This document shows, piece after piece, positions 1-64,000 of a DNA stretch of 64,000 nucleotides. Source of the stretch: a virus. Each line of letters starts with the position of its first letter. Positions within the stretch are counted from its first letter, which is position 1. The notes under the pieces were generated by a model. The model was not told where the DNA came from, made no database searches, and was given only the letters and a program-made list of their open reading frames with translations. The position numbers and the translations under genes are program-made. The DNA is taken from the IMG/VR virus record IMGVR_UViG_3300044655_002046; one strand, 5' to 3'.

Positions 1-86
1 GTGGACGGGTTAGCAATGTAAATCCCGATCAAACTTTAAACTTTAAAATCCTGTGTAAATTTACATGGGAAACAATCAAACTTGAT

Positions 87-560
87 TTGACATTGACATC
101 TCTTAAATCTAATCAAATTAAAAAAGATTTAATAGACACCTTAAATTCAGGAGAATACTATATCTGGATCAAAGGAAAAGTCACCTCTTTTTCAGTCCTC
201 ACGGTTCGTGTCAAAGAGTGGGGTTTCTGCTGGGGTAATTTACTTATTAGCAAATCTCTTGAGTATGATTTAAAGGTTAGTTACGAAAACTTGTCTGACG
301 ACGCAAGAAAATGGGTTGATACTTTAGAATCATCTACTAATCCAAGAGTTAAACAGCTTTTAGAGTGGTGGTACTGGCAAGGAAGCGGGCGAATAAAAGG
401 TGTTAACCCTTCTCCTATTGACACTCTTAAATTCTGGGGACTCACGACCTTTATTCCCATTTATACGGGAATCTCTATACCACAATCAATCAGGAAAGAT
501 TTCGTTCTTTTTAAAAGGGCGTTACTGTTAGCTTCAATGCGTTTAGTCGAAAACGATTAG
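87..560 (+). CDS. hypothetical protein, tandem paralog family (YxxLPxEAKxYV / TGxxIPxxLxK motifs)
   Basis: SYENLSDDARKWVDTL and YTGISIPQSIRK match motifs in ORFs 633, 1051 and 2054. Confidence 0.65.
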   Translation: MTLTSLKSNQIKKDLIDTLNSGEYYIWIKGKVTSFSVLTVRVKEWGFCWGNLLISKSLEYDLKVSYENLSDDARKWVDTLESSTNPRVKQLLEWWYWQGSGRIKGVNPSPIDTLKFWGLTTFIPIYTGISIPQSIRKDFVLFKRALLLASMRLVEND

Positions 561-632
561 CGTATTTAGAAGTCTGATTAGTTATTAGTTATCAGTTATC
601 AGTAAAAATTAACACAATTAGGGAGTAAACCA

Positions 633-1010
633 ATGGACACTCAAACCTATCAAATACTAATCGATTCAAGCTACGATGAGTTACCAAGCGAAGCCAAGTA
701 TTACGTCAATCGCTTAGTTCTTAAAACATCAAAAAAACCCTTTGTGTCGAAAATACTAAAAGGATACCATAGTAGCGCAATCAAATCAAACAACGTAGAT
801 GTACTTTTAAGTGGTGCGTTTATTGACTCTAATCCATTTAAAAGAGCAGGATGTTTTTGGTACTTAAAAATTAAGATATTCCTGTCTCTTTTTTCGCTAC
901 TAACAGGGATAGTGATACCTGAACTTCTTAAGAAAAACTTTTGTCTTTTTCTGCAATCTGTCGTCATAGCTTCTTACTATATAGGAAGTAATAAATCTTC
1001 CTTTGATTGA
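633..1010 (+). CDS. hypothetical protein, same paralog family
   Basis: SYDELPSEAKYYVNRLV...LTGIVIPELLKK; GGAG RBS upstream. Confidence 0.75.
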   Translation: MDTQTYQILIDSSYDELPSEAKYYVNRLVLKTSKKPFVSKILKGYHSSAIKSNNVDVLLSGAFIDSNPFKRAGCFWYLKIKIFLSLFSLLTGIVIPELLKKNFCLFLQSVVIASYYIGSNKSSFD

Positions 1011-1050
1011 GACTACGAATAAAGCAAAACAACTGAAAATAACCTAAAAT

Positions 1051-1482
1051 ATGAGTAACAAAATGATTAGTTACGGAGCTACATTGGAAATCAAAAGTGT
1101 TTGTGATAATTTACCTAAATCAAGAAAAGATTTTATCGCTGATTTAGTCAATGAAGCAAAACAAAAACCACAGTTTTCAGCATTGCTTAAACATTGTTAC
1201 AACCGCACTATTGCCAATGGGCTAGTTTATGCGTTCGGTATAGTAAACGAAAATACTGTACTGTATTTTCGTGAAGTTCTCAAAAATCAACTACTGTTAG
1301 CTATAGTAACATTGTTTCTAAAAGTCGATGTTCCTGACCATCTTAGAAAGAATACTAATCTTTTTGCGGTAGCTACTGCAATAGCTTCAATTATATTTGT
1401 AGAAGGAGAGCTAGATGGTGTATACTTTCTCAGTCTAGAGCATTTTAATCTAGAAAATCCTAAGTGTGCACTAAAAGAGTAA
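1051..1482 (+). CDS. hypothetical protein, same paralog family
   Basis: DNLPKSRKDFIADLVNEAKQ...VDVPDHLRKN. Confidence 0.75.
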   Translation: MSNKMISYGATLEIKSVCDNLPKSRKDFIADLVNEAKQKPQFSALLKHCYNRTIANGLVYAFGIVNENTVLYFREVLKNQLLLAIVTLFLKVDVPDHLRKNTNLFAVATAIASIIFVEGELDGVYFLSLEHFNLENPKCALKE

Positions 1483-1641
1483 AACAGAATCCAAAATACG
1501 GAACATCTCACACTAACTTACAATTCTAATATACCTAACTAAAACATTGCAGATATTCAGCATTATATGGCAGGCAACAGACTACCAGTTCTTATCATTT
1601 ATTAGTTATCAGTAAAAATAAATAACCATAGGAGTAAATAA

Positions 1642-2012
1642 ATGTCTGTGTTTCCAGTTTTCAAGATAATCAGGATGCTTCGATCTCCAAAAAATGACAT
1701 GACAGATTTTATTTTTTTAGGGCAAAAATATCGATTAATAGCAAGACCAATAAAATACTGGAAGGATTTCTCGTGGTTTCGTGGTAAAAAGGTTTTCTAT
1801 CAATGCCCGTGGTTAACGTTTTTCTCTTTTCCTAGCGTCAATCCTAGCGTTTTGCTAGACAATAAAAGTAATTGCTACTAACAGGTGCATCAATACCTAA
1901 ACTTCTCAAAGAAAACTATGGTCTTTTTATACAATTTCTTGTTATAGCTTCTAGGTATTATGTAAGAAGTAATGTCGGTGAATCTGGTCCCTATTATTGG
2001 GACCACGAATAA
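1642..2012 (+). pseudogene. frameshifted member of the paralog family
   Basis: ORF 1642-1881 stops early; another frame from 1872 reads LLLTGASIPKLLKENYGLFIQFLVIASRYY, matching the C-terminus of ORF 633. Confidence 0.6.
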
Positions 2013-2053
2013 AGTAAAACAGGCAAAAATAACCTAAAACAGGAGTAACATCA

Positions 2054-2482
2054 ATGGATATTCAACGCGCAATATTGGTTAGAAACCAATACAATAGCTT
2101 ACCTACCGAAGCTAAACAATACGTTGACGCTTTAGTCAATGAAGCAAAACAGAATCCTAAGTCAAAATACTTAGAACAATTCTATAAAGACGCAATTAAA
2201 GGTAGTGTAATGGATACATACGTACAATTAAAATACAATGATGTCAATGATGCTAATGATGTCAAAAAAGATTGGATTTCGTTTGTAGCTTTTAAAGCTT
2301 GGTTATTTTTTGCCACATTTTTAACAGGCGTTTCTACCCCTAAACAGTTGAAAAAAAATTCTAACTTGTTTATGCTTTCTATAACTATAGCCTCTAATTT
2401 TGTAGTAGAGGGTGATTATAAAGAAATATACGGAACGTCACATATCTGGGGACTAACTTACAATCCTAATGTACTTAACTAA
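2054..2482 (+). CDS. hypothetical protein, same paralog family
   Basis: QYNSLPTEAKQYVDALVNEAKQ...LTGVSTPKQLKKN; AGGAG RBS. Confidence 0.75.
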   Translation: MDIQRAILVRNQYNSLPTEAKQYVDALVNEAKQNPKSKYLEQFYKDAIKGSVMDTYVQLKYNDVNDANDVKKDWISFVAFKAWLFFATFLTGVSTPKQLKKNSNLFMLSITIASNFVVEGDYKEIYGTSHIWGLTYNPNVLN

Positions 2483-2556
2483 AACATTGCAAATATCCGA
2501 CATTATATGGGGAGCTACAGACTACTAGTTCTTATCATTTATTAGGGAGTAAATAA

Positions 2557-3411
2557 ATGAGCATTAAACCGCAACTTTTCAAGCAATCGTATATGAAACT
2601 TAAAGGCACTATTCGGCTATTTTTAGAAGGTTCAGAAGAGGGCTTAAAGTACCTAGCAGATTTACATCAATCGGGGGAATTGCAAGCTCTTCTCAATGAA
2701 CTTAAATCAGACAATATGCACGAAATTATCGTCACAAAAACAAAGCTCACTACAGATGCAAAAGTTATTGAAAAAGCCGAATTAATTAAGGCAATTCGAG
2801 AGGGAACAATCGATAAGACAACTCTACAACAAGTTGATTTAAGTGGGGCTAATCTGTGGGGGGCTTTCTTGAGTGATGCTAACCTGAGTGAGGCTTACCT
2901 GAGTGGGGCTAACCTGTGGGGGGCCTTCCTGAAAGAGGCTGATCTGAGTGGGGCTATCCTGAGTGGGGCTAACCTGAGTGGGGCTTTCCTGAAAGAGGCT
3001 GACCTGTGGGGGGCCTTCCTAAGAGAGGCTGACCTGAGTGGGGCTGACCTGAGAGGGGCTACTCTGAGTAGGGCTAACCTGAGAGGGGCTACTCTGAGTG
3101 GGGCTAACCTGTGGGGGGCCTTCTTAAGAGAGGCTGACCTGAGTGAGACCATTCTGAGTGGGGCTAACCTAAGAGGGGCTAACCTAAGAGGGGCCATTCT
3201 GAGTGGAGCTAACCTAAGAGGGGCTATTCTGAGTGGGGCTAACCTAAGAGGGGCTAACCTAAGAGGGGCTATTCTGAGTGGGGCTGACCTGAGTGGGGCT
3301 GATGTTGAAAACGCTATCTTTATCGATGCAGCGGGGATCACCTCTGAACAAGAACAGGATTTAATTCGACAAGGGGCAATTCTATTGCGAAATTCTAATG
3401 TACCTAACTAA
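2557..3411 (+). CDS. pentapeptide repeat protein
   Basis: Long A(N/D)L(S/R/W)GA pentapeptide run; N-terminal domain nearly identical to the segment at ~23754-24035. Confidence 0.95.
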   Translation: MSIKPQLFKQSYMKLKGTIRLFLEGSEEGLKYLADLHQSGELQALLNELKSDNMHEIIVTKTKLTTDAKVIEKAELIKAIREGTIDKTTLQQVDLSGANLWGAFLSDANLSEAYLSGANLWGAFLKEADLSGAILSGANLSGAFLKEADLWGAFLREADLSGADLRGATLSRANLRGATLSGANLWGAFLREADLSETILSGANLRGANLRGAILSGANLRGAILSGANLRGANLRGAILSGADLSGADVENAIFIDAAGITSEQEQDLIRQGAILLRNSNVPN

Positions 3412-4081
3412 AACATCACAGATCTCCGACATTATATGGGGAGCAACAGACTACCAGTTCCTATCATTATACAAACCTACCCCTGAAGAAGCAGGACGCT
3501 TTATCCAACTCTGGTTCGAGGATATGGAGCCCCACATTAACTATACGCGGTTACATGCTAGGGTAAGAGGCGGTCAAGATAAGTGTAATAAGCACTATCT
3601 CACTAATGTGCTGGAGTTAGGTATAGTCGCATGGGGGGCCGACTTTTATCATGATAAGAATTCAGTAGACGAATGGCGCATTCACTATTATAGTCCAACA
3701 ATAAGGCGCCTTGTTGAGAGTACCGACCTCCGTATGCCGGGGGGTAATCTGCGCTATTACTGCCAGCTGGCTATGATAGCTAATTCTGACTCCGTTAAAG
3801 GAGTATGGGCTCGTCGTACTCAGCATTATAGGAGAGATAGTTATCAGCGCCATAACCATGGTGAGTTTGGTATGACTAAGGAGGAGATGCAATTAGTAGT
3901 AGAGAATATAGAGCCTATACTCGAGACGGGCCTGTTGATAAAGTGGGGCGATTACTACTACTGGCCCGGCGCGCGAACGCGACATCTGCTGTCTAACAGC
4001 AATAAGGAGCTTCTCATCATGAACAGTGACGCTCTAGAGATAGGTAGACTTAAGCAGAGGAGAAAGCAAAATGCAGGATAA
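3398..4081 (+). CDS. hypothetical phage protein
   Basis: 227-aa ORF overlapping its neighbours, phage-type codon usage. Confidence 0.65.
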   Translation: MYLTKTSQISDIIWGATDYQFLSLYKPTPEEAGRFIQLWFEDMEPHINYTRLHARVRGGQDKCNKHYLTNVLELGIVAWGADFYHDKNSVDEWRIHYYSPTIRRLVESTDLRMPGGNLRYYCQLAMIANSDSVKGVWARRTQHYRRDSYQRHNHGEFGMTKEEMQLVVENIEPILETGLLIKWGDYYYWPGARTRHLLSNSNKELLIMNSDALEIGRLKQRRKQNAG

Positions 4082-4445
4082 GGCAATTGATATCGTGAAG
4101 ACATGGGCCTATCAGAATCTAAGCCTAGATTCTGATAATAAATTTATCGTAGTTCATATCAATCGATCTAGTTACGTAGTAAGCGACAATATTAGAGAAG
4201 ACCGGCCTGATGATAATGACGGTGATATGTACTTCCTATCATATATTCATGGTGATGTAGATGTCTCTATCTTCCTGGGTACTAATGGAGATGTAATTGT
4301 CGCTCGTGATAGAATCGATGAAAAGGACGACCCCTCTTTATTAATCGGCAGTATAACCGATATTATAGATGGTAAGGCCCTCTTTCCTATAAGCCGACTA
4401 GATAATCATGACCCCAGAACAGATTCAGAAACTACGCGACAATAA
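4071..4445 (+). CDS. hypothetical acidic protein
   Basis: 124-aa ORF, coupled overlap, GGAG RBS. Confidence 0.6.
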   Translation: MQDKAIDIVKTWAYQNLSLDSDNKFIVVHINRSSYVVSDNIREDRPDDNDGDMYFLSYIHGDVDVSIFLGTNGDVIVARDRIDEKDDPSLLIGSITDIIDGKALFPISRLDNHDPRTDSETTRQ

Positions 4446-4656
4446 TTGGACCCTAGATAACCTCCAGGGCGTATCAGATAAAGAACTCGATTGGGTACAG
4501 AGCGTACTGGCCCTTCGAGAATACTACGAGGAGACTGGTAGAGAGTTAACCCAGAGCAATATAGACTGGATTAACACCTTTCTCCTTTCTAACTACGAGG
4601 AGAGCGACGCTGATCTACCTCTCGAGCAGCCCGAGCTGCCTCAAGAGCAAACTTAG
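4408..4656 (+). CDS. hypothetical acidic protein
   Basis: 82-aa ORF in the same operon. Confidence 0.55.
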   Translation: MTPEQIQKLRDNNWTLDNLQGVSDKELDWVQSVLALREYYEETGRELTQSNIDWINTFLLSNYEESDADLPLEQPELPQEQT

Positions 4657-4825
4657 CCGCCTTATTAATAACACGTGCTCTCTCCTGCTTAGTTAGATTA
4701 CCGTGGCCCCGCAGTTTAAGAGCACTCAATGCGCTGCGCTTATCGAATATAGGGAATTTATCCCCTACTGTACCGTACTGGGCCCGCGCTTCTGCTGTTA
4801 CATTGCCCTTCTTGGTTCTCTTCAT
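4589..4825 (-). CDS. small basic phage protein
   Basis: KFPIFDKRSALSALKLRGH resembles conserved small phage proteins; family not confirmed. Confidence 0.55.
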   Translation of the reverse strand: MKRTKKGNVTAEARAQYGTVGDKFPIFDKRSALSALKLRGHGNLTKQERARVINKAAKFALEAARAAREVDQRRSPRS

Positions 4826-4952
4826 ATGCGTTGTTGACTAGATATGGTTATGCTGACAGATGGGCGGGCCCTAATAGTAAACTTAGTAGTAGTCCCAATA
4901 TAGAAAATTCTATATTGGAAAACATTTAATTATCTTGAATGTCAAGGTAAAG

Positions 4953-4981
4953 ACCGTTCGGCTGAGCTCACGACCGAAGCC
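4953..4981. repeat. cyanobacterial REP-like palindrome
   Basis: ccgttcggctgagctcacgaccgaagcc; related sequence nested at ~13060-13086. Confidence 0.55.
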
Positions 4982-5072
4982 CTCGCTAAAGTGAGGGGAG
5001 TGTTAATTAAAGTGCTACAATATTAATGCCCTCACGTCAACAAGGGACTAACCATTTTATTCGACGGCGATT

Positions 5073-5366
5073 TTGGAGATGACTATGAGTAAGGCAATGG
5101 ATGTGACCAGCACTGCAGACGCACAAACTGGTAAGGTTTCGGACATCAAAGTTGTTGGCAACTGTGATGCATTCCAGCTTCTCTTTAAAGCCAGCAGCGA
5201 GGAACAAGGTTGGATGAAGTCGTGTAAAGCAATGGAGACACCAGGTGGATGCGTCGTGCAAGTGACGACACAGCAGAACGACAATGTGGCTGAAGCGTTG
5301 ACGTTTGTTCCAGGTGTCAAGATTGCAGAAGACATCAACGGCGGACGAAAGCTCGTTTCGCTGTAG
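5073..5366 (+). CDS. conserved small phage protein
   Basis: 97-aa ORF, GGAG RBS; KASSEEQGWMKSCKAM...VQVTTQQ resembles phage hypothetical proteins. Confidence 0.65.
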   Translation: MEMTMSKAMDVTSTADAQTGKVSDIKVVGNCDAFQLLFKASSEEQGWMKSCKAMETPGGCVVQVTTQQNDNVAEALTFVPGVKIAEDINGGRKLVSL

Positions 5367-5508
5367 TCTTTGGTGTTTGTTTGATGGGCGGCATCTTTGG
5401 GTGTCGTCCGTCGAACAAGGAGTCAATATAGCTAATTCTAGTTTACAGCCTTTTGCCAGCTTGTTTAAATTGCTAGATTGTGCTAAAATTAAATGAAGTG
5501 GAGAATTT

Positions 5509-6981
5509 ATGCCGTACATCCAAACTAATCTAAAACTCACTATTAGTCAATATCATTATTTGCGCGAGCTAACAGCTGGCATGGATAGTGATAGTCGACG
5601 TTTATTCATCCACACGTTTTTGTGCCAGCGCCAGATGCGTGCTAAGTCTGATTACCACGCGTGGAAGGGAGTACCACTGCCACGTAAGAGCTTCATTCAC
5701 GTCTACTGTAGAAATTATAGCTGGGAGAGCGTAAAACCGTTTATGACGCGGGCCCCCTACTACGCTAAGGAAGGAATCTGCTTCCGCTACCGTATCCACG
5801 AGCACATCATCGATACCTTCATTGAGAAGGGAGAGGATTTACTACTGAGCCCCTCTCGACTACAGGATCAGTGGTTCGTTGATGCAGATGGCCGCCCGCT
5901 TCCTAAACTTAATAGGCCGCTTAGTAGCGCACCGTCGACACAGGTTGATTTGGGCTATGGCATCGCGTGGCTGATACGTCAACGAGATCGGATAGAGCGT
6001 ACTCGCGATAGTCTGAGTGATGTTGAGCTGGCTAGTAAACGGGCCCGCTACCTTCATAACCTAAACTGCTATCAGGGTATACTCGAGCGCGTAACGAGTA
6101 TCGACTACACGAAACGTCAGGCAGAGTACTCGCAAGAACTAACCCAACCTCACGAGGGGCTCCGTGTATACGAGAAGGGAGGCGGCCTCCAGGGTGCTAG
6201 TAGGAACTTCAGAGAGGTGCTGCTAATATCCAGCCCTGTGATTAACTATGATGTCGTCAAGTGCCACGCGACGATTGCCCATCATGAGATGGAGAAGCTA
6301 GGTATTAGTTCCCATCTGGATGAGATGCTATCGGGCCGTGTGAGTTCTCCTGACCCCCTACTGTCTGTAGGCACTGTGAAGACAGCCGTGTTAGCAGTAA
6401 TCAATGGGGCCCGGCTCGTTAAGCGTCTCAGTACCCGCTTCACTATACCGCGATTAGTACTAGAAGAGCCACTCCTAGCTGATAAGGATACAACCATTAA
6501 GTCACGGGCCCTCGCTCGCCTAGTAAGATACCTTAAAGGCATAGCTACCAGCATAGCGAAGTGGTCTAAACTAATACCCAAGCACGAGAAGATAGCAGCC
6601 ATGTCCGCTCTACTTCAACGTATAGAAGTAGACAGTCTACGAGACATCCACGACCTCGCATCCAACAATCAGCACGACGGTGCCCTGATCCATAACTCCA
6701 TCAACGTCAGTGAGGTAGAATCGGGCTACCTACTCGTGCAACCCAAACCCATCTCCTCACCCGACCCCGAGGAGTCCGTCACCGTGTGCGGCCGCCAGAT
6801 CGAGATCATACCATTCAACGCAGAGTGTGCCAACATCGCGGACATCATCATGGGCGCGGGTACCCGGCTCCAGGCCACAACAGGATACGGAAACTGGGCC
6901 CCCACCCCCCATAAGAATACCGTTAGTAGATCAGATAGCAGCGCTGATACATCGAATCTCAGCGCTGATGATAGTAATTAA
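5509..6981 (+). CDS. divergent superfamily-A polymerase-like protein (TV-Pol-like), no exonuclease domain
   Basis: Ordered motifs LRVYEKGGGLQ, INYDVVKCH (motif A), KTAVLAVING (motif B), LQRIE, NQHDGALI (motif C). Confidence 0.5.
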   Translation: MPYIQTNLKLTISQYHYLRELTAGMDSDSRRLFIHTFLCQRQMRAKSDYHAWKGVPLPRKSFIHVYCRNYSWESVKPFMTRAPYYAKEGICFRYRIHEHIIDTFIEKGEDLLLSPSRLQDQWFVDADGRPLPKLNRPLSSAPSTQVDLGYGIAWLIRQRDRIERTRDSLSDVELASKRARYLHNLNCYQGILERVTSIDYTKRQAEYSQELTQPHEGLRVYEKGGGLQGASRNFREVLLISSPVINYDVVKCHATIAHHEMEKLGISSHLDEMLSGRVSSPDPLLSVGTVKTAVLAVINGARLVKRLSTRFTIPRLVLEEPLLADKDTTIKSRALARLVRYLKGIATSIAKWSKLIPKHEKIAAMSALLQRIEVDSLRDIHDLASNNQHDGALIHNSINVSEVESGYLLVQPKPISSPDPEESVTVCGRQIEIIPFNAECANIADIIMGAGTRLQATTGYGNWAPTPHKNTVSRSDSSADTSNLSADDSN

Positions 6982-7564
6982 TACCCGTACAAGGGAGACG
7001 TGTGCCTTGATTCAACAATACAATAACCTATCTATAGAATTCATTGATGTTTATGTTAGCGCTAGGGATGTTCTCAGAGCTCTCAATCTCTCTGACGATG
7101 CTCTAGAACAGGTCACTAGTCATAACAAGCTTATGAAGAACTCAACAATGGTGCTAGAACCAGCTGGTGTATATCAGCTGGTTCTTATCAATGATGAGAT
7201 AGACTTCTGGGACTGGTACAGCGACGAAGCCCTGGCTGTTGCTAAGGAGACGATGTTGCGTATGAGTAATTACATGAAGGCTCGTCGTATCCTCAAGGAT
7301 ATCATGGATGCCCCCGATGCTGTCAAGCTGCCCCGCATAGTTGATCAACTAATCGCAGCACGACAGTATAAGGATGGTATATCTAAAACTGCTGCCATAC
7401 TGTATGTAAAGCAGCAGGTAGAGAATAAGTTGAAGGAGCGCGGCCACCCTCATCCTCCTCTTATATTAACGTTCTCTGATACACACATCGATATAAAAGG
7501 CGAAGTTAAGTACGAGGACGCGTTAACCATATGCTACGAGATAGCAGGAGAATATATTGCTTGA
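6827..7564 (+). CDS. BRO-N-like DNA-binding protein (start uncertain, probably ~7000)
   Basis: YVSARDVLRALNL...LEPAGVYQLVL resembles BRO-N. Confidence 0.45.
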   Translation: MPTSRTSSWARVPGSRPQQDTETGPPPPIRIPLVDQIAALIHRISALMIVINTRTRETCALIQQYNNLSIEFIDVYVSARDVLRALNLSDDALEQVTSHNKLMKNSTMVLEPAGVYQLVLINDEIDFWDWYSDEALAVAKETMLRMSNYMKARRILKDIMDAPDAVKLPRIVDQLIAARQYKDGISKTAAILYVKQQVENKLKERGHPHPPLILTFSDTHIDIKGEVKYEDALTICYEIAGEYIA

Positions 7565-8048
7565 GACTGTATTGGCGCTGCCCGCCATTAGACAAGACAG
7601 AACAGCACTACCCTTCGTCTTCCCAGAGTTATCCCTCTATACTCTCCTGAGTATAGAAGATATCATTCCTGACATCACTATCAACGTAGTGGCTACCAGA
7701 CCGTGGGCCCAGGGCACACACTATAGCACTATGTATTGGACTGTTCTGGTAGTGCGTTATCAGAACAGTCCCTTCTTAGTAGTGGGCCGTCGTTACGTGA
7801 CAGATGAACTTAGTCCTAATGAAACGGCCCTCCGCTATGTAATAGACCAGGACCTCTATCGTACGGCTATCAACTACGCACTACAGCAGGAGACAGAGGA
7901 GGTAGTCTTTACTAATAAGGAGCGGCCCCTCGATAAGGAGAAGGCCCAGGCCTTTCATCGTGTAGGTGGAGAGATACGCTTTATAGAGGCCGATGCTCTC
8001 AGTTGCACCATTGGGGACATCAATACATTACTTGACATCTTATTATGA
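7557..8048 (+). CDS. hypothetical phage protein
   Basis: 163-aa ORF coupled to its neighbours. Confidence 0.6.
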   Translation: MLETVLALPAIRQDRTALPFVFPELSLYTLLSIEDIIPDITINVVATRPWAQGTHYSTMYWTVLVVRYQNSPFLVVGRRYVTDELSPNETALRYVIDQDLYRTAINYALQQETEEVVFTNKERPLDKEKAQAFHRVGGEIRFIEADALSCTIGDINTLLDILL

Positions 8049-8983
8049 AACATCAAAATATGCAATCAAAGAAAGTTCCAGTCTCAGTTAAAACGTTGCA
8101 AAATTTAGAATTGTTATCATTTAACTTTGAGGTGGTGCAAGTAAATGTTAAGGGTGAGCAAATCAAAAAAGAGTCAAAGCAGTCCCAATGTTTCAGGGAA
8201 AATTTGGGCAACGGCATCACCTTAGAAATGGTTGCCATCCCGAGGGGGACATTCCTGATGGGTTCACCGCAAGACGAGAAAGATAGTTACAATGATGAAC
8301 GTCCTCAACATGAGGTTAACATCCCCCCCTTTTTCATGGGCAAGTATCCCATCACCCAGACACAGTGGAGAGCAATTGCCTCTCGCACAGATTTGAAAGT
8401 AAAAAAAGACCTTGATCCTGATCCCTCCCACTTTAAAGATAGGGAAGGATCATACGCGCGCCGAGATAGACCCGTGGAACAAGTCAACTGGTACGATGCC
8501 GTCGAGTTCTGCGCGAGATTATCTAAATTAACGGGAGGGGAATACCGACTTCCCAGTGAAGCGGAATGGGAATATGCCTGTAGAGCGGGGACAACAACCG
8601 CCTTTTACTTTGGGGAAACCATTACGGGGGAATTGGCTAACTATGATGCCAGCAAAACCTACGCTGATGAACCCAAAGGAGAATATCTAAAAGAAACGAC
8701 TCCCGTGGGACAGTTTCCGCCCAATGCCTTCGGTTTGTACGATATGCACGGCAATGTCTGGGAATGGTGCGCCGATACCTGGCACGATAACTACGGTGCG
8801 CCAACGGATGGCAGTGCCTGGATAGAAAATGGGGATCATAATTGTTCTCCTCGGCGGGGCGGTTCTTGGTTCAGCTATTCCCGTCGCTGCCGTTCTGCTT
8901 ATCGCAGCAATAGCGACAGCCGCGACAGCCTCAACAGCAGCCTCGGTTTTCGGGTGGTGTGCGGTGCTGGGAGGGCTCTGTAG
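8045..8983 (+). CDS. FGE-sulfatase (SUMF1/CLec-fold) domain protein, DGR-target-like
   Basis: LEMVAIPRGTFLMGS, RLPSEAEWEYACRAG, NAFGLYDMHGNVWEWC, RGGSW...CRSAYR...GFRVVC. Confidence 0.92.
   Translation: MKHQNMQSKKVPVSVKTLQNLELLSFNFEVVQVNVKGEQIKKESKQSQCFRENLGNGITLEMVAIPRGTFLMGSPQDEKDSYNDERPQHEVNIPPFFMGKYPITQTQWRAIASRTDLKVKKDLDPDPSHFKDREGSYARRDRPVEQVNWYDAVEFCARLSKLTGGEYRLPSEAEWEYACRAGTTTAFYFGETITGELANYDASKTYADEPKGEYLKETTPVGQFPPNAFGLYDMHGNVWEWCADTWHDNYGAPTDGSAWIENGDHNCSPRRGGSWFSYSRRCRSAYRSNSDSRDSLNSSLGFRVVCGAGRAL
8855..8962 (+). other. DGR variable-region-like segment
   Basis: Run of NNC/NNT codons (AGC AAT AGC GAC AGC CGC GAC AGC CTC AAC AGC AGC CTC) before GGTTTTCGGGTGGTGTG, as expected from A-mutagenesis of an AAC-rich template. 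Confidence 0.55.
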
Positions 8984-9058
8984 CAAAAAGGAATTTAATT
9001 TAGTGCCAGCAGACTTGCAAAAATTAGGTGGCCTATGCTCTCAGCTGCGCCACTGATA

Positions 9059-9638
9059 CTTGATTTGTTAGATATGCAAACTGTGATTAAAGCCATGCAA
9101 GAAATATACCATAAGTACCCAGATATAGAGCCTCGTATCAAGAAGAGTGAATATGCAATGTTATCTTATATATTGTGCGTAATTATGCACAATGTAGATG
9201 ATGTTCCTAGAGATATTGATAAATATCTAAGGCGTTTAGGTTATACAGGTTATACAACAGACTAACCAATTATTTACCTTGAATGTGGGGGTTATCTATA
9301 CGTTTAATAATGCAAGTGAACTATTCGCTGTCACTGTTGAAGATGCAGAAGTGAGTAAACAACTAGCTTGCTGGGTTTATTAGTAGTTGATAATCTTCAA
9401 AAATGTTGTCGTACAAGGATCGACTTAAGACTTCTGTAAGAGGTATAGTGAGTTACACGACCCATCAATTAATATTCCTTGATTTGTTAGATATGTAAAC
9501 TGTAATTAAAGCCATGCAAGAAATATACCATAGTTGCCCAGATATAGAGCCTCGTATCAAGAAGAGTAAATATGCAATGTTATCTTATGCTTGCAAAATT
9601 ATGCACAATGTAGATAATGTTCCTAGACATATTGATAA
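9059..9638 (+). repeat. ~160-bp direct duplication (9059-9222 and 9478-9638) with small ORFs 9035-9265 and 9514-9726
   Basis: cttgatttgttagatatg...ccagatatagagcctcgtatcaagaagagt...attatgcacaatgtagat occurs twice. Confidence 0.9.
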
Positions 9639-9804
9639 CTGTCTATATCTATACGTTAGTAATCGCCTGATGGGTAGTATCTACCCTTATCCTCAAAGCC
9701 CCTTGACAAAAGAGTCACAGCCTTAAGTTGTCACGGGCCTTGAGGTGTTGAAATAATAATTACTGTCACTAAACAGTTCTTTAGTACAAAAGAACCTAGC
9801 GAGA

Positions 9805-10176
9805 ATGAGAGGGATCATTATGTCTTCTAAAGACAAAAGTAAATTATTGTTAGAAAAAGTGTCCTGTGAGGCTCAGTCAAAACTCGCATATTATAACTTG
9901 CTTATGCAGGGAAAGGCTTTCCGCCAACACCTAGAGTCTTTGTCTGACGTCAAGATTGAGGAGATAGATAGGCATTTCTTAAAAGGCTTTTTGTCTTATT
10001 CTAGACGCTTATATACTACAGGCGAAATTAGTAAATCTGCTTATATATCTCTGGTTACTCAAGCTGCCGAATTTTATGCTGAGAGGCTGGTGGAGTCAAA
10101 ATTGGCAAAAGCCTTGAAGAAATATGAGCTTTATTTTGAAAAAGCGTTAACTGTGCAGTCGGCCGAGGGGCGTTAG
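9805..10176 (+). CDS. hypothetical protein
   Basis: 123-aa ORF with host-like codon usage. Confidence 0.6.
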   Translation: MRGIIMSSKDKSKLLLEKVSCEAQSKLAYYNLLMQGKAFRQHLESLSDVKIEEIDRHFLKGFLSYSRRLYTTGEISKSAYISLVTQAAEFYAERLVESKLAKALKKYELYFEKALTVQSAEGR

Positions 10177-10251
10177 TCAAATTAATATTAACCTCACTAT
10201 CAGGCGACTTTCTGTGGTACACAAGATCAATCACACAATTGGAGTATAGCC

Positions 10252-11403
10252 ATGATTAACATGAAGGCTCACACCGTATATATGGTTGTGAGGCCATATT
10301 CAGAAAAGAAGAAGATATTAATGAGGGCCGCTCAGGAAGTAGGGGCCCTTTACATAAAGGGCCCTCATCTGCTAGAGAATACGATATCGTATCCTGGCTC
10401 TCTCCTAGCCCATCACGTATTAGTGGAGGTTAAGAATCAAGAAGAGGCTGATCAGGTTATAATGATGGCGGGCTGCCATCACTACGGCGTAGGAGAAATA
10501 CTATTCAATGCCGAGAGCGGCGTAGGAGTTGAGCTCAGCCACCTGATAGAACGGCAAGAAGATATAGTGCTTAGTGTAGAGCAAGTGCCTCACTACACTA
10601 TGAGTGATGAGGCCCTAGTAGTAGGAGATATCCATGGCTGTTATGGCCATCTGCGTGCGCTACTTAGAAAGGCGGGCTTCTTATTTGTAGGGGATGAGAT
10701 TACTCATTACCCTATGCAATTAGTACTCAATGGAGACCTAGTGAATAAGGGCCCCTGCTCTGCCGACGTTATTAGATTCGTGTACTCTAACCTAGGTCAC
10801 CCTGACTTCAAGGTCGTACTAGGTAATCACGAGCTCTATATTATGCAGCACATAGATGATGAGAAGCCTATTAGTCGCTACTTCGATTATCTCACTACAG
10901 CTAGGACTAATCGCATGCAGCGTAATATGTTTAGGGAGATTTATAGACATAGTGTGCCCTACCTCGTATCCTATAGTCGCACCTCTGCTGTTCACCACTC
11001 TCCTTGCGACTATAAGTATGTAGGCAAGTCTGACCCTATCTCTATACAGAGACAGATTCACCTACCCAGTATTCGAGGTCAGGCCGATAAGCAGAATACC
11101 AGCGTAGACGAGGTACTATATCCGTACTTCAATGGTCAGCCCAACTGGCCATTAGTTGTTAATGGTCATGTCACTACTAAGCACCCGCTACTAATTAATA
11201 ACCGCGCTATGATTGATACAGGCGCCTTCCTAGGCTGTTATCTAACAGCAGCTCATATCATGGGCTCTACCTGTCAATTCATATCCACAGAGAATGTGAA
11301 CTCCGCGCGTAATACTATGCGCCTTAATCCCATTGCGTCTGCGATACAGGATGCAAGTAGCGTTAGAAGAAACGTGCCTCATTTGGTTAAGGCTTCAGTC
11401 TAG
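10252..11403 (+). CDS. PPP-family metallophosphoesterase (Ser/Thr phosphatase-like)
   Basis: GDIHG, GDLVNKGP, GNHE, NGH, IDTGA motifs. Confidence 0.92.
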   Translation: MINMKAHTVYMVVRPYSEKKKILMRAAQEVGALYIKGPHLLENTISYPGSLLAHHVLVEVKNQEEADQVIMMAGCHHYGVGEILFNAESGVGVELSHLIERQEDIVLSVEQVPHYTMSDEALVVGDIHGCYGHLRALLRKAGFLFVGDEITHYPMQLVLNGDLVNKGPCSADVIRFVYSNLGHPDFKVVLGNHELYIMQHIDDEKPISRYFDYLTTARTNRMQRNMFREIYRHSVPYLVSYSRTSAVHHSPCDYKYVGKSDPISIQRQIHLPSIRGQADKQNTSVDEVLYPYFNGQPNWPLVVNGHVTTKHPLLINNRAMIDTGAFLGCYLTAAHIMGSTCQFISTENVNSARNTMRLNPIASAIQDASSVRRNVPHLVKASV

Positions 11404-11421
11404 TCGCGTACGTTGTTACCG

Positions 11422-11448
11422 ATAACCCCGCACGGAACGCGGGGTTAT
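11422..11448. terminator. inverted-repeat hairpin, probable terminator
   Basis: ATAACCCCGC-acggaac-GCGGGGTTAT just after the phosphatase stop. Confidence 0.65.
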
Positions 11449-11562
11449 TAACTTATTGTGCAACATTTAACCTTCTTAAACTTATCCATTACCGAGTAAA
11501 TATATATTAGGTATGGCATCACCAGTAATGGTGAAGGCCATTGCCTGCAAAGCACAAAGCAT

Positions 11563-11748
11563 ATGAATAATCAAACACCTATCGAGAGTTTCTCTTTAGC
11601 GAATATTAAATTTGACTATAATGCAGAACCAATCTGGAAATTAGCGGCTCGACTTTCTGCTAAAATTCCCAATGAAGAATGGGCAAAACTACCAAAAGAT
11701 TTAGCCCAAAACTTTGATCATTATCAACAACAACAGGATCAAAAATGA
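11563..11748 (+). CDS. orphan antitoxin-like small protein
   Basis: PIWKLAARLSAKIPNEEWAKLPKDLAQNFDHY resembles cyanobacterial PIN-toxin partner proteins (LPxDLAxNxDHY). Confidence 0.5.
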   Translation: MNNQTPIESFSLANIKFDYNAEPIWKLAARLSAKIPNEEWAKLPKDLAQNFDHYQQQQDQK

Positions 11749-12557
11749 GATGCACCCAGACTCAATTATCTACCTTTAACTTTAACAACCAAGAAATCCG
11801 CGTTATAATCATTAATAATGAGCCCTGGTTTATAGCAGCCGACGTTTGCGCTGTTCTCGAACACACTAATACGTCAGTAGCTCTACTTCGGTTAAAGGTG
11901 TATGAAAAACAATTAGTTGACCCTAAACAATACTTAGGGTCAGTCTCAAATCAATATATATCAGCCATTTCAGAATCTGGCTTATATAGATTAGTACTCA
12001 GCAGCCGCAAACCACAGGCAGAGTTATTTCAAGACTGGGTAGTACAAGAAGTACTACCTACCATTCGCAAGACTGGCCGCTATTCTGTTAGTGACTTCAA
12101 GATTCCTACTACTTATGGTGAGGCCTTACTTGAAGCGGGGCGCCTAGCCTTAGAATTAGAACAAACTAATGTCACCTTAGAACAAGTTAATGCTACATTA
12201 GAAGAGCAAGCCCCACTGGTTAAATTAGCAGAGACGTTGACAGTCAGAGACGTTGATGCTGTCCTAATAGGAGATTTGGCTAAAGCTTATGGTGTAGGTC
12301 GTACAACGTTCTTCGATATGTTGCGTGACATTCGCTTTATTATGATGAAGCCAAATCGATTACCTTATCAGCGACATGTATTAGCTGCCAGAGCAGAGGT
12401 GTTCCGCAAAGAGCGCCCCCATCAACCTGGTATCTTCGATAGCGTTACTGTTATAACGGCTAGAGGTCAACTATACATAGCGAAGAAGTTAAAGCAACTA
12501 GAATGTGCTAAGTTAGTAGAATCGCAACTAAAAGCCGCGTACGAGCTTGTAGAATAA
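11745..12557 (+). CDS. BRO-N / antirepressor (ANT) protein
   Basis: FNFNNQEIRVII..EPWFIAADVC..., ISESGLYRLVLSSRKPQAELFQDWV..EVLPTIRKTG; C-terminal TVITARGQLYI. Confidence 0.92.
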   Translation: MRCTQTQLSTFNFNNQEIRVIIINNEPWFIAADVCAVLEHTNTSVALLRLKVYEKQLVDPKQYLGSVSNQYISAISESGLYRLVLSSRKPQAELFQDWVVQEVLPTIRKTGRYSVSDFKIPTTYGEALLEAGRLALELEQTNVTLEQVNATLEEQAPLVKLAETLTVRDVDAVLIGDLAKAYGVGRTTFFDMLRDIRFIMMKPNRLPYQRHVLAARAEVFRKERPHQPGIFDSVTVITARGQLYIAKKLKQLECAKLVESQLKAAYELVE

Positions 12558-12588
12558 TACTGTTCTCGTAAACCACAATTACAATTTA

Positions 12589-12891
12589 TTGACTATGACT
12601 ATTATGAATTTCATCAATTATCTATTGGAAAAACTCGGCAAGGTGCAGTTCCGTACACTGCTTGTAACTATCGGCTTGTTATTGGCCTATAGTCTGGCGG
12701 TTATTATTGGTCGTCTTGTTTACGCAGCGGGGGTGTTGGGCCTCGGCGATGTGCTCTGTATGTTGGGCCTCTATCACGCGTGGCGGGCTATCGCAGACCT
12801 CGTACCATCAGTTACTCAATTATTAGTTAGTCCACCGACTAATCCACCGACTTCTATTAATCTCGAAACTGAAGGACTAGGCAATAAGTAA
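12589..12891 (+). CDS. small membrane protein
   Basis: Two hydrophobic stretches. Confidence 0.55.
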   Translation: MTMTIMNFINYLLEKLGKVQFRTLLVTIGLLLAYSLAVIIGRLVYAAGVLGLGDVLCMLGLYHAWRAIADLVPSVTQLLVSPPTNPPTSINLETEGLGNK

Positions 12892-13001
12892 CAACTGGTC
12901 CAGCACCTAATTAAGAGCACCGTAAGCCTAGTTAGGAAATCGCCCACATAATGCCATGCTCACGGCCATAGTAATTTACTTAGGTAGGAGAGCATAATTA
13001 T

Positions 13002-13093
13002 TTGTAGGATAGGTTAGCGGTAGCGTAACCCACACGAGTGTTGGGCTTCATGCCTCAACCGTTCGGCTGAGGTCACGGTTGAAGCCCAACCTA
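13002..13093. repeat. Microcystis-type REP element pair with nested palindrome
   Basis: gtaggataggttagcggtagcgtaacccac...tgttgggcttcatgcctcaacc[gttcggctgaggtcacggttgaagc]ccaacctat. Confidence 0.65.
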
Positions 13094-13148
13094 TGTTTAT
13101 CCTATATTTAATTCTGGCTACCTAATTAATCACATTAAGTAAATAAGT

Positions 13149-13310
13149 ATGGCTAAGTTCAATTCAGATACAGCGTCTAGTATGGGGCGCCGCGGTGGTG
13201 AGAAGACAGCTCAGAATAAAGAGCACATGAGAGAGATAGGTCGTCGGGGCGGACTGAAGGCCCAACAGCGGCTCGCTGAGAAGAAACAGCAGCGTCCATT
13301 AGATGACTAG
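13149..13310 (+). CDS. KGG-motif stress-induced small protein (53 aa, not in the ORF track)
   Basis: MAKFNSDTASSMGRRGGEKTAQNKEHMREIGRRGGLKA: two (K/R)GG repeats. Confidence 0.75.
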   Translation: MAKFNSDTASSMGRRGGEKTAQNKEHMREIGRRGGLKAQQRLAEKKQQRPLDD

Positions 13311-13982
13311 TAGATTATAGGTCACTATATTAACTATATCATTCACCTGCGTGGTATCCATAGCTGTACCCCCCTCCCCTATGAAGTGGACGCTAATGAG
13401 AGCTATAGGGCTATCATCATCCAATAATAGTTGCTGATATAAATGTCGCACTCCTATTATATCTAGATGAGCCCGCTGCTTAAAGCTAAGTAGTATAGAG
13501 TTAGCATCAGTCTTCATAAAGGATCGGGTACTAGCGTGTTGCACTAAAGTAGGTAGGTCATAGCAATGGTCGCTAATTAATACCTGTCTATAGAGATTAG
13601 CTATACTGCTAATCCCGGGGGCTAGACTCTCGTGAGTACACGTCATCTTGAGGAACTTAAGACCAGATATACTGCGACCAGGATTATGGAACTGGTGGAG
13701 TAAGACTCTATCGGCCGCCGTTGTAATCCGTATCTGGTTGAGTAGATCAAGGATATAAATGTCTTTATCTATAGTGCTAACATGGCGTATCAGATCTTGT
13801 ATAGCGTACCTGCGCTCTATCTGATTGCGGAATATCCATCGCCCAATAAAGATTATAATAAATAGAGTCAGACTAAACGTGTTCTGCCATAGGAAATCAG
13901 TGACCTGCGGTAGAGCTTCCTTAACCAGAGTGTGCGGAGCTAAATGAATAGTGTAGGCCTTATCATTCTGTGGTACATTCAT
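13299..13982 (-). CDS. membrane-anchored phage protein
   Basis: N-terminal TM (FSLTLFIIIFIG); ADRVLLHQFHNPG...KMTCTHE motif. Confidence 0.6.
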   Translation of the reverse strand: MNVPQNDKAYTIHLAPHTLVKEALPQVTDFLWQNTFSLTLFIIIFIGRWIFRNQIERRYAIQDLIRHVSTIDKDIYILDLLNQIRITTAADRVLLHQFHNPGRSISGLKFLKMTCTHESLAPGISSIANLYRQVLISDHCYDLPTLVQHASTRSFMKTDANSILLSFKQRAHLDIIGVRHLYQQLLLDDDSPIALISVHFIGEGGTAMDTTQVNDIVNIVTYNLLVI

Positions 13983-14074
13983 GTTTGATGGGGCATTCCT
14001 CAGGCCTTTAAGTACATCCTTAAGTTAGTGTCTAAGTGCTTCTAGTTTTATATTTATTCACGAGGACTTTGTAG

Positions 14075-15550
14075 GTGAATTATAATTATGATAGTCAATT
14101 AGGGCTTGCCTGTATTACTGATACTAAGCGCAATATTAAGGTATTCTGTCCTGTGGCCCGCCCGGGGCAGAGGTATGAGGCCACTATAGCCTATACTATG
14201 GCACGATATTCTCGCAGTGCTGAGTCAGTAGAGAATCTACTCAATGAGGCGCGGGGAGTAGATGCGGATAAACGTCTTCATAATATATTCTATAATTATG
14301 GTCACGGTAGTGTACAGGGCCTAGCCACGTTATCAGTGTGCTTTGAAGGTATTCCCCTATGGTTTGCCTTCTATCTGTTCAATACTATGCCTCTAGGAGC
14401 AGGGCAGGAACGCAGTACTCGTTATCAGAAGATGGGCGATTACTATAGAGTCGGTAATGAGTCCTATGACAAATCAATAGACTATCTATTCAGCGCATAT
14501 GAGGAACTCTATGAGCCCACTCGAGAGGCATTGGCCCGCGCTTACGACGTAGACATGAGCGATAAACGCCAGGTACAGGCGCTGGATGCCCGTACGCTGG
14601 ACTGTACGCGTTATCTATTACCTATGGGAGCCCGCACTAGTCTGGGTATCACATCGGATGCCGAGACGTGGAGTCGATTCATCAGTGACCTACTGAGTAA
14701 TCAAATTAACTCGGGGCCCGATGAGTTATACAGTGCCATTGGGCACATGCTGAAGCAACTACTGGGTGGTTGTCCTGAGCTAGAGGCCCAGGGCTACGTA
14801 GCAGGTGCCCCAGGGCTCATACGTCACGCAGAGGCCCGGCATGACCTGAGTGCTAGTCTAGCCAATATGGCGCGGGCGGCTCAGTCATCTCTCGTTGCTA
14901 ATATGGATGGCGAGTATTATAGCTCGAAGCTAGTAATTGTACAGAAGCCATACTGCGATATCGTTGGTAACCTGGCTCTATTACTCCAGAATGATGTGTA
15001 TCGGCCGGCCCTAGTCCTATCTACTAATAGAAGATTACTAGCTACGCTACGGGAGGAGCTGACTACGTGGCAGCATTACGATAGATTACCTACTCAGTTC
15101 AATGCCCCGCACATGTACATGAGTGGCTATATGGATGTGGGTGCGGCCCGCGACTTCAATCGTCATCGTGGTATATGGCGGTACTTTCCTGCTCTAACTA
15201 ATGTAGAGCTATTACGAGGAGATACTGGTTATACTCTACCGCTCTATATAGAGCACCTCCCCATAGCTGAGCGCTATAGAGAGGTGTTGGATAAATATTA
15301 CGAGACACTGGGCGGCCCTGCTATACAGTACCGTATACCACTAGCCCACAATATACGATACTGTATAGGCGGTTCTCATAAGCATATGGCCTATGTGTGC
15401 CAGCTTCGCTCTCGAGTGGGGGGCCACATCAACTACCGTGTGATAGCTAATGAGTGGGCCAATAGTATAGCTGACGTTAATCCACTATTCGACCTTACTC
15501 ACATCATACGTGTAGTCGAGAATGGTCGAGATGAGTTCCTGAGTCGTTAG
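14075..15550 (+). CDS. thyX: flavin-dependent thymidylate synthase, tandem two-domain form
   Basis: MARYSRS, GHGSV, QERSTRY, RYLLP, then RDFNRHR, YRIPLA, QLRSRVGGHINYR. Confidence 0.9.
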   Translation: MNYNYDSQLGLACITDTKRNIKVFCPVARPGQRYEATIAYTMARYSRSAESVENLLNEARGVDADKRLHNIFYNYGHGSVQGLATLSVCFEGIPLWFAFYLFNTMPLGAGQERSTRYQKMGDYYRVGNESYDKSIDYLFSAYEELYEPTREALARAYDVDMSDKRQVQALDARTLDCTRYLLPMGARTSLGITSDAETWSRFISDLLSNQINSGPDELYSAIGHMLKQLLGGCPELEAQGYVAGAPGLIRHAEARHDLSASLANMARAAQSSLVANMDGEYYSSKLVIVQKPYCDIVGNLALLLQNDVYRPALVLSTNRRLLATLREELTTWQHYDRLPTQFNAPHMYMSGYMDVGAARDFNRHRGIWRYFPALTNVELLRGDTGYTLPLYIEHLPIAERYREVLDKYYETLGGPAIQYRIPLAHNIRYCIGGSHKHMAYVCQLRSRVGGHINYRVIANEWANSIADVNPLFDLTHIIRVVENGRDEFLSR

Positions 15551-16494
15551 CGCGCGCGTATTAGGAGTATCATGTCAGGGAAAATCTGACTGCGATCAGT
15601 CCGCTCCGATGTGCTCCAATTAGGGAGGCGGAAGTAAGTAGTATCACCAGGAAGAAAACTGTATGCATCACCAAATACCGCGTATAGCCCTGGGTAGTCT
15701 GCCTGGAGGAGTTCCTGCCCATCCAGTCGGATCCAATTAGTAGGGTAGTTCGATGCCACAGCAGGCCACAGGATTATAGAACCTATTGGGGGGCCCGCCT
15801 GGCTGAGGCTAGTCGCTATGGCCTGGTTAACCTGGCTGAAGCTATCCGCTATTTTCTGGTTAACCCAGTCTACTCGAGCTATACTGTCATTAGTAGTGGG
15901 CGATACAGTACGGGGGTTGCCCGTTAGGAAAGGACTATCTATATTAGCCTTAGTGTTCGATAGATTAGTTATTTGTGTCTGTAGACTATTTACAGTATTC
16001 TGTAATGCTACTATCTTGGGTATCTCTAGGTTGAACCTGTCGTTTATAGCGCTGACTGTGGCATTGATGGTGGCTATCTGAGCAGTTAGTTGGTTACTCA
16101 ATGTAGTAAATTGAGTCTGTAAATCACTGATAGCAGTTGTGTTAGTATCGCAGCATGCCTGTAGGTTCTGAATTATAGTTAACTCACCTACGACAGCAGC
16201 TAGGTTATTAATTAGATCATTGACTAGCTGCTGTATGTTAGCAATGATCTGCTGTAACTCACCATCACCGAATAGATCGTCGCGTAATTCCTCTAGTTCA
16301 TTCTCTAGAGTGGCTATATCAGCCAGCATGTCGGCAATAAATGCAAACGCTCGCACTGTGTCAGATAGATCGTATATAGTGTTGGCTGCCTGTGTTCCCG
16401 TGTGGTTGGCGCGATTAGCAGCCTCTAGAAAGTTATTGTCGAGTTCAGCACAAGTAAGAGGACTACCCTTACTCACCGATAGTATAATTGGCAT
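15547..16494 (-). CDS. tail fibre protein with tail-collar domain
   Basis: N-terminal KGSPLTCAELDNNF, coiled-coil middle, collar PIGSIILWP...WIRLDGQEL..DYPGLYAVFG...FRLPN; start ATG 16494 preferred. Confidence 0.85.
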   Translation of the reverse strand: MPIILSVSKGSPLTCAELDNNFLEAANRANHTGTQAANTIYDLSDTVRAFAFIADMLADIATLENELEELRDDLFGDGELQQIIANIQQLVNDLINNLAAVVGELTIIQNLQACCDTNTTAISDLQTQFTTLSNQLTAQIATINATVSAINDRFNLEIPKIVALQNTVNSLQTQITNLSNTKANIDSPFLTGNPRTVSPTTNDSIARVDWVNQKIADSFSQVNQAIATSLSQAGPPIGSIILWPAVASNYPTNWIRLDGQELLQADYPGLYAVFGDAYSFLPGDTTYFRLPNWSTSERTDRSQIFPDMILLIRAR

Positions 16495-16569
16495 AGAACT
16501 GTAGCTAGTGATTAATTTGGTTATACTATCGGTGTATGGCGTACTGTAAGCATTAGAAAGGAGGTATCG

Positions 16570-16794
16570 GTGAGTAGCGAGGTATGGCAGATAGATATAA
16601 CAAATCCTTACAAGGTGCCAATCACTATATATAGTGATTGGCACCACCTAAATGGTCAAGTCCTTAGTCCTAATAGTGGCCTAAGGACTAACTACGAGAT
16701 AGAGGACGGATACAAGCTATATGTTAGTCGGCTCTATCGAATTAGGGCTAATGAGATGCCGAGATTGTACGTTGGATACCGCATAGAGGATTAA
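16570..16794 (+). CDS. hypothetical protein
   Basis: 74-aa ORF, GGAGG RBS. Confidence 0.5.
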   Translation: MSSEVWQIDITNPYKVPITIYSDWHHLNGQVLSPNSGLRTNYEIEDGYKLYVSRLYRIRANEMPRLYVGYRIED

Positions 16795-16798
16795 ATTA

Positions 16799-17158
16799 AT
16801 GCATTATATAGTTGAATTTAAGGGTACGCGTGGTAGTTTGTATACGCAGTTTTCTGCTAGTTACACATTTACAAATACCACGCTGCCCCGCACCATTACT
16901 CTAACCCTGAGCCCCGGCGCAGAAGTATCGATTGATCTAATCGATATTACTGCGCTACAGGTAATAGGTCTCTCGTGTGAAACGGGGTCCGTTAACCTCA
17001 GCGTTATTAGCAATGGTAGTACTATAATTACTCTACCAAGAGTAGTGGCCGGCTCCTATCACTTTAATAACGTGGATATAGTCAATGGCAAGATACAACT
17101 AGCAGCCGTAGGCACTGCGCCCGTACCGCTACAATTAGTATACGCCGGCGTAGCATGA
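16799..17158 (+). CDS. beta-rich hypothetical (possibly virion) protein
   Basis: 119-aa ORF rich in T/V/I/G. Confidence 0.55.
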   Translation: MHYIVEFKGTRGSLYTQFSASYTFTNTTLPRTITLTLSPGAEVSIDLIDITALQVIGLSCETGSVNLSVISNGSTIITLPRVVAGSYHFNNVDIVNGKIQLAAVGTAPVPLQLVYAGVA

Positions 17159-17712
17159 CCTGTCCACTAGAGTGGCAGCAGGCCTGCCGTAATCTGGATA
17201 TAGCATGTCATAAATGTAGAGCTATGATAGGAGAGGGTGAGCTGGCCTATTTACCACTGGCTGGTAGCCCCTCTATTAAGAGTCACCCCGTATATGAGAA
17301 GCCCCCTCCGCCCCCGCGCAAGCAGACTAACACTGCATCGAAGATAGGACGCGTCACTGAGAGACGGGTATTACGGGATCTAGGTGCAAGAGCAACAGTA
17401 GCCAGCGGGGCCATCTTCGGAGACGGGGATGGCTCTATTGTTATAGATGGGGAGACCTGGCGTATAGAACATAAGACGCGGGTGGCCCGGCGTAATACAC
17501 TAGGCCCTACTGAAGATGAGTGGGCTACTGCTCAGGCGCAGGGATGCCGTCTATTTATTACTACTCATAATAATCGAAGCGTCGTTACTATGGATATAAA
17601 AGACTTTAAGAGCCTAGCCGTATTGCCACCCGAGTTTACGGAGGGCGTTAACGAAGAAGCGGGGGGCCCAGCTCACTCGAGCGATGCCGAAGTCGCGGGG
17701 CAGCTCGAGTAG
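17155..17712 (+). CDS. PD-(D/E)xK nuclease, Hjc-like Holliday junction resolvase
   Basis: GRVTERRV...ASGA..GDGD...RIEHK; N-terminal Cys cluster. Confidence 0.65.
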   Translation: MTCPLEWQQACRNLDIACHKCRAMIGEGELAYLPLAGSPSIKSHPVYEKPPPPPRKQTNTASKIGRVTERRVLRDLGARATVASGAIFGDGDGSIVIDGETWRIEHKTRVARRNTLGPTEDEWATAQAQGCRLFITTHNNRSVVTMDIKDFKSLAVLPPEFTEGVNEEAGGPAHSSDAEVAGQLE

Positions 17713-18002
17713 CACACTCACTGCCTTCACCTGTAGACCGAGTGCAGCAAAGGTGCGTTCGATGCTCAACTTAACAATACTTACAAAGTACGCGATGGGG
17801 TTCTTAACGAGGCGTCCTTGCCGGTTGAATGGAATAGTCTTACCATGGATAGCACGGCTACCGCACTCACTACGGATTGCCTGAGCCACGAGGCAATTCT
17901 CCATCGGCGAGACTCATTCCTAGTAGTCTTTTTTCTACTTAAACATCCCCAAAAGTCGCTAAGTGTGTTACACTATAGTCAGATACAAACTTTTAATCAC
18001 AA

Positions 18003-18629
18003 ATGAAGTATGTCACACCGAAAGAGGCCGCCCAAAACCTCGGGGTCAGCGTCTCCTCCCTCAGAAGGTGGGAAGCTGAAGGAAAAGTCAAAAGCATCCG
18101 AACACCCGGAGGGCAACGCCGTTACTGCATTGAAGAGTACGAGCCGGAAGGTAAGTCCATTGTCTGTTACGCAAGGGTTTCCACCCACGGACAAAAAGAC
18201 GACCTCGAAAGACAAGCTGAATTTCTACGCTCAAAGTATCCTCGGGCTGAAATTATCACAGAAATTGGAAGCGGACTCAATTTTAAACGGAAGCGGTTCC
18301 TCTCTATTTTGGAGCGAATATATCAAAGAGATGTCGGCTTGCTTGCCGTTGCCTATCCTGACAGACTCGCTCGATTTGGGTTCCCACTTATTGAGTGGAT
18401 TTGTCAGCAGAGTGAATGCAAACTCGTGGTTCTCAATGAATCTAAACTCTCTCCCCACGAAGAACTCGTTCAAGATATTCTGTCCATCCTCCACTGTTTC
18501 TCTGCTAGGCTTTACGGATTGCGAAAATACCAAAAGCAAACCGAAGAGGCCCTTCAAGAAGAATCCCCGCAACAAGTCGAAGAAGGAAAAACCCAACAGT
18601 GTCTTGAAGATCAGGGTCTTTCCATCTAG
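18003..18629 (+). CDS. tnpA: IS607 TnpA (MerR-HTH plus serine recombinase)
   Basis: TPKEAAQNLGVSVSSLRRWE...TPGGQRRY; CYARVS; EIGSGLN; YPDRLARFG; ELVQDILSIL. Confidence 0.95.
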   Translation: MKYVTPKEAAQNLGVSVSSLRRWEAEGKVKSIRTPGGQRRYCIEEYEPEGKSIVCYARVSTHGQKDDLERQAEFLRSKYPRAEIITEIGSGLNFKRKRFLSILERIYQRDVGLLAVAYPDRLARFGFPLIEWICQQSECKLVVLNESKLSPHEELVQDILSILHCFSARLYGLRKYQKQTEEALQEESPQQVEEGKTQQCLEDQGLSI

Positions 18630-19737
18630 GGAGTTGCATCAAGTCTGGAAACAATGGTTGGCGGCTTATCGATGGATCTACAACCAAACAATTAATTTAC
18701 TTCGCCAAGGTGCCAAACCTAATATCTATGATATGCAAGCCGAGCTTCGGGATTTAGCCAAGCCCGAATGGGTTAAAAACTTACCCGGACACCAGTTACA
18801 AGAAGCCGTTGCGGATGCTTGTGACGCGCATCGACAGGCTATTGCTAACAAGGGTTCCGCTTACTTAAAGTCATGCCGAGCAACGTCGCAAGTCATCAAA
18901 TTCAAGGCGGGAAATTTCAAAAAGGGGACGTGGTATCCTTTACTTACCAAAGGATTATCTTTTACGTCCCCCCAAGAAATTCCCTCTCATTGCAATTATG
19001 GCACCCAGTTGGTTTACGCTCGGCGGCAATGGTTTGCCTGCTTTCCTGTGTTAAAACCAATTGAGTTGACCAGTGAAAATCGAGTTATCGCTCTAGACCC
19101 AGGAGTAAGAACCTTTTTAACTGGTTATGACGGAGAAACTGTTTTAGAAGTTGGCGGGAAAGACATCGGAGCAATACATCGTCTTTGCCTGCATCTCGAC
19201 CAACTCTGCTCTTGGATTAGCACGTCTAAATCAAAACGTCAGCGTTACAAAATGCGTCGGGCCGCTAGTCGGCTTCGGGGTCGGATTCAAAATTTAATCA
19301 AAGACCTTCATGCTAAAACTGCGTCATTTTTGGTTCAGCATTACAAACTTATCTTTTTGCCCACTTTTGAGACGGGCCAAATGGTCTCAAAATCCACCCG
19401 GAAGCTCAACAAGAAATCGGCACGGAATCTCTTAACATGGAGTCACTACCGATTCGCTCAACACTTACAGCAAACAGCAGATAGGCATAGTGTTTTAGTG
19501 ATTCGTTGCAACGAGTCCTATACATCCAAAACCTGTCCCGAGTGCGGGCATATTCACGAAAAACTGGGTGGTTCCAAGGTCTTTAAGTGTCCTCATTGTG
19601 GATATCAAGCGCCACGAGATTGGCACGGCGCACGAAATATTATGTTTCGTGCTTTGCAGGCAACAGCCGTTATCTTTCGAGATGATGCCGTACTTTTTCA
19701 AGGTTTGAGTAGCGATACTCAACTTTGTTTAGGTTAA
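18331..19737 (+). CDS. tnpB: IS607 TnpB with Fanzor-type rearranged RuvC (start uncertain; frame open from 18010)
   Basis: RuvC-I ALDPGVR; IFLPTF replaces canonical xxEDL; NESYTSKTCPECG; CPHCG..RDWHGARNI. Confidence 0.9.
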   Translation: MSACLPLPILTDSLDLGSHLLSGFVSRVNANSWFSMNLNSLPTKNSFKIFCPSSTVSLLGFTDCENTKSKPKRPFKKNPRNKSKKEKPNSVLKIRVFPSRELHQVWKQWLAAYRWIYNQTINLLRQGAKPNIYDMQAELRDLAKPEWVKNLPGHQLQEAVADACDAHRQAIANKGSAYLKSCRATSQVIKFKAGNFKKGTWYPLLTKGLSFTSPQEIPSHCNYGTQLVYARRQWFACFPVLKPIELTSENRVIALDPGVRTFLTGYDGETVLEVGGKDIGAIHRLCLHLDQLCSWISTSKSKRQRYKMRRAASRLRGRIQNLIKDLHAKTASFLVQHYKLIFLPTFETGQMVSKSTRKLNKKSARNLLTWSHYRFAQHLQQTADRHSVLVIRCNESYTSKTCPECGHIHEKLGGSKVFKCPHCGYQAPRDWHGARNIMFRALQATAVIFRDDAVLFQGLSSDTQLCLG

Positions 19738-20398
19738 ATGTTGCACACAATAGGTCTAGCGCACCAACGTAACGGAGGATGTTTCCCTCCGTCCTACTCG
19801 CTGGCGGCGTCCACTAGAGTCAGAATTAACCTACCGCGCTTGACGTAACCGATGCCAAGTCTTGTATATTTAGCCCTATCTTGTTTACTCAGTATTACTA
19901 CTTAGCGGGGCACGGCGTGCGGAGGTGAAGCGTATGGGTTTACCCTGTTCCGCTCGAACTTCACGGCTCACTGTGTCTTTTAATCTATAGATACCGGCCC
20001 CTCTCTGATGCCTACATCAATCAACTGATTAAGGCAAATGAGAGGGCGGTAAATAGGAGGTCATCGGTACCGCCTATCGGCGGTTTAAGGAACCTTAGCC
20101 ATTCCTTCTACTATTATAGCATAGGTTTTTAATTCTGGTGTAAAATATTTATTAGGCGGGGCCCCCCTCAAATGGAGGGGCTTCTCTACCACAAATACAC
20201 AGGAGATAGCTATGGAAGAGATTACCATAATTGAATTTTTAATTGATTCAATTAAAGAAGAAAAACCTTTGTATAGTAATGAACAATGCTTAAATGTAGC
20301 TCTAGAGATAATCACAGCTAACTTTCCCATTTGTGCATCAAAATATTTCAAAGGAGAGCCGTAGAAACTTTAACAACGGGGGTGGGCCCCGTATTTTT

Positions 20399-22429
20399 AT
20401 GATTACTACAATTGATTTCCGTGATATCCAGGCCGCATGTATTAAACAACTAGACAATATGTGTAAGGATAAGCAGCCCTTATTTGTTGTCGACGTATCA
20501 GGAGATGTACTCTGGCAGACCTACCTCGATGCATTCCCCGCACACGAGCGGCAGGCGCATAACTGTAATGCCTGTCGACAATTTATTAAGAAGGCGGGGG
20601 GCCTCGTTAAACCAGATGAGAATTATAATCTCATCAGTATATGGAATATAACTGCCCCAGGTTACTTACAGGCAGTAGTTGATAAGCTCAATGCTCTAGT
20701 GACAGGGGCCCGCATTCGAGACACGTTCTTATTAAGTCGTAGTGAATTAGCTGTAGGGCACGCAAGTGACTTGCAGCGTCTAGAGGACGGTACTACTATT
20801 AAATGGCATCATCTATACTATAAGTTTCCTACAGCTTATGCCTCTGATGATGTAAATGGTAATCAGAGTGATGCCCGTAATAAGACGGCGGGCCTCAAGC
20901 GAGATCTAGAAGAGATCTCTATTGACTCAGTGAATATTGTCCTCGAACTCATCGATCAAGGTGCTCTCTATCGCGGTGCTGAGTTTAAGCCACTGTTAAC
21001 TAAGTTTCTAGCCCTACAAAAGGCCCATCGCCAGAATCGCCTGCGTAATCCTAATTTTACCGAGGAGCAGCATAAAACTTTCTGCTGGGTCATGTCTGCT
21101 AAACTTAAGCCTATCCGCAATACAGCTATCGGTACTCTGCTAACTGATATTAGTGAGGGACGCGATCTAGATAAGGCTGTTACATCTTATGAGAGTAAGG
21201 TGGCCCCCGAGAACTATCGTCGTCCTACTGCCATCGTTACTGAGAATATGAAGGCTAGAGCCCGGGCTGACTTTCTCGCTATGGGCTTCAGTCAGTCTAG
21301 TCTAGAACGTCGTCAGGCTACTATCGATGATGTCCCTATTGATCAGTGGTTATACGTTGATCGAGCACCAACGGCTGTCGAGACTGACTTCTTCGACAAT
21401 ATGCTTGTAGTCTCCCGCCCGCCTACGACTCCGCAGAATATCAGCTTCAGCGAGTTCCTTACTAACGTAGTACCCCATACCACATCTATGGAGATTCTAC
21501 TTGAGGATAGACTAATAAGTAATTTAGTTACTATGACGGCCCCTGTAGATACGGATACCCCTAGCTTCTTCCAATGGTCTAATGGTATGGGCTGGAGCTA
21601 TAATAATCAGTTAGCTGATAGTAGTCGTCAGCGTGTCAAGGCTGCGGGCGGTAAGATAGACGGGGCCCTGTGCTGTCGGTTGATGTGGTATAATACTGAT
21701 GACTTAGATCTTCATCTTAAGTTTAACGGCAATGAAATCTACTACGGAAATAAGAGGGCCTGTGGCGGTGAACTCGATGTAGATGCTAATGCTGGTTCTT
21801 TTAGTGTAACTGATACCCCCGTTGAGAATATAGTATTTGCCAATAAGGCACCTAATGCTGAGTATCTACTGTCTGTTAATCAGTTTAAGAAACGTAGTAA
21901 TGCTGATATCGGCTTCCAGGTAGACATCGAGACGGAGGGGGGCCAGTTCTATACCTTCACGTATGAGACCCTGATGCCTACTAGAAAAACTGTAAACGTA
22001 GCCCGCTTCAGTATGGTTAATGGTGTGCTAAAATTAAATACAGATAGTGGTTTACTTAAACCATCTAGTGCTACAGGCCGCTCTCTTATTACGTGGGGTA
22101 TGGGCACTAATCAGTGGCAGAAGGTCCGTCTCATTACTACCAGTCCCAATCACTGGGGGGATACACAGCACGGTAACTTACACTTCTTTATCTTCTTAGA
22201 TAAGGCTGTATCCGAGGGGCCCATCCGCCCCTTCTTTAATGAGTTTATTCGCGCTGATCTCGTAGTAGATCATAAGCGCGTGTTCGAGTTACTAGGCAGC
22301 ATTATACCAGTTAGCAGTACGCCTAATGGACTTGCTGGCTTAGGCTTCTCTAGTACCACTCGTGCTAATTTCACATGTCGCGTGGGGGATAGCTCCACAC
22401 GTAGGCGTACTTTCAATGTCACATTCTAG
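20399..22429 (+). CDS. large conserved phage protein with C-terminal YfaP/DUF2135-like region
   Basis: HNCNACRQFIKKAGG; WYNTDDLDLH...ELDVDANAG...PVENIVF. Confidence 0.7.
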   Translation: MITTIDFRDIQAACIKQLDNMCKDKQPLFVVDVSGDVLWQTYLDAFPAHERQAHNCNACRQFIKKAGGLVKPDENYNLISIWNITAPGYLQAVVDKLNALVTGARIRDTFLLSRSELAVGHASDLQRLEDGTTIKWHHLYYKFPTAYASDDVNGNQSDARNKTAGLKRDLEEISIDSVNIVLELIDQGALYRGAEFKPLLTKFLALQKAHRQNRLRNPNFTEEQHKTFCWVMSAKLKPIRNTAIGTLLTDISEGRDLDKAVTSYESKVAPENYRRPTAIVTENMKARARADFLAMGFSQSSLERRQATIDDVPIDQWLYVDRAPTAVETDFFDNMLVVSRPPTTPQNISFSEFLTNVVPHTTSMEILLEDRLISNLVTMTAPVDTDTPSFFQWSNGMGWSYNNQLADSSRQRVKAAGGKIDGALCCRLMWYNTDDLDLHLKFNGNEIYYGNKRACGGELDVDANAGSFSVTDTPVENIVFANKAPNAEYLLSVNQFKKRSNADIGFQVDIETEGGQFYTFTYETLMPTRKTVNVARFSMVNGVLKLNTDSGLLKPSSATGRSLITWGMGTNQWQKVRLITTSPNHWGDTQHGNLHFFIFLDKAVSEGPIRPFFNEFIRADLVVDHKRVFELLGSIIPVSSTPNGLAGLGFSSTTRANFTCRVGDSSTRRRTFNVTF

Positions 22430-22436
22430 AGGAACT

Positions 22437-22838
22437 ATGGAACTCAATATCATTATTGGTGCTCTCGTTGGTCGGTACCGCTTTCCCTCTGTTAGCGGTG
22501 ACCTCACGCTTGAGGATCTATTCTGTCTTAACCTCAGGTCTAAATCAACCAATACACCCTCTCTTAATAATGTTGCTATTGAGCTTAACAAGCGTATCAT
22601 AGCCTGCGGTGGCGTAGACTTCGTCGATGATAGCAACGAGATTATTATTTTACAAAGAAAGCTCGACATAGTCAAATTTGTCATTGCTCATGTTAAGAGC
22701 CGCGCTGAGGCCACTAAGCAGGCCCTCGCTAAAGAGGAGAATCGACAGAACTTACTAGCCCTCATTGAGCGTAAGAAGAATGATCTCCTCGCTGAAGAGA
22801 GTATCGAAGAGTTAGAGCAGCGCCTCGCTGCCCTATAG
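22437..22838 (+). CDS. conserved phage coiled-coil protein (partner of the upstream gene)
   Basis: RYRFPS..GDLTLEDLF.L...LNNVAIEL; coiled-coil C-terminus. Confidence 0.7.
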   Translation: MELNIIIGALVGRYRFPSVSGDLTLEDLFCLNLRSKSTNTPSLNNVAIELNKRIIACGGVDFVDDSNEIIILQRKLDIVKFVIAHVKSRAEATKQALAKEENRQNLLALIERKKNDLLAEESIEELEQRLAAL

Positions 22839-22885
22839 AAGCCAAAGTAATAGCTAAAGGATGGGGTTTCAGCCCCATTTTTCTG
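22834..22885 (+). mobile_element. isolated IsrB-element right-end remnant
   Basis: gctaaaggatggggtttcagccccattttt matches the right end at 38600-38634; followed by ATGA. Confidence 0.65.
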
Positions 22886-23044
22886 ATGATTAACGACCAA
22901 CCACACTGGTACACAACAGAGTACCTCAACAGATTTAATATTCAACTACTAACAGAGTCCGACAAGTCCGAGGCATAAGAAGATACGGTCATCTTCCACG
23001 GACCCTTTAAAACAGTAGAAGAAGCTATAGAGTTTGAGAAAGAA

Positions 23045-23230
23045 GTGCCTTATTGTACTTGGACTTGGGAGGAAGAAGGGACGACTTGGGAGGAAGAAGG
23101 GGCTTGGAATACCTCATGTGTCCACCAGTTTGTCGTTAACAACGGCACCCCTTTAGAGAACGGTATGATTTACTGTTGTTACTGCGGACGAAAGCTAAAG
23201 AAGGCCCGCGCTTCACCAACCTCGTCGTAG
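23045..23230 (+). CDS. small Cys-rich protein, 3' end hit by the omegaRNA element
   Basis: YCTW...SCVH...YCCYCGRK; scaffold begins at 23212 inside the ORF. Confidence 0.55.
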   Translation: MPYCTWTWEEEGTTWEEEGAWNTSCVHQFVVNNGTPLENGMIYCCYCGRKLKKARASPTSS

Positions 23231-23428
23231 AACGGCGAGGATTGCCGGAATCAACTCCGGCGACGTAAGAGGCGAATAGCCCGTAGAGCCGCTAGATGTT
23301 ACAGACTTCCGAATGCTTCCCTAGTTCGGACAAACTCTAAGCCCGATTGGTCAGGCGTTGGGTAAAGCCAAGACATATTTCTAGCGGTGGGCGAAGGGAC
23401 TTTAACTCAACTCTTGAGGATTATCTCC
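23212..23428 (+). ncRNA. IsrB/IscB omegaRNA scaffold (stand-alone copy)
   Basis: Aligns end to end with 37264-37477, including acagacttccgaat.cttccctagttcgga and gaagggactttaact..actctt.aggattatctccATG. Confidence 0.8.
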
Positions 23429-24436
23429 ATGCAAAGAGTACACGTAATTTCCCTAGACAATCGACCTTTAATGTCGACCAAAGCGAGTCGGGCGAGACGG
23501 TGGATTCAATCCGGCAAAGCGCAGTTAAATAGTATCGTAGCCACTCATTATAATACCAGCCCGAGCTGGGTCAAACACAGGAGCATCATGACAGATGATA
23601 TGCCTCTTAAAGAGCAACAAGAGAAATTTATGCAAATGCCCGATGAGAATATTGATTATTCAGATATTCCTCCCCTAGGTGATAAATTTTTCAAGAATGC
23701 TAAACTGGTCAAACCAAATCCACAAACAGAGCAAAAAGGAATGATTTCTATTATGAAACTTAAAGGCACTATTCGGGTATTTTTAGAAGGTTCAGAAGAT
23801 GGACTCCAGCGCCTAGCAGATTTACATCAATCGGGGGAATTGCAGGCCCTTTTCAATGAACTTAAACCAGACAATATGCCCAAAATTGTCGTCACAAAAG
23901 TCGAGTTCACTACAGATGCAAAAGTTAAAGTCGAGTTCTCTACAGATGCAAAAGTTATTGAAAAAGCCAAATTAATTAAGGCAATTCGAGAGGGAACAAT
24001 CGATAAGACAACTCTACAACAAGTTGATTTAAGTGGAGCTGACCTGAGAAGAGTTAACCTGTGGGGGGTTAAACCGAGTGAGACTGACCTGAGTGAGGCT
24101 AACCTGAGTGGGGCTAACCTAAGTGGGGCTGACCTGTGGAAAGCTGACCTGTGGAAGGCTAACCTGAGTGCGGCTAACCTAAGTGAGGCTGACTTGAGTG
24201 GGGCTGACTTGAGTGGGGCTATCCTGAGTGGGGCTATCCTGAAAAGAGCTGACCTGAGTGGGGCTGACCTGTGGAGGGCTAACCTAATTGAGGCTGACCT
24301 AAGTAGTAGTAACCTGAGTGGGGCCGACCTGAGTGGGGCTGGCGTTGAAAACGCTATCTTTATCAATGCAACGGGGATCACCCCTGAACAAAAGCAGGAT
24401 TTAATTCGACGAGGGGCAATTTTTGCAGAGATTTAG
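23429..24436 (+). CDS. chimera: IsrB PLMP/RRXRR N-terminus, BrnA-antitoxin-like segment, pentapeptide repeat protein
   Basis: MQRVHVISLDNRPLMSTKASRARRWI; ENIDYSDIPPLGDKFFKNA; pentapeptide repeats; internal AGGAG plus ATG at 23588. Confidence 0.75.
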   Translation: MQRVHVISLDNRPLMSTKASRARRWIQSGKAQLNSIVATHYNTSPSWVKHRSIMTDDMPLKEQQEKFMQMPDENIDYSDIPPLGDKFFKNAKLVKPNPQTEQKGMISIMKLKGTIRVFLEGSEDGLQRLADLHQSGELQALFNELKPDNMPKIVVTKVEFTTDAKVKVEFSTDAKVIEKAKLIKAIREGTIDKTTLQQVDLSGADLRRVNLWGVKPSETDLSEANLSGANLSGADLWKADLWKANLSAANLSEADLSGADLSGAILSGAILKRADLSGADLWRANLIEADLSSSNLSGADLSGAGVENAIFINATGITPEQKQDLIRRGAIFAEI

Positions 24437-24656
24437 GTAGGGTTGGCTGAATAAATGTGAAATATAGACAAGTTAAGGGGTTTGGCGGTCTGGACCAAAC
24501 AGCTGCAAGATTTTCAAGCTGGTGGCTCAAAAACCTTGTATCTTAACCGGCGGCCGCCCCCGTACTCAATGTCTCTCTAAGTTTTATTGGTAAATAGAAA
24601 ACTCAGTTTGAAGACCGAGGTATCCCTGGATTAAAATTATCATATCAAGGAGCATC

Positions 24657-24905
24657 ATGGAAGAATTAAAAGCAATTTATAATGACAGGGTTGTATACGG
24701 ACTGGCTGATAGCAGTAATGTGTATATCGACGCTGTGTCTTTAGAAAAGGTGCTTAGTCGTAGAATTTACTCAAAGCTCATGGAGTCAGATAGACTATGG
24801 GTATCAGCAGATGATCTAGCTATGGTTCTAGAGGATAATAATTGCCCTACGGATGATTTCGAGGAGTGGTTGACATCTATCCGCAAACAACCACAAAAAC
24901 AATAA
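24657..24905 (+). CDS. hypothetical protein (BRO-like)
   Basis: 82-aa ORF, AGGAG RBS, VYIDAVSLEKVL. Confidence 0.55.
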   Translation: MEELKAIYNDRVVYGLADSSNVYIDAVSLEKVLSRRIYSKLMESDRLWVSADDLAMVLEDNNCPTDDFEEWLTSIRKQPQKQ

Positions 24906-24947
24906 TGGTTAATGGTAGGCTCTTTAATCTATATCGTGTAATAAATC

Positions 24948-25454
24948 ATGCCTAACATAAGAACCTACATCTTCAATAATACCGTAATACGGGTAATCAT
25001 CAAATGTAAGCAGCCCTGGTTTGTAAAGGACGACATACTCAGTGTATTAGACCTTCGCGACACAGAGGTGCTAAATCCTAAGGAGTGCGCTACCTTTACT
25101 ATTACTGATACTAATAGTACAAAGGATATACCTGTTATATCCATGCGGGCTGTGTATAGGCTTGTCTATATGCAGCAGGACGTAAATAAGACAAATAACC
25201 TTGTTTTGTTCCTGCGCCGTGTAGGAGACGCAGTGGTAGGAGACTATAGAAACACTAGCTTATCTAGGTATCGGCATAGAGCCACTAGCTTATCTAGGTA
25301 TCGGCGGGGCCATTGGCTTGATCTCGAGATTATCTTAATCCTCCTGGTTACTATAACTATGTCGAATTTACTCACGCCGCATAAACATACAGCGATATCC
25401 CCACTTAATGGTATGTTGTCTGTAGATACAGTAGAGGCCCACAATTACAAATAG
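24948..25454 (+). CDS. BRO-N domain protein with internal 23-bp duplication (25253-25275, 25283-25305)
   Basis: YIFNNTVIRVII..QPWFVKDDILSVL; TSLSRYR twice. Confidence 0.7.
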   Translation: MPNIRTYIFNNTVIRVIIKCKQPWFVKDDILSVLDLRDTEVLNPKECATFTITDTNSTKDIPVISMRAVYRLVYMQQDVNKTNNLVLFLRRVGDAVVGDYRNTSLSRYRHRATSLSRYRRGHWLDLEIILILLVTITMSNLLTPHKHTAISPLNGMLSVDTVEAHNYK

Positions 25455-25531
25455 AGCCCGGCGCGCTCTCTGACTATCTGATTAGTCTTGCAGCAAGCGT
25501 GAACGGAGCGTTAACTTATTGAGATATAAAT

Positions 25532-26602
25532 ATGGCTAAGAATGAGATCTCAGAGCAACTTAAGCTTGCTCGAAAGCTAGATACTGAGCTTAAGGCAAAG
25601 TGCCCTAATTATATGGGGGGCCTCGGCTCTACTAGTTCTATCGAGCCTACTACTTTTACACCCAGTGGTATATTCTCACTGGATTATGTATTAGGAGGCG
25701 GGTGGCCCGCAGGTAAGATAGTAGAGATTGCAGGTGAGACTAGTGTGGGTAAGACCACACTCATGAAACAATGCGTTAGTCTATTACAGGCTAAAGGATA
25801 CTGGGCAGCGTGGTTAGATCACGAGAAGTCATTCGAGGTCGGCTATGCTCAGATGATGGGTATGAAGATGGACCAGATAGCCATGTTCCGCCCCGATACA
25901 GGGGAGGAGGGTATGGATAGTCTTATTACTCTATTAGGCAGTGGTGTAGTCAAAATTGTCGTCATTGACTCAGTAGCGAATATGATATCCGCCGTTGAGA
26001 TGGAGAAAGGCTCTGCTGATACTACTGTTGCTCAGCTGGCCCGCCTGCTTAGTAAGAAGCTACCTCAAGTAGTCAATGCTGCTAGTAAGACTGGTGCTAC
26101 CGTAGTGCTGATTAATCAGTATCGCACTAAGGTAGGTAGTTACGGGGCCCCCGTCGGCTCCACAGGTGGTAAGGCCCTGGCCTATAATGCTGCTATACAA
26201 CTGCGGCTAGGACGGGGGGACCCCCTTAAGCAGCGGGGCGTTATAACTGGCATGACTATTACAGTCAAGAACACTAAGAATAGAGTAGCTATCCCCTTTC
26301 GTGAGGCAGAGTTAGATTTACTATTACCCTATACAGGACCCAATGGGGATCTGCTGGCGGGCGTAGATTTAGTGGGTGACATTGTACGTCAGGCCGTTAA
26401 GACTGGTATAGTTACTCGTAGTGGGGCCTTCTATACCCTACCTGATGGCTCTAAGTTCCAGGGTCTAGCAGCAGTTCGTGCTGGTATTAACCAGAGTATG
26501 CTAGATTCTATTTACAATCAGTTGTCAGAGTATGATAAACAAGACAACGCAGCAGTACAAGGTGATGACATCGAAGAAACAATTAACGACGAGCATGTAT
26601 GA
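25532..26602 (+). CDS. recA: RecA recombinase
   Basis: SLDYVLGGGWPAGKIVEIAGETSVGKTT; IVVIDSV; LINQYR; GGKALAY. Confidence 0.95.
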   Translation: MAKNEISEQLKLARKLDTELKAKCPNYMGGLGSTSSIEPTTFTPSGIFSLDYVLGGGWPAGKIVEIAGETSVGKTTLMKQCVSLLQAKGYWAAWLDHEKSFEVGYAQMMGMKMDQIAMFRPDTGEEGMDSLITLLGSGVVKIVVIDSVANMISAVEMEKGSADTTVAQLARLLSKKLPQVVNAASKTGATVVLINQYRTKVGSYGAPVGSTGGKALAYNAAIQLRLGRGDPLKQRGVITGMTITVKNTKNRVAIPFREAELDLLLPYTGPNGDLLAGVDLVGDIVRQAVKTGIVTRSGAFYTLPDGSKFQGLAAVRAGINQSMLDSIYNQLSEYDKQDNAAVQGDDIEETINDEHV

Positions 26603-27018
26603 CAAATAAGACAACACAACCTCAGTATAAGGTGACACCACCAACTCCGAAACAATTAGCAAATATGACGCTATTAGAATTAACGAGTAGTATAGCTAGT
26701 CACAAGCAGGCTCTGCAGGTTATTGGTGAGTATATGAATAAGCATCTTAAGGATGCAGGCTATACGGCCCATCAATCTTATAGTGCCCCGCCCCATTATA
26801 CTGATGGGCATAGTGATATGGGCAGTGATGCTAATATGGGGGTTAACAATTATACCCCTACCAGCGCGCCATCTCTATTCGATGGACATCTAGTTATCGT
26901 AGATAGCACACTAGAGGACGAGTTCGGAAGAAGTAACGACCTGTCTACTGAGGATATTATAGGAGAGCGTGAACGGCTCGACCTATTAACTAAGATAAGA
27001 AACAGCCAGCAAGACTAA
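26599..27018 (+). CDS. hypothetical protein
   Basis: 139-aa ORF coupled between recA and nrdA. Confidence 0.6.
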   Translation: MTNKTTQPQYKVTPPTPKQLANMTLLELTSSIASHKQALQVIGEYMNKHLKDAGYTAHQSYSAPPHYTDGHSDMGSDANMGVNNYTPTSAPSLFDGHLVIVDSTLEDEFGRSNDLSTEDIIGERERLDLLTKIRNSQQD

Positions 27019-27019
27019 T

Positions 27020-29980
27020 ATGCAAATCAACGTTATACACACAGATGGTACTCGTACCCCCTATGATGCCAATCGCGCTATCGAGGTAATCAACTGGGCC
27101 TGCGAGGGCCTCGAGGTAGATCCCGATAAGTTATCACGGCGACTCAATCGTCGCTTCGATACCGATACTACTACAGAGGCAATCCAGAATGGCCTGATTA
27201 GATCAGCGGCTGAACTAGCTGATTTACAATACCCTGATTGGCTGAAGGTCAGTGGTCGTCTTCGTATGTGGGATTGGCGGCGTAAGGTTAAGGCCCGCCG
27301 CGGCTACCTCTATGGTAATTATCCAGCGGCCTTCGAGTATCTGAGGTCTGAGGGTCTCTATGAGGGGAATCTAATAGAGAAGTTCCTAGACACGTATAGT
27401 GCTGATGACATCGCTGAAGCCGGCACTTGGATAGATCCAGAGCGTGATATGCGCTTTGATATAAGCGGCGCCGATCTTCTCGTCTCGCGTTATCTCCTAG
27501 AGAGCGAGCTATTACAGGAGATGTGGCTAACACAGGCATTACTCCTCAGCATGTTGGAGCCCGCTCATGAGCGCATGGCCTTTGCTCATAAGACCTATGA
27601 CCTGCTCAGCCTCGGTAAGATTAGCCTGGCTACTCCTCTTATGAGTAACCTGCGTCAGGCTGATGGTAGCCTCAGTAGCTGTCACATAATCGATATCGAT
27701 GATAGTCGCGAGAGTATCTTCGATAATATCAAGCAGCTAGCAGCCATGAGTGCTAATGGCGGTGGGGTGGGCATACGTATTAGTAAGGTGCGGGCCCGTG
27801 GTAGTCGCATTCGTAAGAAGAAGGGGGCCAGTGGTGGTGTATGCCCTTGGATTAAGATTATCAATGCTACCATCGTCGCTACTAACCAACGTGGTGTACG
27901 CGCAGGGGCCTGTACCGTAGGTATAGACGTGTGGCATGCTGATCTCCTTGAGTACATGGAGCTGCGGGGTGATGCTGGCAGTGAGCATGTGAAGGCCCGT
28001 GATATCTTGTTGCAATTCATCATCTCTGATGAGTTCATGCGTCGTGTAATTCTAGATAAGGACTGGTACCTAGTGTGCCCTACTGAAATCAAGAATGTAT
28101 TTGGATATCAATTAGCCGATATGTACGGCGATGAATTTACCGATGCTTATCACGCCATCGAGGCCTATATTAACTCTTCTGCCCCTCCGCTCGACGTAGT
28201 TAAGAAGGTCAGCGCTAAGGCTATATGGAAGAAGATGCTGATGCTCTTACTCGAGACAGGTACTCCTTACGTGGCTTTTAAAGACCGCATTAATGCGTTT
28301 AACCCGAATAAGCACGAGGGCATCATCGGTGGAGTAAATCTATGCGTAGCTCCTGAGACACTTCTTATGACTGACCAGGGCCACCTACCTATCGCTACCC
28401 TAGCGGGGCAGGTAGTCAACGCTTGGAACGGCAGTGGGTGGAGTGAGGTAACGGTACGCCAGACAGGGGAGAATCAACCTCTCCTACGAGTCCACTTCAG
28501 TAATGGAGAGACGCTCGATTGTACCTACTATCATAAATTCCACGTACAGCGTGGCATTTGTAGGAGAGAGATTATTGAGGCCCGCGATCTCGAGATAGGT
28601 GATAAGCTTATTAATTTCGATTTGCCAGTTCTATCCTTTGATAACGATGTTGACCTCCTTAAGTTAACTGCTCCTGTTAATGGTTATACTGTTCAGTCTC
28701 GATTAGAGTGGTTGGCTAGGCTGCTTGATTCTAATGGTACTGTGGTTTCTAATAGTTTCCAAATAACGTCTACCAATAAGCCCTTCTTATTACAAGTGCG
28801 GCTCATGCTACAGACGCTTGGAGTAGACTCTGAAGTTACAGCATTATCACCCCGCCAATACCGCTTATTAATTGATAAGAACGGAGTATATCAATTATCT
28901 GAGCTGGGCCTACGAACTAATCGCCTTCAGTGGGTAGCTATTAAACCTAAGTATGACAATACTAATGACATCACTATTGAGAAGGTAGAGCTCACTGGTC
29001 GTCGTGATAATACGTATTGCGCTCACGAACCTAAGCGTAACCTGCTCATGTTCAATGGCGTTATTACAGGGAATTGCGTCGAGTCATATAGTTTATTCAA
29101 TAGCAGCTACTCACACTGCTGTATACTTCTATCATTAGTGTTACCTCGTATTGCTGATGATGAGATGGCTGATGTCAGCCGTATAGCTGTGCGTCTATTA
29201 GATGCCGCGTGTGATCTTACTACTAGCCCCACTCCTGAGGCCCGCGCTCATGTGAACCGCTATCGTACCATAGGCGTAGGTGTCATGGGACTGGCTGACT
29301 GGTTAGCCATTAGGCACCTTAAGTATCAGGACCTCAGTGTCATAGAAAAACTATTCGAAGACATCTGCTTCTATACTACTCAGGCCAGTGTAGAACTAGC
29401 AGAGGAGCGGGGGGCCTATCCTGCATTCCCTGGTAGTGAGTGGAGTAAGGGCCTTATCCTGGGCGGTCGTGATAAGGAGTGGGTCAGCAATAATAGCACC
29501 GACCCCGAGAGATGGTATGCCCTCATGGAGCGTATAATCGTATCGGGTATTCGTAATTCTCACATCCTGGCTACTGCTCCCAATTCCAGCACCTCGCTGG
29601 TACAGGGCACCACGGCCTCCTTCTTACCTGTCTTCTCTCGTCTTACCATTGATAAGAATGGGGCGGGTATTAATACCATCGTCCCTCTCTATATTAAGGA
29701 GGCATTTCACTTTTATCAAGAGAGCCGCCATACTCATCCCAGTGTCGTAGTCTCTGCTGCAGCAGTTATTCAGAAATGGATAGATACTGGTCTCAGCACT
29801 GAGTTGTTATTCAACTTTAATGAACATGCCTATGGTCTCGACTACGTAACCACTGCTAAGGATCTAAATGATGTCTATCTGCAGGCGTGGCGTGAGGGCC
29901 TCAAGACATTATATTACGTGCGGAGTATATGGCAGGATAAGGTAACTGAGAAGAATGAGTGCCAATCCTGCGCTAGTTAA
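27020..29980 (+). CDS. nrdA: class Ia ribonucleotide reductase alpha subunit (ATP cone, intein-containing)
   Basis: LATPLMSN, LSSC, GGGVG, QRGVRAGA, NL/C, TIGVGVMGL, ATAPNSSTS, GLKTLYY. Confidence 0.97.
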   Translation: MQINVIHTDGTRTPYDANRAIEVINWACEGLEVDPDKLSRRLNRRFDTDTTTEAIQNGLIRSAAELADLQYPDWLKVSGRLRMWDWRRKVKARRGYLYGNYPAAFEYLRSEGLYEGNLIEKFLDTYSADDIAEAGTWIDPERDMRFDISGADLLVSRYLLESELLQEMWLTQALLLSMLEPAHERMAFAHKTYDLLSLGKISLATPLMSNLRQADGSLSSCHIIDIDDSRESIFDNIKQLAAMSANGGGVGIRISKVRARGSRIRKKKGASGGVCPWIKIINATIVATNQRGVRAGACTVGIDVWHADLLEYMELRGDAGSEHVKARDILLQFIISDEFMRRVILDKDWYLVCPTEIKNVFGYQLADMYGDEFTDAYHAIEAYINSSAPPLDVVKKVSAKAIWKKMLMLLLETGTPYVAFKDRINAFNPNKHEGIIGGVNLCVAPETLLMTDQGHLPIATLAGQVVNAWNGSGWSEVTVRQTGENQPLLRVHFSNGETLDCTYYHKFHVQRGICRREIIEARDLEIGDKLINFDLPVLSFDNDVDLLKLTAPVNGYTVQSRLEWLARLLDSNGTVVSNSFQITSTNKPFLLQVRLMLQTLGVDSEVTALSPRQYRLLIDKNGVYQLSELGLRTNRLQWVAIKPKYDNTNDITIEKVELTGRRDNTYCAHEPKRNLLMFNGVITGNCVESYSLFNSSYSHCCILLSLVLPRIADDEMADVSRIAVRLLDAACDLTTSPTPEARAHVNRYRTIGVGVMGLADWLAIRHLKYQDLSVIEKLFEDICFYTTQASVELAEERGAYPAFPGSEWSKGLILGGRDKEWVSNNSTDPERWYALMERIIVSGIRNSHILATAPNSSTSLVQGTTASFLPVFSRLTIDKNGAGINTIVPLYIKEAFHFYQESRHTHPSVVVSAAAVIQKWIDTGLSTELLFNFNEHAYGLDYVTTAKDLNDVYLQAWREGLKTLYYVRSIWQDKVTEKNECQSCAS
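28343..29074 (+). mobile_element. intein in nrdA (244 aa) with reduced LAGLIDADG remnant
   Basis: GGVNL|CVAPET ... YCAHEP..LMFNGVITGN|CVE; only one LAGLIDADG-like block (WLARLLDSNG). Confidence 0.92.
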
Positions 29981-29996
29981 ACTAGGAGAAGTACCA

Positions 29997-30203
29997 ATGG
30001 ATACAAAGAATACAAATTCACTAACACTTGAGCAAGAATTACGGCTGCGCGCTACGTCAGATACTATTGATAAGATGACGTTAGAGCAGGCTCGTGATAC
30101 GCTCAAGGATATGGTAAGGCAAGCAATGATTAAAGATAATCTATTCGCGGCTATCATCAAGAAGAATTGGGGTCTAGAGTTAGCGGCCCCGCCTAATCAC
30201 TAA
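29997..30203 (+). CDS. nblA: phycobilisome degradation protein NblA
   Basis: LTLEQELRLR...KMTLEQARDTL...QAMIKDNLFAAIIKKNWGL; AGGAG RBS. Confidence 0.88.
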   Translation: MDTKNTNSLTLEQELRLRATSDTIDKMTLEQARDTLKDMVRQAMIKDNLFAAIIKKNWGLELAAPPNH

Positions 30204-30212
30204 CACCTACTT

Positions 30213-30238
30213 GGGGTGGTCAGAGCCGCCCCTTTTTT
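30213..30238 (+). terminator. intrinsic terminator
   Basis: GGGGTGGT-caga-GCCGCCCC followed by TTTTTT. Confidence 0.8.
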
Positions 30239-30256
30239 GTCACTATCTGGAGATAT

Positions 30257-30826
30257 ATGGATAATCAACTCGTACGTAACGTTTTTAATATGGTCGCCGG
30301 CGAGGTAGTCACTACTGATGTCGCTATCAGCCTACTCGGTGCAAAGGACAATTGTTATGTCACTGCTCTCATTAACTCAGTAGCAGCCGGGAATAAGACA
30401 CCTGAACAGGCTACTATAGCCTTCTATGACAGACTAGAGCGTAAGACTCTATTAGATATTGTACATGGTACTCGTCGTAATGTGCCCGCCCAGTTATCTC
30501 TACTGCGCGCTATTCTACTAACTATCGAATTACCGGAGCCCCCCGAATTCGAGTTTAATATCCTTAGTCGAGATGACTTTCAGGCTCTCCGTACTCTAGT
30601 TTATAAGGCCCTCCCTCGTACAGTAGGTGACCCGGATGGACAGAAGGCCTATGCTAAGTTTACTAAGTCAATGGGTCTTGCTACTACTTGGGTACTCGAG
30701 TTACCTGATTATGACGATGAGGAGGAGGAAGAGGAGCTCGATGATGAGCTTCAAGAACTAGCCGCCGAGTTCGTGGAGGAGTTGGGCTTAATCACGAATG
30801 TAGAATCTAAGGCATCCCAAGACTAA
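30257..30826 (+). CDS. hypothetical protein with acidic tail
   Basis: 189-aa ORF, GGAG RBS. Confidence 0.65.
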   Translation: MDNQLVRNVFNMVAGEVVTTDVAISLLGAKDNCYVTALINSVAAGNKTPEQATIAFYDRLERKTLLDIVHGTRRNVPAQLSLLRAILLTIELPEPPEFEFNILSRDDFQALRTLVYKALPRTVGDPDGQKAYAKFTKSMGLATTWVLELPDYDDEEEEEELDDELQELAAEFVEELGLITNVESKASQD

Positions 30827-31620
30827 TGCACGCTTATATTGATGAGATACGCGCCCTCCGCCCTCTCGGCAATACAATAGAGCTGGCTATAATCAAGCAT
30901 CGCCAGGTGATAGTACAACGCGGACTGTTCGCAGTCGGTAGTCTATGTATCTATGTGGCCCCTGGCTCTATTCTACGGAATGGGCTAGGGCCCTATAAGC
31001 CCGGCTATAGAGTTAAGGTACGTAGTTACAATGGCTATACTAGCCAGGGGTTAATATTACAAACCCCTCTTAATTTTATTAATTATCAATTAGGACGTGA
31101 TGTCAGTCAGGAACTAGCTATTGATTATCCTACTACGACTCTGCCTGCTATTATACCTGCCCCGCGCCTTACCGAGTGTAGTGATTATAGTAAAGCGCGG
31201 GCTCTGGGTATGTATAGTTGGTATGAGTTACCCCCCGGTCAAGACTGCGCTCTATACGTCATAGGTGGTGTATTCGGTTCTGGCCCCATAAGTGTTGATT
31301 ACGATACCACGACTATATCAGCGTGTATGCGCGCATGGGGCGGAGATCTACTAGTGTGGGGTAGATACAATAGTAGATTCCTGATATATGATCTATACTT
31401 TATAGATCAGCAACGCTATGCCACTCTAGAAGAAATAGAAGACTTCCTACTAGAAGTACCCCTCCAAAGTTTATTAATTGAGAGACATGCCCCGTTACCC
31501 CTAGCTGCTGATACTCTCCATCTATTGTGTGCTACTGTCGATACTATCGTACCTAGTAGTCACATATTGTTGAAAGCAGAGGGGCCCGAGCCATATCAAT
31601 TCGTGGTTAAGCCGTGTTAA
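30826..31620 (+). CDS. RNA-ligase (DRB0094-type) N-terminal-like protein, catalytic motif not evident
   Basis: IDEIRALRPLGNTIELAII...VIVQRGLFAVGSLCIYVAPGSIL; no KxDG visible. Confidence 0.4.
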   Translation: MHAYIDEIRALRPLGNTIELAIIKHRQVIVQRGLFAVGSLCIYVAPGSILRNGLGPYKPGYRVKVRSYNGYTSQGLILQTPLNFINYQLGRDVSQELAIDYPTTTLPAIIPAPRLTECSDYSKARALGMYSWYELPPGQDCALYVIGGVFGSGPISVDYDTTTISACMRAWGGDLLVWGRYNSRFLIYDLYFIDQQRYATLEEIEDFLLEVPLQSLLIERHAPLPLAADTLHLLCATVDTIVPSSHILLKAEGPEPYQFVVKPC

Positions 31621-31624
31621 ATTA

Positions 31625-32671
31625 ATGCAAGTACATATCCCCCCTATCTTTAATCCCAATGGTGACGATAGCCCCCAGAAGCGTAGACTATTTGGTGGTA
31701 ACCCTACTAATATCATTAATCTAAAGGATGTCAAATACAAATGGGCCAGTCGTCTCTTTACAGAGATGAGAGCCAATATATGGATTCCTCAAGCTACTGA
31801 TCTCACGCCTGATATTAATAACTATGTCACGATGCCCTCCGGTATGAGGCGGGCCTTCGATGGTATGTTATCCTATCTCACTTTCCTAGATAGTCTACAG
31901 ACTCGCGTGTTACCAGTACTTATGCCTGTCATTACTGCACCTGAGGTTAGTATATGCATGGGCGAGCAGTTATCGCAAGAGCAGGTGCATTCTCAGTCAT
32001 ACGCGTATATTATCGAGACTGTAATCCCCACAGATAAGCGGGATTATATCTACGAGTTATGGCGAGAAGATCCTGTGTTACTGCGGCGCTGCGAGTATAT
32101 CCAGAGTCTATATGATAGGTATATTCATGACATGACTATGGAGAATTATACTATCAGTATGGTAGGTGACTTCTTACTTGAGGGCATATACTTCTTCCCT
32201 GGCTTCCGCTTATTCTACGCTATAGCTAATGAGCGTTATATGTCTGCTACGGCTGATATCATTAAGCTCATCGAGCGTGATGAGCAGACTCACCTTAAAT
32301 TAATCTCTAATATAATTCGTACCGGCCTAGCTGAGGGTACACTTATGTGGAATGAGGATGAGATTATGGATCTATTCCGTAAGGCCGCCGAGTATGAGAT
32401 CGAATGGGGCCTCCATATCGGACTTGATGTGAATGGTATTAGTGCTGCTACTATCGAACAGTACGCTAAGTATCTATGTAATATTAGAGCCCGCGCAATA
32501 GGCCTACCCATTGTATTCGAGGGGCGCCAGTATAATCGCAATCCCTATGCCCACCTCGATAGATTCGCTGCTACTACTGGTGAAGACTCTATCACTCGAG
32601 ATAACTTCTTCGAGAGTAGTGTTATGTATCGTAACCCCGCTAAGGTAGTAGACGGCTGGGATTCCATCTAA
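31625..32671 (+). CDS. nrdB: ribonucleotide reductase beta subunit
   Basis: LTFLDSLQ, EQVHSQSY, LEGIYFF, IERDEQTH. Confidence 0.95.
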   Translation: MQVHIPPIFNPNGDDSPQKRRLFGGNPTNIINLKDVKYKWASRLFTEMRANIWIPQATDLTPDINNYVTMPSGMRRAFDGMLSYLTFLDSLQTRVLPVLMPVITAPEVSICMGEQLSQEQVHSQSYAYIIETVIPTDKRDYIYELWREDPVLLRRCEYIQSLYDRYIHDMTMENYTISMVGDFLLEGIYFFPGFRLFYAIANERYMSATADIIKLIERDEQTHLKLISNIIRTGLAEGTLMWNEDEIMDLFRKAAEYEIEWGLHIGLDVNGISAATIEQYAKYLCNIRARAIGLPIVFEGRQYNRNPYAHLDRFAATTGEDSITRDNFFESSVMYRNPAKVVDGWDSI

Positions 32672-32720
32672 GCAACATTTGATTAATTACACCGCCCCTC
32701 TAATGGAGGGGCTTTATTGT

Positions 32721-35102
32721 ATGGAATTATGTAAGGATCTAGACATTGTTAACACTAATGTGAGTCTAGTTAATTATCAGCTTCCTACCGATGAGGTAGG
32801 CGTGCGCCTCCTAATGGAGGTATTGACCTCCCGTATGTACACTAATAAGCTAGCGGCTGTCATACGTGAGATATTCACTAATGCCGTTGATGCTAATGTC
32901 GAAGCGGGGCGAGGCGACCACCCCGTTGATATTACATTACCAGCTATAATTCCCCTAGAGGCGCAGTCTAACCAGCTCGTTATTCGTGATTACGGCATCG
33001 GTATTAGTCCTGAACGTGCGCAGGGCTTCTTCACATTCATGACTAGCACTAAGCGGGGCGATAATATTCAGTGCGGTGGATTCGGCCTGGGTAGTAAGAG
33101 CCCCTATGCTATCACTAATCAATTTACAGTCACGACTATCCACGATGGTATAGAGTATATCTATGCCTGCTCTCTCGATAACGGCATGCCTACTGCTGCT
33201 CTACTGAGTAGCCGCCCCTCCAATGCCAGCAGCGGCACGCGTGTGACTATTCCTATCGTAGAACATCATCACCGTCGTCAATGTTATAATGAGGTTATGA
33301 ATATAGTAATGTGGTCCCGCGCCGTTACTAATATCTATAATCCTGAGGATACGGGAGGGGAACCTACTCGTCGCCTATTGGATTATCGTAATGATTACGA
33401 CTACGAATATGGCGCTCCCGGCCCTTTTATTAGTAAGTCCTTTTCTAAACGTAAATACACACTGCTCTGCTTTACTATAGGCGGTATACCTTACACTATT
33501 TCAGATATTAAGGTATTTGAAACTATTACTACCTATCTAAAAGAACAGGGGTACTCCATAGGAAATATCTACAATATAGATCCTAATTGGGAGCAGGCAC
33601 GTCATGTTGATGGTTCTATCATTATTCCAGTACCCATAGGTTATCTAGAGCTGCCCCCACAACGCGAGACCCTCGCGTGGTCAGAGTCTAATATTGAGAA
33701 GCTGAAGGAGTTATCTCTTAATGCCATTAAAGGTCTGGTTGATAGAAGGCAGGTGGAATTAGACGCCTGCGATTCGTTAGAGGAAGTATCTAAGGTTATA
33801 TACAAATGGCATCTGGGTGATAAGTACTTTACATGGAGAGGTACACGCTACTATAATGTTAAAATTAACGTTATGGATGAACCGGCAGGGCCAGTTGATA
33901 ATAATATACTACCTATTAACCTTATAGTAAAGAGTAGTAGAAATCTGCGGTTAATAGGTTGTTCTGATGACATGAACACAGAGAAATGGTATAGTATCTA
34001 TCGTGTGCTCCGTAATATTAATATACGCCGTCGTAATTCGCGAGTGCCAAGTAGCCTAAATGCTAATACTTGTGTTGTCTGTAATATAGCTGATGTTGTA
34101 GAAAGTTATGCGTATACCATTACTCTGAAAGACATACAGAAGGTAGCACTAGTTGTAACTCACGGGCGTTATAATGCTAAAAGTGTTCGTGTTGCTAGTA
34201 ATATACCAAATTATACGCCTATCTTATGGATAGACGTAACCGAGTGTGAGGATTGGGCTGGTATATTATCTAATACAGACTTAGAAGAGCGGGCCCGCAC
34301 CACGTGGCCATATATACGCTTTTTCCAAAGTGTAACAGCCCTAGTTAAACCTATTAAACCTCCAAGGCTAAAAGAGCCAGAACAGAATAAAAAGGAGCAA
34401 GGGACCGATTCTTTACGGGTAAGCGGCCTTCGCGGTATTCGCATAATTAATAAATCGTATACCTCTCGTTATGGTAATATACACGATCACTTGTCTGTAG
34501 TCGACTATCATGATCTACCGACTAAGGCAGTGTATTGTGTTAGCCAAGATCATTGTGGTGTATCTCCTTACTGGGATTATGCCGATGATGGCAGTAATCT
34601 ATATTATCTGACACCCAGACAGGCTGAGATTATTGCCGTTCATTATCCCGAGTGGTGTGATATACACACGTGGGCTAGAGATAAACACGATGAACTGGCT
34701 GCGAAATACGGGGCTGATAACCTGTATCTAGCTCGTACTACTAACTGGCCACTATCTGATGTCCAGACATTTATAAGAACCTATCCTTATCCTGAACACT
34801 TTAATAAGAATGTACAGGCTCTAATAAATGATGGTTACTGGACGTTTATGCATGAATTAATAGGCTATGGTATATTACCCGCAGATAGTGATGCAACAAA
34901 TAGACTTTATGAATTTGCTCGCAGTAATAGTTGTATAGTATGGCTTAAATACCTACTAGGTGATTATTACGATGCCTGTGCATTCCTAGAGTATGCTAGA
35001 AGCCAAGTAGTAAACACTATAATGCCCTTAATTAGTGCTTACTACAAGGTGCAGGGCAATAGCTTGGGAGGGCCTAGTCCGTTGGACCAAGTTGTTGTCT
35101 AA
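32721..35102 (+). CDS. rIIA: rIIA-like protein (N-terminal GHKL/Hsp90-type ATPase)
   Basis: AVIREIFTNAVDA, IRDYGIGI, STKR, GGFGLGSKSP, GTRVTIP; followed by an rIIB-like gene. Confidence 0.8.
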   Translation: MELCKDLDIVNTNVSLVNYQLPTDEVGVRLLMEVLTSRMYTNKLAAVIREIFTNAVDANVEAGRGDHPVDITLPAIIPLEAQSNQLVIRDYGIGISPERAQGFFTFMTSTKRGDNIQCGGFGLGSKSPYAITNQFTVTTIHDGIEYIYACSLDNGMPTAALLSSRPSNASSGTRVTIPIVEHHHRRQCYNEVMNIVMWSRAVTNIYNPEDTGGEPTRRLLDYRNDYDYEYGAPGPFISKSFSKRKYTLLCFTIGGIPYTISDIKVFETITTYLKEQGYSIGNIYNIDPNWEQARHVDGSIIIPVPIGYLELPPQRETLAWSESNIEKLKELSLNAIKGLVDRRQVELDACDSLEEVSKVIYKWHLGDKYFTWRGTRYYNVKINVMDEPAGPVDNNILPINLIVKSSRNLRLIGCSDDMNTEKWYSIYRVLRNINIRRRNSRVPSSLNANTCVVCNIADVVESYAYTITLKDIQKVALVVTHGRYNAKSVRVASNIPNYTPILWIDVTECEDWAGILSNTDLEERARTTWPYIRFFQSVTALVKPIKPPRLKEPEQNKKEQGTDSLRVSGLRGIRIINKSYTSRYGNIHDHLSVVDYHDLPTKAVYCVSQDHCGVSPYWDYADDGSNLYYLTPRQAEIIAVHYPEWCDIHTWARDKHDELAAKYGADNLYLARTTNWPLSDVQTFIRTYPYPEHFNKNVQALINDGYWTFMHELIGYGILPADSDATNRLYEFARSNSCIVWLKYLLGDYYDACAFLEYARSQVVNTIMPLISAYYKVQGNSLGGPSPLDQVVV

Positions 35103-35130
35103 CTCAATATAAACTAAATGGAGATACCTA

Positions 35131-35946
35131 ATGTTTAATTATGTCCGGCTGAGTGATAGTCTAACCTTTTTCGATGGGTCTGATGTTGTTACTATCGACA
35201 AGCCTAACTATCCGACACTGTTTGATCAGCTATCTGACGCACTAGCGCGCAATACTGCCTTTGAATTTGATAGCCATCCACTAGAGAAAGCTACTGACCA
35301 TAGTGTTGTGTGGCAAGATAACGCGTATTACTTCAAGGGTATGCGCCTAACAGCAAGTATGAGTCAGCGCCTTAATCAACTTATTAGTCAAGGGTATGAC
35401 TATATTCCTATCCTCAACTTTCTAACTAAGCTGCAATCACTCAATCAGAAGATTGTCACAGATCTACAGCATCTAGTGGCTAGTAAGGAGGTAGCTCTTA
35501 CCTACGACGGTAATATCGTGCTTTATAAGCGCGCGTCCTGGAATAATAATGGCCAGTGGCATAGTGTAGTGACGCCTGGTACTGTGGTTACACAGAATGA
35601 CAAACCTCTGCGCCTAGGTAGTCTGGACTGGATTGTTACGCTGTGCCCAGATCAGGGCGTTATGTCTGATGTGGAAGTACAGCCTCAGCACGTACTGTCA
35701 ATTAACTGCGGTACTGTGGAGGTATCACAATATCGCTTCCTCAGTTATGTCGAAGAAGGCTACCGCGAAGTGGATAAGATCCATCTAGTCCATACCCTAA
35801 CTAACTCGCTGAACGATGAAATCCTAGTGCGCCTACCCTACACAGAGGATAACTTACAGCACTACCTGATGCAAATGATTCACAATCGTGTGTCCGTTGC
35901 AGAACCTGTAGTGCGTGAATTCCAAAGCGTAGGTGTGAGTTGTTAG
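35131..35946 (+). CDS. rIIB: rIIB-like protein
   Basis: PILNFLTKL...ALTYDGNIVLYK; position after rIIA. Confidence 0.65.
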   Translation: MFNYVRLSDSLTFFDGSDVVTIDKPNYPTLFDQLSDALARNTAFEFDSHPLEKATDHSVVWQDNAYYFKGMRLTASMSQRLNQLISQGYDYIPILNFLTKLQSLNQKIVTDLQHLVASKEVALTYDGNIVLYKRASWNNNGQWHSVVTPGTVVTQNDKPLRLGSLDWIVTLCPDQGVMSDVEVQPQHVLSINCGTVEVSQYRFLSYVEEGYREVDKIHLVHTLTNSLNDEILVRLPYTEDNLQHYLMQMIHNRVSVAEPVVREFQSVGVSC

Positions 35947-36003
35947 TCCCACACTTCGGAGCCTGTTGCATGACTTAATAATAGTTGTCTTGAAACCATT
36001 ATC

Positions 36004-36675
36004 ATGCGAAGAAACAACGCAGGCCCCATCTTCCGTACGCATACTTTCATTCGCCCAGCTACAGAAAACCAGCGCGCATTTGTTAAGAACATCAAGCGTA
36101 ATACAATAACCATAGCTAATGGAGTGCCAGGATGCGGTAAGACGCTACTTGCACTTCATACTGCTATTACTATGATTAATGCGCCTGAGAATGGGCTAGA
36201 GAGAATTATATACGTACGTCCTAATGTTGGTGTTAAGGATGAGCGTGATGTCGGTTATCTCAAGGGCTCTCTATTAGAGAAGATATGGCCCCTCGCAGCG
36301 CCTGTGCTAGATAATCTAATAACCTTCATGAGTGAGGGCGATGCTAAGGCCGTTATTGAGAATGAGCATATTATTCCTACAGTAGTTAGTCTTATTCGGG
36401 GCCGCTCCTTTCGGAACTCGCTAATCATAGTAGATGAGGCCCAGAACATATCTATCAATGGGCTCAAGGCAGTATTAACTCGTGTTGCTGAGAACAGTAA
36501 GATAATAGTAATAGGCGATCTAGGGCAGGCTGATTTAGGAGAGCTTAGCGCACCTAATGGTCTAGCTGATGCGTTATATAGATTCGTGGGTCTCGATGAC
36601 GTAAGTATAATACACTTTGAACCAGAGGATATTCAACGTCATAGTATTATCCAGCACGTCCTATCGCGTTATTAA
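36004..36675 (+). CDS. phoH: PhoH-family ATPase
   Basis: GVPGCGKT, GYLKGSLLEK, IRGRSF, IIVDEAQN, VIGDLGQAD. Confidence 0.95.
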   Translation: MRRNNAGPIFRTHTFIRPATENQRAFVKNIKRNTITIANGVPGCGKTLLALHTAITMINAPENGLERIIYVRPNVGVKDERDVGYLKGSLLEKIWPLAAPVLDNLITFMSEGDAKAVIENEHIIPTVVSLIRGRSFRNSLIIVDEAQNISINGLKAVLTRVAENSKIIVIGDLGQADLGELSAPNGLADALYRFVGLDDVSIIHFEPEDIQRHSIIQHVLSRY

Positions 36676-36677
36676 CT

Positions 36678-36887
36678 ATGCCTCGCACTTCTGATACTAC
36701 TCTTGCCTTCTACCTAGCATTATCTTGTGCTTCGTGTGCTCTATTTCTTGCTGTTTTTAGTACTCTTCGTCCGATTAATCCAGAGCAGGCACAGAGTATC
36801 GAAATAGCAATGAACATATTTCGTGATCTCGGCGTGGGCTCCATAGGGGCCTTCGGTATGGGTAAACATCGAGATAGTTTAAACTAG
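36678..36887 (+). CDS. small membrane protein
   Basis: Two hydrophobic segments. Confidence 0.5.
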   Translation: MPRTSDTTLAFYLALSCASCALFLAVFSTLRPINPEQAQSIEIAMNIFRDLGVGSIGAFGMGKHRDSLN

Positions 36888-36915
36888 ATATAATCCTTAT
36901 TCTTGCTTGTTACTT

Positions 36916-36939
36916 GACCTGTCCTAGACAGGTCTTTTT
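36916..36939 (+). terminator. intrinsic terminator
   Basis: GACCTGTC-cta-GACAGGTC followed by TTTTT. Confidence 0.75.
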
Positions 36940-36942
36940 GTT

Positions 36943-37281
36943 GTCACTAACCCCGCCCTAAGACGACAGGAGTAAATGTCACTAACCCTGCTCTATATCT
37001 GGAAGTTACGGGTCACTAACCCCGCCCTAAAGAGATAGGGCTTGCCTAATCTCCGACACACCTATCGTCGGTAATGGTCACTAACCCTACCCTAAAAGCG
37101 ACGGGGCTTGCCTAATCTTCGACACACTTATGGCTACCGGTCACTAACCCCGCCCTAAAAAGATTGGGGTTAATGTCACTAACCCTACCCTATATCTGGA
37201 GTGTCACTAACCCTACCCTATATCTGGAAGTTACGGGTCACTAACCCTACTCTATGGGTAGGTTTCATTAGCCCTACCCTA
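36943..37281 (+). repeat. CRISPR-like array of omegaRNA 5'-end copies
   Basis: GTCACTAACCCYRCYCTA at 36943, 36978, 37012, 37077, 37140, 37175, 37203, 37237; a degenerate 9th copy at 37264 continues as the full scaffold. Confidence 0.9.
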
Positions 37282-37477
37282 AAGGGACAGGGTTTGCCTA
37301 GACCAATTTAGGCAACGCAAGTAGAGACTACCGCATTGAGACACAATCTGGCACAGACTTCCGAATACTTCCCTAGTTCGGATTACCTCTAAGCTTTATT
37401 GGTAAAGCGTTGTTAGACAAGGCATCTTGATTGTGTTGCGGGAAGGGACTTTAACTTTACTCTTAAGGATTATCTCC
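37264..37477 (+). ncRNA. IsrB omegaRNA scaffold
   Basis: Directly upstream of isrB; hairpins CCCT..AGGG, TTGCCTA..TAGGCAA, CCGAA..TTCGG; homologous to 23212-23428 and 44563-44626. Confidence 0.82.
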
Positions 37478-38575
37478 ATGGAAAGAGTTCCTGTTATTTC
37501 AAAAGACGGAAAGCCGTTAATGCCTACCAAACCCAGTCGGGCCAGACGGTGGATTAAGGAAGGAAAAGCTATCGGCAAATTCAACGACTTAGATATTTTC
37601 TATGTCCAGCTAACCGATGAACCTTCCAATAACAAAACCCAACCAATTGCCATTGGTATTGACCCAGGTAAATTATTCTCTGGAATCGGTGTTCAATCTT
37701 CTCTTTTCACTCTCTGGAAAGCTCACTTAGAACTCCCCTTTAAACGAGTCAAAGAGCGCATGGACAATAGACGGTTAATGCGACGGAGCAGAAGGGGACG
37801 GCGGATCAACCGCCAACTTCCTTTTAATCTAAGAGCGCATCGTCAAAAACGATTCTCCAATAGAAGAAAAGCTAAGTTGGCTCCCTCAATCAGAGCTAAT
37901 CGTCAACTTGAACTTCGAGTCGTTTCCGAACTAACCAAAATCTATCCAATTACCGATATTTACTTTGAGTACATCAAAGCCGATGTTGATTTAACTTCTG
38001 GTAGAAAAGGGGCTAAGTCTGGAAAAGGTTTCTCGCCGGTTATGGTTGGACAGAAATGGGCTATTGAGCAACTGTCTCAATTGGCAACAGTCCATACTCG
38101 CTTTGGTTGGCAAACCTCTAATCTCAGAAAACATTTGCGACTAGAAAAGTCTAAAAATAAAGCAGAACAATCACCCGAAAGTCATGCTAATGATGGCATT
38201 GCTCTTGCCTGTTTTCAATTTTTAGATTATTTGCCATTCCATACTTCTAATAGTCATGGACATGATTGGAAGGGTTCTGTTAAAGTAACAAACGCTCCCT
38301 TTGCTGTCATCAAACGTCCTCCTATTAGTCGTCGTCAACTTCACTTGATGGTTTTTTCTAAGGGTGGTAAACGACGTAAATATGGTGGATCTATCACAAG
38401 ACATGGGTTCCGTAAAGGAGATTTAGTTTCTTCTCCCAAAGGAATTGGTTATGTTAGTGGAGATACCGAAAAACAGCTATCTGTAAGCGATAACAGTTGG
38501 AAACGATTGGGACAGATAGTTGTTAGTAAGATTCAGCTAATTCGTCGTTCTAACGGTTTAATTGTTTCTCACTAA
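37478..38575 (+). CDS. isrB: IsrB RNA-guided nickase (RRXRR/PLMP, split RuvC, no HNH)
   Basis: PLMPTKPSRARRW; GIDPG; bridge helix RRLMRRSRRGRR; IYFEY; SHAND; 365 aa, no HNH/CxxC. Confidence 0.88.
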   Translation: MERVPVISKDGKPLMPTKPSRARRWIKEGKAIGKFNDLDIFYVQLTDEPSNNKTQPIAIGIDPGKLFSGIGVQSSLFTLWKAHLELPFKRVKERMDNRRLMRRSRRGRRINRQLPFNLRAHRQKRFSNRRKAKLAPSIRANRQLELRVVSELTKIYPITDIYFEYIKADVDLTSGRKGAKSGKGFSPVMVGQKWAIEQLSQLATVHTRFGWQTSNLRKHLRLEKSKNKAEQSPESHANDGIALACFQFLDYLPFHTSNSHGHDWKGSVKVTNAPFAVIKRPPISRRQLHLMVFSKGGKRRKYGGSITRHGFRKGDLVSSPKGIGYVSGDTEKQLSVSDNSWKRLGQIVVSKIQLIRRSNGLIVSH

Positions 38576-38634
38576 CTTGTATAAAGCCGCCCTCCGTTAT
38601 TGCTAAAGGGCGGGGTTTCAGACCCATTTTTGTT

Positions 38635-39279
38635 ATGAAAACATTCGTTACCGCAGACCGTTATCTCCCTACTAAGAATAATAGTCGGGATGGTGGGTAT
38701 GATCTTAAGGCCCGTGTCACAGAAGACCATAAGTATGTAGCTAAGTGTCTCTTAAAGCATATATCATTACAGAAAATGTTAGAGTCTGAGAGCGATCTCT
38801 TCATCAATGGTAATATTGTAGAGCATGGCCATATAAAAGACGCACTAGAGACATGCCTACTCGATGAGAAGGGCTTCTATGCCCTGCTGCCAGGTCAATC
38901 TGTCCCTGTCCATACAGGCTTCTATGTAACCTCGCCTGGTTTACCTGAAGAAACTCAGGATAAGTTAGTGGAGATGGGTATAGGCCGCCTAGTGCGTATT
39001 GGTCGTATCCAGCCCCGCTCGGGATTAGCTAAGCATGGTATTAGTGTAGCTAATGCGCCCGGCCTCGATGATATGGAGACATACGCAGGGGAGATCATAG
39101 TGCTACTAGAGAATAGAAGTTGCGATGTTCACCTATTCGGTGATGGGGCCCGCATTGCCCAATTCACATTCGAACTGGTAGCCGATATGGGAGACTTATC
39201 TAATTATCTCGTACGAGATGAATTTGACTTAGGTGCTACTGCGCGGGGCCCCCGCGGCTTCGGCTCGAGTGGTGTGTAA
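38635..39279 (+). CDS. dut: trimeric dUTPase
   Basis: GGYDLKA, PRSGLA, NAPGLDD..YAGEI, GARIAQF, RGPRGFGSSG. Confidence 0.92.
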   Translation: MKTFVTADRYLPTKNNSRDGGYDLKARVTEDHKYVAKCLLKHISLQKMLESESDLFINGNIVEHGHIKDALETCLLDEKGFYALLPGQSVPVHTGFYVTSPGLPEETQDKLVEMGIGRLVRIGRIQPRSGLAKHGISVANAPGLDDMETYAGEIIVLLENRSCDVHLFGDGARIAQFTFELVADMGDLSNYLVRDEFDLGATARGPRGFGSSGV

Positions 39280-39280
39280 C

Positions 39281-40555
39281 ATGAGAATCAGTACTGATCT
39301 AATTGACCTAGAGTATATTACTACTCGAGAGGAGTTAGATGCGCTATTACTAGAACTAAGGGGCCGCTCTCTACTCGCCATGGACTACGAGACCTATGCA
39401 GATGTAGAGACCTGGGGCCTTCAGGCTAGTGCACTGGATCCTCATACGTTAATAGCCCGTCTGCTACAAATTAACTGGCCTGATAATGCAATACCATATG
39501 TGATTGATCTCCGCGCCCTAGGCTGGCCCCCTGAGATACGCGACATATGGCTCGATAGTAGTATTAGGAAGGTTTGCTTCAATGCACGCTTCGAGGCTTC
39601 AGTAACCCGGGCTACGTGGGGCGTATGGCCTAATAATATATACTGCGCTATGGTGCTATTTCAGCAGATAGGCGCTGCTACTGGATTCAAGGCGGGCCGT
39701 ACTAGAGGTTATTCTTATGGTAGTCTAGTGCGCGATATACTGGATACTCCTCTGAATAAGGAACTCGCTAGTAGTGACTGGTCAGGTGAACTAACACCCG
39801 CTCAATTACAGTATGCTGCTCTAGATGTGGGGGCCCCTCGTAAATCTAATCACACTAGTCTCCTGCTAGAGGCCTATACTCTGCTGCGTAATGAGCTACT
39901 CTATACCTATGAGATGCTCCAGGTAGAAGAGATAGACCAGGCCGCCTTCATGGAGATAGCGCGTATGGAATGGAATGGACTACCCATTAATATGAATGTC
40001 ATGCGCAGCTTTCTGAGTACAGCCCAATCAGAGCTAGATTATTATAAGCTGCGCATGAGTGCTCACTTTGACTTCAGCGTAGATCAGGTAGTCGACTGGA
40101 ACTCGGGGGCCCCTCAGGTAACTCTAGTAGTACCCGATAAGATAACGGCTCTATTGAACAATCCCACTGCCCTAGTGAGTCGTATCCAGAAGCTTTTACC
40201 CGTTGAGCTAGATAATCTGCAGCAGAAGACACTAGAAACAGTGCTGCGAGAACTAGATAGCGAGGATGACGAGGATAGCACTACTGATGAAGAGGGTATA
40301 CGCGACCTGGGTATTCAGGTTATATCAGATCTATTGCGATACAAGAAGCTCGCTAAGATGGTGAGCACTAACTGGGCGGCTCTAATTAACCCGCGTACAG
40401 GTAATGTCCACGCCCGTTACCAGACCATCGGCACCAGTACGGGCCGTATGAGTAGTTCTAGTAGTGGAGATACTAATAAATTCAATGCACAACAGATTAG
40501 TAATGTTGAGCTAATGGTAGATATAGAGGAGGATAGATTGTTTGAAGACAATTAG
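39281..40555 (+). CDS. polA: family-A DNA polymerase, N-terminal part (3'-5' exonuclease plus thumb)
   Basis: AMDYET (ExoI), FNARFE, QYAALD (ExoIII), VHARY..GTSTGRMSS..NAQQI; ends before motif A. Confidence 0.9.
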   Translation: MRISTDLIDLEYITTREELDALLLELRGRSLLAMDYETYADVETWGLQASALDPHTLIARLLQINWPDNAIPYVIDLRALGWPPEIRDIWLDSSIRKVCFNARFEASVTRATWGVWPNNIYCAMVLFQQIGAATGFKAGRTRGYSYGSLVRDILDTPLNKELASSDWSGELTPAQLQYAALDVGAPRKSNHTSLLLEAYTLLRNELLYTYEMLQVEEIDQAAFMEIARMEWNGLPINMNVMRSFLSTAQSELDYYKLRMSAHFDFSVDQVVDWNSGAPQVTLVVPDKITALLNNPTALVSRIQKLLPVELDNLQQKTLETVLRELDSEDDEDSTTDEEGIRDLGIQVISDLLRYKKLAKMVSTNWAALINPRTGNVHARYQTIGTSTGRMSSSSSGDTNKFNAQQISNVELMVDIEEDRLFEDN

Positions 40556-40697
40556 TAATAAACGATTACAGCGTATACTAGCCAGCCGCTATCCCTCTCA
40601 GAGGGATACGGCATTATTATATGATGTTAATACTGGTAAGGTTAGAGTAATAGACCTCAGTCAATATAGGCGACATGACGAAAATAAAGATGAATAG
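40542..40697 (+). CDS. 51-aa ORF between the two polA halves (not in the ORF track)
   Basis: TTG start 9 nt after GAGGAGG; MKTISNKRLQRILASRYPSQRD...DENKDE*; overlaps both halves. Confidence 0.5.
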   Translation: MKTISNKRLQRILASRYPSQRDTALLYDVNTGKVRVIDLSQYRRHDENKDE

Positions 40698-41970
40698 TCG
40701 CTTTGCTCTGCAGGCCCCACCGGGCTATGCATGGGTAAGCGTAGACTTCTCGAGTTAGCTAACTGTCCATAGACAGATATAGATATGAGTAAAAGTACAG
40801 TAGAGAAGATGAATTAACTATCATCTATAGAAAAGGTCTTCAATGCTATGTACTATGATGGATGTATCTGTCTAGATAGAAAGAGAGATAAATTTGGCTC
40901 GCTTGCTAGGAAACCGGCAAGGTAATATTCCACTAACTCGGGGAAAGGACTCTCTCCCAATCCCGAGCGAGTAACACGTCAGTAGGGCTACTATCCATTG
41001 ATAGACGTGTTACCGTGTAGAGGCCATACGTGGAACACCTGAACCTAGTAGGGATGGTGAAGAGATGGTCCATCCGTGACAGCGGAAGCAAGAGTTAAGA
41101 TTGGCGGGAGCCTTCAGTAAGGATTCTGCTATTACAGAGATTTACGTACTCGAAGATGAGTATCATAGAGGTATACGACCCCTCCCCTTATCACCTGAGG
41201 GTCTAACTTATACTGACCCCAAGGTAGATCAGCACCTAGTCGCCAGTACGTTCCTGAATAAGGATATAGAACAGCGCATGGTGCACGAGCCCTGGACCGT
41301 GAGTGCGGATGACCCTATCATCGCGCCCTGGCGGAAGAAGGGTAAGATTATGAACTTCAAGGTGATATATGGTGGTAGCGCTAGTAGTTTAGCAGCAGAC
41401 CTCAATTGCGATGACAAGGAGGCAGGTCGTCTTCTCAAGCAGTACTTCACAGGTTTCCATGGCCTCTATACTTGGATTGAGATTACGGGGAGCCTATGCT
41501 CTCGTACTCGATGGGTTCGTAGCGCTATGGGCCGCTTCATTAATGTTAACGAGGATAATGCTAAGGGTATAGCTGGTAAGAGCACTACACGGCGAAAGGC
41601 AGTTAATTGTGTTATCCAGAGCTCAGGTAGTGAGATGCTGAAGATATCACTACCTCGAGTAAGACAGGCCTTAGAGGTTATAGATGCAGGAGAACGACGG
41701 GCTAGTATCATTAACGCTACTCACGATGAGATCAATCTATTAGTGCCAGGCTATGTGGCGTGGCAGGTAGTTAACTCTCGAGTAGTACCTATCTTGGATC
41801 AGGACTACTATACTGGTCAGCAACTCGATGAGTTTATGCTGGCACAACGTTATGCTGCTGCTGCATTATATCAGATGGAGAGCGCAGGTAACTATATACT
41901 TAAGGATGTGCTGGGCTCCGAGATACCATGTCGGGCTAAGCCAAATATACACCGCTATTGGTCACATTAA
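40690..41970 (+). CDS. polA: family-A DNA polymerase, C-terminal part (spliced 40690-40755 plus 41089-41970)
   Basis: Splicing restores motif A VDFSS|QELR; motif B KGKIMNFKVIYG; motif C THDEI. Confidence 0.88.
40756..41088 (+). ncRNA. group I intron (333 nt)
   Basis: 5' exon ends in U, intron ends in G; IGS TTTGGCTCG (40893-40901) pairs with both exons; P3 TTCCAC/GTGGAA; P4 CTCGGG/CCCGAG; P7 GGCCAT/ATGGTC; P9 hairpin. Confidence 0.9.
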
Positions 41971-42518
41971 TGAATATACTATTACGATTACTGGGGCTAT
42001 ATAACCCCATGAAGGTCATCGAGGCTTCATTGAGTAACTTCCCACTAACAGATGATTTCGCCCAGCAGGTAGTTATTAATGATAGGAGTTATCTAGATAT
42101 TGTAGGTGATATCGGTGAGTTTCGTTACGAATGGGTACAGTTTGACCCAATGAGTCATGCGGATATGTTGGTTATGTCTCAGCATATGGCCCTAGAGCTG
42201 GACTTTGGTTATCTCTATGCTTATGTAAAACATGACCCAAATGATGCAGCTATAGTCTTAGAGTACCGGGCCGCCTTTAACTACGCTAGGCTAAATAAGG
42301 AGAAGATGGATAAGTTCCTAAGTCGAGTGTGGCGTATTGTGCATGTACTCAATAGCTATACTGAAAGCTACGCAAGAGATAAGAGAAGGGAGGCCATAGA
42401 AGATCTAGTCAATCAGGGCATTACCCTCGACGGTGATAATATGGATGTCCTAGACTTCTCTTCACTCAATACATATCCTAGTGAAGATGACGATGACAGT
42501 ATCGGTAGCCCAATTTAA
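41970..42518 (+). CDS. hypothetical protein
   Basis: ORF coupled to polA-C and the clamp gene. Confidence 0.6.
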   Translation: MNILLRLLGLYNPMKVIEASLSNFPLTDDFAQQVVINDRSYLDIVGDIGEFRYEWVQFDPMSHADMLVMSQHMALELDFGYLYAYVKHDPNDAAIVLEYRAAFNYARLNKEKMDKFLSRVWRIVHVLNSYTESYARDKRREAIEDLVNQGITLDGDNMDVLDFSSLNTYPSEDDDDSIGSPI

Positions 42519-43578
42519 TATACCTCAGTACGTAGCCGCATTAAGGGCAGTAGTATCATGTCTAGATAAGGACAGCCCGCGAGCTGACGCATCCTGCGTG
42601 CGTATGACTATAAGTAAGGGACAGCTCCAACTGAGTGGTAATCATCTGGGCTCTCATAGCCTGGTCATGAGACTACCAGTGCAGGCAGATGATGTAGATA
42701 TCCTAGTACCCGGCGGGCCCCTCCTTAACCTAACTTGTCGTATGGGTACGCCCACCTCGCTTGTTATCGATATAGAAGAGGACAAGATAGTCTATAGACT
42801 AGGTACGTATGGCACTAACTCTACTCCTATCTATAGTAGCGCCCCTGCTACTCCTGCGGCATTAGAAAGCGAGGTTATATTAAGGAGTAGCCTGATAGCC
42901 AGTGCTATACGACTCGTAACTGACTATAAGAGTAAGGAGAACTACATACGTCTGGATATCACACCTGATGGTTGCTCTCTTACCCGTCGTGTAGCAGCCA
43001 GCGCCTATGTACAGGTATCGTGGGTCGATAGTCCAGTTGCTCGTTGGTCTGCTAACCTAACCTCCCGTCAGCTTCAGTTAGTATCTTATCTAGATAGTCC
43101 CCTCACCTTATCAGTGGGCCGCGCTCCTCGTCGACTAATATTAGATAGCGCGGGGGGCTCCCTCACTATACTCACCGGTAAGGAAGCAGATAAGATACCT
43201 CACTTCGATAGAGCACCTGATGCTGAGTTCCGTGCATCAACTACAGTTGATACTCGATTACTACTGGGTGCTATCAATTGGCAGAGTACAGGAGCCAGTG
43301 TGGGGCAGGCTATACAACTGCACTTCACTAATAATAATCTATTAGTGCAGGGCGCAGGGGAGCCCGCCTCTATACCGTGCACTATTACTGGTGAGGCCTC
43401 TATTAATCTGCGGGCCTGTGATCTTATAACAGTCCTACGAGGAGAGGGGTCTATCCAACTTACTGTTAGAGTCTTTATAATAGGAGATAAGACTATATCT
43501 ATACTTCTCCTAGAGAAGGAGGTTAATGGTCTATTTACTAGAGCTCTGCTCACTGAGAATGTTACCGTAGTAAGGTAA
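42481..43578 (+). CDS. DNA polymerase III beta-clamp-like protein
   Basis: ~365 aa; N-terminus ALRAVVSCL...VRMTISKGQLQLSG...ILVPG resembles DnaN; near a dnaX-like gene. Confidence 0.5.
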   Translation: MKMTMTVSVAQFNIPQYVAALRAVVSCLDKDSPRADASCVRMTISKGQLQLSGNHLGSHSLVMRLPVQADDVDILVPGGPLLNLTCRMGTPTSLVIDIEEDKIVYRLGTYGTNSTPIYSSAPATPAALESEVILRSSLIASAIRLVTDYKSKENYIRLDITPDGCSLTRRVAASAYVQVSWVDSPVARWSANLTSRQLQLVSYLDSPLTLSVGRAPRRLILDSAGGSLTILTGKEADKIPHFDRAPDAEFRASTTVDTRLLLGAINWQSTGASVGQAIQLHFTNNNLLVQGAGEPASIPCTITGEASINLRACDLITVLRGEGSIQLTVRVFIIGDKTISILLLEKEVNGLFTRALLTENVTVVR

Positions 43579-43669
43579 CAGCCCGGGTTTCTAGTCAACC
43601 CGGTTTAATCAAAACTAGGTTAATGTCAATATCCCCAATCCGTGGGGTCAATTCTCGGAGTTATAATCA

Positions 43670-44044
43670 ATGTCTACTATTCCTACTTTCAATAAATTCG
43701 CTCGTCAAGGTGATGTACTTATTCAACGTATTCCAGAAGACAGCATCGACTTATCGAAAGCTACTCGTGTTGATAATACTGTCTTAGCATACGGTGAAGT
43801 CACTGGCCATAAACATCAGGTTGTTCCTGTTGAAACGGGCAATAACAATGCAATCATCGGTGAAAATAAGGCTGCTGAACTATTCCGTCTTGATGACAGC
43901 GGCACTCTGTACCTCCGCGTAAATGCTAGTACGGCCCGCCTTCAGCACGAAGAACACGGTCCCATTATCTTTAAGCAGGGGCTCTACAAGATCGGTATTC
44001 AGCAAGAGTACACTCCTTCTGGTTTTCGCTCTGTAGCTGATTAG
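43670..44044 (+). CDS. conserved small protein usually paired with DUF6745-type genes
   Basis: RQGDVLI, LAYGEVTGHKH, LQHEEH, YKIGIQQEYTP. Confidence 0.7.
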   Translation: MSTIPTFNKFARQGDVLIQRIPEDSIDLSKATRVDNTVLAYGEVTGHKHQVVPVETGNNNAIIGENKAAELFRLDDSGTLYLRVNASTARLQHEEHGPIIFKQGLYKIGIQQEYTPSGFRSVAD

Positions 44045-44069
44045 TGCTAATTACTGTAACTTCTACCGT

Positions 44070-44093
44070 GGCCGGCCTAGTGCCGGCCTTTTT
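44070..44093 (+). terminator. intrinsic terminator
   Basis: GGCCGGC-ctagt-GCCGGCC followed by TTTTT. Confidence 0.8.
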
Positions 44094-44159
44094 GGCGACA
44101 CTCGGCGGCATAAGTGTGACATAATCACAGTTTCGCATTTAACCTTCATGACCTGAAAT

Positions 44160-44570
44160 ATGAATATCATTGACGATTTAAATCTCATACAACCCCAAGA
44201 TTACCCCTCTAGAGAAGCTTATCAGCAAGACGTTGTCAAAGCGGTACAGGTCTTAATGCGTTTAGGTAATATGGACAATCCCTCGGCCGATTTAACCGCT
44301 TTCCTAAACTCTATCCTCGAAAAATTAAAAGAGGATGAACTGGCTGTCTACAATAGACGCAGTAAACAACAAATTATCGCCGATTTAAAGCAAGTTAATA
44401 GTGAAATTGTTAAACTCGAGCGAGAAATAGTCGACTTAGAATGGCAAATTGCCATCAAAAAGGCTGAAATATCTGTGTGGAAGCAGGAGTTTTGGACAGG
44501 GGCGGAAGGCAACGGAAACTTTGCTCGGCAAGTAGCTGAGCTGAATAAAACCTTTGCAGGAGGTAACTAG
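44160..44570 (+). CDS. host-like coiled-coil protein; stop codon supplied by the adjacent element
   Basis: 136-aa ORF, AT-rich host-like codon usage; TAG lies within the element left end. Confidence 0.6.
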   Translation: MNIIDDLNLIQPQDYPSREAYQQDVVKAVQVLMRLGNMDNPSADLTAFLNSILEKLKEDELAVYNRRSKQQIIADLKQVNSEIVKLEREIVDLEWQIAIKKAEISVWKQEFWTGAEGNGNFARQVAELNKTFAGGN

Positions 44571-44805
44571 CCCTGCCCTAAAGCAACAGGGCTTGCCTAA
44601 ATTGGTCTAGGCAACGCAAGTAGAAACTTGGTTATGTTAATGAACAGCTATCTGTAAGCGATACCAGTTGGAGACGATTGGGATAGATAACTGTTAGCAA
44701 GATTCAGTTAATTCGTCGTTCTAGCGTTTTAATTGTTTCTTATTAATTTATGTAAAGCCGCCCTTCACTATCGCTAAGGGGCGGGATTTCAAACCCAATT
44801 TTTCA
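44563..44805 (+). mobile_element. non-autonomous, internally deleted IsrB element (243 bp)
   Basis: omegaRNA 5' ~65 nt fused to the isrB 3' coding end and the right end; abuts ATGA. Confidence 0.88.
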
Positions 44806-45888
44806 ATGACTTATCTTGAATTAACTCCGGAACATGAAAAGCTAATCCCTACCTACAAGGAGCGCTGGATCCGTATGGTGGATCGCCCCTTCGATAAAGT
44901 GTTAGCCCGTCAAGCAGTTACTGAACTATATGCCCTACTCAAGAAACACTGTGACTTAGGAGATCTCGACTGTCCACCCACTATCTTCACTAGCTCGCCC
45001 ATCATGGCAGCCAGTATTATTGCTCTTATCACTAAGGCTGAGCAGGAAGAGGAGAGTATTGTTAAGGGTAAGAAGACTAAAACTAAGTTTACTGATACTG
45101 AACTCGCCTTAATCAAGGAGTTCTTTAAGCGTAAGCCCGCTACTCCTAAGAATGAGGCTGTACTGCAGAAACTCTTCGATGCTTATGTTGCAGAGCGGGG
45201 CCCCATTGATCCTATTAAGGATAAGGAGTGCAGCGGTTATATTGCTAATGGTCACTTCTCCTATGAGTGCCGTATGAGCTTTGCTGCATTCGCTAACTTC
45301 AGTGTCGAGGTACTCGGCGTGACTATGGAAGACTACGATAAGTACATGCTCATTGCTGAGAACTTATCGTGGGTATACACCTATGAAGAGTTATGTATTG
45401 TATGTGAGCGGCCCAAGGTACATTATACTCTGGACGGCGATATTCATTGCGATGGTGAGCCCGCGGTTAAATTCTCTGATGGTGTTGAATTATGGTTATG
45501 GCACGGTACTCCATTACCGACTTTCATGCAGTGTCATAGCTCTACCTGGGATCCCAAATGGTTACTAGATGATGAGAAAGGCATGAACTCTGAGCACCGC
45601 CGTATTCTAATCGAGGCGCTGGGCTACGAGAATATCCTATCACGCCTGGATAGTGAGATCATCAGCACCTATAATACTACTAGCTACGTAGGTGACGGTA
45701 ATGAGTATGAGTTACACATTATCCGCGGTGACTTCGGTGGCGAGGACGCGCATATTCTAACTATGCGTTGCCCTAGCACTAATCACTATCATGCAGTACG
45801 TGTTGATCCTAAGCACACCTCAGCCCGCGAAGCTGTAATTGAATTCAATAACGGCATAGATCCCGAGAGCTTCGAAATTCAGACTTAA
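44806..45888 (+). CDS. DUF6745-like protein
   Basis: LCIVCERP..H..DG..HCDGEPAVKFSDG..LWLWHG; NSEHRR; MRCPST...RVDP...SAREAV. Confidence 0.7.
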   Translation: MTYLELTPEHEKLIPTYKERWIRMVDRPFDKVLARQAVTELYALLKKHCDLGDLDCPPTIFTSSPIMAASIIALITKAEQEEESIVKGKKTKTKFTDTELALIKEFFKRKPATPKNEAVLQKLFDAYVAERGPIDPIKDKECSGYIANGHFSYECRMSFAAFANFSVEVLGVTMEDYDKYMLIAENLSWVYTYEELCIVCERPKVHYTLDGDIHCDGEPAVKFSDGVELWLWHGTPLPTFMQCHSSTWDPKWLLDDEKGMNSEHRRILIEALGYENILSRLDSEIISTYNTTSYVGDGNEYELHIIRGDFGGEDAHILTMRCPSTNHYHAVRVDPKHTSAREAVIEFNNGIDPESFEIQT

Positions 45889-45890
45889 GC

Positions 45891-46646
45891 ATGACAGCGC
45901 TATATCGAGCCGTACAATTCAACCCGCAGTGTGCCGCCTGTAGTCTATCTACTAAACAGGCAGTGAGTGGTCAGTCTGAGAGACCTATTAAGGATGTAAT
46001 ACTAGTAGCCATCTCGGCCTATCCTGGTAAACGGGAGGAGGACGCTAAGATGAGCCTCGCTCCTGGCACTAACAATGAGGATACTAGTGGCGCCGGGGCC
46101 TTCCTCCGGCGTTGCTTATATTGGGCCATAGAATGTGACCCTACGTGGGATGGGCCCCCCATTAACGAGCTAGTATACTTCACTAATGCTATAAAGTGCT
46201 CCCCTCGAGACAAGACCGTTAAAGATATACATCGCTCCCGCTGTCGAGATACCTGGCTATTCCCTGAGCTCACAGCACTACCAACTGGTGTGCCTCTATT
46301 ACTAGCAGGCAGCGAGGCAGTTAAGGCCATACACGGTCTCGATGCCTCTATAGCCAGCTACAGGGGGGCTGTCTATAACTGGCGGGGCCATCCTACTGTA
46401 ACTACGTTTAATCCAATAGAGGTAGAGAGAGGTGTCTTCTATAAGACTATTATAAATGAAGAGGATGTTAAACGTGACCTCGAGGCCCTACTTCGCAGTA
46501 AGAAGGCCCTGCGAGATAGTGACATCGATAAGGTAGTTAAGACTCGTATGTGGAACCCCGTCCCTGTAGGTAGTATGATGTGGTACTTTAGGAAGGATAT
46601 AAATATCATCAAGCAGGAGATACTGAACTATGCAAACACAAAATAA
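45891..46646 (+). CDS. uracil-DNA glycosylase family 4-like
   Basis: CAAC, SAYPGKREE, YFTNAIKCSP, CRDTWLFPEL, LLLAGSEA. Confidence 0.8.
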   Translation: MTALYRAVQFNPQCAACSLSTKQAVSGQSERPIKDVILVAISAYPGKREEDAKMSLAPGTNNEDTSGAGAFLRRCLYWAIECDPTWDGPPINELVYFTNAIKCSPRDKTVKDIHRSRCRDTWLFPELTALPTGVPLLLAGSEAVKAIHGLDASIASYRGAVYNWRGHPTVTTFNPIEVERGVFYKTIINEEDVKRDLEALLRSKKALRDSDIDKVVKTRMWNPVPVGSMMWYFRKDINIIKQEILNYANTK

Positions 46647-46893
46647 ACATGTCACAGAGCGGGCCGCCTTATTCAATAAGTTGCGCCTTCTGGGTATCAA
46701 GAGTATCGTCGTCTACTACTGGCACGATAATCAGCAACCCTGTCTCCTAGCGCCCCTCTATAATTCTGACGTTACTGACACGTACATGATATCCGCTAAC
46801 TTTAATATCGAGGAGACTAAATTGATCTGGAGTATTGCGCGCAATCTACTGCCCGATAATTCTCAAGAAGGACACATCACTATTGTCGTTTAA
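46630..46893 (+). CDS. hypothetical protein
   Basis: 87-aa ORF, AGGAG RBS. Confidence 0.5.
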   Translation: MQTQNKHVTERAALFNKLRLLGIKSIVVYYWHDNQQPCLLAPLYNSDVTDTYMISANFNIEETKLIWSIARNLLPDNSQEGHITIVV

Positions 46894-47061
46894 TCCGTAT
46901 GAATATTAAGAATCTAGCGTACTGGTACCTATTAATTGGGACCTCCTATGGTCTTACTGAACGTACTATTGACCTCGCTAAACAGGGGTTCACTCCTCTG
47001 GAGATAGGTACAATTGCCGTCATAGTCTTCACTCTAGTATGTATCATCTTCGTGCGTCCCT

Positions 47062-48153
47062 ATGACTAATAGTCTATCTAATGAACATAGGCCCCGCCGA
47101 CTAGCTGACTATGTAGGTGGCGGATTAGCCGTCTCTCTAGTTAAGACTCTTATCAGCAGGAATCTACATAGCTCAGCAGGTAATAATGTTTACTCGGCAG
47201 GGAGTATGTTAATGTGGGGCCCGCCTGGTTGCGGTAAGACTACACTAGCTCTACTATATGCTCGTAGCACTCTCTGTCCTAACCGTGAGTCTGGTAGCTG
47301 GGAGGGCTGCGGTGAGTGCCCTGTATGTCTGGGTACTGATACTACTAACATCTATCACTATACTATCAGTAGCCCCGCTGAGGCCCGGCCTCATATAGAG
47401 CGCTTCTTGGATATAGCCTATGCCAGTCCTGTAATAGTAGGGGATAGAGAGGATCAGTATCGCCAGTTCATCATCCTCGATGAATTCCAGCGTATCAGCC
47501 CTGAGCTGGCATCTCTACTACTAGAGGCCATTGAGTTCGGGCCCAATCATACCAGTTGGATCCTCTGCACTATGGATAAGCAGAAGCTAATGGCCAATAA
47601 GGCGACGAGCCAGGCCATAGAGCGACGTTGCCTAGAGGTGCCACTGTCTAATCCCCCTATTGATGATATGGCAGGGCGTATTTGTGATATAATGCACATA
47701 GAGCTGGAGGCAGCTCAGGCCCTCGTTAAGTTGGCTGGTAGCGCCGGTAGAGCATGGTCTCTCCTGGAACGACTACTACTAGTTAATCCAGTAGAGGACA
47801 TCACCTATGACCTAGTTTATGATGAACTGGCAGGTGGCGCTACTATAGAGGGCCGAGCTGCATTCTGGAGGGCCCTGGCCCTTGGTGATGTGAGAGCTGT
47901 CCGCGCTTATATCAATATGTGGCGACTCGACGTTAATGGAGAGATAATCGCAGGCCTTCTAGTAGAGGATATCATTAATAGAATTACTGGACCTAATCCC
48001 TCTATAGAACGACTACTTGCTGACCTGGCTCGCTGGTGGGGTAATAAGTCATATCCACTGGAGGCCGTTCTACTAGCTCACCTAGGCACTAGTGTGGCGC
48101 GCCCCACACCCCTGTTATTAACTCAAGGTATGGGGCTGGAGTGGCTACAGTGA
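47062..48153 (+). CDS. dnaX: clamp loader, DNA pol III gamma/tau-like AAA+ ATPase
   Basis: HRPRRLAD, GPPGCGKTT, C..CGECPVC zinc module, IILDEFQ, IERRC. Confidence 0.88.
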   Translation: MTNSLSNEHRPRRLADYVGGGLAVSLVKTLISRNLHSSAGNNVYSAGSMLMWGPPGCGKTTLALLYARSTLCPNRESGSWEGCGECPVCLGTDTTNIYHYTISSPAEARPHIERFLDIAYASPVIVGDREDQYRQFIILDEFQRISPELASLLLEAIEFGPNHTSWILCTMDKQKLMANKATSQAIERRCLEVPLSNPPIDDMAGRICDIMHIELEAAQALVKLAGSAGRAWSLLERLLLVNPVEDITYDLVYDELAGGATIEGRAAFWRALALGDVRAVRAYINMWRLDVNGEIIAGLLVEDIINRITGPNPSIERLLADLARWWGNKSYPLEAVLLAHLGTSVARPTPLLLTQGMGLEWLQ

Positions 48154-48827
48154 TATATTTGACTACTACACCTGTCACTCTACTCAACTATCACTTGCAG
48201 CAGCAGGGCATTACCCCTCTAGTAGGGCACGATGCATCCTGTCTCGAGTGGGGTAACTTCCTAGAGCCAGTAGTGGTTATATGGGAGCGGCCCCCCACTA
48301 TTAATCGCGTAACACAGGTAGAGGGTAACACTGCCTATCTCGTCTTCGATAAGATACCGGCTGCATGGGTCGCTCGCGGTACAAGTTATGAGGTAGACCC
48401 CAATCAGTATCAGGCTATCCTGAATAAGGTAGGGGGCGTACTCACACAGCAGGGGCGCCTTAATCTATGGCGGGCCTATCATATGGCCCCTCGTCGCCTG
48501 GGAGCAGAGCTATTAATACTCAGTCTGCTCTATAAGGAGACTGGAAAGCCAGTAGATTGGACCGAGCCTAGCACTCGTAGTAGCCGGGTGCGTCTGGGCA
48601 GCGGGGCCCGTCACCTACCTAACCTAGATAGTGAGGTATATGCAGCACTCATGTCTAATAGCCGCACTGATAGTATCGGCGTCGCTATAGAGAGAGTAGC
48701 TGCCTGTGTTAGAGCAGGAGGTACTCGCTCTACCTGGCTGGCACTAGCACTAGAGGAGTGGATAGCTAGAGTGGGGCCCTCCCCATCAGAAGACGACCTC
48801 GTCTTTCTTGACACATTACTGAACTAG
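48141..48827 (+). CDS. hypothetical protein, possible clamp-loader delta-like subunit
   Basis: Coupled to dnaX; context only. Confidence 0.35.
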   Translation: MATVIYLTTTPVTLLNYHLQQQGITPLVGHDASCLEWGNFLEPVVVIWERPPTINRVTQVEGNTAYLVFDKIPAAWVARGTSYEVDPNQYQAILNKVGGVLTQQGRLNLWRAYHMAPRRLGAELLILSLLYKETGKPVDWTEPSTRSSRVRLGSGARHLPNLDSEVYAALMSNSRTDSIGVAIERVAACVRAGGTRSTWLALALEEWIARVGPSPSEDDLVFLDTLLN

Positions 48828-48927
48828 GTGAGTCTATCTTACCTAGCGTCTGGACTGCGGCTCGGCCGTGTCTATAAGGTTACTGGTTCACCTAAACCAG
48901 ATATACACTACATACAACTACACGAAT

Positions 48928-50088
48928 ATGTCTGACTTATTAGTTAATGTCGATAACAGTTATCTTGATTTAGCTAGTGAACTGAATATTGATATCAATA
49001 GCATCACTGATAATATTGATATCAATACGAAGAATAGCCTCAATACGTTTTTTACCTCGTTGCCTAAGGACGTCGTCGTCCGCCGTCTCAATAGCGCTAG
49101 TTATCAAGATAGCCAGGAGTTGCGCTGGCCCTATCCAGGTCAGGATAACCCGAAGTTATTCGAGCAGTTCGAGGGTGTGAATGGTGTGATTGTGCAACTA
49201 CAGGGCGTAATACTACAGCACCAGGCGCAGCTAGACCATAGCTACTGGGATGAAGCTAGTAGTAAATACGTGCGCTTCTGTAATAGTGTGGGATATAAGC
49301 GCACCTACCCGGATGGCGTTAAGCTAATCCAGGGCCTCCCTGAGAACGTGTGTCTCAAGGGCGTAACTGAATACGGAGATCCACCTAATCGTCCTCTACC
49401 TATTATCGATAAGCTAGGCCTAATTGGTAAGAAGGGTATGACCTGCGGTGATTGTATTCGCGCAGGCCTGCACAATCAAGAGGTAGAGGGTAAGGATCGC
49501 CCTGTTACCTGTAGCCCAACGGGCCAGCTTATCTTCTATGTTACAGGCTTCACCACTCGTGTGCTGTCCAATAAGGGTGGTAAGGTTACATCTACCTTCA
49601 TTGATTATACAGTGAAGGAGCTCATGGATGATACTGGCTTTATCTTAATCATTCCCCTCAAGGCGAAGTCTACTCGCCGTGGTATCTGGGATGCCCCATC
49701 TAAACAGTGGACTAGTGTTGGTTATGAGGCTATGGTCAATAATCTCATCTACAAGCATAGCAAGGACTTCGATAATGCCCCTGCGGGCAAGCGCGAGATT
49801 ATTGCAATGAAGATGAGTCCTTATTTTCAGACCATTATCATTAGTATCGTACCGCCTAATCTCGAAGATAAGAATCCCAAGGCATCTCTAAACTTCGCAG
49901 TCAAGGAGGTTCCTGACTTAGGGGCTATTAAGGCAGCGCGCCAGTACTGGCAGCAGATTAACCCTGCTGGTGAGATTAATGTTCTTAATGAGGACAACTT
50001 TCGCAACACAAAGAATACTGATCTCTGTACTGCGCAAATTGTAGAAGAAGAAACAATTGAAATTAATGGGAATCCCTGGGCCGAATGA
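48928..50088 (+). CDS. hypothetical replication protein, SSB-like acidic C-tail
   Basis: Ends VEEETIEINGNPWAE; CGDC...C motifs; lies in the replication module. Confidence 0.5.
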   Translation: MSDLLVNVDNSYLDLASELNIDINSITDNIDINTKNSLNTFFTSLPKDVVVRRLNSASYQDSQELRWPYPGQDNPKLFEQFEGVNGVIVQLQGVILQHQAQLDHSYWDEASSKYVRFCNSVGYKRTYPDGVKLIQGLPENVCLKGVTEYGDPPNRPLPIIDKLGLIGKKGMTCGDCIRAGLHNQEVEGKDRPVTCSPTGQLIFYVTGFTTRVLSNKGGKVTSTFIDYTVKELMDDTGFILIIPLKAKSTRRGIWDAPSKQWTSVGYEAMVNNLIYKHSKDFDNAPAGKREIIAMKMSPYFQTIIISIVPPNLEDKNPKASLNFAVKEVPDLGAIKAARQYWQQINPAGEINVLNEDNFRNTKNTDLCTAQIVEEETIEINGNPWAE

Positions 50089-51527
50089 TAATACGAGTAG
50101 ATGGTAACTGGGCCTATATACCAGAACTACTGCCAGGCTGTCATAGACATCTCTGTGCAGTGCTAGACGTAGAAGAAGCCCGCTCTATAGCAGGTATTCT
50201 TCCTATTGAACCTCTAGCTATACCCGCCCATTACCCTCTCTACTACCCAGATAGGCAGGGGGGCCGTCGCTTATTGGCGGGCCTCCTCCCCCTCTACATG
50301 GAGTTATTACGTCGGGCCGGCCATACTGCGACTCTAGAGTTACTCTCTCAACCAACGCTACTCGATCCTGATGTAGACGCCAGACTACGCCCCGACCAAC
50401 GAGAGGCAATAGCTAGTATATTATGGGGCTGTCGAGGCTACGTACGGGCTGCTACTGGTTATGGGAAGAGCGCTGTTATAGCTACGCTGATGAAGTACTT
50501 CGAGGCCCGACGACTCATAGTAGTACCCACCGTGCGTCTACTCTACCAGATGGCAGAGGATGTACAGGAGTGGGCGGGCCTCTCACCTGGGCTAGTAGGA
50601 GATGGTAATGATGATATTAGAGCTATGACTATCGCTACCGTAGATACTCTCTATGAGCGCATTAAACGGAGTGATAAGCGCTATATAGAATGGCTCTCTA
50701 GCATTGAGATCGCCGTGTTCGATGAGGCGCATACCTATATGAACGCAAGTGGTATCACTACTGCTCTGTCATTAGACAACGCGCGTTATAAGATTGGCAT
50801 GACTGCCACACCTACAAGCAAAAAGATGATGGAGGCTATATTCGGCCCCCTTCTCGGAGAGTATCAGGAAACTACTCTCATCGAGAGAGGCGTTATCATG
50901 CAGCCTAAGTTCGAGTTCTATCCCGCTCCTCCCGGTGTAGTAACGCGCGGCTCATTTGATAAGCCCTTTACTCCGTGGCTATATAATCAGCTATACGATA
51001 ACGTCATAGTTAATAATAGAGCCCGCAATGCGCTTATAGCGAAGCACGCGCGTCGGTTGATAAGTGAAGGCTATGGGCCTGTGCTTATCCTAGTACGTAA
51101 GGTAGGTACTACTAGTAAGAAGAAGAATCCTACTAGCCAAGCCCTTAATATACTGACTGAGCTAGAGGCGCTGGGTATATCTCTACCTATTATTCATGGT
51201 AAGAGCTCTAACATAACAGACGTACTAGACCAGCTGTCAGCGGGCTCTATATCTGGCGCTATAGCCAGTGAGGGTATCCTGAGCCTAGGTGTGAGTATAC
51301 GCTCTATTGGTAGTATAATCATGGCCGCCGGCGGTAAGGGAGGAGTAGACGGTGTATCTATGATTCAAAAGGTGGGCCGGGCCTTACGCCTTAAAGAGGG
51401 TAAGCGTAACCCACCTATAATTGACTTCGTGGATCCTCAGGGCTGGTTCCACTCTCAGAGTGAGACGCGCATTAGAATAGCGACTGATACATACGGCGGT
51501 GATCACGTTACTGTATTCACTACTTGA
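50085..51527 (+). CDS. SF2 helicase (UvsW-like)
   Basis: LRPDQ, ATGYGKS, FDEAH, GMTATP, QKVGRALR. Confidence 0.92.
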   Translation: MIIRVDGNWAYIPELLPGCHRHLCAVLDVEEARSIAGILPIEPLAIPAHYPLYYPDRQGGRRLLAGLLPLYMELLRRAGHTATLELLSQPTLLDPDVDARLRPDQREAIASILWGCRGYVRAATGYGKSAVIATLMKYFEARRLIVVPTVRLLYQMAEDVQEWAGLSPGLVGDGNDDIRAMTIATVDTLYERIKRSDKRYIEWLSSIEIAVFDEAHTYMNASGITTALSLDNARYKIGMTATPTSKKMMEAIFGPLLGEYQETTLIERGVIMQPKFEFYPAPPGVVTRGSFDKPFTPWLYNQLYDNVIVNNRARNALIAKHARRLISEGYGPVLILVRKVGTTSKKKNPTSQALNILTELEALGISLPIIHGKSSNITDVLDQLSAGSISGAIASEGILSLGVSIRSIGSIIMAAGGKGGVDGVSMIQKVGRALRLKEGKRNPPIIDFVDPQGWFHSQSETRIRIATDTYGGDHVTVFTT

Positions 51528-51537
51528 TACTAGCTTC

Positions 51538-51801
51538 CTAGCATGCCCATGCCCGGCGGGCCTTACATAAGCGCTTGTTAGGTGTCTTGCGACAGTCTAT
51601 ATCGTGCATATCCGCCTGACCTGCGCTACGCGCACAGAAGCTCTTGCGGCGGGCCGCATCCGCCTTGTTCTTGGGATTAGGAGCAGGGGGCTTCAGGTTA
51701 GAGCCAGTAGCGCGATTATAATCAGCGCGGCCCTTAGCTGTTAGCCCTCCGTCTGGATCCTTGTGCTCTTTCTTAAAAGTGAAGCTCTTCTTCTTAGCCA
51801 T
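51538..51801 (-). CDS. DUF6321-like small basic cyanophage protein
   Basis: KDPDGGLTAKGR..YN...GSNLKPP...RRKSFCAR. Confidence 0.7.
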   Translation of the reverse strand: MAKKKSFTFKKEHKDPDGGLTAKGRADYNRATGSNLKPPAPNPKNKADAARRKSFCARSAGQADMHDIDCRKTPNKRLCKARRAWAC

Positions 51802-51827
51802 AGTTATTAACAGACATTAGAAATTGT

Positions 51828-52330
51828 GTTAGAATTAATCTCAATCCCTAGTAGGGTTTGAGATTCACCATTATCATACTCAACGTAATTGGTTAATAGT
51901 AGGTGTTATTGTGTATTAGTTTTAAACCCTACTAGAGATTGAAACTGATTGAATTATGGTAGATTCCCAATCCGAATATTGATAAGATAACTTTTTATTT
52001 AGGAGACACAAAGTGATTACTGCAAAACAATTAAAAGAGTTTTTGGCGACCGTTGAAGACAATGCGCTTATTTTTATAGGGAAAAGCGGAGGGATGTCTT
52101 ATGGTTGCCAAGATTTTATGGTTAAGAAGGAATTGTTTATAGAGAAAGAAGACCAGTTTCTTGATTCTCTAATTTGGGACCACGACTTCGATGACGAAGA
52201 AATTGAAAAGCTTGAGAAGGAAGCTATCGAGCGACAAGCTGTCTATTTACAATACTACCCAGATTGGGGAGAAGATTAAATATTAAGGAAAAAGAAACAA
52301 TTAAGTTTAAGCTTTATTAGGGATTGAAAC
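51828..52330 (+). CRISPR. cas-less CRISPR repeat copies: mini-array (51828-51864, 44-nt spacer, 51909-51945) plus third copy 52294-52330
   Basis: All three 37-mers align to the cyanobacterial repeat GTTCCAATTAATCTTAAACCCTATTAGGGATTGAAAC (recalled from memory); two end in ATTGAAAC. Confidence 0.75.
52013..52279 (+). CDS. small acidic protein between CRISPR repeats
   Basis: 88 aa, D/E-rich, AGGAG RBS. Confidence 0.65.
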   Translation: MITAKQLKEFLATVEDNALIFIGKSGGMSYGCQDFMVKKELFIEKEDQFLDSLIWDHDFDDEEIEKLEKEAIERQAVYLQYYPDWGED

Positions 52331-52342
52331 TGATACTAAACA

Positions 52343-52648
52343 ATGAATCAAACGCAACTAGATAAAAAGATCGATCAATTTCTAAGAAAGAAATTAACCA
52401 AAGCAGAACTAAAAGAGATGGGAATAAAACCACACTCTTTAATCTTAACAATACGCAATCTTATCGAAAGGTATCTATCTATTATTTGGACTAATCTTAA
52501 AGAAGATGTTCCTTATGGATGGGAGCAATTTTTTGAATGTTTTCGTTTATGGCAAGAATTAATATTTGAGAAAGACTGTACTAATTCTTGCAAAGGAATG
52601 TTTTTCTGGTTTCTTAGTGATAAGCAATGGTATCTTGGCAATGAATAA
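52343..52648 (+). CDS. host-like hypothetical protein
   Basis: 101-aa ORF immediately after the third repeat. Confidence 0.55.
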   Translation: MNQTQLDKKIDQFLRKKLTKAELKEMGIKPHSLILTIRNLIERYLSIIWTNLKEDVPYGWEQFFECFRLWQELIFEKDCTNSCKGMFFWFLSDKQWYLGNE

Positions 52649-52688
52649 ACATTAAAACTTTATATGTAAAATTAATCGGAGTCACGAT

Positions 52689-53210
52689 ATGTTTTATGTA
52701 GAACTGTTAAATTCTTGCTATTCTTACTCTTCTATTCAAGACAGTCAGTCAGAAGAACCTGTTGAAAACTATCCTCAACAGAGTCAAGGACTTTTCAGTG
52801 ATATTAATAAAAACCGTCAAACTCAAAAAGGATTAGAAGGTTATTTACAAACCTTTCTAAATATTTGGAATCGAGAATTAGAGCCTGATGGTGAATTTAG
52901 TTGGCAGATTATTCGGTTTCAGTTTAAAGAAACAAAAAGTTTTATGTTAGCCATTGTTTTCTCTACGCAAGAGTACGGAGAAAAACCTCAACCCGTTTCT
53001 GAACTAGAACAAGAGCAACGAATAGAATCTCTTAATCAACTAATAAAACAGAAAAATGATTTAGTTTGTTCAGTTTCTGATACAGAAATTATCATTATTA
53101 AGCGCAATGAACAAAGACTATGGACTTGTAGTATGGCGCGTAAAGACGCAGGAGAGGCAATGCTTCAACTTCTTAATTTGCAAGAATCTCAAAAGAATCA
53201 AAAACCATGA
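52689..53210 (+). CDS. C-terminal fragment of a type IIG-like R-M methyltransferase
   Basis: IIIIKRNEQRLWTCSMARKDA resembles IIKPxExRxWxxSxAxxDA tails of N6-MTase/IIG enzymes; no catalytic motifs. Confidence 0.5.
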   Translation: MFYVELLNSCYSYSSIQDSQSEEPVENYPQQSQGLFSDINKNRQTQKGLEGYLQTFLNIWNRELEPDGEFSWQIIRFQFKETKSFMLAIVFSTQEYGEKPQPVSELEQEQRIESLNQLIKQKNDLVCSVSDTEIIIIKRNEQRLWTCSMARKDAGEAMLQLLNLQESQKNQKP

Positions 53211-53239
53211 TTGACAGGCATTAAGAATTATGGTAAGAT
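53211..53239 (+). promoter_or_regulatory. sigma70-type promoter for tRNA-Tyr
   Basis: TTGACA-N17-TAAGAT with extended TG. Confidence 0.8.
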
Positions 53240-53251
53240 AAATCTAAACAA

Positions 53252-53333
53252 GGGTTAGTGGCCGAGTAGTCGAAGGCGACAGACTGTAAATCTGTAGAGT
53301 AATTCCACGCTGGTGCAAATCCAGCCTAACCCA
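53252..53333 (+). tRNA. trnY: tRNA-Tyr (GTA)
   Basis: Acceptor GGGTTAG/CTAACCC; anticodon arm ACAGA-ctGTAaa-TCTGT; long variable arm; T arm GCTGG-TGCAAAT-CCAGC; CCA not encoded. Confidence 0.92.
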
Positions 53334-53362
53334 CTAAAAATAATAACCATAGGAGTAAATCA

Positions 53363-53635
53363 ATGGACAAAACAATTACAGTTTATGTCACAAAATACGC
53401 TTTGACAAGTGGCATTATAAAGTGCAATGGAAAAATCTGCCATGGGGTATTTTCCCCGGATAATCCCCGTAAATTTAATATGTTAATGCTAGACGGATTT
53501 ACCTCAAAAGAGTACGTGCTAACGGAAACAGAAGCTCAAAAAGTCTTTGAAGAAAAGAGACTTAAAGCAATTAAACAAACTGAAAGAAAACTTGAAAAAC
53601 TGAAGAATCTAAAAATGCAACTCAATGAGTATTAA
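53363..53635 (+). CDS. hypothetical phage protein
   Basis: VYVTKYALTSGI motif; RBS module ataaccataggagtaaat shared with 1642. Confidence 0.65.
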   Translation: MDKTITVYVTKYALTSGIIKCNGKICHGVFSPDNPRKFNMLMLDGFTSKEYVLTETEAQKVFEEKRLKAIKQTERKLEKLKNLKMQLNEY

Positions 53636-53676
53636 ATGAATTTATTAACTCGTGACTGGTGGCATAATTTAATAGG

Positions 53677-53874
53677 TACTAGAGACGGGAATTGAACCCG
53701 CAAAACTTAATTAAATCTACTCCTGACGAAACGCCCTTCCCTCACTCAATCTTTGCCAAGTTCGGTGGATTCGCAAATTTCAGTTTTGAAACAAAAAACA
53801 AAGGTATTTTTTGCATTAAGTCCCTTTTCGGTTGAAGGCTACGTTTCAGCCTTTAGCTACCAAGCTACTCTAGT
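53677..53874 (-). ncRNA. ~200-nt structured RNA with tRNA-like ends
   Basis: Acceptor ACTAGAG/CTCTAGT plus A; canonical T arm GCGGG-TTCAATT-CCCGT; internal hairpin AAGGCT/AGCCTT; promoter at the 5' end. Confidence 0.72.
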
Positions 53875-53880
53875 ATTTCA

Positions 53881-53909
53881 ATTTTATCAGAGACTTCTAA
53901 AATTGTCAA
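53881..53909 (-). promoter_or_regulatory. sigma70-type promoter for the tRNA-like RNA
   Basis: TTGACA-N17-TAAAAT with TG; predicted +1 near 53874. Confidence 0.82.
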
Positions 53910-53926
53910 TCCTTGCATGACTACTT

Positions 53927-54514
53927 ATGTTCTTTATTATTATTCATGGTCTAAGTGGCTCAGGTAAGACTGAAGCCTCTAAGTGTTTATCTGAGTTACT
54001 GGGGGTTGAAGAGATACATCCTATAGCCCCGTGGAAGCGCTTCACAGAGAAGTACTATGAATTGCCAGAGGGGGCCCTTGATACAACAGAATACAAGGAG
54101 TATACGCCCAATGGTATGAATATAACCATGAATCAGTTTATGGTTAACCTCTATCACTTCATGAGAGAGAACGACCCCTACTTCTCTAGTCGCATGATGC
54201 GGACTGAGATACGGCGCCATATCAGCAAGGGTATACCTACTCTTCTATTGTCCCTACGCAACCTAGAGGAGGTAGAGGTAATAGAGAGTATGCTATCTAC
54301 ATTGATTAATAGATGTTGTATAGTAATCAATATAAGCCGCTCGTCTGAGCAGGTACTGAGTAGTGATGTTAACTATCAGGCTATTAAAGACCGTCTGGCT
54401 CGCCTTAATGGGGCGGGCGTTCATTATATAGACATAGTTAATGACTACCGCAGAGTATCAGACTTGAAGAAGGCACTAGAGAGATTGCTTAAGATTTATG
54501 TCAATACTAGATAA
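53927..54514 (+). CDS. deoxynucleoside monophosphate kinase-like P-loop protein
   Basis: IIIHGLSGSGKT at the N-terminus; nucleotide-metabolism context. Confidence 0.6.
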   Translation: MFFIIIHGLSGSGKTEASKCLSELLGVEEIHPIAPWKRFTEKYYELPEGALDTTEYKEYTPNGMNITMNQFMVNLYHFMRENDPYFSSRMMRTEIRRHISKGIPTLLLSLRNLEEVEVIESMLSTLINRCCIVINISRSSEQVLSSDVNYQAIKDRLARLNGAGVHYIDIVNDYRRVSDLKKALERLLKIYVNTR

Positions 54515-54953
54515 TAGGCCGTGGTACTACGTTATATATAAGGGCCCCGATTCTTATATAGGTGTGACTGATTATCTCGCGGCCGTGGCGTATGATAATC
54601 GGACTAGTCTAAGTTTTATGACGCAGCGGAGTAGATTACTCAACTACTTGAAGAAGGGTCGCGCAGATTACAAGACCAGTATTCGCCTAGCCCTCGCTAT
54701 CAAGCCCGCCAGTGTGGCAGGTTATGGTAACTATCTAGTAAGACAGAGGGGACACCTATCAGTTATTGAGCGGTGTGATGTTAGTACTCCTCATAGTCAT
54801 AAGCATTTGAAGTCCGCGCGGATCGAGCTGATTAGCTACCTCGAGGGCGAGATGAACCGATGGAGTAAAACAATTAGGACTATACGGAGATTAGATGCAG
54901 ATAACATTCAACGGCCCCTACCAGATGCTACTGGGCCCGGCAGGGAGTGGTAA
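54498..54953 (+). CDS. hypothetical protein
   Basis: 151-aa ORF overlapping its neighbours. Confidence 0.55.
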   Translation: MSILDNRPWYYVIYKGPDSYIGVTDYLAAVAYDNRTSLSFMTQRSRLLNYLKKGRADYKTSIRLALAIKPASVAGYGNYLVRQRGHLSVIERCDVSTPHSHKHLKSARIELISYLEGEMNRWSKTIRTIRRLDADNIQRPLPDATGPGREW

Positions 54954-56073
54954 GACAACATACATACAGAGTTTGAGTAAGGCCCTCATTACTAGTAGTA
55001 CTGGCGTGAGCGCTATTAATGCAGGCGGTACTACCATTCACGCAGCCCTCCAGTTCTTCGACACTACTAGTCTATTACGCTCCGCTTCTGCTGGGACGCT
55101 GGCTACTAAGCTACGGGCTATATCTAATCTCTTCGATACCCTAGTCATAGATGAGATCAGCATGCTGCATGGCCCGCAGCTATCTATTATTCATTACGTA
55201 ATGGAGAAGAATAACATAAATATGAATCTCCTACTTGTGGGGGACTTCTGTCAGTTACCGCTAGTACCAGATAGGAAGGTTACTAGCACGCCGGTATATC
55301 AAACAGAATGCCTGCAGAACTTCGATATACAGTATTTACGGGAGGTCAGGCGTCAAAGCGACCCAGGCTTCATACAAGCACTGACTAGCGTAAGAGAAAG
55401 ACGGCCTCACGAAGCAGTAGATTGGTTCATGGATAATGTAGAGTTTGTCAATCAGATCGATAATAACTACGCGGGTACTACTATCCTGACTACTAATGAT
55501 AGTGTAGATAGATATAACGCCCTGCACCTAGCGCAACTAGAGGGGCCTAGTCGTCTCTACGCTAAGAATTATGTTATACCGAAGGGGGGCAGGGCCGCTC
55601 CTGAGTGGGGCCAAATACCTGAATCAGTAGAGCTAAGGAAAGGTGCCCGCGTTATTATACTTCGTAATAGGCTGCCTACATACGCTAATGGTGATATCGC
55701 TGTAGTCAAGGAGCTCATGACTGATACTATACTGGTGACAGTAGAACGTACCGGTCAGGAGACTATCATTGAATACGTGACACGAGATAATAAAGAGCTC
55801 GGCACTAACAAACTATTGGGGCGCTGCCACTACTTACCCGTTAGACTCGGTTATGCTCTCACTGTTCATCGTAGTCAGGGACTCACGCTTAATAACGTAC
55901 AGGCCCGTCTCAGTAATTTACGTTGGCTCAGCGGGGGCCTCTATACTATTCTTAGTCGTGTACGTCACTATAGCGGCCTCCGCCTGATAGGTACACGATC
56001 CACCTTCTGTGATAGTTGCTATATAGAGCCCTCTATTCTTAAATTCTATAATCAGTTAGGTACTAAATCATAA
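54895..56073 (+). CDS. PIF1/RecD/Dda-type SF1B helicase
   Basis: GPAGSGKT, TGVSA..GGTTIH, IDEISM, GDFCQLP, RRQSD, YALTVHRSQGLTL. Confidence 0.92.
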   Translation: MQITFNGPYQMLLGPAGSGKTTYIQSLSKALITSSTGVSAINAGGTTIHAALQFFDTTSLLRSASAGTLATKLRAISNLFDTLVIDEISMLHGPQLSIIHYVMEKNNINMNLLLVGDFCQLPLVPDRKVTSTPVYQTECLQNFDIQYLREVRRQSDPGFIQALTSVRERRPHEAVDWFMDNVEFVNQIDNNYAGTTILTTNDSVDRYNALHLAQLEGPSRLYAKNYVIPKGGRAAPEWGQIPESVELRKGARVIILRNRLPTYANGDIAVVKELMTDTILVTVERTGQETIIEYVTRDNKELGTNKLLGRCHYLPVRLGYALTVHRSQGLTLNNVQARLSNLRWLSGGLYTILSRVRHYSGLRLIGTRSTFCDSCYIEPSILKFYNQLGTKS

Positions 56074-56354
56074 TGCTGGATTTACTTAAATACTTGCGGG
56101 GGCGTATATCTGACTTCCGCGAACCATATCAATCTCGTACAGCCAAGGACGACGAGATCTTATGCTGGTTTCATGGCAACCGCCGTCTCGCGTGTGTTAG
56201 ATGGATTAAGGGTGGTTATTGTATTATCCCTAACTACCACCCTAATTTATTGAGCATCTTATCTACATTCAAGACAGCTCAACATTACAGTGACGAAGAA
56301 GCACCTGATGCCGTATACGAGGCTTACAGAAACCTATTTGATAACAATGGGTGA
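56073..56354 (+). CDS. hypothetical protein
   Basis: 93-aa ORF coupled to the helicase. Confidence 0.55.
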   Translation: MLDLLKYLRGRISDFREPYQSRTAKDDEILCWFHGNRRLACVRWIKGGYCIIPNYHPNLLSILSTFKTAQHYSDEEAPDAVYEAYRNLFDNNG

Positions 56355-56384
56355 ACTACTGTGATGTAGAATCTTTCATCAATT

Positions 56385-56506
56385 AATTGTCGTTAGGAAC
56401 TAGCGATACTGCCTATAGAGGGGATGTAAAAAAGTTGGGCGTAAGTCCGTCTTGAGGCAATCCCCCGTGAAATAGGAAGCTCTCAACAGAGTTGAGAGTA
56501 GTTCAC
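56385..56506 (+). mobile_element. TnpB-type right end / reRNA remnant without tnpB
   Basis: ggaactagcgatactgcc..ggggatgtaa..cgtaagtcc..cccccgtgaa..gaagctctcaac..gttgagagtagttcac. Confidence 0.6.
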
Positions 56507-56536
56507 ACCTAATTGTTAATCTAAGGGAAAGATGAA

Positions 56537-56863
56537 ATGCATCGAAATATAAGCACCGATGAAGCTATCAAGCTACTCAAAGAGGACGATAATGCCGATT
56601 GGTCGTGGTCGAGCGCTCGGGCCCTAGTAGAATACATTGAAGATATGGAAAGTGATGAGAATATACGTATTGAATTTGATAGGGTAGCTTTTAGATGCGA
56701 ATTCTCAGAGTATTCTAGCGCTTTAGAAGCAGCCCAAGATTACGGCTTTATACCAGAAGAAGAAGATGATGAGGATGATATCGAGTCATCTGCTATTACT
56801 TATCTAGAAGACAAAACAACAGTAATTAAATTTGAGGGGGGCGTTATTATTCAACAATTTTAA
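56537..56863 (+). CDS. acidic phage protein
   Basis: ARALVEYIEDME..IEFDRVAFRCEFSEY; very acidic. Confidence 0.65.
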   Translation: MHRNISTDEAIKLLKEDDNADWSWSSARALVEYIEDMESDENIRIEFDRVAFRCEFSEYSSALEAAQDYGFIPEEEDDEDDIESSAITYLEDKTTVIKFEGGVIIQQF

Positions 56864-56877
56864 TTAATTAGTTAGAT

Positions 56878-56936
56878 TTGACATCCTCACCACGCCACTT
56901 TTTAAGGGTGGGCGCTGAATGGGGTTGACGCTTCAC
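56878..56936 (-). mobile_element. second IS200/IS605 TnpB right-end remnant
   Basis: Minus strand GTGAAGCGTCAACCCC...hairpin...GAGGATGTCAA. Confidence 0.5.
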
Positions 56937-56964
56937 AATATTGTCATCTATACAGAGAGTATAA

Positions 56965-57351
56965 ATGCTTACTGAATTTTTGCATGATTGGGTCAAGTCT
57001 GAGCCTCACATTTGTGGGTATGGGTTGGGTACTTTTCGGAATACCTTTTTTATCGAACTATCTTGGGGTGATTGGATTTCTATCTCTACCTCTGGTCCTA
57101 ATCCCTTTTTGTTAGATAGAGGGTCGCTTGCTAAGTTGATCTATTTTTTTCAAATGCGACTAGATAGCTTTGGCTATGGCTGGGTTATTCAACGATTACC
57201 TAATAGTTATACTGTGACAGTTACCGTGAACCCCAATATTTACGAGACTTCACGTTGTTTTGTCTCTCGGCAAGAGTCTCTCATTGAGGCTCTGCTAGAG
57301 GTGTATTTAGAGGCGGTTGCTTATAAGAAAAAGTCGCTTTACGTTCAGTAA
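56965..57351 (+). CDS. hypothetical protein
   Basis: 128-aa ORF preceding the mini-gene array. Confidence 0.6.
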   Translation: MLTEFLHDWVKSEPHICGYGLGTFRNTFFIELSWGDWISISTSGPNPFLLDRGSLAKLIYFFQMRLDSFGYGWVIQRLPNSYTVTVTVNPNIYETSRCFVSRQESLIEALLEVYLEAVAYKKKSLYVQ

Positions 57352-57364
57352 AAGAAGGCATCTA

Positions 57365-60300
57365 ATGAAAGAGATTAGTACAAATTATTGGGCGCCCCAT
57401 AATGATTATGGGGCGCCTCATAATGATTATCTATGGGACGCACCTATACCTATTACTAACCCGCCAATAGCAAACGGTGATACTTTATACTATAGCTTCT
57501 ACGTTTATAATGCTGGGGGGCCCGCCAAGTTTTACGATAGACTGACAGGAAATGTTGAGGACGGTTATTTCGATGAAGATGATTAATTCTGACAATTGGG
57601 CCCCTCGTAATAGAAGAGCCCCGCATGCGTGGCTATATACTAAACCTATTACTGACCCGCCTGTTGACCAACAAGTGTATTTTGCTTATAGTCGAGAAGT
57701 CGCCTGGTTTTATTATAGACTAGGAGAATTTGCGTTATATGGCTTTTATGGGGGGCGATTACTTCAATGAGAGCGATTAGCTGTAATAAGCTTAATTACT
57801 TGTTTTATTATTATGAGGATGTGACCGTCGAGAGTCATATTCCTGAATTAAGCAGGTGCTCTATCGCCTATCATTACTACTATGAAAGCATGGGTGTCGA
57901 GGTTTATATCCTTGAACTGAACAAGTTACATGTTCCTATCCACCTGTTTTATCATAGATTAGGACATGTGTTATAATAACATTCTAGATAAGGACGGTTA
58001 TTTCTATGAAGATGATTAATTGTAATGATTGGGCCCCTCGTAATAGAAGGGCTGCGCATATACGGGATATACCTGTACCTACTACTAACCCGTTGATAGC
58101 AAACCGGAATAATTTATACTATAACTTTCATACTTATAGTGCCGGAGGAGTCGCTTGCGTTTACCGTAACCTATCATTATTTCTATGAAGAAGATTAATT
58201 GTAATGGTTGGGCTCCGCGTAATAAGCCGGTTCCGTATGAGTGGAGCGCACCCATACCTATTACTAACCCGTTGATAGCAAACGGTGATAGTTTATACTA
58301 TACTAACTTTCATACTTATAGTGCCGGAGGAGTCGCTTGCGTTTACCGTAACCTATCTGAGCCTACTATAACCTACCATTATTTCTATGAAGAAGATTAA
58401 TTGTAATGATTGGGCCCCACGTAATAAGCTGTTTCCATATAAGTGGGGCACCGCACCTATACCTATTACTAATCCGTTGATAGCACACCATAGTAGTTTA
58501 TACTATAACTTTTATGTCGGAGGAGTCGCTTGGGCTTACCATAACCTATCTGAGCCTACTATAACCTACCATTATTTCTATGAAGAAGATTAATTGTAAT
58601 GATTGGGCTCCGCGTAATCAGGTTCCAGATGACTGGGCCGCACCCATACCTATTACTAACCCGTTAATGTTGATAGTAACCCGTAATTATTTATACTACA
58701 GCTTTCATACTTATAGTGCCGGAGGAGTCGCTTGCGTTTATCATAATATAACCTATCTTAAATGGGCTTCGTATGAATGAAGTGTACCTGTACCTACTAC
58801 TGTTCCTCCAATAGCAGATGGTTATAGTTTATACTATAACTTTCATACTTATGGTGCCAGAGGAGTCGCTTGCGTTTACCGTAACCTATCATTATTTCTA
58901 TGTAACCTATCATTATTTTTATGAAGATAATTAATCCTAACGGTTGGGCTCCTCGTGATATTAAATGGGTTTCGTATGCATGGAATGCACCTGTACCCAT
59001 TACTAACCCTCTGATAGCAGATAATAAGTTATTCTATAACTTCTATTTTTATGGTTCTAGAGGAGGGCCTGCTTGGTTTTACTATGGATTGTTATATTTC
59101 GATGAAGATGATTAACGGTTGGTCTTCACGTAGTAAACTGAATACATATATCACTGACCCGTCGATTTTAGCAGACAGTGATAGTTTATACTACAGTTTC
59201 TATAACTATAACTTTCATACTTATAACGCTGGGGGGCCCGCCAGGTTTTACCATAGACTAGTGGGAGTAGCGTTGTATAGCATTCTAGATGAAGATAATT
59301 ATTTCGATGAGGATGATTGATTGTAATAATTGGGCCCCGCATAATAAGTCAAATATACCTATACTTATTACTGATCTGCTTATTAATGCAAACGGCTTAT
59401 TCGTATTTTTCGCCTGGTTTTATTATAGATTGGGAGCATCAGTGATATATCACTTTCTGAATAAGGATGGTTATTTCCATGAAGATAATTAATTCTAACG
59501 GTTGGGCTCCGCGTAATGTTAAATGGGCTTCGTATCATGAATGGAGCGGGCCTGTGCCTATTACTAGCCAGTCTATACTAAGTGATGGTAATTTATACCA
59601 TAGCTTCTATGTTTATAGGGAGGCAGGGGGGCTCGCTAAGTTTTACTATACATACCTATCACTAATCCGCCTCTAGTGAACGTTGATAATTTATACGATA
59701 GCTTTTATGTTTATGATGATGATGAAGAGGCTCGCTATATCTTATTATAGATTGGGAGCAGTGATATATCACTTTCTAAATAAGGATGGTTATTTCAATG
59801 AAGATAATTAATTGTAATGGTTGGGCTCCTCGTAATAATCCGGTTCTGTATGAGTGGAGCGCACCCATACCTATTACTAACCCGTTGATAGCAAACGGTG
59901 ATAGTTTATACCCTAGCTTTTATGATTATAATGCTGGAGGAGTCGCTTGGGTTTACTATAACCTATTTGGGCCTACTATAACCTATCATTACTTCTATGC
60001 AGATAATTAATTGTAACGACTGGACCCCACGTCATAAGTTAAATCTACCTATGCCTGTTAGGATTTATCTTAGGATTTATTATTGCGATGGCGCGGGTGT
60101 CCCAATCTATCTACCTGAATTAAATATTGACCAGTTTTATTATAGGTTGGTAAGCGTGTTATATAACATTCTAGATGAGGACAGTTATTTCAATGAAGAA
60201 GATTAATTCTTACTATTGGGCCCCGCTTAATATAAGACTTAAGACTGAGTGGACTCCATACACACCTGATGTGGAGCTTGATATGTTTTATTATGTACTG

Positions 60301-63300
60301 GCAAGAGTAGTATCCATTTTAGATGAAGACAATTGCTTCTATGAAGATGATTAATTATGAGTGGGACGCACCCATACCTATTACTAACCCGTTGATAGTA
60401 AACCGTAATTATTTATACTATAACTTTCATACTTATAGTGCCGGAGTAGTCGCTTGGGTTTACTATAACTTATCATGGATCATTACCACTACGAAAGTAT
60501 GAGTGTGGGTCTCTGGGTTTATCTACCTGAATTAGATAAGTTTTATGCTTCTATCAAGTTGTTTTATTATAGACTGACACTGTTCGCTAAGGACAATTTC
60601 TATGAAGATAGTTGATAGTGACAAATGGGCCCCACGTGATAAGTTGAATCTACCTATGTCTATTAGAGTTTATTATTACGATAACACAGGTCTTGTAAAT
60701 ATCGACCGGTTTTATTATAGACTGGTAAGCGTGTTTTATTATAACATTCTAAATGAAAACGGTTATTTCGATGAAGATGATTAATTGTAACAATTGGGCC
60801 CCGCATAATAGATTAAATATACCTATTACTGACCCGTCTGTTGACCTGCAGGTGTATTTTGCTTATAGTCCTGGAAGACTCTCCTGGTTTTATTATAGAC
60901 TGGGAGAATTTGGGACATATGGCTTTCTGAATGGGGGGCAGTTACTTCAATGAGAATAATTAGTTGTAACAAGCTTAATTACTTTTTTATTATTGTGAGC
61001 GCGTGGGTCTCGATACCTATACTCCTGAATTAAGGTTTTATGCTGTCGACCGATGTTACTATAGACTGGTAGCTGTGATATACGACATAGTAGATAAGCG
61101 TACATTTTATGAAGATGATTAATTGTAACGTTTTCAAACTTGCTTTGTTTTACGACTGGACTATCAAGAATAAGCTAAAGGCCCATACACTTATTACCTC
61201 TGTCGACAGGTTTTACTATAGACTAGTGGCTTTTATATATAACGCTCTATATGAGGATGATTATTTTGATGAAGAAGATTAAATCTCACAATTGGGCTCC
61301 TCGTTATGCGTGGACTCCATACATACCTACCACTAATCCGCCTCTAGTGAGCATTGATAATTTATACGATAGCTTTTATGTTTATAATGATGCTGGGGGG
61401 CTTGCTATGTTTTATTATATACTGGCATCACTTTCTGATAACAGATGGTTATAGTATAAACTATAACTTTCATGCTTATAATAATCAAGGGCTTGCTTGG
61501 TTTTACTGTAACCTATCATTAAGGGCTCGCTATATTTTATTATAGATTGGGAGCAGTGATATATCACTTTCTGAATAAGGATGGTTATTTCAATGAAAAA
61601 GATTAATTGTAACAATTGGGCCCCTCGTAATGTTGATTGGGCTTCGCATTATGAATGGAGCGGGCCTGTGCCTATTACTAGCCCGCTTATACTAAGTGAT
61701 GATATTTTATACTATAGCTTCTATGCTTATAATACTGGGGGGCCCGCTAAGTTTTACTATTTACTGATCCGCCCGTTAACCTACACGGATTATTAAGCAA
61801 ATTGTATTTTGCTTATAGTCTTGGGAGACTTGCTTGGTTTTATTATAAATTAGGAGAACTTGTAATATATAGCTTTCTTAATGAAGAGGACGATTACTTC
61901 AATGAGACTAATTAACTGTGACGAGCACATTGACGAGCACATTCAGATAAGTGACTTATTAGTTAAGCTCGATTATTATATTGCCTTGTTTTATTATGAG
62001 AACATGGGCCTCGATACCTATACTTTTGAATTAAGTAAGTTCTCTGGCTCTATCAACTTGTTTTATCATAGATTAGAACATTTACATAACACTCTAGATG
62101 AGAACAATTATTTCTATGAAGTTGATTAATTGTGACGCCCTGTTTTATTGTATGAGGGTATGTGTTTTTACAACTCCTGTACCTGAATTAGTCAGGTTCC
62201 ATGGTTCTATCAACCTATTTTATCATAGATTAGGAGATGTGTTATGTAGCATTCTAGATAAGGACGGTTATTTTGATGAAGATGATTAATTGTAACAATT
62301 GGGCTAATAACGATTGGACTCTACGTAATAAGTCGAATATACCTATACTTATTACTAACCCGCCGATTTTACTAAATGGTGATAATCTATACTATCTATG
62401 GGTCTATCGTTACTATCATAAAAGCATGGGTCTCGGGGCTTATATCCCTGAATTGGACAAGTTATATGATTCTATCGACTTGTTTTATTATAAACTATCA
62501 AATTTGTTATATGACTTTCTAGGGGAGGGGGATTATTTTTATGAAGAGGATTGATGACTGGGCTCCGCGTATGCCTATATCTATTACTGATCTGCCCGTT
62601 GACCTAGACAGATCATTAACCAAATTGTATTTTGCTTATAGTCCTAGAAACCTTGTTTATTATAGATTAGTAGTTCTTGTAATATATAGCTTTCTTAATA
62701 GAGAGAACGATTACTTCAATGAGAGTGATTAACTGTGACGCCCTGTTTTATTGTATAAGGGTATGTGTCTTTACAACTCATGTACCTGAATTAGTCAGGT
62801 TCCATGGTTCTATCAACCTGTTTTATCATAGATTAGGAGATGAGTTATATAACATTCTAGATGAGAACAGTTATTTCGATGAAGATGCTTAATTGGGACG
62901 CCCCGTTTTATTATCATGAGGGTATGTGGCTTATAACTTATATACCTGAATTAGACAGGTACCATGGTTCTATTTCTATCAACCCGTTTTATTATAGATT
63001 AGGAGATGAGTTATATAACATTTTATATGAAGACGGTTATTTCGATGAAGATGATTAAACGTAACAATTGGGCTCAGCGTAATAGATTAAATATATCTAT
63101 ACCTATTACTGATTCGCCCATTGACCTACACGAATTAATAGCTTATAGTCCTGGGAAACTTTCTTGGTTTTATTATAGATTAGGAGAACTTGTAATATAT
63201 AGCTTTCTTAATAGAGAGGACGATTACTTTAATGAGAGCGATTAGTTGTAATAAGCTTAATTACTTATTTTATTATTATGAGGATGTGACCCTCGAGAGT

Positions 63301-64000
63301 CATATTCCTAAATTAAGCAAGTGCTCTATCAACCGGTTTTATTATAGACTGGTAGCTGTAATACACAACATACTATATAAGTATACATTCTATGAAGATG
63401 ATTGATAACGATCTCGGGCTTGCTTTGTTTTACAACTTGATTCTGTACAATTGGAATGTGTATAATAAGCTGAAGGGGGCCTCTATACCTGTTAACGCTG
63501 TCAACCTGTTTTATTATAGACTGGTAAATGTATTGGATAACACATTTTAGATGAGAATGAATAAAGATGACATTATACATAAGGACGGTTATTCTGGTGA
63601 AGACTATTATATGTGACGAGTTAACTCTACACAATAAACTTAGAGCCTCTATGCTTATTGAGCCTTCCGTTAGGGCAACCGGCTTAGTGTCTAGGTTTTA
63701 TTTAATGAGCAGGTATTACATTGGTTCGTTTTACTCTAGATTATATAGCGCTCTAGATGAGAGTGATTACTTCAATGAAGAATATTTCTAACGATTGTCT
63801 GTTATCTTGGACTTTGAATAATGATTATCTCAATGCTTTGCGCTTGTTTCATTATTATGAAGTGATGGGTTTCGAGATCTATACTCCTAAACTAAGCGAG
63901 TGTTGCGGCTCTATCTTCCGGTTTTACTGTAGATTGATAAATATGTTAGAAATCATCCTAGATGAAGATGATATTTTAGATGAGGGCGATTATTTCGATG
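57365..64000 (+). repeat. tandem array of ~32 overlapping Tyr-rich mini-ORFs (about 50-90 aa), continuing past the window end
   Basis: Unit starts read at 57365, 57573, 57767, 58006, 58185, 58387, 58580, 58921, 59102, 59307, 59479, 59798, 59997, 60193, 60341, 60602, 60771, 60950, 61109, 61269, 61593, 61902, 62116, 62276, 62541, 62719, 62879, 63045, 63232, 63392, 63597, 63775; junction TATTTYNATGAAGANRATTAATTGTAA. Confidence 0.92.

Follow-up and report, generated by a model that had tools for sequence, protein, structure and literature searches.

The stretch of DNA analysed here, referred to as the window, comprises 64,000 nucleotides of a Microcystis phage that is about 93% identical to Ma-LMM01. 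At positions 36943-38634 it carries an inserted block that precedes the ATGA start codon (38635-38638) of a dUTPase gene; the parts of the block described below all lie on the + strand. To the left of the block is a terminator-like hairpin followed by a T-run (36916-36942, +), both belonging to the upstream gene. In Ma-LMM01, where this position (site A) is empty, that hairpin and T-run directly adjoin the dUTPase ATGA, and positions 36943-38634 are therefore an insertion made immediately before the ATGA. From 5' to 3' the block is composed of a stack of eight copies of an omegaRNA start (36943-37263), a complete omegaRNA scaffold of the HEARO type (37264-37477, 214 nt), an intact isrB gene encoding 365 aa (37478-38575) and a 3' end (38576-38634) with a GC-rich hairpin and a T-run, which aligns with the 3' ends of a mini element elsewhere in the window and of copies in host genomes. 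The ATGA at 38635-38638 (+) is both the target-adjacent motif (TAM) of the element and the start codon of the dUTPase, and ATGA follows every complete copy of the element that was checked, in hosts and phages, which bears out the TAM named in the preliminary description of the locus.

Five neighbouring ORFs were scanned, including PhoH, a 69-aa ORF, the dUTPase and an exonuclease/polymerase, and neither cas1 nor cas2 was seen among them; the window as a whole contains no tnpA. An identical run of 8 nt, TTTTTGTT, ends both the left flank (36935-36942) and the element (38627-38634), and the other element copies terminate in TTTTTCG, TTTTTCA or TTTTTCT instead. The shared run may be a coincidence or a conversion tract.

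The product of isrB matches Pfam RRXRR (1.1e-52), with no HNH family reported, and aligns over residues 2-361 with IsrB of D. thermocuniculi (DtIsrB, PDB 8DMB; E=2.7e-42), including the GxDPG, E and HAND motifs. It has the RRXRR/PLMP N-terminus and the split RuvC, uninterrupted by an HNH insert, that define IsrB. The omegaRNA lies directly upstream of the gene on the same strand and is of the structured HEARO type, so that the complete omegaRNA and intact isrB noted earlier behind the stack are both present. Rfam HEARO (RF02033) and the window omegaRNA align over their full length, with 24 bits against a gathering score of 83, and a host copy of the omegaRNA reaches 36 bits. An Rfam search of the whole window at gathering level returned only a tRNA, a gene with a long variable arm at 53252-53333 (61.5 bits). 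In a consensus fold built from 26 cyanobacterial and phage relatives, 39 of the 48 predicted pairs show compensatory changes. These include changes in helix P1 (G1-C against U1-A), in which scaffold bases 1-3 and 5-6 pair with ..AGAGAC about 60 nt downstream; given the location of P1 in the fold, the 18-mer that is repeated in the stack covers the 5' strand of P1 and the first half of hairpin 1. In the complete scaffold of the window the P1 5' strand is degenerate (TTCATTAG).

The element resembles the IsrB-omegaRNA OMEGA elements of the ISC1 group (IS200/IS605) in its full-length protein match, its covarying omegaRNA on the 5' side and its NTGA-type TAM, here ATGA; NTGA has been cited as the TAM of IsrB (PMC11237433). 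In a canonical OMEGA element, a single scaffold start adjoins the flank that serves as guide, whereas in the phages 3-10 extra truncated starts lie between the two. The DNA directly 5' of the window scaffold is not the flank but unit 8 of the stack, itself derived from the scaffold, and the left flank, which would be the homing-guide sequence of a canonical omegaRNA, sits 321 nt from the complete scaffold. The window element belongs to the IsrB-omegaRNA OMEGA family and departs from it in this one respect, that its guide position is not occupied by the flank.

The 18-nt omegaRNA start, GTCACTAACCCYRCYCTA, is found without mismatch on the + strand at 36943, 36978, 37012, 37077, 37140, 37175, 37203 and 37237, the last of these copies ending at 37254. 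A ninth, degenerate copy with 3 mismatches opens the complete omegaRNA at 37264. Start-to-start distances between the nine are 35, 34, 65, 63, 35, 28, 34 and 27 nt, and the eight scaffold starts at 27-65 nt spacing described previously are thus recovered as exact matches. By chance, 0.27 matches would be expected in the whole 64-kb window and the maximum in 100 shuffles was 2; the shuffles, together with recurrence of the stack in independent isolates and metagenomes, rule out chance or an assembly artefact. A single further match to the 18-mer in the window, at 44563, is the opening of an ORF-less mini element.

Each unit of the window stack consists of 18-37 nt of truncated scaffold followed by 9-28 nt of filler. 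Unit 1 (36943-36977, type d) contains the 18-mer, a decayed first hairpin and ..CAGGAGTAAAT, and as the outermost copy it forms the boundary of the element; the same type is outermost in the arrays at two other insertion sites, B and E. Unit 2 (36978-37011, type a) is the 18-mer plus TATCTGGAAGTTACGG, a filler that is identical in unit 7 and in the relatives L004 and L008. Unit 3 (37012-37076, type g1), a type also found in L004, has a complete first hairpin and a filler of 28 nt, and unit 4 (37077-37139, type g2) is its diverged duplicate (86%, repeat family D4). Both retain scaffold up to ..GGGCTTGCCTA, and the extended scaffold reported for these two units measures 37 nt. Unit 5 (37140-37174) is a diverged duplicate of unit 1 (87%, repeat family D3). 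Unit 6 (37175-37202, type b) is the 18-mer plus TATCTGGAGT and belongs to the type that forms the proximal unit, i.e. the guide position, in the site B and site E arrays. Unit 7 (37203-37236) duplicates unit 2, and unit 8 (37237-37263), in the guide position of the complete scaffold, is the 18-mer with a short terminator-like hairpin.

The sequences between the repeats do vary, as the preliminary description stated, but they are not eight independent spacers. They fall into about four families ({1, 5}, {2, 6, 7}, {3, 4} and {8}): spacers 2 and 7 are identical, spacer 6 is a shortened version of them, spacers 3 and 4 are 86% alike, and units 1-2 are 87% alike to units 5-6. Several spacers had also been likened to leaders bearing a ribosome binding site (RBS). 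Many fillers do have the look of an RBS plus spacer, but the RBS-like GACAGGAG of units 1 and 5 aligns to the 3' half of hairpin 1 (GACGGGG/GACAGGG) and is therefore at least partly derived from the scaffold. The + strand has no sigma-70-like promoter site inside the stack, which rules out the stack as a promoter.

Traces of related elements are found elsewhere in the window. The ORF-less mini element (44563-44805, +) has 66 nt of the 5' end and about 170 nt of the 3' end; it possesses a single 5' end, precedes the ATGA start of the ORF at 44806 and supplies the stop codon of the ORF upstream. At 23213-24436, a second and divergent omegaRNA-like leader, with the start TTCACCAACC in single copy, is followed by an ORF of which the first ~31 codons are IsrB-like (71% identity) and the remainder encodes a pentapeptide-repeat protein (PF00805, 4.6e-36); what is left of an IsrB element seems to have been joined here to a different gene. 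A solo IsrB-type 3'-end remnant (..GGGGTTTCAGCCCCATTTTTCTG) at ~22845-22889 is followed by ATGA. Downstream of an nblA homologue, positions 30190-30256 hold an end-like ATCACTAACACCTAC, a 3'-end-like hairpin and GTCACTATCTGGAG, all conserved in Ma-LMM01, and may represent a very decayed mini element. The native occurrence of GTCACTATCTGGAG at 30239, to which attention had been drawn earlier, is real.

The stack is real and recurrent in the Fukuivirus lineage. Every Ma-LMM01-like (Fukuivirus) genome or contig with a readable region upstream of isrB has one, with 3-10 extra copies. In these phages the element is present at no fewer than five ATGA sites, and arrays can be read at four of them. 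Site A (38635-38638, +) is occupied in the window. Site B (45891-45894, +), the ATGA start of the UDG gene, is empty in the window and in Ma-LMM01 and occupied by an array and IsrB in L004, L006-L009 and L012 (4-10 extra copies). Site C, the homologue of which is diverged in the window, is occupied in L011 and in the metagenome contig L187 (7 extra copies). Site D (12604-12607) is empty in the window and occupied in L014 and L015, where the element is known from its 3' junction alone. Site E (46899-46902, +), empty in the window, holds an array and IsrB in Ma-LMM01 (gp171), MaMV-DC and MaMV-CH02 (3-4 extra copies, 3 in Ma-LMM01). Sites A, B, D and E are thus found both empty and occupied among phages about 93% identical to one another; the element is a mobile unit, polymorphic for presence and absence, and non-autonomous. 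Where B and E are occupied, the flank has lost a few bases and the stop codon upstream has been remade from TAA into TAG.

Units recur from site to site in much the same order, with d outermost, b innermost and a, e and g between, and the phage flank adjoins a GTCAC-type copy in every array shown, from which it follows that the stack is part of the mobile unit. The locus had been interpreted as an array in the making; its array is instead inherited, sharing units with those at other insertion sites and moving with the element. A comparison of array content among isolates, as had been proposed, returned shared units that are variable in number and order. Two of the phage copies have the inner 3' hairpin inverted with respect to all other copies (L004 at ~3610-3635 and L007 at ~3965-3990; a hairpin flip).

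Host copies are organised differently. None of 37 element copies in 17 Microcystis genomes has an array and, among 77 IsrB loci probed with their own starts, three or more scaffold starts were found only in Fukuivirus contigs. Measured from the 5' end as far as the 3'-end motif, complete host copies (33 loci examined) are 1280-1820 nt long, with 1364 nt in about half of them; they are dispersed, their left flanks are unrelated and all are followed by ATGA. A host IsrB element has been reported to have jumped into phage Mic1 at an ATGA (PMC11237433). Y1 transposases that might mobilise the element occur in all 17 host genomes and in Ma-LMM01. In an isrB tree, drawn without branch support values, the site B and site E copies form a clade and the window copy adjoins the host clade.

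All phage copies of isrB are intact. Pairwise dN/dS is 0.09-0.16 (about 0.1) with dS up to 0.29, and the closest pair gives 0.30 at a dS of 0.045; on these estimates isrB is under purifying selection. The array itself turns over several times faster than its surroundings: among three site-E isolates, 7.6-17% of the aligned array columns differ and a further 9-36 columns are gaps, as against differences of 2-3% for the omegaRNA and 3-8% for third codon positions. Change is unevenly spread within units. Across 58 units, positions 1-11 are conserved at 86-100%, positions 12-13 occur in two forms (CG/TA) and the fillers are variable, although in unit d the filler stays constant across five arrays and it is the 18-mer of the unit that varies.

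The origin of some fillers can be read directly. The two fillers nearest the scaffold in L011 and L187 are copies of 12-13 nt of the left flank at that site, each set flush against the copy that follows, which means that fillers can be former guides. The earlier idea that the intervening pieces are guides therefore has some basis, in that at least some are former left flanks (L011), but as a reading of the spacers in general it fails, since most are scaffold remnants or duplicates and many, at 9-17 nt, are short of a full guide. The filler of unit 4 shares TAATCTTCGA..TGGCT..G with the left flank of L003, where a single-copy element interrupts an ORF between G and ATGA and the scaffold/filler joint falls in a shared TAA; this likeness is suggestive of an origin from an L003-type flank. 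As all insertion sites are start-codon or in-frame ATGA sequences, left flanks tend to look like an RBS plus spacer, as many fillers do. The proximal scaffold start of the window resembles an array unit of L011, pointing to recombination between units and scaffold. The source of most fillers was not traceable in searches of the window, Ma-LMM01 and MaMV-CH02.

Searches for targets were negative in every set covered. Guides of 12-20 nt had no target in the window, and filler tails followed by NTGA gave no matches beyond chance in the window or, compared with shuffled controls, in the Ma-LMM01 and MaMV-CH02 genomes. For the conserved proximal guide shared by the arrays at sites B and E, no above-chance target emerged in 17 host genomes and 5 phage records, and exact scans of IMG/VR with two spacers returned only the arrays themselves or chance-level matches. 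Matching of spacers to hosts and other phages, which the preliminary description had put forward as a check, accordingly produced no target followed by NTGA in any set searched, with searches of limited sensitivity in which host genomes were queried with the proximal guide only. A match of filler g to L136 is probably due to chance, as are those to L141-L144. L098, L101 and most of the 49 metagenome matches are unrelated tandem or coding repeats with a shared 11-mer.

By any criterion tested, the stack is not a CRISPR array. In place of constant repeats and unique spacers of similar length it has 18-37 nt of scaffold per unit, 27-65 nt spacing and duplicated spacers, and no spacer matched foreign DNA beside a motif in the sets searched, within the limited sensitivity of those searches. 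There are nevertheless likenesses to known loci. CRISPR-associated IscB / Cas9d loci also have guide-proximal omegaRNA repeats upstream of the nuclease gene with short variable pieces between, but the phage repeats lack a constant length, the spacers lack a regular size and no targets were found for them. CRISPR arrays have been proposed to derive from 'serial duplication of omegaRNA segments', omegaRNA-like arrays are known for TnpB relatives, and CRISPR-associated IscBs have been described (PMC10691335); TranC systems are cited in PMC13565253 as transposon-CRISPR intermediates. Both TranC and the omegaRNA-like arrays of cluster 17474 near TnpB/Cas12f-related genes (PMC10691335) are, like the phage stack, tandem guide-RNA segments of a transposon nuclease. 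Those arrays are of TnpB descent, follow the gene on its 3' side and consist of whole or long repeats, whereas the phage stack belongs to the IsrB lineage, lies 5' and consists of truncated, irregular units. No description of truncated omegaRNA-start stacks, either at IsrB elements or in Microcystis phages, was found in the literature.

On balance, the stack is probably a set of junction-spanning duplications and recombination scars in a composite, phage-resident IsrB element. The 5' end of the element would be the omegaRNA start and the transposon end cut by the Y1 transposase at one and the same time, and each unit would unite the first nucleotides of the scaffold with the last nucleotides of DNA that formerly lay just upstream of a scaffold, i.e. 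an ex-guide. We infer that the guide/scaffold junction was duplicated at short microhomologies. The engine would plausibly be error-prone template switching in replicating phage DNA while joints excised by TnpA or nicked by IsrB are being repaired, with repair following the restorative-homing model of Meers et al. Once present, the 18-mers could recombine unequally, so that units are duplicated, deleted and shuffled, and use of the outermost copy as the transposon end would move the whole stack to a new ATGA site. A complete scaffold is joined to the last copy alone, and IsrB therefore most likely takes up one guide, namely whatever lies immediately 5' of that copy. Such a guide would still match the joint left after excision of the inner element and, with the stack counted as flank, a guide matching the donor joint of the inner element could account for selection on isrB without multiple guides.

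Several observations do not sit easily with scars. A neutral stack should vanish fast, yet every examined Fukuivirus copy retains one at isrB dS values of 0.1-0.29. The conservation of the first 11 nt of the units is a further difficulty, for which gene conversion, constant regeneration or function could each be responsible. With the stack in place the proximal guide mismatches the empty site, so that phage genomes with a vacant site should be closed to canonical homing; the flank-matching guide has been lost, yet isrB is under purifying selection. The constancy of the unit d filler beside its varying 18-mer, the absence of stacks from host copies and the untraced sources of most fillers also count against the scar reading.

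In REP clusters next to RAYT genes, the transposase is thought to multiply ends in tandem. A similar process, in which a Y1 transposase multiplied solo ends in tandem and the first 30-37 nt acted as recognition hairpin and cleavage site, is a rather unlikely source of the phage stacks. The phage units share with REP/BIME clusters and their Y1 (RAYT/IS200-like) transposases an arrangement of tandem co-oriented end hairpins; every unit begins at the terminal base of the element, the filler-to-GTCAC junction resembles a normal transposition joint, and Y1 transposases are abundant in 17 of 17 host genomes and present in Ma-LMM01. The idea is prompted by a 1628-nt metagenome contig (L179) in which a Y1 transposase gene (Pfam PF01797, 8e-28) stands between regular tandem arrays of 35-nt hairpins, one on either side, and the hairpin of which shares GTCACYAACCCCG (first 13 nt) and a CCCCG/CGGGG stem with the end of the IsrB element. 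The L179 hairpins, however, are complete and regular, are separated by ATGAA and flank tnpA, whereas the phage stacks stand beside isrB and are made of truncated, irregular units with ex-flank fillers; in the window the linkers lack ATGAA. Most units are without the 3' half of the hairpin, tnpA is missing from the window, and the Microcystis genomes, home of the transposases, have no such clusters.

It is unlikely that the stack works as a multi-guide module. Any of the conserved 11-nt starts would then close P1 with the one scaffold body, in cis or, after processing, in trans; the true flank would be used through the outermost copy, for homing into the empty sites of co-infecting phages, and the ex-flanks through the inner copies, for attack or homing elsewhere. 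What keeps this reading under consideration is that the stack is universally retained, that the 11-mer is conserved and that the guide matching the flank has been lost; the pairing of P1 is consistent with it. P1 covaries and, in the alignment of 26 relatives, the window copy attached to the scaffold forms P1 with a U.C mismatch and a U.G wobble, so weakened, whereas the eight upstream copies all carry GTCAC, which matches the P1 3' strand. When folds were constrained so that each of the nine copies in turn closed P1, all came within about 4 kcal/mol of one another (-148 to -152), in an energy model that leaves out protein and pseudoknots. The best conserved part of the unit is positions 1-11, where the P1 strand lies, isrB is under purifying selection although no target was found for the proximal guide, and the origin of CRISPR by serial duplication of omegaRNA segments has already been proposed (PMC10691335). 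On the other hand, most fillers are below full guide length; they occur as duplicates, and their rate of change is several times that of the omegaRNA or of third codon positions; their matches next to NTGA do not exceed chance; and in several phages the 18-mer of the outermost unit, through which the true flank would be used, is mutated.

Some other function in cis, whether as spare transposon ends, as a buffer between terminator and omegaRNA or in control of isrB/omegaRNA expression, is distinctly unlikely. It would fit with the universal retention of the stack in the phage lineage, with the terminator-like hairpin of unit 8 directly before the scaffold and with the complete end module kept in units 3 and 4, but there is no promoter-like site on the + strand of the array, the number and order of units vary freely (3-10 extra copies), and turnover outpaces that of the omegaRNA and third codon positions several times over. 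Serial insertion of whole elements at one ATGA, each later stripped by internal deletion of all but its first few dozen bases, is very improbable: ATGA survives insertion, which makes re-insertion conceivable, internally deleted mini elements do exist (44563-44805) and L187 has a nested insertion within isrB, but no unit in the arrays shown is preceded by the 3'-end sequence ..ACCCATTTTTTCG that the model requires, and the known mini elements retain about 170 nt of 3' end. The nested insertion in L187 is an element start (GTCACTAACCCCACCC) at position 3673 of that contig, located at an isrB-internal ATGA that corresponds to window positions 37618-37621.

The stack resembles the proposed first step towards a CRISPR array, and its function as a guide array is unproven. 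It provides a natural example of the proposed duplication of omegaRNA segments, in this case for the IsrB/IscB-Cas9 branch, and is open to experiment because cultured Microcystis aeruginosa phages (Ma-LMM01 and its relatives) carry such stacks. Even as a mere scar, it shows a route by which guide-like sequences become internal to an element, and once inside, such a sequence is uncoupled from the insertion site, as any programmable array would require. If the units do serve as multiple guides, the stack would be a living intermediate between the one-guide omegaRNA and a CRISPR-tracrRNA system, borne by a phage and independent of cas1/cas2. IsrB elements are long-term, selected residents of a cyanophage lineage that controls blooms, hopping among the ATGA sites of its start codons.

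Follow-up and report, generated by a model that had tools for sequence, protein, structure and literature searches.

The window (the whole 64,000-nt stretch analyzed, from the IMG/VR virus record IMGVR_UViG_3300044655_002046) carries three CRISPR-repeat-like copies, A, B and C, which appear to fit two modules: a virus-borne mini-array (A-S1-B, with spacer S1), whose target does not show the PAM, beside the remnant of a type V-U2 array from which the effector is absent. We consider it probable that copy C is a scar and that A-S1-B is a spent mini-array once directed against sibling phages. Most likely, the locus combines a deletion scar with a decayed instance of a known strategy, and both modules fit known virus-versus-virus tricks better than they fit an RNA that jams host immunity.

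The virus and its variable island

The window virus is a Fukuivirus (Ma-LMM01/MaMV group), a virus of the bloom-forming cyanobacterium Microcystis, and shares 92-94% identity with MaMV-DH01, CH01, CH02, DL01, DL02, MaMV-DC and Ma-LMM01. The repeat copies are located in an AT-rich island (GC 32% vs. 45-48% for the flanks), which DH01 and CH01 also have and LMM01, DC and CH02 lack; the repeat cassette is common among Fukuiviruses. Apart from the repeats, the island and its borders comprise:

51538-51801, minus strand: 87-aa DUF6321 gene (Pfam PF19846, E 2e-26), left anchor of the variable island
52013-52279, plus strand: ORF88, 88 aa, acidic (22 D/E, 9 K/R); its counterpart lies directly upstream of c2c8 in L219-L221
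52343-52648, plus strand: ORF101, 101 aa, chimeric, with the N-terminal half of a 95-aa gene fused to the C-terminal half of a 104-114-aa paralogue
52689-53210, plus strand: 173-aa ORF (phrog_36071), right anchor, common to c2c8-bearing phages
53252-53334: tRNA-Tyr, after the 173-aa ORF (sole match to Rfam)

The sequence-only reading had found no cas genes in the window, and this was confirmed: among the 51 ORFs of at least 120 aa, PADLOC detected no adaptation, Cas6 or Cascade genes, and the only Cas12f-like match (18010-19737) was read as an IS607-type TnpB, which scored 20.8 bits on the C2c8 model (cutoff 350). ORF88 and ORF101 had no match in Pfam, PHROG, PADLOC or PDB, their AlphaFold models were of low confidence (pLDDT 57 and 62, respectively), and Atlas and PDB searches returned nothing usable. 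No known acr/aca gene context was recognized near the repeats by family or structure match of these two ORFs, and no sequence marker points to either as an Acr.

Several other features of this genome were recorded. The IS607-type TnpA/TnpB pair at 18003-19737 has a read-through frame, an IscB-like gene (37427-38575) scores under the family cutoff, and positions 57300-63300 hold a long tandem family of short paralogous ORFs (60-105 aa) with MKxINxNxWAPR-like starts in AT-rich DNA. In the interval between the helicase and the DUF6321 gene (51527-51538) the window has no ORF; LMM01 and DC have one there, and DH01, CH01 and CH02 have a transposase plus one or two more ORFs.

Repeat copies and their assignment to two modules

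The three 37-mers reported from the sequence alone were recovered in full, with 29/37 (A, 51828-51864), 28/37 (B, 51909-51945) and 29/37 (C, 52294-52330) matches to the repeat quoted there, while the next-best direct match within the window reached 24/37. When the local AT-rich 2.15 kb was shuffled 300 times, the best match was 23/37, and an 18-nt pattern search gave 3 matches vs. 0.09 expected. The 44-nt spacer between A and B has the sequence reported, and copies B and C do keep the 8-nt handle ATTGAAAC. The quoted repeat is DR1 of Microcystis, which forms arrays in Microcystis genomes and has been tied to subtype I-D (PMC4428289), so that the earlier assignment to a cyanobacterial, I-D-associated family was correct. 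A variant of DR1 with C at position 24 is here called DR1b.

The three copies had been taken as host-repeat copies of one locus. This holds for the cas-less A-spacer-B unit, which is derived from the host I-D repeat, but not for C, whose source is an array of a type V-U2 (C2c8) system in phages: the 3' ends of A and B are DR1b-like, whereas C is closer to the c2c8 repeat (34-35/37) than to DR1 or DR1b (28-29). Moreover, C occurs without A-B in L083 and L085, and A-B without C in L024. Judged by this distribution, A-S1-B and C are two modules, assorting independently. The differing repeat types and the independent assortment also ruled out the stretch from B to C as a single giant spacer.

Copy C as the probable remnant of a type V-U2 array

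52294-52330, plus strand: copy C, identical to the phage c2c8 repeat at 34-35 of 37 positions; trailer repeat of a type V-U2 (c2c8) phage array that was putatively deleted

Copy C and its 3' flank matched the array trailer of contig L091 at 47 of 52 positions. At the loci of ORF101 homologues, full arrays lie directly upstream, with up to 26 repeats and varied spacers mostly of 33-38 nt, and upstream of those arrays is a gene of 560-630 aa that scores above the cutoff of the C2c8 model (458 vs. 350 bits; Cas12u2 in PADLOC) and has all three RuvC acidic motifs. The gene order in L219-L221 is ORF88, c2c8, array, trailer and ORF95. The two genes flanking C enclose, in other Microcystis phages, exactly an intact c2c8 gene with its array. 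The window is collinear with L220 (51976-52293, 91%; 52286-52567, 83%; 52462-53339, 92%) and, compared with it, is without 2.26 kb (c2c8 and array) and a further stretch of about 1.5 kb, the second deletion, which would account for the paralogue fusion in ORF101. The c2c8 effector is absent from the window and had no match in four complete genomes with the same cassette.

Read from these alignments, copy C is the scar left by a phage C2c8 array after loss of the effector gene and the spacers. Recombination would have taken out c2c8 and all spacers, leaving the trailer repeat; the deletion itself is seen in the alignment, while its direction and a short-homology mechanism are our interpretation. 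The leftover trailer and the chimeric ORF101 suggest that the window is the reduced form. The C2c8 carriers tested belong to a different phage group (contigs of 54-84 kb, four of the five 86-92% complete, without the helicase region of the window), with genomes of roughly 85-90 kb and a leader between c2c8 and the array, that shares the island with the Fukuivirus window; because the carriers belong to another group, the island appears to have been exchanged between phage groups. The stem of C, said to be kept through G.U pairs, can indeed be drawn, but it is absent from the predicted fold, and the same variant is ordinary in the arrays of L071-L074, where it fills whole phage c2c8 arrays. Copy C is now solitary, yet the remnant of an array, and a solitary repeat elsewhere may likewise be an array scar and not a Racr.

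Solo c2c8-type repeats were also observed to end 5-15 nt before the start codons of small island genes (L090 3683, L095 3673, L076 1951, L123 and window 52294); these may be scars, recombination joints or Cas6 sites on mRNA. In addition, L025 2611-2728 (a contig shared with L063) holds B, exactly 44 nt and then a c2c8-type repeat, i.e., a mixed three-repeat unit.

Anatomy of the A-S1-B module

The module spans 51841-51975, as defined by its junctions with an allele lacking it. The promoter and the elements of the mini-array are:

51807-51835, plus strand: sigma-70-like promoter (TTAACA, 17 nt, TG-extended TAGAAT), 10/12 match
51828-51864, plus strand: copy A, end of the promoter and 3' 24 nt of DR1b, joined at an 8-nt word common to both
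51865-51908, plus strand: spacer S1, 44 nt, matching the orthologous intergenic stretch of repeat-less sister phages
51909-51945, plus strand: copy B, 3' 24 nt 23/24 to DR1b, handle intact, stem broken by G>A
51946-51975, plus strand: S2 trailer stretch, closing the mini-array module; it varies more than A-S1-B and has a short anti-handle word

The unit thus consists of one spacer between degenerate repeats of host type, cas genes being absent nearby, and no host leader precedes it; a conserved sigma-70 consensus is found instead. The 10/12 match of this promoter is by itself no better than in shuffles (mean 3.5 sites), and its support comes from conservation across alleles, including the repeat-less ones; TTGACA is present in several alleles. 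Transcription would start near 51842-51843, inside A. Because alleles without repeats also have this promoter, the first 13 nt of A are best taken as native promoter. The 5' end of B resembles a copy of the TTGTGT stretch of the promoter with the -10 core lost, and over their 3' 24 nt the repeat copies A and B match DR1b at 18-23 positions.

A 13-nt core of A (51845-51857) is inverted in the window allele, and both orientations were found among alleles. The handle of A reads TTTGAGAT in the window allele and ATTGAGAT in un-inverted ones, being altered at 2-3 of its 8 positions, while a predicted 4-bp Cas6 stem is retained in both orientations of the core. The un-inverted allele is 32/37 to DR1b (L024, L029) and is present in two contigs from RNA runs (such contigs may hold DNA). 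The extension of A into a long hairpin, as first noticed, does fold at -12.8 kcal; however, the first 13 nt of A are the native phage promoter, and the hairpin arms flank the inverted core. An origin of A as a whole inverted repeat was ruled out, given that the 13-nt core alone flips and un-inverted alleles exist. In the window allele, A is predicted to pair with B across the whole unit (-38 kcal, z -3.5), so that both stems would be hidden.

A-S1-B is nearly invariant over four haplotypes, while S2 varies. This invariance could be due to selection for a function that still exists, or to no more than a recent spread. No target was found for S2, which among viral contigs occurred only at this locus and was not detected in 17 Microcystis genomes. 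S2 as a tracrRNA of c2c8 was rejected: upstream of c2c8 it matched only at the ribosome-binding region of ORF88.

Spacer S1 and its target

S1 matched sister Fukuiviruses without repeats, with one mismatch in four contigs (43/44; L078, L128, L129 and L134) and two in a fifth (42/44; L080). The target site is just upstream of the DUF6321 gene, before the same promoter, the order of promoter and S1 being swapped between alleles. The matching sequence stops at the 37-nt repeat frames, and no more than 1 nt is shared beyond them. No second copy of S1 was found in DH01 (which has the same cassette), LMM01 or CH02. The 5' flank of the target is ATT in all five contigs and not GTH, the interference PAM of M. 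aeruginosa (PMC10212523); among the targets of host spacers, 77 of 95 had a GTN flank and 3 of 95 ATT. Without a GTH PAM at its target, canonical acquisition of S1 cannot be shown. As to length, only 2 of 509 host spacers reached at least 44 nt. S1 was found neither in 61 Microcystaceae genomes nor among 438 host spacers. The earlier proposal that host Cascade is aimed at a competitor or at a host gene, and the spacer search with PAM check advised for it, therefore came out in part: sister phages were matched, with ATT instead of GTH beside the target, but no host target was found.

The reading that we favor assumes the following steps. The 3' part of the host I-D repeat DR1b would have been fused to the beginning of a strong native promoter. 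Between two repeat copies, a spacer would have been placed that stems from the corresponding region of a sister phage. The intact unit would be transcribed early, cleaved by host Cas6d and loaded into the host I-D Cascade, which would then destroy co-infecting sister phages with the other allele, the carrier itself being without the target. This anti-sibling action is suggested by the anatomy together with the mechanism proposed for SPV1/SPV2. The mini-array is probably spent by now, as indicated by ATT in place of GTH at the targets, the mutated handle of A, the broken stem of B and an A-B pairing predicted to hide the stems.

It could instead still be active against sister phages, through a relaxed PAM (ATT) of the I-D Cascade, priming or another host effector. 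An extant allele is complementary to S1 at nearly every position, a small share of the targets of host and c2c8 spacers have ATT/ATC flanks, and the un-inverted allele occurs in populations; nevertheless, with GTH as the interference PAM of M. aeruginosa (PMC10212523), the handle mutated at 2-3 of 8 positions and the stem of B broken, we regard continued activity as quite improbable.

Another explanation is that S1 was never acquired by Cas1, native DNA of one allele having been sandwiched between repeat fragments by ordinary recombination, and that the palindromes now serve the early operon of the island, either as a DNA operator or as a structured mRNA leader. Given that the 5' end of B looks promoter-copied, non-CRISPR recombination could have built the unit, and the location of the target at the very same locus, its missing PAM, the unusual length of S1 and the overlap of A's perfected palindrome with the -10 box and start site agree with such an origin. 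Even so, it is very improbable in our judgment, considering that the match stops at the 37-nt frames with hardly any sequence shared beyond, that promoter and S1 change order between alleles, and that same-locus targeting with a perfect PAM occurs at a second mini-array of Fukuiviruses (see below) as well as in the literature (PMC6858448).

A CreA/CreR-like role, in which a crRNA-like RNA would pair partially with a host gene or the cas operon and direct host Cascade to repress it, is barely credible: the degenerate two-repeat anatomy resembles regulatory mini-arrays (10.1101/2023.03.03.530964), but no PAM-anchored seed match of S1 or S2 beyond chance was detected in the I-D cas locus of one Microcystis genome, and the searches of 61 family genomes (S1) and 17 genus genomes (S2) were negative.

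The locus as a candidate RNA anti-CRISPR

The other branch of the sequence-only reading, an RNA anti-CRISPR, received no specific support from the analyses run. Under this explanation, an abundant repeat-like RNA would be cut at A, and the product, whose 5' handle is defective and whose 3' end retains part of a repeat, would tie up Cas6d/Cas7d in dead complexes; C may act likewise, and ORF88/ORF101 may be Acrs. The strong predicted promoter with its start inside A, the stem of A kept both ways next to a mutated handle (resembling the handle-less filament logic of RacrIF1, PMC10651486), the frequency of the cassette in Fukuiviruses, the further solo repeats 5-15 nt before small island genes and the acidic nature of ORF88 are all compatible with a decoy. 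On the other hand, C is accounted for as a deletion scar, its sequence being simply an array variant, S1 is a real sister-phage copy that a decoy would not need, and both stems are predicted to be masked by A-B pairing in the window allele. Furthermore, the two ORFs lack database matches, ORF101 being a recombination chimera, and the whole cassette is missing from several complete relatives. On balance, an RNA anti-CRISPR is unlikely.

A combination of both ideas, which we consider rather unlikely, would be a spent mini-array turned type I-D RNA anti-CRISPR, in which the invertible 13-nt core switches it from an open state, with free stems and a defective handle, to a closed A-B hairpin and back; I-D and C2c8 repeats would be interchangeable in the surrounding Microcystis phage community, phage C2c8 arrays being filled, and perhaps processed, by host I-D Cas1-2-4 and Cas6.

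A second mini-array in Fukuiviruses

I-D repeat copies at other sites were present in all five complete Fukuivirus genomes searched. A second mini-array locus lies at about 36-44 kb:

L206/L207, about 1440-1760 (CH02 and CH01, about 40.3-40.6 kb): second I-D mini-array, two perfect repeats and a 39-nt spacer
L209, 1488-1670 (LMM01, 35.8 kb): second I-D mini-array

The CH01/CH02 spacer matched a promoter region of LMM01 and DH01 at 39 of 39 positions with a GTT PAM, and its self copy differed by 4 mismatches, which correspond to a 4-nt inversion at spacer positions 7-10 (seed-region self-escape). The first LMM01 spacer matched DC, CH01, CH02 and DH01 with 1-2 mismatches (flank GCC); the annotation of the LMM01 array reads merely '56 bp repeat unit'. 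Known mini-array spacers target regions adjoining the array in sibling viruses (PMC6858448), and the cross-targeting seen in the sequences of the second locus supports inter-phage conflict for Fukuiviruses. Sibling targeting nearby, self-escape and non-canonical flanks are all found in the family; an escaped and then decayed mini-array is therefore the most economical reading of A-S1-B.

Other single repeats were observed as well: a host I-D leader with one repeat in three viral contigs (L032 1390, L033 652 and L034 3293), a solo near-perfect DR1 at 13.6 kb of LMM01 (L204 1488), and a half repeat within a long inverted repeat in DC and DH01 (L205/L208 1488).

Comparison with known systems

Like the mini-arrays of SPV1/SPV2 (PMC6858448; reviewed in PMC11656645), A-S1-B is cas-less, with one spacer, its own predicted promoter and a host-type repeat, and S1 matches a close relative next to the array position, the carrier being without the target. 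In contrast to them, its repeats are degenerate and not host-identical, a native phage promoter is fused into A in place of a host leader, the target has no PAM, and the putative system is of type I-D, in a cyanobacterium.

Copy C and its 3' flank correspond to the trailer of an array like that of the type V-U2 (C2c8/Cas12u2) system of cyanophage vB_AphaS-CL131 (PMC6293099), and relatives have an intact gene at this position; unlike in that phage, effector, leader and spacers are deleted in the window. The CL131 repeat was reported to be unlike that of its host (PMC6293099), whereas the c2c8 repeat of Microcystis phages matches host DR1 at 31 of 37 positions, with an identical 8-nt handle, and the targets of its spacers mostly have GTC-like flanks.

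Like the solitary repeat units named Racr (PMC10651486), the repeat-like units lie in intergenic phage DNA, downstream of a promoter and surrounded by small genes. They differ in that A-B is non-solitary and has a real spacer, that C is traceable to an array, and that there is no known acr/aca neighbor. No Microcystis or MaMV entries were found in the supplements of PMC10651486 that were searched.

Fukuiviruses and their host are in culture, which would make mini-array-driven superinfection exclusion testable in a bloom-forming cyanobacterium; no report of such exclusion there was found in the literature searched. c2c8 loci and an orphaned V-U2 array have already been described by others. No description of the present mini-arrays, or of c2c8 in Microcystis phages, was found in the literature searched (several relevant journals lay outside its reach).

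C2c8 and host I-D repeats in Microcystis and its phages

The c2c8 spacers matched small Microcystis plasmids and phages. Five spacers had targets with a 5' GTC flank, two had targets with ATC, and a single spacer each had ATT, GCT, GCG and CAT. The c2c8 gene adjoins DR1 arrays in three Microcystis genomes, and two of the three have a hybrid array in which c2c8-type repeats come first, followed by DR1. The near-identical C2c8 and I-D repeats, the hybrid arrays and the GTC-like flanks suggest how V-U2 systems may obtain spacers; from these sequence features we infer that phage c2c8 arrays would be filled by host I-D adaptation proteins.

The arrays of c2c8-bearing phages (L045-L074, L101-L120 and L219-L235) showed variable spacers, many of which matched the 7-kb plasmid p1 of NIES-2549, mostly with GTC-like flanks, and one phage c2c8 spacer matched sibling c2c8 phages. 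Where targets of host I-D spacers were found, the majority lay in the c2c8 phage group of 80-90 kb (L263-L267, L228), and some of these spacers are directed at c2c8 itself. On Microcystis contigs, c2c8 with a leader was located beside DR1 arrays (L015 4327-7600, L269, L270 and L268), in L015 after a gene resembling host cas6. Lastly, in an intergenic region of the small NIES-298 plasmid NZ_CP046059.1, the 3' half of DR1 occurs twice in isolation, with a distance of 185 nt (L248 7006 and 7191).

Follow-up and report, generated by a model that had tools for sequence, protein, structure and literature searches.

The last part of the viral DNA stretch analysed here (64,000 nucleotides in all, hereafter the window) consists of very short, tyrosine-rich reading frames that lie head to tail on the + strand (57365–64000) and run on past the window. 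This arrangement raises the questions of whether the frames are translated, how so many related copies arise and change, and what use their products could be to a phage. As an answer to the last question we tentatively favour, at a little below an even chance, a birth-and-death family of host-binding motif peptides that are mostly disordered and most likely used against polymorphic anti-phage proteins. The evidence on each question is given below, together with the competing explanations.

Organization and identity of the array

A junction profile scan of the window identified 31 junctions on the + strand at 57573–63775; neither the rest of the 64-kb window nor its minus strand yielded any. 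Together with the first unit, which starts at 57365, these positions define 32 units of 148–341 bp each, in agreement with the chain of about 32 coupled mini-genes described in the first-pass annotation. Each junction is a 14-nt overlap that encodes the acidic end of the upstream peptide, ..YF(D/Y/N)E(D/E)D*, and, in the +1 frame, the start of the next one, MK(K/M/I)IN, so the dual-coding nature of the junction was also described correctly. The length of a unit is 1 mod 3 in 245 of 323 cases from 13 loci, which exceeds chance. Of 273 distinct junctions, 182 have a Shine-Dalgarno-like 4-mer. The earlier proposal that the junction supplies such a sequence therefore holds for these junctions but is not universal, as five starts in the window (58185, 58387, 58580, 58921 and 59997) are without one.

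Twenty units in the window are intact and coupled through the acidic tail, with an overlap of 14–17 nt with the next unit. These are unit 1, units 5–6 (58185–58593, without a Shine-Dalgarno sequence), units 8–10 (58921–59492), units 12–14 (59798–60354), unit 16 (60602–60784), unit 19 (61109–61282), an unbroken run formed by units 22–29 (61902–63405), and unit 31 (63597–63791), which has a GTG start. Three units are frameshifted yet coupled by an ATGA overlap: unit 2 (57573–57770), in which the frameshift follows FYYRL and the acidic tail is missing, unit 4 (58006–58188) and unit 17 (60771–60953). The variant type represented by unit 2 persists in 7 loci. Eight further units have earlier stops or lost junctions. 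Partial units are fused and stop early in unit 7 (58580–58934, two partial units), unit 11 (59479–59811) and units 20–21 (61269–61915, with the stops past the core). Unit 15 (60341–60615) likewise stops early past its core, and a second ORF begins at 60475 and extends to the following junction; unit 18 (60950–61122) has an early frameshift in a T run and a first ORF without the core; and unit 30 (63392–63550) stops 46 nt early, past the core. Unit 3 (57767–57976) stops 29 nt early and has 1 nt more than its intact counterpart in three close strains, the extra nucleotide presumably being either a recent mutation or an assembly error. Unit 32 (63775–64000) is cut by the window end. Within the window, 16 of 30 units have an internal block of at least 35 nt at ≥90% identity in common with part of another unit, and the mosaic interiors that had been noticed are thus real. 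Junction profile, overlaps and shared blocks together confirm the original observation as a whole.

The statement that no family could be recognised did not survive comparison with known phages. The ribonucleotide reductase of the window is 91–92% identical to those of the Microcystis phages Ma-LMM01, MaMV-DC and their relatives, and DNA matches to the array stretch are limited to nine records of these same phages. On these two comparisons we assign the window to a Fukuivirus, that is, a Ma-LMM01-like Microcystis phage. All seven units tested match the profile of PHROG 4393 (E 4e-9 to 1e-23), a family of unknown function, and the units are counterparts of Ma-LMM01 gp137–gp157, which lie between gp158 and the primase. 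The gene order expected for a Fukuivirus, namely helicase, gp159, gp158, array and primase, was confirmed. Equivalents are MaMV-DC ORF133–143 and MaMV-DH01 ORF160–178, with others in CH01, all labelled hypothetical proteins in GenBank. The arrays of Ma-LMM01, MaMV-DC and MaMV-DH01 share with the window the family, the position between gp158 and primase and, in their annotation, the 14-nt overlaps; the window differs from them in having more units (32 or more) in another order. Yoshida and colleagues reportedly noted these Ma-LMM01 ORFs as a paralogue group in 2008. In the literature covered, which extends to papers other than the original genome paper, we found none that describes how the junction is built, how units are coupled or how they evolve, and none that mentions gp137. 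The genes themselves have entries as hypothetical proteins in GenBank and PHROGs; their architecture is undescribed in the literature found.

The array was present in 16 of 16 helicase loci of relatives that were long enough to test, and complete arrays comprise about 20–49 units over 3.4–9.9 kb, the closest strains having 39–49. When 1.84 billion proteins were searched with the profile, 70 matched, 69 of them plainly of the array family; the only other one, P0064, is an unrelated repeat and was rejected as a member. This spurious match led to a metagenome contig that has nothing to do with the array and contains a long tandem repeat (L019, 5001–11348). Longer or fused homologues of the units were not found, which is weak evidence. 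There was no match in 5 Microcystis genomes, searched without a positive control, and the exact junction sequence was absent from the GTDB genomes searched; both results speak against a host origin of the array. In a sister lineage whose primase is 45% identical, the helicase abuts the primase with no array between them, indicating that the array is an insertion rather than a core replication element. We read these data best as a birth-and-death gene family that is specific to Fukuiviruses and was inserted between helicase and primase.

In the window the gp160-like helicase (54895–56073, + strand) lies upstream of a leader gene of 128 aa (56965–57351, + strand), which lies directly 5′ of the array in 11 of 11 loci checked. 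In three relatives the leader gene runs at its end into unit 1 through the 14-nt junction that is also found between units, which makes this gene the likely source of the junction and entry point for ribosomes. Its protein has a confident predicted fold (pLDDT 88) with an alpha-beta-beta-beta-alpha order, a common arrangement of the dsRBD/HPF-like kind that gave middling Z scores of 5–6 only in the fold search; there was also a weak Phage_ABA_S lead. At the other end, the interval between array and primase contains fragments of host-like UbiD and SMC/AAA genes in close strains (L020 12643–14557; L022 16463–17589) and an IS607-type element or an antitoxin-like gene in other relatives. As judged from its gene content, this interval is a gene-capture hotspot.

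Turnover of units by recombination in register

Comparison of the window with three close strains (97–99% identical) revealed deletions of 1068, 1792 and 603 bp, located at exact repeats of 50, up to 62 and 39 bp, respectively, and in each case the products are in-frame chimeras. Unit 1 of the window (57365–57586) is the chimera formed by the 1068-bp deletion relative to the three strains. In one close strain the 603-bp deletion joined the head of the unit at 62116 to the tail of the unit at 62719 across the 39-bp repeat. Clean breakpoints lie at offsets of about 29, 85 and 108 inside units, within exact repeats of 39–62 bp. Unit turnover is homologous recombination in register between repeated internal modules, with the consequence that new chimeras are born in frame. 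The phage RecA (25532–26602, + strand) is the candidate driver and would carry out the shuffling.

Two other sources of variation were considered and rejected. Breakpoints at varying offsets, with no fixed crossover site, do not support a site-specific cassette array of the integron or shufflon type, and the flanks of the compared loci contain no dedicated recombinase that is constantly next to the array. A diversity-generating retroelement is not supported, since the substitutions are ordinary transitions (A/G 510 and C/T 432 of 1323); no reverse transcriptase was seen among the array-flanking genes.

The hypervariable cassettes of T-even phages, such as the T4 ip1 locus and PeSL, consist of small accessory genes shuffled by recombination, one of which encodes the anti-restriction protein IPI*. 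The array resembles them in having small variable genes that recombine between conserved elements. However, the T-even cassettes hold mostly unrelated folded proteins between non-coding repeats, whereas the array consists of paralogues with a dual-coding repeat and with breakpoints inside the genes. It is a real and odd variant of the hypervariable gene arrays of phages.

Selection on reading frame, coupling and amino acids

The first-pass annotation had proposed dN/dS as a check and had named a lack of translation together with a lack of selection on frame as a refuting outcome. Among closely related units we observed 8 nonsense changes versus 44 expected (P about 1e-11), and 71 of 90 net length changes were multiples of three. 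The ATG is kept at 265 of 273 junctions, and the junction stop switches between TAA, TGA and TAG (168, 40 and 27 cases). Synonymous change that would erase this stop is rare, with an ATC to ATT ratio of 5:238 compared with 255:697 elsewhere. This conservation of frame, start and stop constitutes strong indirect evidence that the units are translated and coupled. During Ma-LMM01 infection gp137–157 behave as middle-class rather than early genes, at log2 values of 7.3–9.8, lower than their neighbours and with the primase at 10.9 (PMC5780444, Table S3); we found no proteomic evidence for the peptides. Frame selection, start and stop conservation, the strain chimeras and transcription in Ma-LMM01 all support the earlier view of a recombination-driven, translated combinatorial peptide set.

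The frame data also bear on the idea of a neutral or selfish accordion, or of genome-length filler, in which the frame is kept only against polarity on the downstream replication genes. Such an element would fit the large deletions between close strains, the third of units that are broken, mostly at the 3′ end, and the absence of the array from the sister lineage. It would not lead one to expect an array in every testable locus, strong depletion of nonsense with preferential retention of the core, or insertion of other genes and IS elements between array and primase, and we regard it as improbable.

The dN/dS ratio of the array was 0.87 (95% interval 0.77–1.0) versus 0.27 in flanking genes, an overall value that is compatible with mixed selection as well as with relaxed constraint and does not separate them. 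In matched genome pairs, second codon positions evolved 3 times faster than in the flanks and four-fold sites only 0.7 times as fast, so the mutation rate is not raised. Replacements were absent at the Tyr of FYxxL (0 versus 11.2 expected, with normal synonymous change) and at the Tyr of LYYxF (0 versus 4.6 expected). Conversely, the two positions just after FYxxL had 30 and 32 replacements versus 16 expected, an excess at single sites that gene conversion may inflate. Radical amino-acid changes occurred at 0.64 of expectation, and Trp was enriched 1.65-fold despite its stop-prone codon. By these measures the amino acids of the array evolve almost neutrally, barring a few aromatic and Leu anchors and some sites above 1. 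The units fall into about 70 subfamilies. Broken units retained the core in 31 of 66 cases versus 22% under random lesions, a rough null because many breaks are recombination products. It is unusual for phage genes to evolve with frame and coupling under strong selection while their amino acids are nearly free.

The first-pass annotation had suggested that aromatic, acidic peptides might act as nucleic-acid mimics. The acidic tail has a dN/dS of about 1, and no other part is lost as frequently in the variants that persist; forms without it are maintained in several genomes. This speaks against the tail as the active part of the peptide and weakens that suggestion. On the properties considered for DNA mimics of the Ocr type, the peptides have a median net charge of −3, in addition to this often-lost tail, and the structural model of the unit is unreliable.

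Variability at third codon positions does not exceed that at first and second positions, even across distant subfamilies, which is atypical for proteins. A function at the level of nucleic acid would make the repeats promoter-like or protein-binding DNA or RNA sites, the open frame merely keeping ribosomes on the message. Sigma70-like sites on the + strand numbered 28 versus 15 after synonymous recoding (70 versus 43 in a separate count), and synonymous positions of the FYxxL motif are fixed across subfamilies (TTT 54/54, AGA 41/43), the invariant bases also fitting a −10 box; together these could still mark a DNA-level signal. However, the copies are not independent, and the apparent synonymous freeze at the anchors mostly vanished with directional mutation rates, under which synonymous change there is not significantly depleted. 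Folding energies of the units equalled those of shuffles (mean z −0.13), Rfam gave no match, and the FYYRL hairpin showed no covariation in any register, the covariation test covering this hairpin and N-terminal stems being inspected by eye only. We consider a nucleic-acid function quite unlikely. A structured RNA decoy array was rejected on the same grounds, as hairpins and apparent compensatory changes picked out by eye were not upheld. RNA decoys of phages, such as the pseudo-ToxI of phiTE and the solitary repeats called Racr, are repeated phage sequences that have been suggested to counteract host defence. They are structured RNAs that do not code for protein, whereas the array has a selected frame and unsupported RNA structure.

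The junction itself (e.g. 58185–58207) matches, at 14 of 15 nt, the reverse complement of the 5′ end of the Microcystis type I-D repeat given in Table 3 of PMC4428289, with a score that was not exceeded in 150 shuffles. The junction might on this basis imitate part of the repeat and divert Cas proteins. The comparison is post hoc, however, and one shuffle tied the score; the likeness extends to 15 of 37 nt, has no Cas6 stem and lies mostly on the untranscribed strand, and the start/stop overlap accounts for the same bases, which makes such mimicry most improbable. The array is not a CRISPR array or Racr, as only those 15 nt resemble the repeat and the units are 148–341 bp long and mutually homologous. 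CRISPR-driven escape was likewise rejected: in a small sample of 438 type I-D spacers none matched the array and 3 matched its flanks, and the Ma-LMM01 spacers considered from the table of PMC4428289 fall outside the array.

Properties and possible roles of the peptides

The peptides are 48–96 aa long and mildly acidic. They are rich in Tyr (11.7% versus 4.4%, or 2.7-fold), Phe (2-fold) and Asn (9.3%, 1.9-fold) and poor in Gln (0.4%, 0.1-fold). A tRNA-Tyr(GTA) gene (53252–53334, + strand) 4 kb upstream of the array may serve these Tyr-rich products; alternatively, this tRNA could counter a host tRNA nuclease. The AlphaFold check suggested earlier yielded no confident fold for a unit (AlphaFold2 pLDDT 45), making a fold search meaningless, and the units had no match in Pfam, NCBIfam, PDB or Atlas and no solved relative. 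From this modelling the peptides are probably mostly disordered.

Lack of a fold and of any transmembrane stretch, together with a dN/dS near 1 under conserved composition, would suit a bulk role, in which aromatic-rich disordered chains serve as a chaperone or protease sink or form a condensate or aggregate round phage DNA, composition mattering and exact sequence hardly. The 8 host genes that respond to infection, with small effects, include GroES/GroEL and a heat-shock gene. Nevertheless, a bulk role needs neither about 70 subfamilies nor sites with excess replacement, and expression is modest, so we consider it unlikely.

A further reading makes the units precursors of modified, RiPP-like peptides that a phage or host enzyme would process. 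The conserved N-terminus and hypervariable body recall the prochlorosin (procA/ProcM) libraries of picocyanobacteria, which are also many short hypervariable paralogues of unknown function in a cyanobacterial setting (PMC10783134). The array differs from these in being overlap-chained and phage-borne, with no Nif11 leader or lanthipeptide synthetase and with only 1.5% Cys. It had been proposed that the sequence past 64000 be inspected for a recombinase or modifying enzymes. In relatives this region holds a radical-SAM gene about 5 kb downstream of the array, a possible processing enzyme, and no constant adjoining recombinase. The gene belongs to the replication block and does not adjoin the array, the surroundings of the units showed no leader/core boundary, protease or exporter, and no unit matched a precursor or leader family in Pfam or NCBIfam, all of which renders this reading very improbable.

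An array with few anchors and variable residues next to them, which turns over fast yet is universally retained by phages whose host is rich in defence genes (PMC5780444), fits best with strain-specific host-binding peptides, the reading that we favour. Units kept in open frame, chained by the 14-nt start/stop overlap and transcribed along with middle genes, are deleted, swapped and fused in register by unequal homologous recombination between internal modules. The anchors (Tyr and Leu of FYxxL, Tyr of LYYxF and an early Trp) are held as the rest drifts or diversifies. We infer that the aromatic motif would bind a host protein surface that differs between Microcystis strains and that the peptides would, as their most likely use, inhibit or titrate polymorphic anti-phage proteins. 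Each unit would then matter in some hosts only, giving near-neutral averages and frequent loss. Use of the peptides in counter-defence, for example as decoys, is plausible, though slightly less than evenly probable. A related reading, that the dual-coding junction and in-register recombination make up a self-framing diversity generator, supplying a 30–50-member library of disordered peptides against strain-variable defences and setting host range, is a possible but doubtful one.

Fukuiviruses serve as models for the phages of toxic Microcystis blooms. Their host ranges are narrow and poorly explained, on a host very rich in defence systems, and every one of them gives roughly 4–10 kb to the array. 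If the peptides act in counter-defence, the array would represent dozens of natural inhibitors and a host-range marker. Its unusual mode of gene evolution is testable with the existing cultured pair Ma-LMM01 and Microcystis NIES-298.

Several other features of the window were recorded. The ribonucleotide reductase alpha gene (27020–29980) contains about 200 inserted aa with a LAGLIDADG-like match; the insertion is absent from cultured relatives and is probably an intein. Two paralogous pentapeptide-repeat proteins of host-like type are encoded at 2557–3411 and 23387–24436, and the DNA polymerase (39233–41970) is apparently split into two ORFs that lie about 550 bp apart. By inspection, an IS607-like resolvase and TnpB-like pair lies at 18003–19737 and an RRXRR/IscB-like gene at 37427–38575; a second group of small paralogous genes, AT-rich, occupies 633–1482 and 2054–2482; and 8045–8983 encodes a protein with a cyanobacterial-type formylglycine-generating-enzyme-like domain, whose family diversity-generating retroelements often target.
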